Under the pieces are notes generated by a model. It had not been told where the DNA came from and did no database searches. It saw only the letters and a program-made list of their open reading frames with translations. From positions 1 through 40,893 of IMG/VR virus record IMGVR_UViG_3300048575_000121: DNA of 40,893 nt. One strand, 5' to 3'. Numbering within the stretch: the first letter of the stretch is position 1; every line of letters begins with the position of its first letter. Below, piece after piece: positions 1-40,893 of this stretch. The position numbers and the translations under genes were made by a program. The stretch is from a virus (taxonomy: Duplodnaviria; Caudoviricetes).

Positions 1-2353
1 CCACCGCCAGGCCGTAGCTCTGGCTCGCCGGGCCGGGCAGCACGTGGTGCAGGAAGACGATGCGCTCGTTGTGCTCGGTGGCGTTCAGGTGCACGTTGGC
101 CACCACCGGCTCGCTTTCCGGCAGCACGGTCAGCTCGAAATAGTGGGTGGCGAACAGGGTGAAGGCGCGCAGGTGCGCCAGGTGCTCGGCGGCGGACCAG
201 GCCAGCGACAGGCCGTCGAAGGTGCTGGTGCCGCGGCCCACTTCGTCCATCAGTACCAGGCTGCGGTCGGTGGCGTTGTGCAGGATGTTGGCGGTTTCGC
301 TCATCTCCACCATGAAGGTGGAACGGCCGCCGGCGAGGTCGTCGGACGAGCCGATACGGGTGAATATGCGATCCACCAGCGACAGCTCGCAGCGCGCCGC
401 CGGGACGAAGCTGCCGATGTGCGCCAGCAGCACGATCAGCGCCGTTTGCCGCATGTAGGTGGATTTACCGCCCATATTCGGGCCGGTAATCACCAGCATG
501 CGGGTGTCTTCGTCGAGCTTCAGGTCGTTGGCCACGAAGGGCGTGTCCAGCACCTGCTCCACCACCGGGTGGCGGCCCTGCTCGATGAGGATGCCCGACT
601 CCTCGACGAAGCGCGGGCGGTTCAGGTCGAGGTTCAGCGCACGCTCGGCCAGGTTCGCCAGCACGTCCAGTTCGGCCAGGGCGGCGGCGGTGTCCTGCAG
701 CGGCGCCAACTGGGCGATCAGCAGCTCCACCAGCTCCTCGTAGAGCTGCTTCTCGCGGGCCAGGGCGCGGCTCTGGGCGGACAGCGCCTTGTCCTCGAAG
801 GCCTTCAGTTCGGGGGTGATGAAGCGTTCGGCGCCCTTCAGCGTCTGGCGCCGCTGGTAATCGGCCGGCGCCTGCTCGGCCTGCATGCGCGGCAGCTCGA
901 TGTAGTAGCCATGGATGCGGTTGTAGCCGACCTTCAGACCCGACAGTCCGGTGCGTTCCTTCTCGCGGATCTCCAGGTCCATCAGGTACTGGCCGGCGTT
1001 CTCGCTGAGCGTCTGCAGCTCGTCCAGCTCGGCGTCGTAGCCGCGCTTGATGACGCCGCCGTCGCGGATCACCGCCGGCGGGTTGTCGATGATCGCGCGC
1101 GCCAGCAGGTCGGCCAGTTCCGGGTAGGTGCGGATGCTGGCGGCCAGTTCGCCCAGGTGCGGGGCTTCCAGCTCGGTCATGCCGCGTTGCAGCTCCGGCA
1201 GGGCGGCCAGGGCGTCGCGCAGGCGCGCCAGGTCGCGCGGGCGGGCGTTGCGCAGACCGATACGGGCGAGGATGCGCTCGACATCGCCGATTTCCTTCAG
1301 CTGTGGCTGAAGGTTCTCGAAACGGTAGCGCTCCAGCAGGCAGGCGATGGATTCCTGGCGGGCTTCCAGCACGGCGCGGTCGCGTAGCGGGCGGTTCAGC
1401 CAGCGCGTCAGCAGGCGGCTGCCCATGGCGGTCTGGCAGCGGTCCACCACCGATTGCAGGGTGTTGTCGCGGCCGCCGGAGAGGTTGGTGTCCAGCTCCA
1501 GGTTGCGGCGGCTGGCGCCGTCGAGGATGACGGTGTCGTCCAGGCGCTCGTGGCGCAGGCTGCGCAGGTGCGGCAGGGCGGTGCGCTGGGTTTCCTTGGC
1601 GTAGGCCAGCAGGCAGCCGGCGGCGCCGATGGCCAGGGGCAGGTCCTGGCAGCCGAAGCCCTTCAGGTCCTGGGTGGCGAATTGCTGGCAGAGGCTCTTG
1701 AACGCCGAGTCGCGGTCGAAGTCCCAGGGCGCGCGACGCCGCACACCACGGCGCTTCTCTGCCGGCAGGCCGGCGGGCCAGTCGTCGGGGATCAGCAGTT
1801 CCGCGGGGTTCAGGCGCTCCAGCTCGGCCAGCAGGGTTTCCCAGCCGCGGATTTCCTGGACGCTGAAGCGGCCGCTGGTGATGTCCAGCACCGCCAGGCC
1901 GAACAACCGCTCGTCGCCCAGCAGGGCGGCCAGCAGGTTGTCGCGGCGCTCGTCGAGCAGCGCCTCGTCGCTGACCGTGCCGGGGGTGATGATGCGCACC
2001 ACCTGGCGCTCCACCGGGCCCTTGCTGGTGGCCGGGTCGCCGATCTGTTCGCAGATGGCCACCGACTCCCCCAGCTTGACCAGCTTGGCCAGGTAGCCCT
2101 CCACGGCGTGGAAGGGGATGCCGGCCATGGGAATCGGCGTGCCGGCGGACTGGCCGCGGGTGGTGAGGGTGATGTCGAGCAGCTTGGCGGCCTTCTTGGC
2201 GTCCTCGTAGAACAGCTCGTAGAAGTCGCCCATGCGGTAGAACAGCAGTTGTTCCGGATGCTGTCTCTTCAGCTTCCAGTATTGCTGCATCATCGGGGTG
2301 TGAGCCGCGAGCCCGTCACCACTAGGCTCGGGGAAGGTCTGTCTTTTTGACAT
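1..2353 (-). CDS. mutS: DNA mismatch repair protein MutS (3' end beyond window; N-terminal ~35 codons probably phage-supplied)
   Basis: Manual translation from ATG 2353: [64 protein letters not shown]..., later [15 protein letters not shown] (Walker A), [29 protein letters not shown]. Missing from the ORF track because there is no stop within the window. Confidence 0.97.
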
Positions 2354-2372
2354 AGGGGTGTTTGTCTAATAC

Positions 2373-3353
2373 TCAGCGCACTTTGACAGGCATTGTCGGG
2401 GCCTGAGCGATCTTCGGCAACCGCCCGCGCAAGTATCGTGCCGTCATCTTTGGATCGGAATGGCCGCCAAGCGTCTGTGCGTTCTTCCCTTCCTTGTCGG
2501 CGTCCGTCAGCGACTTTGCCCGGATGTCGTGGATGGTGACGTCGGTGATGCCCGTCTTCTCCCTCAACACCCTGAAAGCCATCTTCACCGTGGCGTAGCT
2601 GACGGGCTTTCCGGCGCGCGAGCAGAACAGCGTCAGGGTGCGAACCTTTCGCGGGAGCGCCTTCGCCCTGGCAATCACCTCCTCAAGGTCCGGCGTCATG
2701 GCCACTATGAGTTTGGCTCCAGTCTTCTGCTGGATGAACGCCACGCCATCCTGGGAGATGTCACTCAGGTGGATAGCCAGAACATCGCTGATGCGCTGGC
2801 CGGTCAGGTAGGCCATTTCGAGGATGCACCTGATGTAAGGGCTGGCGGCATTGAGCAGAGCCGCGAACTCCCCGTCCGTGATGTAGCGATCGCGCCTTCC
2901 CTCCTCGTGGCGGCTAACCCCAATGCAGGGGTTCGAGTCCACTTCCTGCCACTCCAGCCCATAGCCGAAGATGATTCGGGCGACAGACAGAATCCGGTTG
3001 CACATGTTTGGAGTGTTCACCAGGTCCATCTTCACCGCCGCGATGTGCTTCGGCATTACCTGCTTCGGATCGAACTCGGCGAAGATTTCCTTCAGGCGCT
3101 CCGCCGCCGCCTCGTACTGCAGCACAGTGTTGGCCGCCAGTTTCTTCTTCTTGAAGTGGTACTTCATGGCCCGATCGATCAGGTCAGGCATGCCGCCCTG
3201 CGTTGCCTGCGACATTTTGCGGGCGTACTCCAAAAGCGACTCCTGGTAGTCCTCGCCCAAGCGCAACCACTTGCTTTTCCGCACCAGGTAGTAGGCCCCG
3301 TGCTTGTGGTACATGCACTGCGGCAGGTGCCGGTCCTTCTTCCTCGGGCGCAT
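2373..3353 (-). CDS. int: Phage integrase (tyrosine recombinase)
   Basis: Catalytic motifs TGQRISD (R), QQKTG (K), HDIR, GGHSD, TARYLR (Y); located at the prophage edge. Confidence 0.93.
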   Translation of the reverse strand: MRPRKKDRHLPQCMYHKHGAYYLVRKSKWLRLGEDYQESLLEYARKMSQATQGGMPDLIDRAMKYHFKKKKLAANTVLQYEAAAERLKEIFAEFDPKQVMPKHIAAVKMDLVNTPNMCNRILSVARIIFGYGLEWQEVDSNPCIGVSRHEEGRRDRYITDGEFAALLNAASPYIRCILEMAYLTGQRISDVLAIHLSDISQDGVAFIQQKTGAKLIVAMTPDLEEVIARAKALPRKVRTLTLFCSRAGKPVSYATVKMAFRVLREKTGITDVTIHDIRAKSLTDADKEGKNAQTLGGHSDPKMTARYLRGRLPKIAQAPTMPVKVR

Positions 3354-3363
3354 GCCTCCCTCC

Positions 3364-3567
3364 TCACGAGCCCGTCAAGCGCAGGCGCGGCTCTTTCTTC
3401 TGCTGCTGATTTGATCCTAGACGGGAAAGCACAATTTCCCGCAAGACCTTGGGGCGACCGTCAGCGCCGACCACGTAGCCGAAACGATGCTCGTCGAGCC
3501 AGCGAATTTGCGCGCTAGCGCGGGTGCGGCCGGTCAGTTCGGCCACCTCTTCAGGTGTCATGAACAT
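3364..3567 (-). CDS. Excisionase-like protein (DUF4224-type)
   Basis: 67-aa basic wHTH-like MFMTPEEVAELTGRTRASAQIRWL...DGRPKV directly upstream of int. Confidence 0.8.
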   Translation of the reverse strand: MFMTPEEVAELTGRTRASAQIRWLDEHRFGYVVGADGRPKVLREIVLSRLGSNQQQKKEPRLRLTGS

Positions 3568-3616
3568 GGAAATACCTCTTCGCGCCGGTGGCCGGCGCGG
3601 AATGAAAGGGGGGGGG

Positions 3617-3739
3617 TTAGAAGCTGCACCCCCACTGCATGGCAGCGAATGCCGGGACCAGCGGCACGGCGATGACCGCGCCGGCGACCGCCAGGCCGAG
3701 CAGGACGGCGCCGGCTGCGAGGATTAGGGCTCTACGCAT
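3617..3739 (-). CDS. Small hydrophobic single-TM peptide (40 aa)
   Basis: MRRALILAAGAVLLGLAVAGAVIAVPLVPAFAAMQWGCSF; start overlaps the stop of the upstream gene; below the ORF-track cut-off. Confidence 0.55.
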   Translation of the reverse strand: MRRALILAAGAVLLGLAVAGAVIAVPLVPAFAAMQWGCSF

Positions 3740-4391
3740 CGCTCCCTCCGGCCGTCGGTGCGGCAGCACGGTCCAGGCGCTCGATCTCGGCCAGCGTCAG
3801 GGCGCAGGCCTTGACCAGATCGCGGCGCGCGGTGGTCGGCTTCCACCATTGCTGGTCCCACGGCCAGGCCAGCGACACCAGCAGAGCTGTGGTTTTATCA
3901 TCCGCCGCGCTGGAGCCGGCCAGGGCGTAGCAGGCGGCGGCGCGGGCCATCTGGCCGTGGTCGTGCTCGTTGTCGTGCTCCGGCGTCCAGCCCTCGGCCG
4001 CCACCTGGCGGCGCCGCTCGGCCTGTACGTCGAGCCAGGCCTGGGGCACCTGCCCAGCCTGGGCGGCCGGGACGGCGCCGGCCTTGTCTGCTCGCACGTA
4101 CTCAATGCCATCGTCGATATCGTTCTCGCACCAACTGACCTCGGTCAGTTCGCTGAAGTCGATGTCGCGCGGACATTCGGCGCCCACGATGAGATAGATG
4201 CGTTCCGGTGCGGTCTGGACGATCCGCTCCCCCTGCGCGCCCTCTGCCTGCTCGGTGTGCTGCGAGGCGAGGATCTGCTGCGCCATCCAGATTTCGTTCC
4301 CGGTGATGTAGACCTGGGTGAAGTCGCCTTTGATGGCTTTGCCGCTATAAAGTCCGGCGATGTGGCGGATCAGGTCCATTGTCATGGTCAT
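3732..4391 (-). CDS. Conserved phage hypothetical protein
   Basis: C-terminal DVQAERRRQ..EGWTPEHD..WPW...WWKP..RRDLVKA.AL.LAEIERLDR block is familiar from phage early regions. Confidence 0.75.
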   Translation of the reverse strand: MTMTMDLIRHIAGLYSGKAIKGDFTQVYITGNEIWMAQQILASQHTEQAEGAQGERIVQTAPERIYLIVGAECPRDIDFSELTEVSWCENDIDDGIEYVRADKAGAVPAAQAGQVPQAWLDVQAERRRQVAAEGWTPEHDNEHDHGQMARAAACYALAGSSAADDKTTALLVSLAWPWDQQWWKPTTARRDLVKACALTLAEIERLDRAAAPTAGGSDA

Positions 4392-4394
4392 GGC

Positions 4395-4592
4395 TTAGTC
4401 CTCGACGGGGTACTGGCGATGGCCGCGCTCGCCCTGGCGGGCGTCGATGGCGGCCTGGATCAGCTGGCGGCCCAGCTGCTGCATCTGGTCGGGGTAGAGC
4501 AGGGCGCCCAGGCGGGGCAGGCCGCTGACTTCGGCGATGGGGTTGCCCTGCTGGTCGAGGCGGTGCTCGACGGTCAACTGGATGGGTTGCAT
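4395..4592 (-). CDS. Phage hypothetical protein (65 aa)
   Basis: MQPIQLTVEH... start chosen within track ORF 4395-4844; packs tightly with neighbours. Confidence 0.6.
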   Translation of the reverse strand: MQPIQLTVEHRLDQQGNPIAEVSGLPRLGALLYPDQMQQLGRQLIQAAIDARQGERGHRQYPVED

Positions 4593-4954
4593 GGTGCGGG
4601 CTCCGGGATAGGGTCCATCATCTGGCCGACGACGTAGCCGACGGCCTCCCATTCGAGCTGTGCCTGCCGGCCGAGCTCGTCGAGCAGAGGCTGAGGAAGG
4701 GTGAACGTCCGGGCGCCGATGCCTTCGCGGTAGCGCGGGCGCTCCACCAGGTGTCCATCGGCCGCGAGCTTGGCCAGGCGGCGCAGGTTCTTCGCCCGAT
4801 CGCCAGGCAGGGAGTAGGACTGGATGCCCGTAAGACTGGCGCAATTGGCGTTCCAGGCCTCGAGCTTCCGCCGGCCGCCGAAGTAGTGGTTGAGCAGCCA
4901 GGTCTTGGCATTGCGCAGCAGAGCCGCGCGCACGTCATCAGGAAGCTGGTGCAT
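4574..4954 (-). CDS. Phage hypothetical protein
   Basis: 126-aa ORF, AAGGAG RBS upstream, operon packing. Confidence 0.65.
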   Translation of the reverse strand: MHQLPDDVRAALLRNAKTWLLNHYFGGRRKLEAWNANCASLTGIQSYSLPGDRAKNLRRLAKLAADGHLVERPRYREGIGARTFTLPQPLLDELGRQAQLEWEAVGYVVGQMMDPIPEPAPCNPSS

Positions 4955-5045
4955 GGGGTGGCTCCTTGGCCGGCGGCGTGCAGCGCAGGCAGTCGCATTC
5001 GTTGGTGGGGCGGCCAGTGCCGCGGCAGTATTCGGGGCGGTTCAT
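4938..5045 (-). CDS. Small Cys-rich peptide (35 aa)
   Basis: MNRPEYCRGTGRPTNECDCLRCTPPAKEPPHAPAS; ATGA overlap with the upstream stop. Confidence 0.45.
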   Translation of the reverse strand: MNRPEYCRGTGRPTNECDCLRCTPPAKEPPHAPAS

Positions 5046-5485
5046 TGGATCTCCCAGAGCAGTTTCTGCCCCTGGTTCGGCGTCTCGACGCGCGGGCGGC
5101 TGGGGCAGTTCCAACTGCCGCCGCCGCGGATGCCGACCAGGTGCCAGCCGCTGGCGCGCAGGCTGGCGCCGGCCTCGCTGGCGAGGATGTAGGTGATGAG
5201 GCGGCGGTAGCCCAGGGCGCGGGTGGCGCGCCAGGCTGCGCCGTAGAGCTTCGAGCAGCCATTGCGGGTTCCGTCGGTGCAGCAGCGGGTTACCTCGAGC
5301 GTCAGACCGTCGTCGAGGTGTCGCGCGACGGGGCGGCCGACGATGGCCACCCCGACGATGCGGTCCCCGGCGGCCAGGCCAAGGCTGAACTTGTGGCCCT
5401 GGACCTGGCCGTGGTGGCGGTGGTGCTGCTCGACGAACGTGTTGGCCTCTGCGAGGGTGAGGGGGCAGATGTCGAGTCGCCCCAT
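5042..5485 (-). CDS. XF1762-family / Mom-like GNAT-fold protein
   Basis: EANTFVEQHHRHH...GVAIVGRPVAR..LEVTRCCTDGTRNGCSKLY..LITY..E.GASLRASGW. Confidence 0.7.
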   Translation of the reverse strand: MGRLDICPLTLAEANTFVEQHHRHHGQVQGHKFSLGLAAGDRIVGVAIVGRPVARHLDDGLTLEVTRCCTDGTRNGCSKLYGAAWRATRALGYRRLITYILASEAGASLRASGWHLVGIRGGGSWNCPSRPRVETPNQGQKLLWEIQ

Positions 5486-5487
5486 CG

Positions 5488-5889
5488 CTATTCCCCGCCT
5501 GGCCGGTTGCGGATCAGGGCGCGCTTCGCCCAACTGGTGCGGTCGAGCAGCATGCTGGTGATGAAGTAGAAGTTGCGCCGGCGGTTGACGATGATCTCCT
5601 CGTGCCTGGGGTCGCCCGGGTTGAGTACCTGGTGGACGCGGAAGTGCTTGATCTCGCCCCGGGCGTCGTAGACGCGCAGCTTGTCGCCGGCGCGCACCTG
5701 GCCGGCGGCGCGCACCTCGGTCCATTCGAACTCCTCTTCGCGCAGGACGCTGGCGCATGCGGTGCGTGCCGCGCGCGCCAGCGCCCGGGCCAGGTCGGTG
5801 GGCGTCTGGCGTCGGATCACGTCGGGGTTGAACTCGCGGGCGCACAGCTTAATGAAGTAGTCGGCGTCGAGGCCGTGCTCATTGGTCAT
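5488..5889 (-). CDS. Phage hypothetical protein
   Basis: 133-aa ORF packed in the operon. Confidence 0.65.
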   Translation of the reverse strand: MTNEHGLDADYFIKLCAREFNPDVIRRQTPTDLARALARAARTACASVLREEEFEWTEVRAAGQVRAGDKLRVYDARGEIKHFRVHQVLNPGDPRHEEIIVNRRRNFYFITSMLLDRTSWAKRALIRNRPGGE

Positions 5890-5892
5890 GAC

Positions 5893-6210
5893 TCAATCCA
5901 ACTGGTAGTAGACGTGGCAGGAGATGCCGGCCGCCTGCAGGTGCTTGGCCATGGCCTGCACACCGGCTGCGCGGCGGTTACCGATACCGGCGAATGGCGC
6001 ATCAAGGTGGAACCAGCCAGCGAAGCGGCCTTTGAAGAGCACCGGAACACCGGCCTTCTTGAGCGAGGCGGTGCGGACGCCGGCGAGGTCGGTCAGAACC
6101 ACGTGATCCAGGTTCGCGGAGCCGCGGTCATCAGGCTGGGCCGTTGCGGCGGCGCGGCCCGCCTCGATGGCTTCCCGACACAGCGCGGCGATATGGTTGA
6201 GGTCAGTCAT
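5893..6210 (-). CDS. Phage hypothetical protein
   Basis: MTDLNHIAALC...YYQLD; ATGA overlap with the upstream gene. Confidence 0.65.
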   Translation of the reverse strand: MTDLNHIAALCREAIEAGRAAATAQPDDRGSANLDHVVLTDLAGVRTASLKKAGVPVLFKGRFAGWFHLDAPFAGIGNRRAAGVQAMAKHLQAAGISCHVYYQLD

Positions 6211-6911
6211 GGCGTCACCTGCTTGAACTCGACCACCCATACCCAGGGGTTGGCGTCCCAACTGTCGGCGCCGTTGATTGATCGCCACAGGTGCTCGAAG
6301 GCATGTTGCGGCCAGGTGAACGCAGGGCCGCCTTCGTCAGTTGCGAACCACCGGCGCTTGTCGAAGTGCACACCCTCGGCGATAGCCTGCTCCTCGCTGA
6401 TGTCCTGCAGGCGCTCGACGCGCACGGCGGTGATCTCCAGCAGGATGCGGCTGGCCCAGCGCGGCATGTGGATGCTTGGGCGGTGGCGCCAGATCTTGTT
6501 CGGTTCCGCTGCGGAATAGGCGCCGTTGCGCAAGCCGCTCGGGTAGTGGCGGTTGGGCTCGTTCGGCGGGGGGCCGTCGGCCGAGTAGACAATCCGCTTG
6601 CTGCCGAACCAGGCGCCGGTGTCGTCTTCCGGGTAGGTGGCCTGCCAGTCGCCAGCCTGCCACCAGCTCTCGCGTACCCACAGGCGGTCGCCGGGCTTGC
6701 CGTATGGGCAAGCACGCACCTGCTCATCCCACCCTGCATCGGGGTTGTGCGGTTTCGGCGGCATCCAGGCCCAGGGGTTGTTCGCGTAAGGGAAGACCTC
6801 GGTAACTATCGCAGGCCACGACGGCTTGACGATCCGGCGCGTGACCGTCTTCCGGCCTTCCAGGATGGCGCGGACCATGGCGCCGCTGAACAGGATGGGG
6901 CGCTCCTTCAT
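6207..6911 (-). CDS. ASCH/PUA-like phage protein
   Basis: MKERPILFSGAMVRAILEGRKTVTRR, CPYGKPGDRLWVRE, PSIHMPRWASRILLEI..VRVERLQDISE, WDANPWVWVVEF. Confidence 0.8.
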   Translation of the reverse strand: MKERPILFSGAMVRAILEGRKTVTRRIVKPSWPAIVTEVFPYANNPWAWMPPKPHNPDAGWDEQVRACPYGKPGDRLWVRESWWQAGDWQATYPEDDTGAWFGSKRIVYSADGPPPNEPNRHYPSGLRNGAYSAAEPNKIWRHRPSIHMPRWASRILLEITAVRVERLQDISEEQAIAEGVHFDKRRWFATDEGGPAFTWPQHAFEHLWRSINGADSWDANPWVWVVEFKQVTP

Positions 6912-7228
6912 GCTGCGCTCCTTGCGGGCTCGGTGATGGTGTCGGCCATGACGATCTTCATTCCCAGGTCCACGGCCAGCGCGCGCTCGATGTTGGCGCC
7001 GCGGGAGGCGAGCCAGCCCGGGAGCAGGGCGATGGTTTCGCAGGTGACCAACTGGGCCAGAGCCAGGCGCATGTAGCCGGCCCAGGTGCCGCAGGCGGGC
7101 GCTGCGTTCTCGGCCGGGTTCTCGACGTGGTAGCCGAGCTGGCGCAGGCGCGCGGCCTCGGCGTGGAAGGCCGGGTAGTTGAACTCCGGCAGGCCTGTGC
7201 AAGGCCCTGCAAGATAGATTCGGATCAT
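6908..7228 (-). CDS. DUF4406 protein (nucleoside deoxyribosyltransferase-like fold)
   Basis: IYLAGPxTGLPEFNYPAF...NPAE...LLPGW..SRGA.IE. Confidence 0.8.
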   Translation of the reverse strand: MIRIYLAGPCTGLPEFNYPAFHAEAARLRQLGYHVENPAENAAPACGTWAGYMRLALAQLVTCETIALLPGWLASRGANIERALAVDLGMKIVMADTITEPARSAA

Positions 7229-7764
7229 GAGGCTTTCTGCTCCTGGAGCTTGAGGTGCGCCCAGAGGCGACCGGTCATGATGTGGTTGATGGTTGCCAGG
7301 CAGACGCCGTACTCGGCGGCCAGCGCCGCCTGGCTGATGCCGCCGGCGCGGTAGCGCGCGTGAATCTCGCGGACCTTCTGCTCGGTGAGTACCGCCTGGG
7401 TATGGGCTGAGCCGCGTTTCGCCTTGGTGATTCGCCGGCCCTTGAGGTCCATGTCCTTCACGTTCTCCTCGTTGGTTCCGAGGAAGAGGTGGGCGGGGTT
7501 CACGCAGCGCGGGTTGTCGCACTGGTGCAGGACGCATAGGCCGTGAAAACTGGCGTGATTCGGTATCGGGCCGTTGGCCAACTCGTAGGAGAAGCGGTGC
7601 GCGCCGACCATGCTGTTGCGGCGGCTGCCGTCAGGGTTGCGCGCAGGGCCAACGGAGAACTTGCCGTAGCCCTTTCGGTCGGTGGCGGCCGTCCAGATCC
7701 AGCAGTCGCCGGACTTGTCGACCTTCGACCAGAAGCGCTCGGCCGCTCGGTTTTCTTCGGGCAT
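7225..7764 (-). CDS. HNH homing-type endonuclease with C-terminal HTH
   Basis: RFWSKVDKSGDCWIW, AHRFSYEL, VLHQCDNPRCVNPAHL.LGT..EN..D; C-terminal SQAALAAEYGV...I. Confidence 0.85.
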   Translation of the reverse strand: MPEENRAAERFWSKVDKSGDCWIWTAATDRKGYGKFSVGPARNPDGSRRNSMVGAHRFSYELANGPIPNHASFHGLCVLHQCDNPRCVNPAHLFLGTNEENVKDMDLKGRRITKAKRGSAHTQAVLTEQKVREIHARYRAGGISQAALAAEYGVCLATINHIMTGRLWAHLKLQEQKAS

Positions 7765-7831
7765 GGCTGATCCTCGGCGCCTGCTGGCGCGGAAAAGAGT
7801 TTCCGGAAAGGGGTAAGAGATTTCGGGGAGG

Positions 7832-8548
7832 TCAGGTGGCGGCAGGCTGCTTCTGCGCCAGGATGGCCAGAGCGGCATGGCGGATCATGTAGAGTTCAAG
7901 CATCAGCGACTCGGAAGGCGTGGTGACTCTGATTTCCCACCAGTCCGGGCCCAGGCCCAGCGTCTCGCAGTGCTCGTTCATGAGCACGCCTGCCTGGTGC
8001 TGGTCCCCGATGTCGGTAGCTTCAGCGAGCAGGTCTACCAATTCGTCCCACTTCTCGTCAGCGTCCTCCTTTCGAGCCTCCACCTGAACGAAGGCGCGAA
8101 GTTCTGCCCATCGACTGCCATCCGGCCCGCGTTCCTTCTCCTCGCGAACCCAGGCTGGCAACTCATCGTAGGCATCGCAGTCAGCCTCATCGGCAATGCG
8201 CTGGCAAATCCCATTGATAAGCGCACTGCGGAAGGCGGTCTCGTCGAAGTCTCTTTTCTTGCACTTATCATCCAGCTTCGAATGGATGTAGTAGCCGACG
8301 TCGTCGCCGGCTAGGAAGTCCAGGCCGTAGCCCAGTCCGACGCTGAAGGTTAGGTTGGCAATGTCGCCCACAACTGCGATGCCGTAGCGGGTGAGCATGA
8401 TGTCGAACGCGTAGGCGCTGGTGCCGGGCCGCTCGCAGCGCCAGACCTTCACGTCATCGGCGTCTACCAGTGGCCGGTATTGGTGATTCTTCAGGCGCTC
8501 GGTGGCCCAGGCCCTGCGCTCGTCGCGGAGCTGTTCGTAGGTTTTCAT
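7832..8548 (-). CDS. Phage hypothetical protein
   Basis: 238-aa ORF with AAGGA RBS; flanked by copies of a short repeat. Confidence 0.7.
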   Translation of the reverse strand: MKTYEQLRDERRAWATERLKNHQYRPLVDADDVKVWRCERPGTSAYAFDIMLTRYGIAVVGDIANLTFSVGLGYGLDFLAGDDVGYYIHSKLDDKCKKRDFDETAFRSALINGICQRIADEADCDAYDELPAWVREEKERGPDGSRWAELRAFVQVEARKEDADEKWDELVDLLAEATDIGDQHQAGVLMNEHCETLGLGPDWWEIRVTTPSESLMLELYMIRHAALAILAQKQPAAT

Positions 8549-8605
8549 TCGGTTTCCTTGCGCCTACTGGCGCGGAACTTGTGGAAGAGGGGCTGCTGGG
8601 GAGGA

Positions 8606-10360
8606 TCAGGTCAGTTCGAATTCTTGCTGGCGTCGGATCGGCACCGCCGCCGGCGGCGGCAGGGCCTGGCCATGGTCCTTGAGGAAGCGCTGGGCGAGCT
8701 GGCGCAGCTGGTTCTCGCCGATGTCGCGGCGTTCGATCAGGTGCTCGCCCGGGTTGCGGACGCCCTCGATCTGCTCGCGCTTCACGCCGAGCACGTCGGA
8801 GACGATCGGGTCGCTGCCTTCGTCGGAGATCAGGAAGAACGCCTGCACCGGCAGCGCCTGGCCGTCGCGGTGCACGCGGCCGATGCACTGCTCATGCACA
8901 CCTGGCGACCAATCGAGTTCGCCGAAGACCACCGTGCTGCAGACGTGCTGCAGCCCGTCGATGCCGGCGCCGGCGCGGAGGCTGATCAGCATCACCTTGC
9001 TCTCGCCGGCGATGAACGCGTCCTTGGCGGCCTGCTTCTCCTTCGGCGACTCGCTGCCGGTGTACATGACCGGGTTGAAGTCGGCGAGCTTCTCCTGCCA
9101 GATGCCGTAGACCTCGCGGTGCCAGCCGAACAGCATCACCTGCTGGCCGCTTTCCACCAGGAGGCGCACGAACTCGGCGACGTAGGGCGCCTTGGCCACG
9201 CCGGTGGCCTGGCGCACCAGTTGGTCGAACTCGCCGGCGGCGCGCATCTTCTCGCCGCGGTAGGCCTCGTTCGCCGCCAGGATCGTCTTGGCCAGCGCGA
9301 CGGCGTCGCCGGTGATGCGCGCCAGCGCGGCGCTGTCGGACTCGATCTCGTGGGGGATCTTGGCCAGGGCCGGCAGCTCCCGGCCGACTTCCGCCCGGGT
9401 GCGCCGCAGCATGATGCCCTCGCGCCGCAGATAGGTGCCGAACTGCTCGGCGTCGCGCAGCTTGGGCTTCTCCCCAGGGCTGCCGATGCACCATTCGCGC
9501 AGGAACTCGTCGTAGCCACCCAAGCAGTCGGGGATCAGCGGGTTCACGACGTGGTAGAACTCCGATCCGTAGTTATAGATCGGCGTGGCCGTTAGGCCCA
9601 TGCGCAGCCGCGCCTGGCTGGCCAGGTAGCAGCAGGCCCGGTAGATGTCGCTGTCGGGGCTGCGCAGCTGCTGGCATTCCTCGAACACGGCGTACTGCAC
9701 GATCTCGCCCAGGACCTCGGCCCAGCCGCGCAGCTTGTGGTAGCTGACCAGGATGACGTCGGGCAGGGTGTCCCAGAGGTCGGTGATGCGCTGGCGCGGC
9801 TGCTTGGTCAGCGGGTAGGGCTGGCCCTTGCGGATGTGGTGCACGCGCAGGGCTGGCGCGAACTCGGCCAGCTTCTCCGGCCAGTGGTTGGGCAGCGCCG
9901 CCGGGTAGACCACCACGGCCGGCAGGTTGGCCGGCACGGCCATGGGGCACATGCCGGTCACCGTCTTCCCCAGCCCGAGGTCGTCGGCCAGCAGCAGGCC
10001 GCCGCGGATCTCGACCTGGGCGGCGGCGAACCGCTGGTACTCTCTGGGCGGCTTGGCCAGATCGAACGGCGGGACCGGTAGCCGGCCGGCGACCAGGTCC
10101 GCCAGGCTGCGTTCCATGGCGTGGTGCTGCTCAGCCAGGTGTTCCAGGCTGGCCCGGGCGTCGGCATCCATCTCCATGGGGTAGCGCTGCAGGAACCACA
10201 GCAGCTCCCGGCTGTTCTCCGGGCTGCCCAGCAGGTCGATGAAGTTCGCCGCCTGCTGCGGCACGCGGGGGAAGACGCGCTTCAGTCGGGAGCGAACCTG
10301 CGGCTCGCAGCTGATACGCCAGTAGCGGCCGTTGTAGGCCACGGTTCCGTAGTTCGTCAT
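8606..10360 (-). CDS. SNF2-family helicase/ATPase
   Basis: LLADDLGLGKT (motif I), LTATPIYN (III), MLRRTRAEV, GAGIDGLQ (V), EQCIGRVHRDGQ (VI); motif II reads FEECQ. Confidence 0.88.
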   Translation of the reverse strand: MTNYGTVAYNGRYWRISCEPQVRSRLKRVFPRVPQQAANFIDLLGSPENSRELLWFLQRYPMEMDADARASLEHLAEQHHAMERSLADLVAGRLPVPPFDLAKPPREYQRFAAAQVEIRGGLLLADDLGLGKTVTGMCPMAVPANLPAVVVYPAALPNHWPEKLAEFAPALRVHHIRKGQPYPLTKQPRQRITDLWDTLPDVILVSYHKLRGWAEVLGEIVQYAVFEECQQLRSPDSDIYRACCYLASQARLRMGLTATPIYNYGSEFYHVVNPLIPDCLGGYDEFLREWCIGSPGEKPKLRDAEQFGTYLRREGIMLRRTRAEVGRELPALAKIPHEIESDSAALARITGDAVALAKTILAANEAYRGEKMRAAGEFDQLVRQATGVAKAPYVAEFVRLLVESGQQVMLFGWHREVYGIWQEKLADFNPVMYTGSESPKEKQAAKDAFIAGESKVMLISLRAGAGIDGLQHVCSTVVFGELDWSPGVHEQCIGRVHRDGQALPVQAFFLISDEGSDPIVSDVLGVKREQIEGVRNPGEHLIERRDIGENQLRQLAQRFLKDHGQALPPPAAVPIRRQQEFELT

Positions 10361-10764
10361 AGCGCTTGCCGTCCCAGTCGTACCATCTGGAATGCCTTGC
10401 CGCCCCAGGCGGGGCGGTCTTTCAGGGGCGCCTCCGCCCACCGCTGCGTGCTCGCCAGCAGCACGCCGGTGACCTGCGGCAGGTGGATGTAGCGGTCAAC
10501 CTGGCGCAGGGCCTCGGCGAGCGTGCCGTCGACTTTCACCTCGATCACCAGGCCGTCGAGCCAGAAGTCGGCCCGGTTCTTGGCGTCGAGGATGTGCTCG
10601 CGCTCGAAGCTGATGCCGGCCTGGTCGAGCACCTCGGCGATGGCCTCGTGCAGCTTCACCTCACTGCTGTAGCGGTAGAGGTAGCCGCCCAGCAGCCGAG
10701 CGGCGCGGGACAGGTGCATGTGGATCGGCGAGGCGTCCCCGGTGCGAAGCGGGGCGCCATTCAC
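10357..10764 (-). CDS. PD-(D/E)xK-type nuclease
   Basis: E..LH..I...FERE...RADF..LVIEVK...QVDRY; GTG start overlaps the ndpA stop. Confidence 0.65.
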
Positions 10765-11768
10765 GGCGCCACCTTCTTCATCTGGGCCTTGAGCTGTTCG
10801 GGCACCCCGTGGATCAGCAGGGTGTCGCGGCCGGCGTCGAACTCGACCTTGGAGCCCAGCAGGTGGGGCGCGAAGCTGATCGACAGGCCGTCGGCCTTCG
10901 CGGTGAAGCGCCGGAAGCTGTTCAGCGTGCGCTTGTCCGGCGGAATCTCCTGGGCCAGGCCGTAGTCCTTGTCGCGGATGAAGTCGGCGAAGGCGCGCGG
11001 CGCCTGCTCGTCCATCAGCTCGGACAGGGCGTCCAGGGTGATCGGTGCGCCGATCTTCGCCTGCGCCGCGGCGTAGTCGAGCAGGGTTTCGGTCTTCTCG
11101 CGCGCCTCGGCGTCCGGCAGGTCCTCGCTCTCCACGAAGTCGCTGAAGGCCTTCAGAAGGGTGCGGGTCTCGCTGGGGGCGTCGACGCCCTCGGTGCAGC
11201 CGATGCAGTCGTTGAAGTAGGAGGTGAACTTGCGGCCGCGCTTCGGTTTCAGGAACGAGATGTACTGCTTCGACGCCTTGTTGGTGCGCCACTCCGATAG
11301 GTTGATGCGCGCCGCGAACTGCAGGTGGCCCAGGTCGAAGCTCCGGGTGGTGACCGCCTCCAGCCGCTCGTTGATGCCGACGCTCTCGGTCTGCTGCAGC
11401 AGCGCCACCACCAGGTAGTCGGTCATGCCCTGCTGGAAGTGGTTGATCAGCAGGTGGCCACCGACGCTCAGGTTCGATTCTTCCATCAGGGCCTTCATGT
11501 GCTCGGCCGTCACCTTGGCGAAGGCGACGAAGTCCTGTTCGCCGTCCAGGTACTTGGTCAGCCAGCCGCTGAAGGGATAGGCGCCTGACTCCTCGATGAA
11601 CAGGCCCCAGGCCTTGCCCGGCTTGGAGTTGTAGGCCGTGCCCAGGTCGAAGTGCAGATTCTCCAGGGCCTGCGATTCGGCCAGCGCCTGGGCGGCCAGG
11701 TGCAGCACCGCGGGGTTGCCGTCCGGCTTCTTGTCGATGTGGTGGATGATCGCGTTGCGAATGGGCAT
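10761..11768 (-). CDS. ndpA: Nucleoid-associated protein, NdpA/YejK family
   Basis: [17 protein letters not shown]..., [29 protein letters not shown]...[19 protein letters not shown]. Confidence 0.88.
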
Positions 11769-11850
11769 GACGATTCCTCGGCGCGTGCTGGCGCGGTGAG
11801 AATGAGTTGGGGTAGGGTGACTTTCTTACTTAATTGCCACGGAAGCTGTC

Positions 11851-12552
11851 ATGGTCGGAATTGCGCACATTGCCCAGTACCAAGAAGCGTACAAAGCGGC
11901 GCTGACTATCAACCGGGAATTCCCGAACTTAGATGCTCAAGGGCTGTTGATCCTGTTCGGTAATTTCGAACGGCTGATAGTTCCGCTTGTTGAGGAGGTT
12001 GCGCCTGGATGGGAGCACTGCGGCTCTCTCGGGCGCCATATGACTTTCTTGAAGCGATACCTCGACCACGGGCAGAAAGAGCTGTGTGCAAGCGACGCGT
12101 TCGACATCGTCTACTACGACATGCCAATCCTTGCGGACTACTTGATTGCTGGAGCTGGCGGGCCTGGTGAAACGGACCCGCGCTTATTTGAGGCCACGAA
12201 CCGGCTGTTTGAAATCGGCGACCACGCCTCGGTGATTCGCGCCGCATTCCCTGTGCTTTCTGCGCGGCTTCGCCGGCTCTTTGGTATTCCGCTCGGGTCG
12301 GATGGCGAAGGATTGGTTAATGCCATCTTCGCCAGAGGCGAAGGAACTAACCCTGTCCGTCTTGATAACGACGAGAAGACTGCATACAGAAACTTGCTGG
12401 CAGGGTTTTATGCGACTTATAGGAACAGGCTGAACCATGATGATTTCCAGCCGACACTATCTCAGGCAAAGGGCGTAGTTGAGATGACAAACTCGCTAAT
12501 TAAGGACCTTGAGGAAGTTGCCGAACAATCCGCGAGGCAGAACTTGCCTTGA
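11851..12552 (+). CDS. TIGR02391/Ymh-like (HEPN-like) domain protein, moron
   Basis: DPRL....LF..GD....I..AF...LR....SDG..LV..IF...LLAG.Y..YRNRLNH (RxxxxH); lower GC and opposite orientation to the operon. Confidence 0.6.
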   Translation: MVGIAHIAQYQEAYKAALTINREFPNLDAQGLLILFGNFERLIVPLVEEVAPGWEHCGSLGRHMTFLKRYLDHGQKELCASDAFDIVYYDMPILADYLIAGAGGPGETDPRLFEATNRLFEIGDHASVIRAAFPVLSARLRRLFGIPLGSDGEGLVNAIFARGEGTNPVRLDNDEKTAYRNLLAGFYATYRNRLNHDDFQPTLSQAKGVVEMTNSLIKDLEEVAEQSARQNLP

Positions 12553-12644
12553 TATTTCGGCAACTCGGGCCCTGCTAGCGCAATGGCATGGAGCGGGGTA
12601 GGTTCGTTAGCCCGGCATGGGGCCGGATTAAGGAGAAAGTGAAA

Positions 12645-12863
12645 ATGGAAAACGACCAGGACATCTACAAGCGCAAGCTCGGCGTCCCAGCGGAGCATTC
12701 GCTCGTAGAGACTGCATCCAAGCGTGAGCAGCGGCATGGCCAGGACGCGGACATCTACTGGTTCGACGAGGTAGACGCGGAGGGGAATGTGGTGAATCAG
12801 CACGTCCTTCGCGACAGCATGTCGATCTATCCGCCGTACGGCAGGACCATCACCGTAGAGTGA
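12645..12863 (+). CDS. Hypothetical protein (72 aa), moron
   Basis: TAAGGAG RBS; MENDQDIYKRKLG... Confidence 0.6.
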   Translation: MENDQDIYKRKLGVPAEHSLVETASKREQRHGQDADIYWFDEVDAEGNVVNQHVLRDSMSIYPPYGRTITVE

Positions 12864-12880
12864 TGACGTGCGGGGCGCCT

Positions 12881-13666
12881 CTAGCCCCGCACCTCCATGT
12901 ACGCTGCTACGAACTGCGTCGCCGCTTCAGCATTGAGGGCGTTTCCGTAGGCGCGCAGGCGTCCACCTCGATCGGTATTGCCATCAGCCAACGGCTCAAT
13001 GCCGGGTTCAAGTAGACGCCAGGAACCGTCGGCTCCTTCCATTGGGACCGCGGCAGACCATGGAGGCAAGCCGCATCGGTCAGGGTAACCCCCCCGTGGT
13101 GCCGACTTCCCTGCCTCCGGCTGCTCGTTGCATTTCGACTCCCGATGGCGTCCTGGGCGGTTGGCGTGGGCCACGATCCACAGGCGTTGTCTGAGGTGCG
13201 GAGCGCCGATCCCCGCAGAGCAGATATCGAACGCTGCGCAGGCGTAGTTCTCTCCCTCCATGTCAGCCTGAACAAGGTCGAGCCACGCGAGGCCAGCCTT
13301 GCTCGCAACCTGCTCCCCAAAGATGACTTCAGGACGGCACTCTCGGATGAGATGATGCCATGCTGGCCAAAGGTGCCGCTCATCAGCAAACCCAAGCTGC
13401 GCGCCTCCCTCGCTGAAAGGTTGGCAAGGACAGGAACCCGTCCAAACAGGTCGATCATCTGGCCATCCGGCGCGGCGAAGGGCGAGAGACCAGACGCCGA
13501 TACCGGCGAAGAAGTGGCATTGGGTGTAAGGGCGGAGGTCATCGGGGTGTACGTCCTCGATCGAGCGTTCGTCGACGTCGCCAGGCGCGATGTGGCCGGC
13601 GGCGATCAGGTTGCGTAGCCACTGGGCGGCGTAGGCGTCGTGCTCGTTGTAGTAGGCGGCATGCAT
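12881..13666 (-). CDS. DNA cytosine-C5 methyltransferase (alpha-like polypeptide)
   Basis: HFFAGIG (motif I), GSCPCQPFS (IV), FGEQV (VI), APHLRQRLW (VIII), LRAYGNA (X). Confidence 0.88.
   Translation of the reverse strand: MHAAYYNEHDAYAAQWLRNLIAAGHIAPGDVDERSIEDVHPDDLRPYTQCHFFAGIGVWSLALRRAGWPDDRPVWTGSCPCQPFSEGGAQLGFADERHLWPAWHHLIRECRPEVIFGEQVASKAGLAWLDLVQADMEGENYACAAFDICSAGIGAPHLRQRLWIVAHANRPGRHRESKCNEQPEAGKSAPRGGYPDRCGLPPWSAAVPMEGADGSWRLLEPGIEPLADGNTDRGGRLRAYGNALNAEAATQFVAAYMEVRG
12907..13542 (-). CDS. Overprinted alternative-frame ORF, putative beta subunit of the MTase (start uncertain)
   Basis: Open 211 codons inside the MTase gene; WPTPTAQD and LNPALSRWLMAIP (motif IX-like, absent from the main frame). 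Confidence 0.55.
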   Translation of the reverse strand: MTSALTPNATSSPVSASGLSPFAAPDGQMIDLFGRVPVLANLSAREARSLGLLMSGTFGQHGIISSESAVLKSSLGSRLRARLASRGSTLFRLTWRERTTPAQRSISALRGSALRTSDNACGSWPTPTAQDAIGSRNATSSRRQGSRHHGGVTLTDAACLHGLPRSQWKEPTVPGVYLNPALSRWLMAIPIEVDACAPTETPSMLKRRRSS

Positions 13667-13668
13667 GG

Positions 13669-14049
13669 CTATGCCGCACTGCGGTTCGGCTGTGCTCCGT
13701 AGGGTGCCCACCCGATCTTCGGCGCCTTGGTCTTCTTGTCGATGAGGGGATTGCCCTTCTCATCGGTGAGGGTGACGCGCGCTTTGATGTGCATGTCGCG
13801 GCACTTCAAGGTCCGCCGCGCCAGGCGGATGAAGTCGTCGGCGTACTGGGGCGAGTCGAACAGAGGACTGAGCTGCTTGGTCTTCGTGCCGGCCATGATC
13901 TCGTCGGCGCGCTTCTCGCAGAGCGCGAGCCACTCGGTCATGGGGATGCCAACCTCGCCATGCAGGGTTTTCCGAGTTATCTTCACGGTCTTCCTGGCCT
14001 GCTCAAGCGCCACGTCTCGAGTCATTCCGAATACGGCGAAGGTACTCAT
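13669..14049 (-). CDS. Phage hypothetical protein
   Basis: MSTFAVFGMTRDVA...; GGAGG RBS, ATGA overlap. Confidence 0.7.
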   Translation of the reverse strand: MSTFAVFGMTRDVALEQARKTVKITRKTLHGEVGIPMTEWLALCEKRADEIMAGTKTKQLSPLFDSPQYADDFIRLARRTLKCRDMHIKARVTLTDEKGNPLIDKKTKAPKIGWAPYGAQPNRSAA

Positions 14050-14363
14050 ATCCGATCCTCCAGCCGCTTCGCCCACGAACTGATCGCAGTCCGTAGGTCA
14101 TCGGTCATGTCGTGCTCGCCGAGGAGCGCGCGCAGATTTTCCAGATCCATCCTCACGCGGCGCTTGAGAGCCCTGCGCTCGTCATGCAAGCAGTCGAGCT
14201 CGGACTCCGCCTCGCGGAGCTGGCTCTGCAGCTCCTCCAGTTCGGATTCGTGATCGGTCTCGCCGGCCGCGATGCGCCGGGCGAGCTCTACGGCGGCTTC
14301 CGGGCAGACGCCGGCGTAGCCTTCCAGCTCCTCGTCGGAGCAGGCTTGAACGGGTAGGGTCAT
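14046..14363 (-). CDS. Phage hypothetical coiled-coil protein
   Basis: 105-aa ORF with GGAG RBS. Confidence 0.65.
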   Translation of the reverse strand: MTLPVQACSDEELEGYAGVCPEAAVELARRIAAGETDHESELEELQSQLREAESELDCLHDERRALKRRVRMDLENLRALLGEHDMTDDLRTAISSWAKRLEDRI

Positions 14364-14422
14364 GGTCTTCTCCAGATGGAGTAACCCGGCCCCGTTTACG
14401 GCGGCGCCGGGTATCTAGTTGG

Positions 14423-14605
14423 CTATCGAGGTAGGCAAGGCGCACTCAGTCCGCCGATCTCTACCTGGCGGATGCGCTGCCGCAGCCAGTCGGGATTCAC
14501 GCCAAGGCCGCTTGCGATGTGCTGCCAGTCGATGCCGGCAGCGCGGAGTTCGTATGCCAGGGCGAGCTCGTTGTTGCCCAGGCGACCATTCGGCCGGGCG
14601 CTCAT
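14423..14605 (-). CDS. Small HTH-like phage protein
   Basis: LAYELRAAGIDWQHIASGLGV..DWLR; ATGA overlap. Confidence 0.55.
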   Translation of the reverse strand: MSARPNGRLGNNELALAYELRAAGIDWQHIASGLGVNPDWLRQRIRQVEIGGLSAPCLPR

Positions 14606-14916
14606 TGCTCGCTCCTGTCGAGGGCATCAGCTTCGCGCCGGCCCTCCGCTTCAAGCCTGCGCGCCACGCTTTCGCTGATTGCGATTTCGTGGCGCGGAAC
14701 GGCGAGGAGCTGAGCGGCGCGGTCGGGCCCCAAAGCATGCACATTGAGGATCAGCAGCTGCACAGCCTCGGCTTTCTGCTCGATGTCACCCCAGCGCATC
14801 AGGTCGTCCAGCTTGGCCAGCACACCAGGTCGAACCCGGTGCCGCAGTTCCTCCTCGCCGACCTCGGCGCGCTTCGCTGCAGCCTTGGCGGAGCGCTCCT
14901 GCTGAGTCTTCGCCAT
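14602..14916 (-). CDS. Phage hypothetical protein
   Basis: MAKTQQERSAKAAAKR...EELRHRVRPG... Confidence 0.7.
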   Translation of the reverse strand: MAKTQQERSAKAAAKRAEVGEEELRHRVRPGVLAKLDDLMRWGDIEQKAEAVQLLILNVHALGPDRAAQLLAVPRHEIAISESVARRLEAEGRREADALDRSEQ

Positions 14917-15179
14917 CAGCCTTCCGTCCCCGGGTTGTCGCGCCCCATCCGCTCCAGTTCGCTGGCGCGCTGGCAGGCATCGTTGTGGCTGCGACGGAAA
15001 CCGCGCACTTTGCCGGTGGCGGTCTCGACGATGTGGAAGAAGCCGCGACCGGCGGGCTTCACCTGGTACAGCGGCACCTCGGCGGCCAGGCGCCGGCGGA
15101 CGGCGAATGCCTGGCGCGCGGCGGCGGTCTGGCGGAGCAGGTCGGCCAGCTGCTGCTGGCAGGGGATCAGCTGTTGCAT
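14916..15179 (-). CDS. Phage hypothetical protein
   Basis: GAGGA RBS; YQVKPAGRGFFHIVETATGKVRGFR. Confidence 0.7.
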   Translation of the reverse strand: MQQLIPCQQQLADLLRQTAAARQAFAVRRRLAAEVPLYQVKPAGRGFFHIVETATGKVRGFRRSHNDACQRASELERMGRDNPGTEG

Positions 15180-15289
15180 GGCGTTTCCTCTGTTGGGTGG
15201 TTTCCTTTCGGCAGCACTCGGTCGCGCGGCTGTGCGCCGGTGGGCGCCGCGGTGAGTGCTGTCGGAAAGAAACTGGAGGGGGGGAAGGG

Positions 15290-15314
15290 GAAAGGCCGGC
15301 GGTGCCGGCCTTTC
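15290..15314 (-). terminator. Stem-loop downstream of the DGR RT, probable intrinsic terminator
   Basis: Perfect 11-bp inverted repeat GAAAGGCCGGC-ggt-GCCGGCCTTTC, followed by a pyrimidine run on the minus strand. Confidence 0.5.
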
Positions 15315-15419
15315 GGTCTCACAAACGCCGCCGTATGTGAGTGTTTCGCGGCGCGCCCGGCGTTGTTGCCGAACTACCTGGGTTGATGGTCTACATGGCT
15401 GCCACTCCTCCTGCAGGGG

Positions 15420-16508
15420 TTACTGGTAGGTCTTGGTCAGCGAGCCGCTGACCGACTTTCCTCGGTTCAGGACCACCCTCGCCAGCGCCGCGCGGTCCTG
15501 GTGTGAATGACTGGCCTGGCGCAGCAGGCCGAAGTAGCTATTGGCGACGGTCCGCATGTCCTCCGGCGGCGCCGCGGCGACTCGCCGAAGCGCCTCCTTC
15601 GCGGTCCGCTTCCTGGTAGTGCGCCGCCAGGGTTTGATGACGTGGCCGACGAAGTCGACGCCGCGCTCAACGGGCTGCAGGATGGTCTTCGCCGGGTTGA
15701 GCCGGGCGCCCAGGCTGGGCAGGAACGCCTCGATCGCCTCGCGCCACTCGTTGAGCTGCTGCGGCGACTCATGCAGCAGCAGGAAGTCGTCGACGTACCT
15801 GATGTAGTGCCGCGCGTGCAGCTCGTGCTTCACGAACTGATCAAGGTCGTTCAGATAGATGTTGGCGAAGAACTGGCTGCTGAGGTTGCCGATGGGAAGT
15901 CCCAGGTGTGCCGGCTGGGAGGCGAGCTGCTTGTGCTGTGGGACCTTGTTGAAAAGCTTGGGCGAGCTGCGCACCTCGTAGTCGGTCCGTGGATCGTGCC
16001 AGAGGATCTGCAGCGCCAGGCGCCTCCACCAGGTGTCATCGATCAGGCGCACCAGCTGGTTGCTGAGCACGCGCTTGTCGATCGTGACGAAGAAGTTCGC
16101 CAGGTCCAGCTTGAGGTAGTGCGCCGGGCGGCTCCAGTTCTGCGTCACGCTCCGTATCTTGCTTTCGAGCCGCTCGGCGGCGTACAGCGTGCCGCGGCCC
16201 GGGATGCAAGCGCAGCTGTCGGCGACGAACTTTGCTTCGATGCTGGCGCCGACCTGGTTGTAGAGCAGGTGATGCACTATGCGGTCGCGGAATTCTGCGG
16301 CCCACACCTCGCGATGCTTCGGCCGGGTGACGACGAAGCAGATACTTCGGCCAGGCCGGTAGGTACCGGCCAGCAACTCGTCGTGGAGATCCAGCAGGTT
16401 CTCCTCGAGGTTCATCTCGAAGTGCCGTGCGCTGTTGGTGTTGCGCTTGTGGCGCCGGCAGTCGAAGTAGGCCTGGGCCAGGTCTTCGAAAGTGAAGGGT
16501 GCAACCAT
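15420..16508 (-). CDS. DGR reverse transcriptase (frame stays open upstream through the TR to 16718; start uncertain)
   Basis: RPKHREVWAAEFRDRIVHH, SCACIPGRGT, YLKLDLANFF, GLPIGNLSSQFFANIYL (DGR-type), YIRYVDD, GVDFVG. Confidence 0.95.
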   Translation of the reverse strand: MVAPFTFEDLAQAYFDCRRHKRNTNSARHFEMNLEENLLDLHDELLAGTYRPGRSICFVVTRPKHREVWAAEFRDRIVHHLLYNQVGASIEAKFVADSCACIPGRGTLYAAERLESKIRSVTQNWSRPAHYLKLDLANFFVTIDKRVLSNQLVRLIDDTWWRRLALQILWHDPRTDYEVRSSPKLFNKVPQHKQLASQPAHLGLPIGNLSSQFFANIYLNDLDQFVKHELHARHYIRYVDDFLLLHESPQQLNEWREAIEAFLPSLGARLNPAKTILQPVERGVDFVGHVIKPWRRTTRKRTAKEALRRVAAAPPEDMRTVANSYFGLLRQASHSHQDRAALARVVLNRGKSVSGSLTKTYQ

Positions 16509-16513
16509 CAAAT

Positions 16514-16613
16514 CTGCGGACGGGGCGGGCGACGCGCTCGTTGTTCTTGTCGTTGTTGTTCTGCCAGCCATCTTCGAAGTCCATGTTGTAGGCGTTGTTG
16601 GCGGAGCGCTGCG
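16514..16613 (-). repeat. DGR template repeat (TR), 100 bp
   Basis: CGCAGCGCTCCGCCAACAACGCCTACAACATGGACTTCGAAGATGGCTGGCAGAACAACAACGACAAGAACAACGAGCGCGTCGCCCGCCCCGTCCGCAG; 29 A, 8 AAC codons; lies between avd and RT. Confidence 0.96.
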
Positions 16614-16769
16614 ACCTATCGTGCTATCCACGTCGCCCCGCCGATTGCTCAACGGAGAAACTGCGCCAGGCCTCGCCGGTAGCCGGTGGTCCCTGTGGGT
16701 GCGCATGGCGGTGCCCAACCGGGCAGCGGCACGACCAGATTTGGCGCGCAGGCAGGAGGGCCGTAACCC

Positions 16770-17126
16770 TCAAGCAACGGGCGCAGTTTCGGTGGCTTTC
16801 TTCCAGGCGTTGGCCTGGCGGCCGATGGAAGCGGTCAGCTTCATGGCCTTGGCTTGCTGCGGGATGCTGATGAATCGCTCGTTCACCATCGCGCGCAGCA
16901 GCAGGTTGATCTTCCAGATGCTCTGGAGCAGCTCATCAAGGAGCGGGCGACGGTTGCGATCCATGTTGGCTCGGCCGATCAGCACCAGGACCTCCAGGGC
17001 CTCATCGCGGAGCTTGCCGCCGATGAGTTGCTTCATGTCGCGCGGGATGTGCCGAACCAGCTTGAGCACGACGCCGAACAGCTCCTCGGCACTGCGGTGG
17101 ATCTCGAGTTCGGTGTGCAGCGCCAT
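16770..17126 (-). CDS. avd: DGR accessory variability determinant (Avd-like four-helix bundle)
   Basis: 118-aa basic helical protein (IPRDMKQLIGGKL...IGRQANAWKK), GAGG RBS, directly upstream of TR-RT. Confidence 0.85.
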   Translation of the reverse strand: MALHTELEIHRSAEELFGVVLKLVRHIPRDMKQLIGGKLRDEALEVLVLIGRANMDRNRRPLLDELLQSIWKINLLLRAMVNERFISIPQQAKAMKLTASIGRQANAWKKATETAPVA

Positions 17127-17147
17127 CCCGACTACCTCGAAAAGCGA

Positions 17148-17163
17148 GGGCGCTGACGCGCCC
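17148..17163 (-). promoter_or_regulatory. GC hairpin downstream of VR1 (candidate retrohoming cis element)
   Basis: GGGCGC-GTCA-GCGCCC, about 33 nt past the VR1 end. Confidence 0.5.
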
Positions 17164-17183
17164 ATGAATGAAGGATTGAAGGA

Positions 17184-17783
17184 CTAGATGAATTTCCTGC
17201 GGACGGGGCGGGCGACGCGCTCGTAGCTCTTGACGTTGCTGTCCTGCCAGCCACCTTCGAAGTCCATGATGTAGGCGAGGTCGGCGGAGCGCTGCGTGCT
17301 CGACCAGTGATAGCCCTTGCTGAACAACTCGGGCACGTTCGCCTCGGCGATCTGGTTCTCGCGACGGGAGCCAAGGTAGAAGTCGGCATGGCCATCGGCG
17401 GTGTACTCCGAGGCCAGCTTCGCCGCCGGGTGCTCCTCGCTGTCGCCCAGCAGGGCCCGGGTGTTCGCTAGGCCGTCGCTGGCACTGTCGGCGCCCTCGG
17501 TTTCGTGCCCGTAGCCACCATAGGCTGCGCGGAACTCTGCAGCGGGGCCGGCGGCCACGATCAGGTAGTAGTCGCGACCGCCATTCTCGCCGCGCACCAG
17601 GCCGGCGTTGTGGCCGCCCTCACCGGGCCAGTAGGCGCCGAGCGGCGGGATGCTGTTGGCCGGTTCGAGGGTGCTGAACACAGCATCGCGAATCGGTTCG
17701 ACCGCCAGGTCGGGGCTGAAGAAATTGATGGTCAGGTGGTTCAGGCGCCCGATCTTCAGCGCGGGCAGTTGCTTCGCTTGCAT
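17184..17783 (-). CDS. DGR target protein 1 (C-terminal CLec/DUF1566-like variable domain)
   Basis: Ends YHWSSTQRSADLAYIMDFEGGWQDSNVKSYERVARPVRRKFI, which contains VR1; GAGG RBS. Confidence 0.9.
   Translation of the reverse strand: MQAKQLPALKIGRLNHLTINFFSPDLAVEPIRDAVFSTLEPANSIPPLGAYWPGEGGHNAGLVRGENGGRDYYLIVAAGPAAEFRAAYGGYGHETEGADSASDGLANTRALLGDSEEHPAAKLASEYTADGHADFYLGSRRENQIAEANVPELFSKGYHWSSTQRSADLAYIMDFEGGWQDSNVKSYERVARPVRRKFI
17197..17296 (-). repeat. DGR variable repeat VR1
   Basis: 100-bp ungapped match to the TR with 10 mismatches, all at TR adenines. Confidence 0.96.
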
Positions 17784-17844
17784 GGGAGGTCCTCAACGGA
17801 ATAGGGCGCAGGCGGCCGGCGCTTGCCCGGCATGCTTCTGGTCT

Positions 17845-17863
17845 GACCGCGGTGGGCGCGGTC
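17845..17863 (-). promoter_or_regulatory. GC hairpin downstream of VR2 (candidate retrohoming cis element)
   Basis: GACCGCG-CCCAC-CGCGGTC. Confidence 0.4.
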
Positions 17864-17901
17864 CCGCGAATCGCCTGCTGGAGAAGGAATGAATCAGTGG
17901 A

Positions 17902-18381
17902 TCACTGAAGGATGGGCAGGCTGCGGACGGGGCGGGCGACGCGCTCGCCGTCCTTGTCGACGTAGTGCTGCCAGCCATCTCCGAAGTCCATGCTGTAGGC
18001 GCCGTAGGCGGAGCGCTGCGCGCTCAGCCAATAGAGGCGGTCCTCGCGCAGATCGGTGACCAGACCGGCGTGCTTGGCCGCCATCAGCAGTTGGCCTTCC
18101 AGAGGTGCGGCGATGTGCGCACCCAACTCCAGGACCTTCTTGGCGAGTTCGCAGCCGGCTTCAGCCATGGCGCGGGTGTTGGCCAGGCCGTCGACGTAGT
18201 GGGTGAGCACGTCCAGGCCATACTCGCCCCAGGCGCCTTCCAGTTCGTACTCGGGGCCGAGCATTACCAGGGCGCGCTCCTGTGCGTTCACCCAGTAGCG
18301 TTCAACGAAGGTGCCGCCGGCCAGGGGCTGGCCGCGGGCGGGAAGTTCTGCAGCGGAAATGCTGGTGATGATCTCGGTCAT
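17902..18381 (-). CDS. DGR target protein 2 (CLec/DUF1566-like)
   Basis: MTEIITS... with AAGGA RBS; shares DGLANTRA with target 1; ends YWLSAQRSAYGAYSMDFGDGWQHYVDKDGERVARPVRSLPILQ. Confidence 0.9.
   Translation of the reverse strand: MTEIITSISAAELPARGQPLAGGTFVERYWVNAQERALVMLGPEYELEGAWGEYGLDVLTHYVDGLANTRAMAEAGCELAKKVLELGAHIAAPLEGQLLMAAKHAGLVTDLREDRLYWLSAQRSAYGAYSMDFGDGWQHYVDKDGERVARPVRSLPILQ
17921..18020 (-). repeat. DGR variable repeat VR2
   Basis: 100-bp ungapped match to the TR with 12 mismatches, all at TR adenines. Confidence 0.96.
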
Positions 18382-18409
18382 GGTGCTGTCCTTGTGCTCG
18401 ACTGGGCGT

Positions 18410-18433
18410 AAAAAGGCCCGGCCGGAGCCGGGC
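18410..18433 (-). terminator. Intrinsic terminator just upstream of the DGR target genes
   Basis: Minus strand GCCCGG-CTCCGG-CCGGGC-CTTTTT. Confidence 0.55.
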
Positions 18434-18503
18434 AATACCAAGGGGGTGTTGATGCTCGTCGCATCCCACTGCCGCCTCGGTGAAGCGGCAGAAGTGATGC
18501 TGA

Positions 18504-18785
18504 TCAGATGATCGCGGTGAGCGTCTTGGATCCGTCCCCGTGCTCGGTGGTGAGCATCATCGGAGCAGGGCGCGCCTGGCGTCGGATGTGGGCGTTGCAG
18601 TCACGGTGCAGCGGGTCGTTTTCACCGCTTTCATCCGGGAGGAGGGTCGTGCAGCGCAGGCCGTCGTCTTCTTCGGTCGGAATCGCAAAGTCGGCCATCA
18701 TGGCTATGCCATGCTCCTTGCAGACGTCGATGATCTTCGTCATCAGCGGGCTGATCTGCTCGTCGTAAATTTCTTCTTTGTTCAT
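18504..18785 (-). CDS. Phage hypothetical protein
   Basis: MNKEEIYDEQISPLM...; AGGAG RBS; bracketed by two related stem-loop repeats. Confidence 0.75.
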   Translation of the reverse strand: MNKEEIYDEQISPLMTKIIDVCKEHGIAMMADFAIPTEEDDGLRCTTLLPDESGENDPLHRDCNAHIRRQARPAPMMLTTEHGDGSKTLTAII

Positions 18786-18896
18786 GGCGCTCTCCTGGTT
18801 GTCATCCCGCTGCACCCGGTCGCCCAGGTGCAGAAGTGATGCTCTCGGTGTTGCCGCCGCGCTCAGCAATCTGGCGTCTCGCGCGGCGTGTTTCGG

Positions 18897-19160
18897 TCAG
18901 GTGTTGGACCGGTGCGCACGAGTGGCGTAGCACCAAACCGGCCAAAGCTGCATCGCTGCGGCGATATTCGCGTTCGTGCCTTCCCACCCATCCAGCAGTT
19001 CCGCTGCCTGCTCACGAATGGGCTTGGCTGATTCGAGCTCAAAGCGCTGCTCGCAATAACGCGCTGCAAACTCGCGGCTGATGTTGAAGATGGGGGAGGC
19101 CATGGTCAGCACCATGTCCTCGGCGATCTCTGCCGGGCTGCGCCCGTAGGTAGCGGCCAT
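18897..19160 (-). CDS. Phage hypothetical protein
   Basis: 87-aa ORF, 3 nt after the upstream stop. Confidence 0.55.
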   Translation of the reverse strand: MAATYGRSPAEIAEDMVLTMASPIFNISREFAARYCEQRFELESAKPIREQAAELLDGWEGTNANIAAAMQLWPVWCYATRAHRSNT

Positions 19161-19163
19161 CTC

Positions 19164-19376
19164 TTATCCCTCAATGTCGAAGTGGCGGCGGGCGAACCGC
19201 TCCCCGATCTCATCGAGAAGGGCCTCGGCGCCAAAGTGGTTAACGATCTGCTCGATGTCGAAGTTCTCCAGCACCGAGGTGCCGTCCGCATCGAATGCTG
19301 AGATGCCTACCGTGGTGCGGCTGGCTGGATCGACGTCGATCTTGTAGGCCGTGAAGTTCAAAACGCTGATGTTCAT
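19164..19376 (-). CDS. Phage hypothetical protein (acidic, 70 aa)
   Basis: GAGGA RBS; first clear gene of the PL operon. Confidence 0.65.
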   Translation of the reverse strand: MNISVLNFTAYKIDVDPASRTTVGISAFDADGTSVLENFDIEQIVNHFGAEALLDEIGERFARRHFDIEG

Positions 19377-19896
19377 GAGCCTGTCCTCTTGGCTGACTTC
19401 CCAGATGCCACCCTCTGGATGGCATCGAGGAAATCGGTGTTCTCCGCGTTCGCCTAACTGGGCTTCTACAACCCGCGGGTGGTGCTGTCCTCACCACTGC
19501 CGATAGCAGCTCGGACTCGATGTGTTTGGCCTTGGGCTTCCCTCGCTGCGCCTTCAATCGGTGTACGGAGCAGGTCGTGGGGGACTAGGTGATCTCGCGG
19601 TTCACTGCAGCCCGGCGGCCTGGTGATGTGGGCAGCTGCTCGCGAGGTGCCGATCCGAGCATCGGCTGGGCTTAGTGCTTCATGGGCTGGTTCCTCCTCT
19701 GTGTTTGTTCCTCGCCATGCTCGTCGCCGGGTTTCCCCACCTCTGCCCGCTGCCGCTACTGGCGTCACATCGGGTGGCTCGCATGGTTTGGCGTCCTCGC
19801 GATATGGCGAGTCCGGCAGCTATCCAGAGGCTGCGTGGGCGACGGTTTAGCTTTCTCTCCACCGGCAGGCGCCGGTACGTCGCTGGGTACGTCTGG

Positions 19897-19909
19897 TTGT
19901 TAAAGAGCG
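19897..19909 (-). promoter_or_regulatory. boxA antitermination element (nutL-like)
   Basis: Minus strand CGCTCTTTAACAA matches the consensus boxA, just downstream of PL. Confidence 0.75.
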
Positions 19910-19946
19910 GTGCCCGGGTGGGCTGCCGGTGAACTGGCGTGGAACA

Positions 19947-20054
19947 AATATGTACCATAGGTTCACTTTAGGTCAAGAACCAAAAGTACATATTTTGGCC
20001 GAATGATCACATGTGATTGTTTTTAGTGAATAAATTTTATGTACCGATGGTTCT
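19947..20054 (-). promoter_or_regulatory. PL promoter / OL operators
   Basis: 15-bp quasi-palindromes TGTACCATAGGTTCA (19951), AGAACCAAAAGTACA (19976), TGTACCGATGGTTCT (20040); -35 TTGACC at 19976-19971. Confidence 0.75.
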
Positions 20055-20078
20055 TGATTCGCCGCGTTCTATCTAATA

Positions 20079-20094
20079 CTGTATGTGCATACAG
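20079..20094 (+). promoter_or_regulatory. LexA (SOS) box
   Basis: Perfect palindrome CTGT-ATGTGCAT-ACAG overlapping the -10 (TACTGT) of a TTGATT-17-TACTGT promoter. Confidence 0.85.
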
Positions 20095-20116
20095 TTATTG
20101 CAAAAGGAGAGTTGTA

Positions 20117-20374
20117 ATGGCGAAGCAAGCAAAGAGGCAGGAACCCCGCGCACCGAGCAGCTACGAGGTGCTGGGGAGAAGAATTCAGCGACTGATGGGC
20201 ATGCCGGCCGCGCAGCTGGCGCGGTCGCTGACCATCAGGAAGGAGGAGGGTGAGAGCCAGGTTGACTGGGACCGGCTGCTGGACGAGATGACCCTGGCTG
20301 ACGGGGTGGACATCGAGGAGGGAGAGGAGGGCGCTGTCACCATTCGGTGGCAGGTGGACGAGAGCGCCTGGTAG
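20117..20374 (+). CDS. DUF1654-like protein
   Basis: SYEVLGRRIQRLM..PAAQ...TI...EGE...DWDRLL.E...V.I.W; AGGAG RBS. Confidence 0.75.
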   Translation: MAKQAKRQEPRAPSSYEVLGRRIQRLMGMPAAQLARSLTIRKEEGESQVDWDRLLDEMTLADGVDIEEGEEGAVTIRWQVDESAW

Positions 20375-20459
20375 GGAAGGCTGGGCGCCCCGCGCTGATG
20401 TGGTGATGAGCCGCGTAGCCATGGATGTACAATCCGCGCGCCCAAACCAGGAAGCGAAA

Positions 20460-20813
20460 ATGAACAGCGTTAGCCGCAGGATCGATCAGTTGCGCCGGAA
20501 AATCCCTGGCTTCGAGTGCAAGTCTGGCTGCCACGACTGCTGCGGACCGGTCACTGCGTCTTCGGAAGAGATGGCCCGGCTGCCAGCCAAGAGTCAGGCC
20601 GAGCACGATGCTGCCTTGGCGGAGTGGAGCTGTGTCCATCTTGGCCCCAATGGGTGCGAGGCGTATGAGCAGCGCCCACTCATCTGCCGGCTGTTCGGGA
20701 CCACGCCCAGCATGCCGTGTCCGGAGGGGAGAGGGCCCGAGACGCCTACGGATGAATCGGTGGTGCGGCAGGTCCACCAACTGATCGCCAGTACGCGACA
20801 GGTTCTGGTTTAG
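20460..20813 (+). CDS. YkgJ-family cysteine-cluster (Zn/Fe-chelating) protein
   Basis: FECKSGCHDCCGPV...CVHL...GC..YEQRPLICRLFG. Confidence 0.85.
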   Translation: MNSVSRRIDQLRRKIPGFECKSGCHDCCGPVTASSEEMARLPAKSQAEHDAALAEWSCVHLGPNGCEAYEQRPLICRLFGTTPSMPCPEGRGPETPTDESVVRQVHQLIASTRQVLV

Positions 20814-20821
20814 GCTGCTGA

Positions 20822-20859
20822 GAAACGAAAAGCCCCGCAGTGCGGGGCTTTGTCGTTTC
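20822..20859. terminator. Bidirectional intrinsic terminator
   Basis: AAAGCCCCGCA-G-TGCGGGGCTTT between convergent genes. Confidence 0.8.
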
Positions 20860-21694
20860 AATGAATGGCTTCTGGGATGCCTTGCCGAATCTCGTCCAGC
20901 AGACTTTGATCGGGAAGTTCGTTGCTGACTACTCGGACCGAATCGATCTCGATGAGCTGATCCACAATGTCGCTATACGCCGAGAGCAGTTTTTGTTTCT
21001 TGCTTGCTGGCGGCGCAGCAATAAACAGGGTGTCTCGAGCCAGTTTATTGGCCCTATGGAGTCTACGTACCTTTGCGAGCCAGGCATCGCCGTGCTCGAG
21101 TATCTTCGCTGGCTCATCGTGCCCCAAGTGAATAGGCTTGATGGCTTGAACGGCGCCATCGGTGTCCAGAATCACATAGGGGAATTTTACCGGGTAGTCG
21201 GTGGTTCCTAGCTTCTGCTCCTTGTAGCGCTGCTTGAGGTTGGCGGCTGCAAGCAGATGCCCAAGCTGACGCTCCAACACTTTCTCCTCATACTCCTTGC
21301 TCGCGAAGCTGAGGTTGATGTAGTGGTCGAAGATTGATTGGAGCGCCTCATCAACCCTCTCCACAGCGATGGTTCCAGGCGCGCTGAAGCGCATCATGGT
21401 CTCGCGTGGATGGATCAGGCTCTTGAATGCTGCAAGCTGAGTGGATTGCTGGTCCCGGTACTTGCTGAAGAAGATCGACAGGCGCGCGAGTTCCTGCTCA
21501 ACCTCGGCGCGCGCGCGGATGTATATCTTGGCGTCGAGCTTGTGGAAGAAGTTGGTCACACGCTGGCGCTTGGTTTCGACTTTGTAGTGAAACTCGCCAT
21601 TGCTGGCCAGCAGAACCACTCCGATATTCACGAACTCCCCCGTCTCGGGGTAGGGGAGGAATCGCAGGATCGAATAGTTGCAGAAGTAGTTCAT
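20858..21694 (-). CDS. DUF3037-domain protein
   Basis: YSILRFLPYPETGEFVNIGVVL N-terminal signature; ATGA overlap with the kinase. Confidence 0.8.
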   Translation of the reverse strand: MNYFCNYSILRFLPYPETGEFVNIGVVLLASNGEFHYKVETKRQRVTNFFHKLDAKIYIRARAEVEQELARLSIFFSKYRDQQSTQLAAFKSLIHPRETMMRFSAPGTIAVERVDEALQSIFDHYINLSFASKEYEEKVLERQLGHLLAAANLKQRYKEQKLGTTDYPVKFPYVILDTDGAVQAIKPIHLGHDEPAKILEHGDAWLAKVRRLHRANKLARDTLFIAAPPASKKQKLLSAYSDIVDQLIEIDSVRVVSNELPDQSLLDEIRQGIPEAIH

Positions 21695-22434
21695 AGCTGC
21701 CCCCAGAAGCGCTCGTCCCTGAACTGATGCAGCGTTTCAAGCCTTTGAAGCAGGGTGGGAATGGTTTCGTCGATCTCGTCCGAATCTCGGTAGATCCACT
21801 CTACCGGCAAAAGGGCTACGATCCTATCCCAATGCCCAAGGGCTGCGTCAAGTTCCCGTGCATATTCCTGACGAGTGACCAGGTCCTGGAAGTGACGGAG
21901 CTGATCGCGGAACACGTGGTTGTCGCAAAACTCTTCAGCGGTCAGGCTGGCATCGAACGCCACGTTGTGATCGATCACCACTAGGTTGCCCTGTGAGTCC
22001 AGGAGGAGATTAACGTTCCCTCCGTTTTCGCCAAGGCATCGGTCACCATTCTGAATCCACCAGTCGAAAAGCAAGACTTTGCGCTGCAGTTCCAGTGGGA
22101 CGCTTCGCAGGCCGGCCCACATCAGCTCGTTGACATTCTCGACCTGCCTTGAGGCGAAAGCAGGCCCCCCGGATAGGTCCCGAATGTTCTCCATGGGGCT
22201 GAAGTCGATAAGGCCCTGCGGGATGTCTATGATGCGCCATTCTGGAATCGGCAGCCCCATGAGCACGCCAAGCTCGGCAGCGATAACTTCAGACATCAGA
22301 GAAGGGCCGCCTGCGCGATTGAGCCCCTTCACAAAATAGCGATTTCCATCGTCGGCGCGCACCAGAAACGGCCTGACAGAGATGCCCTGCTCACTCTGGC
22401 GGATGACCTCTATGGCTGTGACCCGATCAGGCAT
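21691..22434 (-). CDS. HipA-family (HipA_2-like) kinase
   Basis: QGISVRPF..DDG..YFVKG, E.IAA.LG..MGLPIP, FDWWIQNGDR, NVNLL, VIDHN.AF. Confidence 0.82.
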   Translation of the reverse strand: MPDRVTAIEVIRQSEQGISVRPFLVRADDGNRYFVKGLNRAGGPSLMSEVIAAELGVLMGLPIPEWRIIDIPQGLIDFSPMENIRDLSGGPAFASRQVENVNELMWAGLRSVPLELQRKVLLFDWWIQNGDRCLGENGGNVNLLLDSQGNLVVIDHNVAFDASLTAEEFCDNHVFRDQLRHFQDLVTRQEYARELDAALGHWDRIVALLPVEWIYRDSDEIDETIPTLLQRLETLHQFRDERFWGQL

Positions 22435-22494
22435 TCCATTTCCTTTGCAGTTCCAATTCCGATCATGCAGCCGCTGCCTAATCGAGCAGTGCGA

Positions 22495-23214
22495 CTACAG
22501 GTCTCCGCCACGCCAAACGATCTGCCCCATCAGCGACATTGGCTCGTCATCCTCGTCCAGCCATTGGTCAGGGAATTCGCGCTTGTCGAGGTTGTCGCTG
22601 ATCAGCCCCCACTGGTTCACAGCGCTGGCATGCGAAAGGCGCTTGATGATCACGCCGTCGGCGCCGTTGAGGGCGAAGATTGTGTTGTGGATCGGCTCCT
22701 TCTGAGCCTTGTTCAACAGCACCACGTCGCCATCGTTGATGGTGGGATGCATGCTCCACCCGTCGGCATAGAAGGCTTCCAGATATTTCACATTCAAGCC
22801 CCTGGCCATGATCCAGGATCGCTTGAACGCCAGATGCCCCTTCACTTCGACGTAGGGGTTCTCGTAGCCGCGGCCCATTGCGCCCCTGGCGCTCTTCAGC
22901 GGGACGTGGACGTATTCGTCATCGGATGAGTCCACCGAAGGTTCGGGCTCTGGCTTCGCCTGGTCCGACTCACGCATTTCGCCCAAGCCGTATTCCAGCC
23001 ATTCGACTCGCACACCCAATGAGCTGGCAATCGCCTGCATGTTGGTGCGGCCAGGCATGCTCTCCATGTTCAGCCATTTGCTTGCGGCCTTCGGCGTCAC
23101 CTTGGTGATTTCCGATAGGCGAGCGCCAAGCCCCCAGTCTGGAATACCCGAGGCGCTTGAAGCCTGCTTGAGGCGGGCGACGAAGGCCTGCCGTATATCG
23201 ATCGATTGAACCAT
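22495..23214 (-). CDS. cI: CI repressor (HTH + S24 peptidase)
   Basis: N-terminal HTH, MG-RG cleavage-region motif, DGWSMHPTINDGD (Ser), IIKRL (Lys), GQIVWRG; divergent from cro. Confidence 0.9.
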   Translation of the reverse strand: MVQSIDIRQAFVARLKQASSASGIPDWGLGARLSEITKVTPKAASKWLNMESMPGRTNMQAIASSLGVRVEWLEYGLGEMRESDQAKPEPEPSVDSSDDEYVHVPLKSARGAMGRGYENPYVEVKGHLAFKRSWIMARGLNVKYLEAFYADGWSMHPTINDGDVVLLNKAQKEPIHNTIFALNGADGVIIKRLSHASAVNQWGLISDNLDKREFPDQWLDEDDEPMSLMGQIVWRGGDL

Positions 23215-23278
23215 AGGTTCACTATCCCATGTGCTTGCCTGTACTTTCAGTTCCGATCTAATATGTACTTATGGTTCA
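23207..23278. promoter_or_regulatory. OR operators and PR
   Basis: TGAACCATAGGTTCA (23207, spans the cI ATG), TGTACTTTCAGTTCC (23240), TGTACTTATGGTTCA (23264); same consensus as OL; PR TTGCCT-18-TAATAT. Confidence 0.8.
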
Positions 23279-23296
23279 TATAGGTCCGGAGGCCCC

Positions 23297-23536
23297 ATGA
23301 GCACCCTCAAGCAAGCGATTGAAGACGCCGGTGGCGCTGCAGCTGTTGCGGCTTCCTGCGGCGTAAGCGCTCGCGCCATCTACAAATGGGCTGCCTCGGG
23401 CAGCCTGCCTCGCACCGAATACACCGGCGAGACCGACTACGCCGACCGCATCGCCCGCCTGGCTGCAGAGCGCGGGAACCATCTGGACGCTGCTGCTCTT
23501 CGTGCCAGTGCAGCCCCGAAGCGCAGCGCCGCATAG
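23297..23536 (+). CDS. cro: Cro-like repressor
   Basis: GGAGG RBS; AIEDAGGAAAVAASCGVSARAIYKW...LPRTEYTGET. Confidence 0.85.
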   Translation: MSTLKQAIEDAGGAAAVAASCGVSARAIYKWAASGSLPRTEYTGETDYADRIARLAAERGNHLDAAALRASAAPKRSAA

Positions 23537-23630
23537 GAGCAGCTCCCCATGACGATCCCTGCCACCGACAGCCAGCGACCGCTGCTGCGCGCCGACGAGG
23601 AGAGCCGCAGGGCGTTCTACTCCCGGTGCC

Positions 23631-23891
23631 TCAACTCTGGTTTGGCTCTGTTCGGATTGCATTCCACATCCGGACGTAGTTCTCGAGGCCGGAAATGACT
23701 TCGTCGGGAACGGAGGAATAAGCGAGGTGCGACCTGGCATGCGCGACTTCGTTATCGAATTCAGAGAGCAATCGAGCCAGATGCTCCTGAGGTAGCGACC
23801 TGGCGACAGCAGCAAGCATTGAGTGCACTCCGATCAGTTCGCCTTTCTGGGCGTTCATGGTCGCGATGATTTTATCGATGACGTCAGTCAT
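23631..23891 (-). CDS. Hypothetical protein inserted antisense between cro and cII
   Basis: GGAGG RBS, 86-aa helical ORF MTDVIDKIIATM... Confidence 0.55.
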   Translation of the reverse strand: MTDVIDKIIATMNAQKGELIGVHSMLAAVARSLPQEHLARLLSEFDNEVAHARSHLAYSSVPDEVISGLENYVRMWNAIRTEPNQS

Positions 23892-24016
23892 GCCGGGCCT
23901 CCGTGGCCGTTTCGTGTGGAAGCAAAACGATACCACGCAGCGCCCGGCGCCTATTTGAGATCAGCTTGCCAGCATGACCTGGCGGGCTCCACGGAAAGAG
24001 AAGCGAGGGTTTACGA

Positions 24017-24451
24017 ATGCAGCAGTTCCTGAGGGCATGCCACGACACCGTGAAGGACTACGGGGCCGAAAAGCTCGCCGGCCAGATGGGGCTTCCCCAT
24101 GTGAGCCTGCTGCAGCGTGCGAACCCAGACAACGATTCGCACCGCCTGACCATCAACCACCTCTACCAGATCCTGCTCCACACCGGCGATCTGCGCCCGC
24201 TCCAGGAGTTGGCGCATTCCTTCGGCTTCCACCTGGTCGCCCGTGAAGTCGCCCCGGAGGAGTGTCTGGCCAATGCCACGCTGGCGATGGCGAGCGAAGC
24301 GGCGGACGTGACGAAGGCTGCCATTGAGGCGCTGGCCGACGGCGTTGTCACCCGCATGGAGTGCAAGAGGATCGAGCGGGAAGGGGAGGAGGCGAAGAAC
24401 AAGATCGACGTCGTCATCGCCACGGCGCGCGCGAAGGTCGGCGGCCACTGA
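24017..24451 (+). CDS. CII-family phage regulatory protein
   Basis: LAGQMG....LLQRANPDNDSHRLT...ALADGVVT..E; position after cro. Confidence 0.75.
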   Translation: MQQFLRACHDTVKDYGAEKLAGQMGLPHVSLLQRANPDNDSHRLTINHLYQILLHTGDLRPLQELAHSFGFHLVAREVAPEECLANATLAMASEAADVTKAAIEALADGVVTRMECKRIEREGEEAKNKIDVVIATARAKVGGH

Positions 24452-24514
24452 AAAAGCAAAACCCCGGCACGGATGGGGATTCGGGGCCGGGGTTTTTGAC
24501 GAACGGGAGTAAGT

Positions 24515-25252
24515 ATGCACACGACGAACGGAACTGACAATGCCGCGCCACGTTTTCCGGCATCGCAAAACGTGGCGCGCACGATGATGACCTCGCGCGA
24601 GATCGCCGAGCTCACCGGCAAGCAGCACAAGCACGTGATCCGGGACATCCGCGAGATGCTCGACGCCCTGTCGGAGGATGGTCCAGTTCTGGACCATGTC
24701 CGCGAGGACCGGGACGCCAGGGGCTACACGACGAACTTCCACCTGGACCGCGAGCTGACCGAGACGCTGATCACCGGCTACAGCATCCCGCTGCGGCACC
24801 GGGTGATCCGGCGCCTGCATGAGTTGGAGGAGCGCGCCGCGGCTCCGGCCATCCCGCAGACCTACTCCGAGGCTCTGCGAGTCGCAGCTGACCTCCACGA
24901 GCAGAACACCCAGCTGCGCATGGTGGTGGACGAGCAGGCGCCCAAGGTCGAGGCCCTGGGGCGGATCGCCGAGGCGCGCGGCACGCTCTGCCTGACCGAC
25001 ACGGCCAAGCACCTGAACATCCCTCGGCACAAGCTGATCGACTGGATGCGCGAGAACCGCTGGATCTACCGCCGGGAGGGCTCGGCCCACTGGCTTGCCT
25101 ATCAGCCGCGCATGGCGGCCGGCCTGCTCGAGCACCGGGTAACCGTGATCGGCACCGACTCCATCGGCGACCAGCGCCTGGCCTCCCAGGTGCGCGTCAC
25201 GCCGAAGGGGCTGGCCAAGCTGGCCCAGAAGGTCGCGGAGGGAGCGCTGTGA
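24515..25252 (+). CDS. Rha-family / KilAC antirepressor
   Basis: MTSREIAELTGKQHKHVIRDI (Rha) + IPQTYSEALR..A, APKV...TDTAK.L..W.Y...RVTPKG (KilAC). Confidence 0.88.
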   Translation: MHTTNGTDNAAPRFPASQNVARTMMTSREIAELTGKQHKHVIRDIREMLDALSEDGPVLDHVREDRDARGYTTNFHLDRELTETLITGYSIPLRHRVIRRLHELEERAAAPAIPQTYSEALRVAADLHEQNTQLRMVVDEQAPKVEALGRIAEARGTLCLTDTAKHLNIPRHKLIDWMRENRWIYRREGSAHWLAYQPRMAAGLLEHRVTVIGTDSIGDQRLASQVRVTPKGLAKLAQKVAEGAL

Positions 25253-26001
25253 GTGTTCAAGCCATGACCTGGGCCCTGGAGCAGCGCGTGGTTACCGACT
25301 CCTCTGCCCGCCATGTGTTGCTGTGCCTGGCCAATTACGCCGACAAGCACGGCCGGGGCGCCTTCCCCTCGGTGGCCAGCCTTGCGGATGACACCGGCCT
25401 GTCCGAGCGGACCGTGCAGGCCAAGCTGCGCCTGCTGGAAGACCTGGGTGTGATTGTCGAGGGCAACCGGGCGATCGCCGCGGCGTACATCACCCGTCGG
25501 GACCGTGTTCCGACCTGCTACGACATCGTCATGGAACGGGGTGAAGCTGCTGCACCCCGTCAAAATGAACGGGGTGAAACCACTGCACCCCGTGAAGATG
25601 CCACGGGGTGCAATCTACAGCAGAACGGGGTGCAAATTACGACGGAACGGGGTGCAGCCGCTGCACCCAATCCGTCATTGAACCATCAGGTAACCGAAGA
25701 GCAGCTGCAACACGCGAGCGATCCGGTCGATGTTCGCCAGCGCTTCGCCATGACCGAGGACTGGGAGCCGGACCCTGACGACCTGGCTGCGCAGACTCGC
25801 CTGATGGGTATCCCGGTGTCGGCGATCACGCTGACCGTCGTGAACAAGTTCAAGGCCCACTGGCTGGCCCTGCCGGATGCCGTGTTCACCCAGGCCAAGT
25901 GGGCGAACGAGTTGGCGAAGTGGATCAAGCGGGAGCGCGTCGAGGACGCAGCAGGCGAGGCCGATGGCGGCGCCTGGGGCGCGAACGGGGTGCGCGTATG
26001 A
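25249..26001 (+). CDS. Replication initiator (O-like; N-terminal HTH, C-terminal DnaT-like)
   Basis: MSVQAMTWA..VLLCLANYAD..AFPSV.SLA.DTGLSERTV; internal iterons; RFAMTEDWEPD. Confidence 0.85.
   Translation: MSVQAMTWALEQRVVTDSSARHVLLCLANYADKHGRGAFPSVASLADDTGLSERTVQAKLRLLEDLGVIVEGNRAIAAAYITRRDRVPTCYDIVMERGEAAAPRQNERGETTAPREDATGCNLQQNGVQITTERGAAAAPNPSLNHQVTEEQLQHASDPVDVRQRFAMTEDWEPDPDDLAAQTRLMGIPVSAITLTVVNKFKAHWLALPDAVFTQAKWANELAKWIKRERVEDAAGEADGGAWGANGVRV
25534..25668. repeat. Iteron array (phage ori)
   Basis: Five direct ACGGGGTG copies and inverted TGCACCCC(GT) copies inside the initiator gene. Confidence 0.8.
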
Positions 26002-26672
26002 GCCGGCCCAAGCGTGCTGACCTGATCGCAGCGAACCTCCGCGCCGCTCCGGCCCAACCCGCCCCGAGCGCGAAAGTGGTCCCCGTTGACGACTTCGCCC
26101 GCCAGGTGATGGACGACCTGTTCGACCGCATCCGCGGCATCTGCTCCGGCTGGCGCTCCGCCTGGTACACCCAGACGGTGATGGGCAAGGCCAAGGAGGA
26201 GTGGCTGGCCGAGTTCGCCAGGGCCGGCGTGAACAGCCAGGAGCTGGTCGACAACGGAGTGCGCGCCCTGCGCCAGAGCAAGCGCGAGTTCGTGCCGCCG
26301 CCGGCGCTGTTCGTGGACTGGTGCTTCGGGGCCGACCAACTGGGCCTGCCAAGCCTGGAGGAGGCCTACCGCGAAGCCCTGGCCAAGACGCACCCGGCCG
26401 CCGCCGCGACCGCCATCTGGAGCCATGCCGCGGTGTACCACGCCGCCGCCCGGGCCGGCTTCAGCAACCTGCAGCAGCTCAGTCGCGACGACGGCATGAA
26501 GCTGCTGGAGAGCAAGTACTCCCAGATCCGCCGCGAGATCGCGAAGGGCAACAGCCTGCCGCCGGTCCCCGTGGCGGCCCTCCCGCAACCGTCGAAGGCG
26601 GCCGATCCTGACCTGGGCAACGCGGCCCTGCAGGCCATCCGTGCTCGCCTGAAAGGAGCTCGCAATGTCTGA
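25998..26672 (+). CDS. Replication protein P-like (helicase loader)
   Basis: LF..I...WR.A...AK.EW..EF..AG....G.R..RQSK..F.PPP..F..WC; follows O with ATGA overlap. Confidence 0.75.
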   Translation: MSRPKRADLIAANLRAAPAQPAPSAKVVPVDDFARQVMDDLFDRIRGICSGWRSAWYTQTVMGKAKEEWLAEFARAGVNSQELVDNGVRALRQSKREFVPPPALFVDWCFGADQLGLPSLEEAYREALAKTHPAAAATAIWSHAAVYHAAARAGFSNLQQLSRDDGMKLLESKYSQIRREIAKGNSLPPVPVAALPQPSKAADPDLGNAALQAIRARLKGARNV

Positions 26673-26898
26673 CCTGAACCCGCTGCGCTGGCGCGCCAAG
26701 CGCAATCGCGATGGCCAGCAGATCCCGAACTGCTGGATCACCGACAGCGGCTATACCGTCGCCGGGTGCCGGCTGCCGGAGAAGCGCTTCACTGTTACCC
26801 GGCCGGGGTGTTCTGCTCCGTTCGCCTATCTGGGCAGTCGCGAGGATGTGGTGGCGATCATCCGGGCCGACATGAAGGCCAGCGGGGTGTCGGCATGA
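26665..26898 (+). CDS. Phage hypothetical protein
   Basis: AAGGAG RBS, 77 aa. Confidence 0.65.
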   Translation: MSDLNPLRWRAKRNRDGQQIPNCWITDSGYTVAGCRLPEKRFTVTRPGCSAPFAYLGSREDVVAIIRADMKASGVSA

Positions 26899-27266
26899 AG
26901 GGACGCAACCCCACCGCCGAGCAGAAGCGCTGGCACGACCTGCTTGTCAGCGTGGTCGGCTGCATCGCCTGCCGCGTCGAGCACGGCGTGCTGAACGACT
27001 TCTGCAGCATCCACCACGTCGATGGCCGTACCAAGCCGCACGCGCACTGGTACGTGCTCCCGCTGTGCGCCGGGCACCACCAGGCCGGCACCGGCCCGGA
27101 GAACTTCCCGGGTGTGGCGGTGCACCCGTTCAAGGCGCAGTTCGAGGCCCGCTACGGCCGCCAGGCTGACCTGGTGGGGCAGTGCGCTCGCATCGTCGCC
27201 GAGGCCGGCCACGATATCCCGGCCGGCTTCCTCGCCTGGCTGGATGGCGACGAGGTGATGGCATGA
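26895..27266 (+). CDS. Ref-family (HNH) recombination enhancement nuclease
   Basis: GCIACR...SIHHVDGRTKPHAHWYVLPLCAGHHQ...VHPFKAQFE.RYG. Confidence 0.8.
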   Translation: MKGRNPTAEQKRWHDLLVSVVGCIACRVEHGVLNDFCSIHHVDGRTKPHAHWYVLPLCAGHHQAGTGPENFPGVAVHPFKAQFEARYGRQADLVGQCARIVAEAGHDIPAGFLAWLDGDEVMA

Positions 27267-27697
27267 AGTCGCCCCGTCCCATTGCGCGTACCCCGCGCCC
27301 GCTGCGCCGTCCGAGGATTGATTGGGAAGGCAGGGAGCAGGCCGTCCTGTTCTCCATCCTCTCCCTGAAGCACCCAGAGGCCGCGCGGCTGGCATTCCAC
27401 GTGCCCAACGGTGGCCACCGGCACATCAAGGTCGCCGCGGAGATGAAGCGCCAGGGCGTGAAGGCCGGTGTCAGCGACATCGTGCTGCCCATGGCTCGCG
27501 GTGGCTGGTTCGGGCTGTACATTGAGTTCAAGGCCGCGCCGCCGAACGATGCCCGGGTGTCGCCCGAGCAGAGCGCGTTCCTATTGCGTGTCGAGCGGCA
27601 GGGCTACTACGCCACGGTGTGCCGCGGCGTCGACGATGCACTGCGGGTGATCGATGACTACCTGGCGCAGCCTCGGACCCAGGTGGTGCGCCAATGA
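27263..27697 (+). CDS. VRR-NUC nuclease
   Basis: EGREQ..FHVPNGG...K.QGVKAGVSD...LYIEFK...SPEQ. Confidence 0.88.
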   Translation: MKSPRPIARTPRPLRRPRIDWEGREQAVLFSILSLKHPEAARLAFHVPNGGHRHIKVAAEMKRQGVKAGVSDIVLPMARGGWFGLYIEFKAAPPNDARVSPEQSAFLLRVERQGYYATVCRGVDDALRVIDDYLAQPRTQVVRQ

Positions 27698-29016
27698 CGA
27701 CCATCGCCGCTATCAGCTTCAGCGACGCCGAGATCCGCCGCCAGGCCGCCGGTGCCGTGCGTGAGCTCAAGGACCCACGCCACCCGGGGCTGCGCCTGCG
27801 CTTCCTGTCCGATCGGCAGCGCGGTTCCTGGTATGTCGTCAAGGCGCGCGGCTGGCATCGCGCCGGCCGCTGGCCCGAGATTCCGGCGAAGTCCATGCTG
27901 GAGATCCTGCCGAAGGTCCGGGCGCAACTGGCGGCAGAGCCGGATGCGCAGCTCGGTGCGGGTGGGCTGGCCACGGTCGGCGAGGTGCTGCGTTGGCAGT
28001 TGGATCGGCAACTGCGCAACCGCAACCTGTCGCAGAAGCGGAAGAAGTCGGTGAAGTCGATGATCAGCCGCCACCTGCTGCCTCGCCTTGGCGGTGTTCG
28101 TGTGGCCGATCTGACCAAGGCGCTCCTCGACCGCGAGCTGTTCTGGCCGCTGCAGGAGCAGTTCACCGCCGGCTACGTGCGCCAGGCTTATGGTGTGCTG
28201 GCTGGCGCGCTCCGCCAGGCCCAGCGCCTCGACCAGATCGCCGCGAACCCCATGGCCGGGATGCGGTTCACCGACTTCGTGCGTGCCAAGATCGTGCCGA
28301 AGGCTGCCGGCCTCCGTCCTGCGCAGCTGTGCGAGTTGGTCCCGCGCCTGGTTGAGCACTACCGGCAGCGCCCGGCGGAAGGGATGCTGGCCTTGCTGAT
28401 GCTCTGCCATGGCACGCGCTTGGGTGAGACCCGGGTGGCGCGCTGGCGTCACTTCAGCCTGCAGGAGCGCGTGTGGATTCTCCCGGCCGAGGAGACCAAG
28501 ACGCGGACGGAGCATGTCTTGCCGCTGACTGACCAAGTGGTGGCGCTGCTCGAGCAATACCGGGCCTGGCAGACCAGTAGTGTGGGCGAGTCGGCCTTCC
28601 TGTTTCCGGCCGGCCCGACCAAGGCGCTCTCGGAGAAGCAGGCCAGCGAGGTATTCGCTAGCCTGGGGGCTGGGGAGTGGACCAGCCACGACCTGCGCAA
28701 GCTGGCGCGCACTAGTTGGACCGAACTGGGCATCGACCATCTGATTGGCGAGATGCTGCTGAACCACGCCATGAAGGGAGTGGTGGCGGCCTACATCCAG
28801 ACGGCCGCCCAGGCACGCAAGCGGGAGGCTCTGGAACTGTGGCACGGCCATCTAGACGGGCATGGCTTCGGCGCTGTTCTCGGTCAGACAGGCGCTAGAT
28901 CGCACGAACCGCATTTCGGCTCTGAGGCCAATTCTGGCGAGGCCTCTAGCGATTCCTCGCGTCCAACAGGATGGAGGCTGCAAGAGGGGCTTGGAGAGGA
29001 GGGCGAGGCATGCTGA
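27694..29016 (+). CDS. Second tyrosine recombinase/integrase
   Basis: Arm-binding-like N-terminus (LKDPRHPGLRLR); GTRLGE (R), TKT (K), SHDLRK, LLNH, AAYIQ (Y). Confidence 0.85.
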   Translation: MTTIAAISFSDAEIRRQAAGAVRELKDPRHPGLRLRFLSDRQRGSWYVVKARGWHRAGRWPEIPAKSMLEILPKVRAQLAAEPDAQLGAGGLATVGEVLRWQLDRQLRNRNLSQKRKKSVKSMISRHLLPRLGGVRVADLTKALLDRELFWPLQEQFTAGYVRQAYGVLAGALRQAQRLDQIAANPMAGMRFTDFVRAKIVPKAAGLRPAQLCELVPRLVEHYRQRPAEGMLALLMLCHGTRLGETRVARWRHFSLQERVWILPAEETKTRTEHVLPLTDQVVALLEQYRAWQTSSVGESAFLFPAGPTKALSEKQASEVFASLGAGEWTSHDLRKLARTSWTELGIDHLIGEMLLNHAMKGVVAAYIQTAAQARKREALELWHGHLDGHGFGAVLGQTGARSHEPHFGSEANSGEASSDSSRPTGWRLQEGLGEEGEAC

Positions 29017-29321
29017 AGCCGCGCCGGCCGGAGCTGGCAACCAGCATCCAGCCGCTCACCGACTGCCCGGCATGCCTGGGCGCTGGCCTCGAGCAAGGGC
29101 TGTTCGGCAGGCGCGTCTGCGGCACCTGCTTCGGCGTGGGCCTAATCGGCGCCGACGGCGAGCCGCTGCTGTTGGAGCAGGCGCTGCTGCAGTTGCGCCT
29201 GCGGCTGACGCAGGCCCAAGGCGAGGTGCGCCAGCTGCGCGCCCGTCTGCCGGCACCTGAGCCGACCTACTACACCGACAACCGTCGCGGGGCCGGCGGT
29301 TCGCATTTCACTGGGGACTGA
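29010..29321 (+). CDS. Zn-finger (CxxCxGxG x2) protein
   Basis: CPACLGAG...CGTCFGVG. Confidence 0.65.
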   Translation: MLKPRRPELATSIQPLTDCPACLGAGLEQGLFGRRVCGTCFGVGLIGADGEPLLLEQALLQLRLRLTQAQGEVRQLRARLPAPEPTYYTDNRRGAGGSHFTGD

Positions 29322-29331
29322 GGGGGAATCG

Positions 29332-30003
29332 ATGGTTTATGAAAGTGTGCTTTCCGCAGTGGTCTCGGCCCTTGCCGCCGAAGCGATCGACAACACCAGC
29401 AAGCAGGCTTGGCAGCGGATGCGCGCGCCGGGCGAGGAGGTAGCCAAGGGCGGCGCCATCACGGGCGAGCTGCGAGCCCAGGTCGACTGCTGGGTGTTCG
29501 CCCGGCTGCATTCCCAGCTGATCCCCCGTCATTGGAACGCGCTGGTGGCGAAGTACAGCACTCATCGTGGTCGCAAGGTGGAGGCGATCGGCGGGCTGAA
29601 GTCGGTGGTGGCTACGCCGGCGCCGCAGCTCTTCCTCTACAAGGCGGTGACTGCCTGGTCCATCCCTAAGCTGCGGGGCGTTCGGCATCTGCCGCCGGCG
29701 GTGGTGAGTGTCGAGGTCCCGCTGGAGGCCTTGCCCGCCAAGCAGGCGAGGATTATCCGCGCCGCCATCGAGGCCGAGCGCGTCAAGCGCAAGCGCATGG
29801 AGGAGAGGGCCGGCGGCATGATCGTGCTGAAGGACAGCTTCTACGACATGAACACCTGGGATCCCGATGGCCGGCCGGAGTCCACCCGGCGCGAGTGGCG
29901 GCGCAATATCCACAAGGTTCTCGACGAGATGCTGGCCGAAGCTATGGACAGCGCCGGGGCGATCCTGCGCGCCGAGGGCTTACTGCTGAGCGAGGCCGCT
30001 TGA
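29332..30003 (+). CDS. Putative late-gene antiterminator (Q position)
   Basis: MVYESVLSAVV.AL..DCWV.ARLH..FYDMNTWD..PE.TRR.W; followed by a pR'-like promoter and terminator. Confidence 0.6.
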   Translation: MVYESVLSAVVSALAAEAIDNTSKQAWQRMRAPGEEVAKGGAITGELRAQVDCWVFARLHSQLIPRHWNALVAKYSTHRGRKVEAIGGLKSVVATPAPQLFLYKAVTAWSIPKLRGVRHLPPAVVSVEVPLEALPAKQARIIRAAIEAERVKRKRMEERAGGMIVLKDSFYDMNTWDPDGRPESTRREWRRNIHKVLDEMLAEAMDSAGAILRAEGLLLSEAA

Positions 30004-30028
30004 CGGCGGCCCATCATTCCATCACTAT
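30000..30028 (+). promoter_or_regulatory. pR'-like late promoter
   Basis: TTGACG-17-CACTAT overlapping the Q stop codon. Confidence 0.5.
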
Positions 30029-30074
30029 TTATCCCATCCTGCCGATCTTGCGTTTGAAGGATTGGCGAACAAAT

Positions 30075-30101
30075 AAACCCGGCCCTCGTGCCGGGTTTTT
30101 T
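30075..30101 (+). terminator. tR'-like terminator
   Basis: AAACCCGGC-CCTCGT-GCCGGGTTTTTT. Confidence 0.75.
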
Positions 30102-30172
30102 GTTGGGGCAAGAGTTGAGTTTCTCGTAGGCATCCCCATGTAGTGCAGCGTCGTAGAGAGAGGAGTTGCCCC

Positions 30173-30568
30173 ATGACGGATGTTTCGAATCTAGTAGAAG
30201 AACTGGAAGAGCAGATCCAAGGCCTTATGGATGAGGGTGAGCGGGTCAAAGAGAAGATCGAAGAGTACAAGGCGGCCGCCGAAGCAGCCGATGCTCGGTA
30301 CAAAGCCAAGCACAGCCACCGCAATTACATTCCGCTGGATGATCTCCCTTATGGGGAAGAGAATATTCGGCTGAATGGGGTGCCGGAAGCAGTCGAGGAC
30401 GAGCTGGCGAAGCTCAAAGCTCTCAATATGAACACGCATTCGGTAGCGGTGGTCGCAAAGGTTATCGAAGAGGCTCGTGAAAAAATCGAGAATGCGGAGT
30501 CTGAAGTAGACGATTGCACGCCTATCGAAACCTCTGAAGATGAAGAAGAGGATGCGCCTTTCCCTTGA
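30173..30568 (+). CDS. Acidic coiled-coil hypothetical protein (moron)
   Basis: AGGAG RBS; E/D-rich, 131 aa; has its own terminator. Confidence 0.7.
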   Translation: MTDVSNLVEELEEQIQGLMDEGERVKEKIEEYKAAAEAADARYKAKHSHRNYIPLDDLPYGEENIRLNGVPEAVEDELAKLKALNMNTHSVAVVAKVIEEAREKIENAESEVDDCTPIETSEDEEEDAPFP

Positions 30569-30582
30569 TTCGTCTGTAATGC

Positions 30583-30610
30583 AAAAAGCCCGGCTTTGTG
30601 CCGGGCTTTT
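30583..30610. terminator. Bidirectional intrinsic terminator
   Basis: AAAAAGCCCGGC-TTTGT-GCCGGGCTTTT. Confidence 0.8.
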
Positions 30611-30651
30611 GTTTTCCACGATTCATGGCGCGCGCTCCGCGCCTTGCCCGG

Positions 30652-30858
30652 TTAGGGGGCAATCCAGGCTAGGCTCCTCTCGATATTTTCTTTAGCCTTC
30701 TGTGCTTGCTTTCTTGCATCGTCGTCGAAGTCGGCAAGTGCTTTGAAGAAACGCTTTTGCTGCTTTGAGAGTCCTCTCCAAAGCGTTTCAGATGCCAACT
30801 GCTCCGCCGGTTTCTGTTCCCTGCTAATGCTGAAGATATCTACCATGGTGTCTCCCAT
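30652..30858 (-). CDS. Hypothetical protein (68 aa), cassette gene 3
   Basis: Low-GC ORF, 9 nt after the upstream stop; its stop abuts the repeat. Confidence 0.55.
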   Translation of the reverse strand: MGDTMVDIFSISREQKPAEQLASETLWRGLSKQQKRFFKALADFDDDARKQAQKAKENIERSLAWIAP

Positions 30859-30867
30859 TTTGGGTTC

Positions 30868-31338
30868 TTAGGATAGGACGCCCACAAACCACTCCCAGGG
30901 GTTCAATTTCCGCAAATATTCTTCTCTGCCATGGCGCAGAAGGTTTGCGTTATAGCTGGGCTTCTGCAAGGCGCTGATGATGTGTATGTCCTCCGCGAGG
31001 AGGGTGCTCATTCTCTGATCGAGTTCCGTGAGCGACATCTTTGACTTCTCGGCTTGGAGTTCACACCAGCGGCGCTTTAGCTCTAGATGGCGCGCAATCT
31101 TGTCACTTGGTGCGATCAAGTGATCGACAAGAGCAAGAATAGCGATTGATGCCCCCATCCACTTCGCGAGCCGTCCGAGCTCAGCCAGCGCTCCGCCGAA
31201 TACCGCAGTTCCGCTAACCAGGAATATCAAGCTGAAAATCCATCGCATATGGCGATACAGCTTTAGATGACGGTTATGCAGTTCTATCGCGTAGTCGATA
31301 TCAAGCCCTGCTTCGTACTGGCTTCGCTCGTAGTTCAT
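30868..31338 (-). CDS. 2-TM membrane protein, SLATT-like topology
   Basis: Two hydrophobic helices (WIFSLIFLVSGTAVFGGAL; WMGASIAILALVDHLI) followed by a helical tail. Confidence 0.7.
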   Translation of the reverse strand: MNYERSQYEAGLDIDYAIELHNRHLKLYRHMRWIFSLIFLVSGTAVFGGALAELGRLAKWMGASIAILALVDHLIAPSDKIARHLELKRRWCELQAEKSKMSLTELDQRMSTLLAEDIHIISALQKPSYNANLLRHGREEYLRKLNPWEWFVGVLS

Positions 31339-31341
31339 AAA

Positions 31342-31431
31342 TTACCCCTGTTGTGCTGGAGGCGGAGGTGGAGGCGGCGGGTTCCTGTATGGAGGAACCT
31401 GGGTTCTCACACTGTCGGGATCGATTTCCAT
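31342..31431 (-). CDS. Poly-proline leader peptide (29 aa)
   Basis: MEIDPDSVRTQVPPYRNPPPPPPPPAQQG*; AAGGA RBS; stop 3 nt before the 2-TM gene ATG. Confidence 0.6.
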   Translation of the reverse strand: MEIDPDSVRTQVPPYRNPPPPPPPPAQQG

Positions 31432-31604
31432 GAGGATTCCTTGCTATTGGGTTTGGTGCTTGGCGGCATTCGGATCGTAGCATGTGAGTCCTCGCCAATT
31501 CATGGTGCGCACTCCTGCGCCTTGCCCGGGTACGCCCGGGCCTTTCTATTCACGCAGTGCCAAGGCTGGCGAAGCCTGGGGACACCCTTATGAGGATTCA
31601 CATC

Positions 31605-31976
31605 ATGACCGAGCCGGCCTCGACTGCTGTTGGCGGGATCGCGCTCTACAAACTGCTCTCGCTCCTGTTCGGCGCTACGGTCGCCGCGGTGGTAGTCATG
31701 ATCATGACTCGCCCGAAGTCGACGCGTGAATGGGCCGTGGCGCTGATCAGTACCGTCGTATCGAGCATCAGCGGCGGCGCGTTCCTGGTCCGCTGGCTGG
31801 GCATCGGCTCGTGGGTGCAGGATGACATCGGCCTGATCGCGCTGATCGGCGTCGTCTTCGTCTGCGGTCTGCCGGCCTGGGTGATCGTCCGTGCCTGGTT
31901 CGCCTGGAGTGAGTCGCGCAAGGACAAGGCGCTGCCCGAGATGGTCAAGGAGTTCCGCGAGGAAACCGGGCTGTGA
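31605..31976 (+). CDS. Holin
   Basis: Three hydrophobic segments and a charged C-terminus; between Q and the HNH/terminase genes; alternative start at 31590. Confidence 0.7.
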   Translation: MTEPASTAVGGIALYKLLSLLFGATVAAVVVMIMTRPKSTREWAVALISTVVSSISGGAFLVRWLGIGSWVQDDIGLIALIGVVFVCGLPAWVIVRAWFAWSESRKDKALPEMVKEFREETGL

Positions 31977-32033
31977 CCAACCAGTGCCCGGCCGGCAGCG
32001 GTGCCGGTTATCTTCAGTAGAGCGAGGCTGTCA

Positions 32034-32429
32034 ATGGCACTTCGACCGAACAAGCCATGTCGCTCACGCGGCTGTGGAGCGCTGACGCGGAGTCCGAATG
32101 GCTACTGTGACGCGCACCAGGGCGAGGTCAGCAACTGGAGCAAGCGCCCGGACAGGGCCGGCAGCACCACTGCGCGAGGCTACGGCCACAAATGGCGGCA
32201 GCTGCGCGAGCAGGTGCTGAAGCGCGACCAGTTCCTGTGCCAGTGCTGTGCGCGAGCAGGCCGCGTCAGCGAGGCCAGCGAGGTCGATCACATCGTGGCC
32301 AAGGCGCACGGCGGCACGGATGCCCCGGGCAACCTGGAGGCGATCTGCGTCGACTGCCACAAGGCGAAGACGGCCCGCGAGCGGCTGGCCGGGGCGGGCA
32401 CCAGGGGGAGGGTGGGGCAAAAGTCCTGA
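32034..32429 (+). CDS. HNH endonuclease (terminase-associated, HK97 gp74-like)
   Basis: RGYGHKW..LR.QVL.RD..LCQCC...EVDHI..K.HGGTD...NL.AIC.DCH..KT. Confidence 0.9.
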   Translation: MALRPNKPCRSRGCGALTRSPNGYCDAHQGEVSNWSKRPDRAGSTTARGYGHKWRQLREQVLKRDQFLCQCCARAGRVSEASEVDHIVAKAHGGTDAPGNLEAICVDCHKAKTARERLAGAGTRGRVGQKS

Positions 32430-32490
32430 CTCTCGCGATACGTGACCGCCCCGTCCGGGCTTTACGCGCGACCGCGAAATTAAAAATTCA
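32405..32490. other. Probable cos region
   Basis: G-rich run, then GACCGCCCCG...CGCGAAATTAAAAATT between HNH and terS, the usual position in HK97-like cos phages; cut site not determined. Confidence 0.45.
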
Positions 32491-32501
32491 GGAGTAGGGG
32501 T

Positions 32502-32981
32502 ATGGGGGGCGTCGCGAGGGTGGCGGGACGTGGCCGCAAGCCCAAGCCGACCGCGAAGAAGGATCTGGCCGGCAACCCAGGAAAACGCGCCCTGAACAAG
32601 GCCGAACCCAAGTTTTCCGAAGTCACTGATATCGATCCTCCCGAGTGGATGCCCGAGCGCGCCGCGGTGATGTGGTCGATGGTTGTGCCTGAGCTACTTC
32701 GCGAAGGCGTTTTGTCAATCACCGATCTTCATAACGTAGAGGCGTTCTGCACCGCCTACAACAAATGGCGGATGGCCGAAGAAGAAGTGCAACTGAACGG
32801 CATCACGGTGCTGAGTGCTCAGGGCAGCCCCATGAAAAACCCTGCCCTGACCGCGGCCAATGAGGCGATGCGACAACTGGTGACCTTTGGCTCACTGCTC
32901 GGCTTGGACCCGTCCAGCCGGACGCGCCTGATCGGAGGAAACAAGAAACCGGCAGCCAACCCCTTCGCGGATCTTCTCTGA
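32502..32981 (+). CDS. terS: Terminase small subunit (P27 family)
   Basis: GRKPKPTA.K.LAGNPGKR, KNPAL, LGLDPSSRTRL. Confidence 0.92.
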   Translation: MGGVARVAGRGRKPKPTAKKDLAGNPGKRALNKAEPKFSEVTDIDPPEWMPERAAVMWSMVVPELLREGVLSITDLHNVEAFCTAYNKWRMAEEEVQLNGITVLSAQGSPMKNPALTAANEAMRQLVTFGSLLGLDPSSRTRLIGGNKKPAANPFADLL

Positions 32982-32989
32982 GGTAAGCA

Positions 32990-34720
32990 ATGCCCAAGGT
33001 CGCCTGCGCCAACGTCGACAAGGCGATGGCTTGGGCGAAGACCGTCCTGAAAGGGAAGGTTCCGGCCTGTCGATACATCCACCAGGCCATTGAGCGCCAC
33101 TTCGCTGACCTCAAGGCCAGTCGAGGGAAGGCCTACCCGTACTACTTCGACGCCGAAGCAGCGGAGAAGAAGCTCAAGCTGATCCAACTGCTGCCGCACA
33201 CGAAAGGCGAGTGGGCGCGCCTCAAACTACCAATATCGCTAGAGCCGTGGCAGATCTTCGGCATGGCCTGCACCTTCGGGTGGAAGCGCAAGGCCGACGG
33301 ATTTCGACGTTTCCGCGAAAGCTACTGGGAGGTCCCGCGGAAGAATGGCAAGTCCGTCATCGCGGCCGGCGTCGGCATCGCGATGTTCGTTGCCGATGGC
33401 GAATTCGGCGCCGAGGTCTACAGCGGCGCGACCACCGAGAAACAGGCCTGGGAGGTGTTCCGGCCGGCTCGGTTGATGGTTCTACGGTCGGAGCTCCTGA
33501 TCGCCGCCGCGGGGATCGAGGTCAACGCCTCGAACATGAATACCCCGGCCGATGGCGGGCGCTTCGAGCCGATCATCGGCGACCCCGGCGATGGTGCATC
33601 GCCCTCCTGCTCGCTGATCGACGAGTTCCACGAGCACGACAACGCCGGGCAGTACGACACCATGCTCACCGGGATGGGAGCGCGCCGCCAGCCGCTGATG
33701 TTCATCATCACCACCGCTGGCGCGGACATTGAGGGCCCTTGCTACGACAAGCGGCGCCAGGCGATCGAGATGCTGGCGGGACTGGTGCCGGACGACGAGC
33801 TCTTCGCCTGGATATGGACCCTCGACGAAGAGGATGAATGGACCGACCCCAAGAACCTCGCCAAGGCCAATCCGAACATCGGCGTGTCGGTCTACCGGGA
33901 GTACTTGGAAAGCCAACTCGCCCGGGCGATTCGCTCGGCCCGGTTCACCAACACGTTCAAGACCAAGCACCTGAACTTGTGGGTGACCGCCAAGTCGGGC
34001 TTCTTCAACATGCCCAGTTGGAAGGCTTGCGAAGACCGCTCGTTGACGCTCGAGCAATTCGAGGGAAGCGAGTGCTGCCTCGGCCTGGACCTGGCCCGGA
34101 AGCTCGACCTCAACTCAATGGCACGGGTGTTCTGGCGAATCATCGACGGGAAGGTGCACTACTACAGCGTTGCCCCTCGCTTCTGGGTGCCGGAGGACAC
34201 GGCATTCAACAGCGATAACCGACGCATGTACGAGAGGTTCCAGGCGTGGATCAACACCAACCACCTCTACACCTCCCAGGGCGCAGAGATCGATTACCGG
34301 GACATTCTGGAGGAGGCCAAGGAGGCCAACCTGGTGGCGCCGGTTCGTCGAAGCCCCGTCGACCCTCACGGCGCCACGAACCTCAGTCATGCCCTGGATG
34401 ATGAAGGGTTGACCCCCGTCACCATCGTCCAGAACTACACCAACATGTCGGACGCCATGAAGGAGCTTGAGGCGGCAATCGCCTCCGGGCGGTTCCACCA
34501 CGACGGCAATCCGATCATGACCTGGTGCGTGGGCAACGTGATCGCCAAGTACGCGGCCGGCAATGACGACATCGTGCGGCCGATCAAGCAGGGCAAGGAC
34601 AACAAGATCGATGGCGCAGTCGCACTGATCATGGCGATTGGGCAGATCCTGTCCCTTGCTCAAACAGAGAACACCGACGACGACTGGCTCGCCGGTATAC
34701 GGAACCCAATAATCGCATGA
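32990..34720 (+). CDS. terL: Terminase large subunit
   Basis: [27 protein letters not shown]...DL, KIDGAVA. Confidence 0.95.
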
Positions 34721-34878
34721 GCGCATTCACCGCTTTCCTGCTGGTCAGCCTGATCGGCTTCGCCTTGCTGTGCGCGGGCGTTTGGACTCTCGCCGGCACC
34801 GGTTGGGCGCTCATCGCTGGTGCTGCCTGCATGTTCCTGACTGCCGGCTTCATTCGCCGAGGGCTGCGTGATGAGTAA
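34717..34878 (+). CDS. Small 2-TM protein between terL and portal (53 aa)
   Basis: [53 protein letters not shown]; overlaps both neighbours. Confidence 0.65.
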
Positions 34879-36178
34879 GCGTCTGCTCGAAGCGCTTTCG
34901 ATATCGGCCGCACGTCCATCGGCGGACCTGTCCGGATGGCTGGGCAAGACCATTCGCCTGTCGGATGGCTCTTTCTGGTCGGCCTGGGCAGGAGGCCAGT
35001 CCAGCGCCGGCGTCACTGTGAACGTGACGACGGCCATGCGGGTGTCCGCTGTCTGGGCTTGCGTCCGGCTGATAGCCGAAACCATCGCCACATTGCCGTT
35101 GGGGCTGTACCGGCGAATGCCTGACGGTGGGCGCCAGGCGGATCAAAACCATCCGCTGTACACGGTCCTGGCATTCTCGCCGAATGCGGAGATGGGGGCT
35201 GTGCAGTTCTGGGAAGCGATGGTGGCAAGCATGCTGCTGCGCGGGAACGCATTCGCCCTGATCCATCGCGCGGCGGGCCGTGTCATCGCGTTGGACTTTC
35301 TGCATCCGCACCGCATGCGGCTGGTAAGCAAGAACGGCGTGCTCCGCTATTTCTACGACTTCCCCGGCGACGGGGAGCGGGAAATCGACTCAGCCGATTT
35401 GCTTCACATCCCGGCCTTCGCGCTGGACGGCCGCGTCGGGCTGTCGCCGATCAGCTATGGCGCCAACGTCATAGGCTCGGCGATCGCCGCCGACGAGGCC
35501 GCCAACGGCACGTTCAAGAACGGGATGATGCCGGCGGTGGCCTTCAAGGTGAACCGCACCTTGAAGAAGGAGCAGCGGGAGGAGTTCCGGAAGTATGTGG
35601 AGGCTGTGTCCGGCGCGCTGAACGCCGGCAAGTCGCCCGTGCTTGAGGAGGGTGTGGAACCGGAGTCCATCGGTATCAACCCCTCCGATGCCCAATTGCT
35701 GGAGACGCGCGGCTGGAGCGTCGAGGAGGTCTGCCGGTTCTTCCGGGTTCCGCCGTGGATGGTCGGGCACACCGAGAAGAGCACCAGTTGGGGCACGGGT
35801 ATGGAGCAGCAGGTCATCGGCTTCCTGACCTTCTGCTTGAACACCTGGCTAAGGCGTATCGAGAAGGCAATCCACCGCCAACTGCTCAAGCCCGGCGAGC
35901 GGATCACGCATTACGCGGAGTATTCCATCGAGGGCCTGCTGCGCGCGGACAGTGCCGCCCGGGCGGCCTTCTACAGCGCCATGACACAGAACGGCATCTA
36001 CACCCGCGACGACTGCCGTGTCCGCGAGAACCTTCCCCGCAAAGGGGGAAATGCGGATGTGCTCACCGTGCAGAGCAACCTGACGCCACTCGATGCCTTG
36101 GGGCAGAGCAGCGACGGCCAGGCCGCCCGAGCAGCTCTTCAGGCCTGGCTGGCCGAATCACCAACTCCGAAGGAGTAA
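34871..36178 (+). CDS. HK97-family portal protein
   Basis: AVWACVRLIAETIATLP, LLRGNAFA, GLSPI, DAQLLETR..VEEVCRFFRVPP. Confidence 0.95.
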   Translation: MSKRLLEALSISAARPSADLSGWLGKTIRLSDGSFWSAWAGGQSSAGVTVNVTTAMRVSAVWACVRLIAETIATLPLGLYRRMPDGGRQADQNHPLYTVLAFSPNAEMGAVQFWEAMVASMLLRGNAFALIHRAAGRVIALDFLHPHRMRLVSKNGVLRYFYDFPGDGEREIDSADLLHIPAFALDGRVGLSPISYGANVIGSAIAADEAANGTFKNGMMPAVAFKVNRTLKKEQREEFRKYVEAVSGALNAGKSPVLEEGVEPESIGINPSDAQLLETRGWSVEEVCRFFRVPPWMVGHTEKSTSWGTGMEQQVIGFLTFCLNTWLRRIEKAIHRQLLKPGERITHYAEYSIEGLLRADSAARAAFYSAMTQNGIYTRDDCRVRENLPRKGGNADVLTVQSNLTPLDALGQSSDGQAARAALQAWLAESPTPKE

Positions 36179-36181
36179 CCC

Positions 36182-37021
36182 ATGAAGTTCGACCTCAAGG
36201 CTGGCTGCTTTCGCAGCGAGCTGAGCCCGCGCGCGCTTGATCGCTGGAACCCCGCGATCAGCGCCGCCGTGGAGAACACCTCCGACACCATCACCATCTA
36301 CGGCGTGATCGGTGAGGACTGGTACGGCGAGGGCGTCACCGTCACCCGGATCGATGCGGCGCTCCGCGCCATCGGCGACAAGCCGGCGAGCGTCTACATC
36401 AACTCGCCCGGCGGCGACATGTTCGAGGGGCTGGCGATCTACAACCGCCTCCGCGAGCACAGCCAGAAGATCACCACCAAGGTCCTAGGCCTGGCCGCCA
36501 GTGCGGGCTCGCTCATCGCAATGGCTGGTCAGGAGCGGCAGGTGGCCACCACCGGCTTCCTGATGATCCACAACTGCTGGACCTGGCTGGCGGCGAATCG
36601 TCATGGGCTGCGTGACGCCGCGGACGTGATGGAGGAATTCGATGCCGCGATGGCGGACCTCTACGCCGAGACCAGCGGGCAGCCTTCGGCCGACATGGCC
36701 GAGCTGATGGACGACGAAACCTTCATCAGGGGCAAGCGCGCGGTTGACCTGGGCCTGGCCACAAGCCTGCTGTCAGCCGACGAGATCACCGAGCGCGAAA
36801 CCGACGATACCCGCAATACCAGCGCCCTCAAGGCCATGGACATGGCCCTGGCGAAGGCTGGCATGACGCGGGCGGAACGCCGGGCGCTCTTCTCCAGTTT
36901 CAAGAAGTCCGGCATGCCGAGCGCTGCTGGCGGGGCCACGCATCACGCTGGCCTGACCGATACGCCTCGCGCTATCGCGCTCGACCTGCAGCCGCTCCCG
37001 AAACTCTCCTTCCCCCATTGA
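36182..37021 (+). CDS. ClpP-like head maturation protease
   Basis: INSPGGDMFEGLAIYN, GLAASAGS, LMIHN, MDDETF. Confidence 0.92.
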   Translation: MKFDLKAGCFRSELSPRALDRWNPAISAAVENTSDTITIYGVIGEDWYGEGVTVTRIDAALRAIGDKPASVYINSPGGDMFEGLAIYNRLREHSQKITTKVLGLAASAGSLIAMAGQERQVATTGFLMIHNCWTWLAANRHGLRDAADVMEEFDAAMADLYAETSGQPSADMAELMDDETFIRGKRAVDLGLATSLLSADEITERETDDTRNTSALKAMDMALAKAGMTRAERRALFSSFKKSGMPSAAGGATHHAGLTDTPRAIALDLQPLPKLSFPH

Positions 37022-37031
37022 GGAAATTGCA

Positions 37032-38420
37032 ATGAAGAAACTCCGTCTCTCCCCGCTGTTCATCATGGCCGTTCTGGCCGTGGCAGCGCTGGTCCCCATG
37101 ACCTGGGGCGTCTCCCTGGCGAGCATGTCCGCCGCCTTCGGCCTCGTGGCACTTTCCACTCTGGCCATCCAGCCCGGTGCCGCCTCTTACAAGGGCTGGA
37201 ACGCGCAGATGGGTAAGCTGGGCGCCGAGGACATCGAGGCCCAATACAAGGAAACCCAGGCCAGCCTGAAGGAGATCGGCGATCAACTGAAGGCCCACGC
37301 CGAGCGCGCGGAAAAGGAAATCAAGACGCACCAGGCGCTCAGCGAGGAAACCCGCGCCAAGGTCGATGAAATGCTCACCCAGCAGGGCGAACTGAACGCT
37401 CGCCTGCAGGAAGCCGAGCAGAAGCTCATCAGCGCCGGCAAGCGTGGCGACGATGTCGAGCGTCCCAAGTCCGCCGGTGAGCTGGTGGTACAGAGCGAGC
37501 AGATGCAGGGCGTCAACAGTTCGTTCCGCGGCTCGCGTCGTGTCTCGGTGCCGCGCGCCGCGATCACCTCGGCTACCGGCTCCGGTGGCGATCTGGTTCC
37601 GGCCGAACGTCGTGCGGGCGTGATCGCGCTCCCCGAGCGGCAACTGACCATCCGCGATTTGATCGCGCCCGGCCAGACCACCAGCAACTCCTACGAGTAC
37701 GTCCGCGAGTCCGGCTTCACCAACAATGCCGCCCCGGTTGCGGAAAACACCGCCAAGCCCTACTCCGATATCACGTTCGAGCTGGAAAATGCCCCGGTGC
37801 GCACCATCGCGCACCTGTTCAAGGCGTCTCGCCAAATTCTGGACGATGCCGCGGCGCTGCAGAGCATCATCGACGCTCGGGCCCGCTACGGTCTGCGCCT
37901 GGTCGAGGAGGCTCAGCTGCTGTTCGGCAATGGCACTGGCGCGAACCTGGGCGGCATCGTTCCGCTTGCCCAGGAGTATGCAGCCCCTGGCGGCGTCGTT
38001 GTCGTTGGTGAGCAACGCATCGACCGTCTCCGCCTGGCGCTGCTGCAGGCCGAACTGGCTGAGTATCCGTCTGATGGCATCGTCCTCAACCCCATCGACT
38101 GGGCGCTGATCGAGCTGCTCAAGGATGGCGAAGGTCGTTACCTCATCGGTCAGCCTCAAGGCAACATGCCGGCGACGCTCTGGCGCCGCCCGGTCGTTGC
38201 GACCCAGGCTATGCCGCAGAACGACTTCCTGGTCGGCGCGTTCCAACTCGGGGCACAGATCCTGGACAGGATGGACGTCGAGATTCTGATCTCCACCGAG
38301 AACGCCGACGACTTCGAAAAGAACATGGTGACCATCCGCGCGGAAGAGCGCCTGGCCTTCGCCGTGTACCGCGCGGAGGCTTTCGTCACCGGCGAACTGG
38401 TCGCGCCGAGCGGCGGCTAA
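37032..38420 (+). CDS. HK97-fold major capsid protein with hydrophobic N-terminal extension
   Basis: Coiled-coil delta domain, GGDLVP, TIRDLI, VAEN..KP, TIAH.., E.QLL.G.G, FEKNMVTIRAEERL. Confidence 0.93.
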   Translation: MKKLRLSPLFIMAVLAVAALVPMTWGVSLASMSAAFGLVALSTLAIQPGAASYKGWNAQMGKLGAEDIEAQYKETQASLKEIGDQLKAHAERAEKEIKTHQALSEETRAKVDEMLTQQGELNARLQEAEQKLISAGKRGDDVERPKSAGELVVQSEQMQGVNSSFRGSRRVSVPRAAITSATGSGGDLVPAERRAGVIALPERQLTIRDLIAPGQTTSNSYEYVRESGFTNNAAPVAENTAKPYSDITFELENAPVRTIAHLFKASRQILDDAAALQSIIDARARYGLRLVEEAQLLFGNGTGANLGGIVPLAQEYAAPGGVVVVGEQRIDRLRLALLQAELAEYPSDGIVLNPIDWALIELLKDGEGRYLIGQPQGNMPATLWRRPVVATQAMPQNDFLVGAFQLGAQILDRMDVEILISTENADDFEKNMVTIRAEERLAFAVYRAEAFVTGELVAPSGG

Positions 38421-38441
38421 TCGCGCACCCTTCAACTCGCT

Positions 38442-38470
38442 GGGCGCCCAAACGGGCGCCCTTTCTTTTT
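38442..38470 (+). terminator. Terminator after the major capsid gene
   Basis: GGGCGCCC-AAAC-GGGCGCCC-TTTCTTTTT. Confidence 0.7.
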
Positions 38471-38483
38471 GGGGAGATCAAGA

Positions 38484-38774
38484 ATGGCGCGTCCACGCAA
38501 GAACCCGCTGCCTGCTGAGCAGGCCCAGGCTGATGCCGCTGCGCCTGGCCGGCAGCCAGCCACGGGTGACAACCACGCGGCGGTAGACCAGTTGCAACCG
38601 GCAGGGGAGGACCAGGTAGCCGCCGGCAAGGTCATGGTTTACCCCTTGCGCACCTACCAGGATCAGGGCGAGCTCAAGAGGCACGGCGGGAAGGGCTATT
38701 TCGTGACGCCTGGTCACGCGCAGGCCCTTATCGCGCGCCGCCTGGCCACCGACACCGAGCCGAAGAAGGATTAG
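38484..38774 (+). CDS. Phage hypothetical head-region protein
   Basis: GGAG RBS, 96 aa. Confidence 0.65.
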   Translation: MARPRKNPLPAEQAQADAAAPGRQPATGDNHAAVDQLQPAGEDQVAAGKVMVYPLRTYQDQGELKRHGGKGYFVTPGHAQALIARRLATDTEPKKD

Positions 38775-38777
38775 TCC

Positions 38778-39119
38778 ATGCCCGTCATCGACCTGGCTTT
38801 GGCGCGTTCCCATCTTCGCGATCCGGACGATGATGATGCCTATCTGGGCATGCTGCTCGAGGCGGCAGAGGACCAGGCAATGCAGTTCATGGACAGGCGG
38901 TTCTACTCATCCCAGGACGATCTGGACGCTGCCGTCGCTGCAGGTGAGGCGGGGGATCGCCCTCTGGTCATCAATGACTCCATCCGTGCTGCCTGCTTGC
39001 TGATCCTCGGGCACCTCTATGGCAATCGCGAAGATGTCGTCATCGGGACCATCGCCACGGCGATACCCCAGGGTTCTCGCGTCCTGATGACGCCCTATCG
39101 GATCGGGATGGGTATATGA
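38778..39119 (+). CDS. Head-tail connector (gp6-like)
   Basis: ARSHLR..DDD.YL..LL.AA, ACLLILGHLYGNRE. Confidence 0.88.
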   Translation: MPVIDLALARSHLRDPDDDDAYLGMLLEAAEDQAMQFMDRRFYSSQDDLDAAVAAGEAGDRPLVINDSIRAACLLILGHLYGNREDVVIGTIATAIPQGSRVLMTPYRIGMGI

Positions 39120-39442
39120 GAGCAGGCCCCCTACGACATCGCGTCGCGTTGCAGGCGCTGGTGAAAGTTCCCGATGGCGGTGGTGGTTTCTCCGAGGTGT
39201 GGGTGGAGCAGCGCAAGGTCTGGGTGCGGATCACCCTCCCGACCGGGCGCACCTCCTCGGTGGCCAATCAACTCCAGGCAGTTGTCTCTGCCGAGATCCA
39301 GGCACGGCCTTCCGGTGACCTCATCGCCGGCCGGCGCCTGGTCCATAAAACCGTGACCTATGTGATCGAAGCGGCGTTGCCCGACAACGAGATCAGCATG
39401 CTGCGGCTGCTGTGTTCCAGCTTGTCCCCGACGCCAGGGTGA
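39116..39442 (+). CDS. Head closure / head-tail adaptor
   Basis: MRAGPLRHRV.LQ...DGGGG..EVW. Confidence 0.85.
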   Translation: MRAGPLRHRVALQALVKVPDGGGGFSEVWVEQRKVWVRITLPTGRTSSVANQLQAVVSAEIQARPSGDLIAGRRLVHKTVTYVIEAALPDNEISMLRLLCSSLSPTPG

Positions 39443-39447
39443 AACCT

Positions 39448-39630
39448 ATGGTTTTTCGAGCTACAGGGCACCTCAGCGGTGCTGTTATCGCCGAGAAAGG
39501 GGACGACGTAAGCCGGCTGCCAGGCGAGGTACTGGAAAAGCTGATCGCGAGAGGCCTGGTCCTCGACGACGGCAAGCCCGGCCCGCCGATGGCCATCGCG
39601 CCTTCTCGCAAACGCGGCCGCAAGGCGTAG
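39448..39630 (+). CDS. Phage hypothetical protein
   Basis: 60-aa ORF filling the gap in the morphogenesis operon. Confidence 0.55.
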   Translation: MVFRATGHLSGAVIAEKGDDVSRLPGEVLEKLIARGLVLDDGKPGPPMAIAPSRKRGRKA

Positions 39631-39633
39631 GCC

Positions 39634-40215
39634 ATGGCTAAGCGGCGTTCGAGCATCAAGGGCAACTTCAAGCTGCGTGGCGTTCTACGTCGGATTGCCG
39701 CTATGGAACAGAGCGATCTGCCCAAGGCCATGGCGCAGGCCGCCGACCTGGTGCTGGCCACCCAGCAGAAGCTGATTCCGCGTGATACCGGGGCCGCAGG
39801 TGGCGCGCTCGAAGTGAAGATCAGCAAGAGCGGGCTGGACGCCCGGATTGGCCTGATCGGCAAGCGGAAGAACGAGCAGTTCTTCTATATGCGCTTCGTG
39901 GAATACGGCACCAAGGGGTATAGCGGCGTGCTGTACCACCGCGCGGACGCCGACGCTGTTGGCGGCCTGCATACGACCAACCGCGACCGCAGCGGAATGC
40001 GAGGAAAGCGCAACGCCTTGCGGGCCCGCGACACCAAGAACAAGTCGGACGGTTCGCACTTCTTCGGCTACTACCCGGACATCCCGGCTCGGCCGGCGCA
40101 CCCGTGGCTGCGGCCAAGCATCGACATGAACCGGGACGACATTCGAATCATCATCCGAGAGGCTATTGCCAGCACGCTGGTCAGGGCCGCGAAAGAGGCC
40201 GGCACCAATGGTTGA
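39634..40215 (+). CDS. HK97 gp10-family tail component
   Basis: IPRDTG, FYMRFVEYGTKG, PARPAHPWLRPS. Confidence 0.85.
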   Translation: MAKRRSSIKGNFKLRGVLRRIAAMEQSDLPKAMAQAADLVLATQQKLIPRDTGAAGGALEVKISKSGLDARIGLIGKRKNEQFFYMRFVEYGTKGYSGVLYHRADADAVGGLHTTNRDRSGMRGKRNALRARDTKNKSDGSHFFGYYPDIPARPAHPWLRPSIDMNRDDIRIIIREAIASTLVRAAKEAGTNG

Positions 40216-40411
40216 TCATACCCATACCGCGAACGATGGCCGCGGGCGCCGCGACGTGTTCGTGAACGGCAATCGTATTGAGTGTGTCGTGTGGGCAGAC
40301 GTGCGCGCCGGGGTTGTCTGGTTCTGCCCGCAACCACTTAGGCTCAGCAGGCGCGGCGAGGTATACAGCCGGCGCCTGCGCGGGCGCGTCCAGGTGGTGT
40401 CGCATGGCTAA
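40208..40411 (+). CDS. Phage hypothetical protein
   Basis: 67-aa ORF overlapping both neighbours. Confidence 0.55.
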   Translation: MVDHTHTANDGRGRRDVFVNGNRIECVVWADVRAGVVWFCPQPLRLSRRGEVYSRRLRGRVQVVSHG

Positions 40412-40790
40412 CCCAGGCTTTGCCCTGCAGAAGGCGCTGTACGAACGCCTGACCACCGAGCTGAGTGTGCCGGTCTACGACGCAGTGCCCGCCGACACCC
40501 CGTACCCCTACGTCACCATCGATCGCGAGGTGGCGCAGAACACCAGCCCCATCTCCGGTCGCCGCCGCAAGCAGCGGTTGATCTACCTCAGCGTCTGGAG
40601 CGCCCACCAGGGCCAGGCCGAGGTGAAGCAGATCCTGGGCGAGATCGAGGACGCACTGGACGAACGCCGCCTGCCTGTGGATGAGGGGCGCGCGGTGTCC
40701 GTCCGCGTCATCGCCTCCGACACCAACCGAGAACCGGACGGCCGCACCTACATGGGCTCGGCCACGGTTCGCGTCATCAGCACTTCCTGA
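40404..40790 (+). CDS. DUF3168 tail completion protein
   Basis: ALQKALYERL..VYDAVP...PYPYVTI..LSVWS...G.AEVK.I. Confidence 0.85.
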   Translation: MANPGFALQKALYERLTTELSVPVYDAVPADTPYPYVTIDREVAQNTSPISGRRRKQRLIYLSVWSAHQGQAEVKQILGEIEDALDERRLPVDEGRAVSVRVIASDTNREPDGRTYMGSATVRVISTS

Positions 40791-40822
40791 GCACCACCAA
40801 CCCAACGCCACTGGAGGACACC

Positions 40823-40893
40823 ATGGCAGAAGACAACCTCAACACAGCCGCCGGGTGCCGCCTGGGCTTCGGCACCAAGACGCCCGCCGCCAC
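40823..40893 (+). CDS. Major tail tube protein (5' fragment)
   Basis: GGAGG RBS; MAEDNLNTAAGCRLGFGTKTPAA; position after tail completion. Confidence 0.6.
   Translation, partial: MAEDNLNTAAGCRLGFGTKTPAA

Follow-up and report, generated by a model that had tools for sequence, protein, structure and literature searches.

Two small C-type lectin-fold proteins diversified by a retroelement in the early arm of a lambdoid prophage

Diversity-generating retroelements (DGRs) of phages are usually seen as devices that retune receptor binding. The locus described here belongs to a widespread clade whose mutagenesis is apparently spent only on early, non-virion proteins, and it raises the question of what such a system is for. 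The window (the whole stretch of DNA analysed, 40,893 nt) is a 40.9-kb lambdoid prophage record whose closest named homologs belong to Pseudomonas citronellolis-like strains. Its genes run from int (2373-3353) through cI (22495-23214), cro, cII and O/P to terS (32502) and on to the tail terminator gene, where the record stops; the tail-fibre genes lie outside it. A DGR cassette sits between cI and int, on the strand of both, in the order target A, target B, avd, RT-15 RNA, template repeat (TR) and reverse transcriptase (RT).

The retroelement and its diversified repeats

The features needed below are as follows.

15420-16508 (−): DGR reverse transcriptase, 362 aa, open frame with YVDD motif; RVT_1 E 5e-18, phrog_1423 E 2e-119
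16514-16613 (−): TR, 28 adenines across 18 codons, AAC-rich
16612-16786 (−): RT-15 structured RNA (RF03018), directly 5′ of the TR; 153 bits (gathering score 82)
16770-17165 (−): avd accessory gene; phrog_3206 Avd E 2e-22
17148-17163 (−): GC hairpin 3′ of VR1; z −2.6 for a 71-nt stretch
17184-17783 (−): target B, 199 aa, the fold of target A, extended at the N-terminus by about 45 aa; phrog_4245 E 1e-30
17197-17296 (−): variable repeat VR1, in target B; 10 mismatches to the TR, every one at a TR adenine
17902-18381 (−): target A, 159 aa, short N-terminus and stand-alone Lcl_C/DUF1566-type C-type lectin (CLec) domain; phrog_4245 E 1e-20
17921-18020 (−): variable repeat VR2, in target A; 12 mismatches to the TR, every one at a TR adenine
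18416-18433 (−): intrinsic-terminator-like hairpin, 35 nt ahead of target A; z −2.5
19947-20053 (−): PL-like promoter region with three operator-like repeats (motif and promoter scan)
22495-23214 (−): CI-like repressor, HTH_3 and Peptidase_S24; phrog_4

Over 100 nt, neither VR differs from the TR at a non-adenine position. The match of the avd product to Pfam bAvd (PF22296; E 1e-8, 36.1 bits) lies just under the curated cut-off of 40, and the true avd start may lie about 13 codons downstream of the listed ORF start. The GC hairpin 3′ of VR1 is a candidate target-recognition hairpin of the DGR, or else a terminator. Our literature search found no paper on the RT-15 RNA; Weinberg 2017, as available, speculates that RT motifs play a part in DGRs, and its main text does not name RT-15. 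The cassette resembles that of BPP-1 (mtd-avd-TR-brt) in its order target-avd-TR-RT, in its adenine-only differences between TR and VR, and in a C-terminal VR within a CLec fold. It differs in that BPP-1 has a single tail-fibre target, whereas the window has two short, stand-alone, early-arm targets of the Lcl_C/DUF1566 type and its complete relatives carry no VR in a tail gene.

When each target was compared with its 13 ungapped close relatives, the VR differed from that of the window in 13 of 13 cases for both. At codons with a TR adenine, 54% of comparisons differed for B (126/234) and 53% for A (124/234), against 7.9% (187/2353) and 7.1% (131/1833) elsewhere, in line with the hypervariability that the first-pass annotation had ascribed to both proteins. 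With a different VR in every one of these relatives, the repeats show no convergence on one conserved ligand. Contigs from three public runs carried near-exact copies of RT and TR with differing VRs (33 of 40 rows among the matches listed, of 183). In run X1, RT and TR showed 2 differences across 1330 nt and the targets 29 across 1355 nt; run X3 had two alleles at several sites. A raw-read run consulted for expression, X21, placed no reads. Taken together, the adenine-only TR/VR pairs, the intact RT and Avd beside the TR, and the diversification of VRs among near-identical copies indicate that the DGR is real and active, retrohoming being read here from the pattern of substitutions.

The theoretical repertoire amounts to 8e15 per target, an overestimate because ApG adenines were changed in just 5 of 440 cases. 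AAY codon outcomes in VRs were far from independence (chi2 362; 876 codons in 103 VRs), with Tyr, Gly, Leu and Thr up and Cys and Asn down, and Lys, Gln and Glu codons were retained at 92-99%. We considered this codon bias as proof of selection and dropped the argument, given the rarity of ApG changes and the RT-intrinsic nature of the +1-G suppression and snowball effect described in the accessible portion of the DGRec 2025 preprint.

Target fold, family and early-arm position

Both ORFs that the first-pass annotation had picked out as small targets, of 199 and 159 aa, are present. Its further description also held: A and B share the motifs DGLANTRA and W-x-S-x-Q...ARPVR and are otherwise divergent (35% identity over 123 aa), and by hydropathy neither has an evident signal peptide or transmembrane helix (maximum 19-residue Kyte-Doolittle value, KD19, of 1.09 for A and 0.65 for B). 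Both are acidic (pI 4.9 and 5.4). Neither matched Pfam at E 0.01, and both thus fall below the gathering cut-off of PF07603; many of their homologs are named DUF1566/PF07603, and the PF07603 scores of relatives range from under to over the cut-off. PADLOC returned no match for A or B.

Structure models (pLDDT 79.7 for A and 77.4 for B, with low confidence in the VR of both and pLDDT 45-51 over residues 1-40 of B) predict single CLec-fold domains, B with its extension. The best structural and profile match is the C-terminal domain of Legionella Lcl (8q4e, PF07603), with a profile E of 1.6e-4 for B and VIA alignments of Z 8.9 (rmsd 4.9, 107 aligned) for B and Z 6.9 (rmsd 3.3, 101 aligned) for A; at 15-22% identity, the common fold shows no common ligand. 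Lcl itself is a surface collagen-like protein that binds glycosaminoglycans. In the same VIA comparisons, the Bacteroides fimbrial protein 4eps scored Z 7.2 to A and 8.8 to B, and Mtd (1yu0) Z 3.3 to A; below the top, structural matches of both models were mostly C-type lectins. Foldseek against the PDB gave no match at E <= 0.001 and by itself reached only E 0.45. A BFVD structure search matched D3 orf68 alone. In the ESM Atlas, A fell with unnamed or Lcl_C clusters, and B had no leads other than sub-0.9 ones.

The two targets represent two classes. Among 60 RT-related IMG/VR loci, which are not independent of each other, 40 had two VRs, seven had three and one had five; five had one and seven had none detected, several of these at contig edges. 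At least one short-N and at least one long-N target occurred in 65 of 74 de-duplicated loci with a full RT, and four further "LL" calls look on inspection like mis-started A genes. In a quick target tree of few columns the classes clustered (15 changes against 62 in shuffles, a figure inflated by near-copies and some miscalled starts), and the pairing is kept across beta- and gammaproteobacterial phages. Targets range from 118 to 252 aa with no fibre or anchor domain; longer forms gave 5 matches among 7992 scored candidates. A search of the first 35 residues found a lipobox in none of 203 targets. A segment with KD19 >= 1.6 was found in 32 of these 203, several of them in B-type extensions (up to 2.18), which leaves the cytoplasmic location proposed earlier a presumption; the window's A and B have no hydrophobic segment. 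B-type extensions vary from beta-strand/helix to coiled-coil, some being Ala-rich and moderately hydrophobic, a variety that hints at oligomerisation or docking. Rare tandem fusions of two family domains (P0268, P0290, P0380), together with the 65/74 pairing, suggest an A-B heteromer. Other rare fusions join a family member to cytoplasmic-type domains (P0307, phrog_3007/phrog_947; P0269, DHH phosphoesterase). Fusions are singletons or small clusters and may represent stop read-through.

Against an obligate heteromer, A-type genes also stand alone, in D3 and in jumbo phages, under purifying selection. Scaffold pN/pS was 0.07 for A against L013 and 0.28-0.31 for B against three relatives. An RT match accompanied the target in 32 of 40 genome loci with an A alignment, some as fragments only; at E 1e-40 the target-bearing records with an RT were only Haboob, phPA-G, SC_8_H2H8, Cruim01 and LPPA56. 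Targets lack a neighbouring RT in D3, U7 and Medea1, and the RT module is truncated or missing in these three and in L096, L097 and L104. The latter three (about 6000-7100) and L004 (6294-7489) show two arrangements: a target A closely followed by no more than an RT fragment, B and avd having been lost, and, in phage U7, a B that terminates with the C-terminal residues of A. Such arrangements suggest that orphan targets arise by recombination between repeats. In the old D3 record (L002 7001-7561) orf68 carries a frameshift; in the resequenced phi_D3 (L080 1501-1989) it is intact. L014 (7621-8601) carries two extra A-type genes whose C-termini fail the TR match, one of them near the P. aeruginosa type, which looks like module swapping between DGR lineages. 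The records OK094664.1 (Shewanella phage vB_Sb_QDWS) and OP650936.1 ("Hujiaoplasma phage zrk29-1") are both 47,902 long with identical RT scores; their RT is near that of Burkholderia phages, and the host labels may be unreliable.

An operator-like 15-nt motif, matched six times in the window against 0.18 expected, occurs in three copies at 19950-20053, where it overlaps the promoter-like site; a further copy at 23263 precedes cro. The promoter scan by itself performed at chance (2 found, 1.7 expected). Terminator-like sites numbered 12 against 7.0 ± 2.6 in shuffles, and the putative terminator at 18416-18433 would make the cassette delayed-early. Strand and a position behind PL-like operators are consistent with the CI-controlled PL operon proposed earlier, but the binding of CI to these sites, and with it control of the cassette, we infer from the motif. 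The distance of about 14 kb said to separate the targets from the nearest virion gene is right for terS (14.1 kb), but terS serves packaging; virion genes proper begin with that for the portal (34868), 16.5 kb off and, as claimed, on the opposite strand.

Among relatives, 16 of the 60 RT-related viral loci were sampled (120 of 222 called ORFs scanned), and in 15 of them the cassette lies among cI/cII/replication, recombination or integrase genes; the exception, L057, adjoins lysis genes and one gene that matches a baseplate-hub profile. In the cultured Haboob, Cruim01 and Magia, cI lies upstream on the strand of the cassette, and phPA-G and QDWS have the same cassette. Searching the remainder of the prophage for a third VR, as the first-pass annotation had suggested, gave none in the 40.9 kb of a record without tail-fibre genes. 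TR searches of 19 records, including cultured genomes and the CheckV-complete G001, G002, G004, G006, G008 and G010, found no VR outside early arms. Besides the VRs of the cassette they gave a few remote third VRs: those of Magia (gp57) and Cruim01 (Cruim01_00061) lie just 3′ of cI, and that of QDWS about 4.5 kb upstream on the strand of the cassette. Whereas an Mtd-like target would sit in a tail module and carry a virion-anchoring N-terminal domain, A and B lie in the early arm and measure 159 and 199 aa.

Immediately 3′ of cI in the window, at the rexAB position (20858-22434, −), lie genes for a HipA-like kinase (PF20613) and a DUF3037 protein that match the PADLOC candidate PDC-M66A/B and form a probable prophage-encoded defence pair. 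The genes after cI vary among relatives; Haboob has a glycosyltransferase there.

Copies without a reverse transcriptase in jumbo phages

An intact 163-aa A-type gene is present in nine PA5oct-like lytic jumbo phages (PA5oct, MIJ3, Paride, Ettore, Cassandra, Deifobo, Callisto, 30-2 and 30-3). PA5oct is a 287-kb myovirus; its gp104 is 47.5% identical to target A, and the gene is 89-90% identical at the nucleotide level to targets of P. aeruginosa-type temperate phages. It sits in a 2-kb island of 47-61% GC between flanks of 25-35%. PF00078 detected no RT in PA5oct, MIJ3, Paride, Ettore or phi_D3 (0/5), the other five jumbo phages being covered by tblastn only. From the TR common to L021, Haboob and phPA-G, the PA5oct VR differs at 15 adenines and 1 other base, which marks it as a DGR product. 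The nine copies represent four VR alleles, shared between isolates; their scaffold pN/pS is 0.23, and all nine are intact though unlinked to any RT. The gene looks dispensable because PAC2, a 286-kb relative, matches only 14% of the PA5oct island. Eight of the nine copies differ from the closest TR at hand at 5-13 non-adenine positions; this, with only four isolate-shared alleles in nine copies, disfavours ongoing retrohoming in trans, and repeated capture by recombination fits best as a reading of these alleles. The 3′ hairpin is missing in PA5oct, and its absence also from Haboob's targets makes this uninformative. The A-type gene is unannotated in Paride and Deifobo, where opposite-strand ORFs are called, and another frame is called in Cassandra (L079 695-1186, L126, L078).

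According to the available text of Lood et al. 2020 (PMC7318152), most PA5oct genes from gp34 to gp105 are early; gp104 falls within this range, in the early terminal repeat. The virion mass spectrometry of the same work (Table S5, as available) comprises 93 proteins, from gp51 to gp123 and down to 8.6 kDa, and gp104 is not listed. This check of a single homolog agrees with the earlier proposal of a non-virion protein, in the measure that one orphan A-type homolog at 47.5% identity permits and given that low-copy proteins can be missed. The accessible MIJ3 mass spectrometry identified four proteins in all, none the A-type product, and the parts of PhageExpressionAtlas and of the Paride supplement list at hand contain nothing on the gene. 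Our search of the open literature found no report on orphan targets in jumbo phages.

What the diversified proteins may bind

A non-structural reading gains support from the jumbo orphans, from the virion check, from whole genomes in which tail genes have no VR, and from the pairing of two target classes. The view of A and B as non-tail, early, hypervariable CLec binders stands on their conserved context, on complete relatives without a tail-gene VR, and on the absence of gp104 from the virion list. Non-structural phage DGR targets as such are already in print. The second target of the Quimbyvirus DGR (Benler 2021, PMC8008677) is, in the passages available, non-structural, encoded on the strand opposite the virion genes near methyltransferases, with a proposed role in phage-host conflict; that DGR also hits a tail-module gene in a Bacteroides host, whereas every placed VR of the window family is non-structural. 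Burkholderia phage Magia, whose RT is 63% identical, has short CLec genes gp46 and gp47 before avd and a remote gp57, all early-arm. As available, its announcement (PMC7883833) names genes 47 and 57, to which the TR search adds a VR in gp46; it annotates the DGR only, reads it as adaptation or host range, and leaves early-arm position, two-class pairing and orphan copies undiscussed. In the accessible sections of Wu et al. 2018 (PMC5758913), short proteins consisting of DUF1566 only account for about half of the category "d"/CLec2 DUF1566 targets, and 13% of DGRs are two-target cassettes; Legionella LdtA, the example of this category, is a surface lipoprotein, whereas targets of the window family lack a lipobox. 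Clade 3 of Roux et al. (PC_00009) includes proteobacterial prophage DGRs with uncharacterised targets, and the passages seen from Wu and from Roux assign neither early-operon position nor function to such targets. The earlier statement that this arrangement has no characterised function agrees with the open literature searched, which offered none for these targets, but non-structural, conflict-related DGR targets of phages have been put forward before (Benler 2021).

We consider it probable that A and B are intracellular, non-virion, delayed-early binders. That they neutralise strain-variable host proteins, most probably components of anti-phage defence, is a more tentative proposal, quite possible without being probable. 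Upon induction, transcription from PL would read through the terminator at 18433-18416 and express A, B, Avd, TR-RNA and RT together. The DGR would rewrite adenine codons in the C-terminal repeats of A and B, and every lytic cycle would seed progeny with new VR alleles, most of them neutral as long as the host is permissive. The rare allele able to bind an infection-aborting host factor and block it would then sweep, after DNA entry, much as tropism variants of BPP-1 reportedly do. The extension of B would probably oligomerise or dock on A, adding avidity, and A could act alone. If A and B are indeed intracellular binders, DGR-driven adaptation reaches the stage after DNA entry.

Several observations favour this proposal. 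The position in early arms in 15 of 16 loci and the lack of a VR beyond early arms in 19 records argue for it, as do the rare fusions P0307 and P0269. Lambdoid temperate phages share an almost identical A-type gene (85-90% at the nucleotide level) with a 287-kb myovirus, which suits a host-directed role better than a virion part, and the accessory behaviour of the cassette, with its RT module truncated or missing in six records, counts in the same direction. A variable intracellular opponent would best suit a gene that is useful in lambdoid and jumbo phages alike, non-virion, under purifying selection, dispensable, and never convergent in its VR. Against it stand the closest solved folds, which are surface adhesins (Lcl-CTD and 4eps), the hydrophobic segments of 32/203 members, the location of L057, and the lack of a PADLOC match; divergent VRs equally fit near-neutral scrambling, and early arms carry many functions besides counter-defence. 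An extended version, which we regard as doubtful, would have a clade of proteobacterial prophage DGRs serve only as an antibody-like library for counter-immunity inside the cell. Two CLec proteins, diversified together, would supply alleles inhibiting host defence proteins to a shared pool; strictly lytic jumbo phages would repeatedly take finished alleles from it by recombination, or their copies would be written to in trans by the RT of a resident prophage.

Other roles have to be weighed on the same evidence. It is unlikely that the proteins act, outside the virion, on other phages or at the surface, by binding proteins of co- or superinfecting phages or as envelope-bound or post-lysis soluble lectins that mask receptors. 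Their fold relatives do bind glycans or surfaces, some B-type extensions are moderately hydrophobic, and such a function would be just as portable to a jumbo phage and as absent from virions; but none of the 203 targets has a lipobox in its first 35 residues and the window's B has no hydrophobic segment. Exclusion morons, moreover, usually have promoters of their own that are active in the lysogen, unlike a cassette behind PL-like operators. Distinctly unlikely is an accessory receptor-binding or decoration protein, made early and loaded onto virions through the N-terminal extension of B as a docking peptide. Viral DGR targets are mostly structural, and Roux et al. assume the same of unannotated ones; Egorov et al. 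2024 assign a receptor-binding role to a second target that is small and remote, and the Magia authors propose host-range change (PMC7883833), each in the parts available to us. Early-arm placement, the missing gp104, the lack of fibre or anchor domains and the sharing of nearly one A gene across unrelated virion architectures speak against it.

The positional and mass-spectrometric evidence would serve equally well for host-takeover adaptors acting on conserved cytoplasmic machines (RNA polymerase, replisome, proteases), and in P0307 a relative is fused to a domain that resembles processivity factors. A conserved ligand should nevertheless freeze the VR or make it converge, whereas 13 of 13 close relatives of each target differ and near-identical copies in the three runs differ chiefly in their VRs; since the genes are also often lost or orphaned, we hold such a role to be quite improbable. 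Frequent decay, and codon patterns that RT context bias can explain (ApG, 5/440; DGRec, as available), would suit a largely neutral or selfish cassette that spreads in a recombinogenic early arm with small targets as retained passengers. This is very improbable in view of scaffold pN/pS of 0.07-0.31, the intactness of 9/9 jumbo copies without a linked RT, and the pairing conserved across beta- and gammaproteobacterial phages. Least probable of all are prophage defence sensors in the style of the CLec antigen sensors proposed for multicellular bacteria, signalling to an effector such as the HipA-like kinase/DUF3037 pair: intracellular DGR sensors have a precedent (Dore 2023, as far as available) and a PDC-M66-like pair is at hand, but neither target carries an effector domain, relatives differ in the genes that follow cI, and strictly lytic jumbo phages retain the gene.

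The family is tractable, with the whole cassette in the cultured phages Haboob, phPA-G, Cruim01 and Magia and frozen natural alleles in PA5oct and Paride. The early arm that holds the DGR in the window also encodes a Mom-like DNA modification protein (5042-5845, −) and a cytosine methylase (12881-13711, −). Moron-like genes oppose its direction at 11851-12552, 12588-12863 and 20039-20813 (all +), their products comprising Hypoth_Ymh, a 91-aa ORF without assignment, DUF1654 and a CxxCxxCC protein. A second gene of the tyrosine-recombinase family (27694-29016, +) lies in the rightward operon, flanked by VRR-NUC and the late genes. An exact copy of the operator-like 15-mer within terL (34226-34240, +) is either chance or a late-gene operator, and three 33-nt repeats within the O-like gene (25534-25677) are probably origin iterons.
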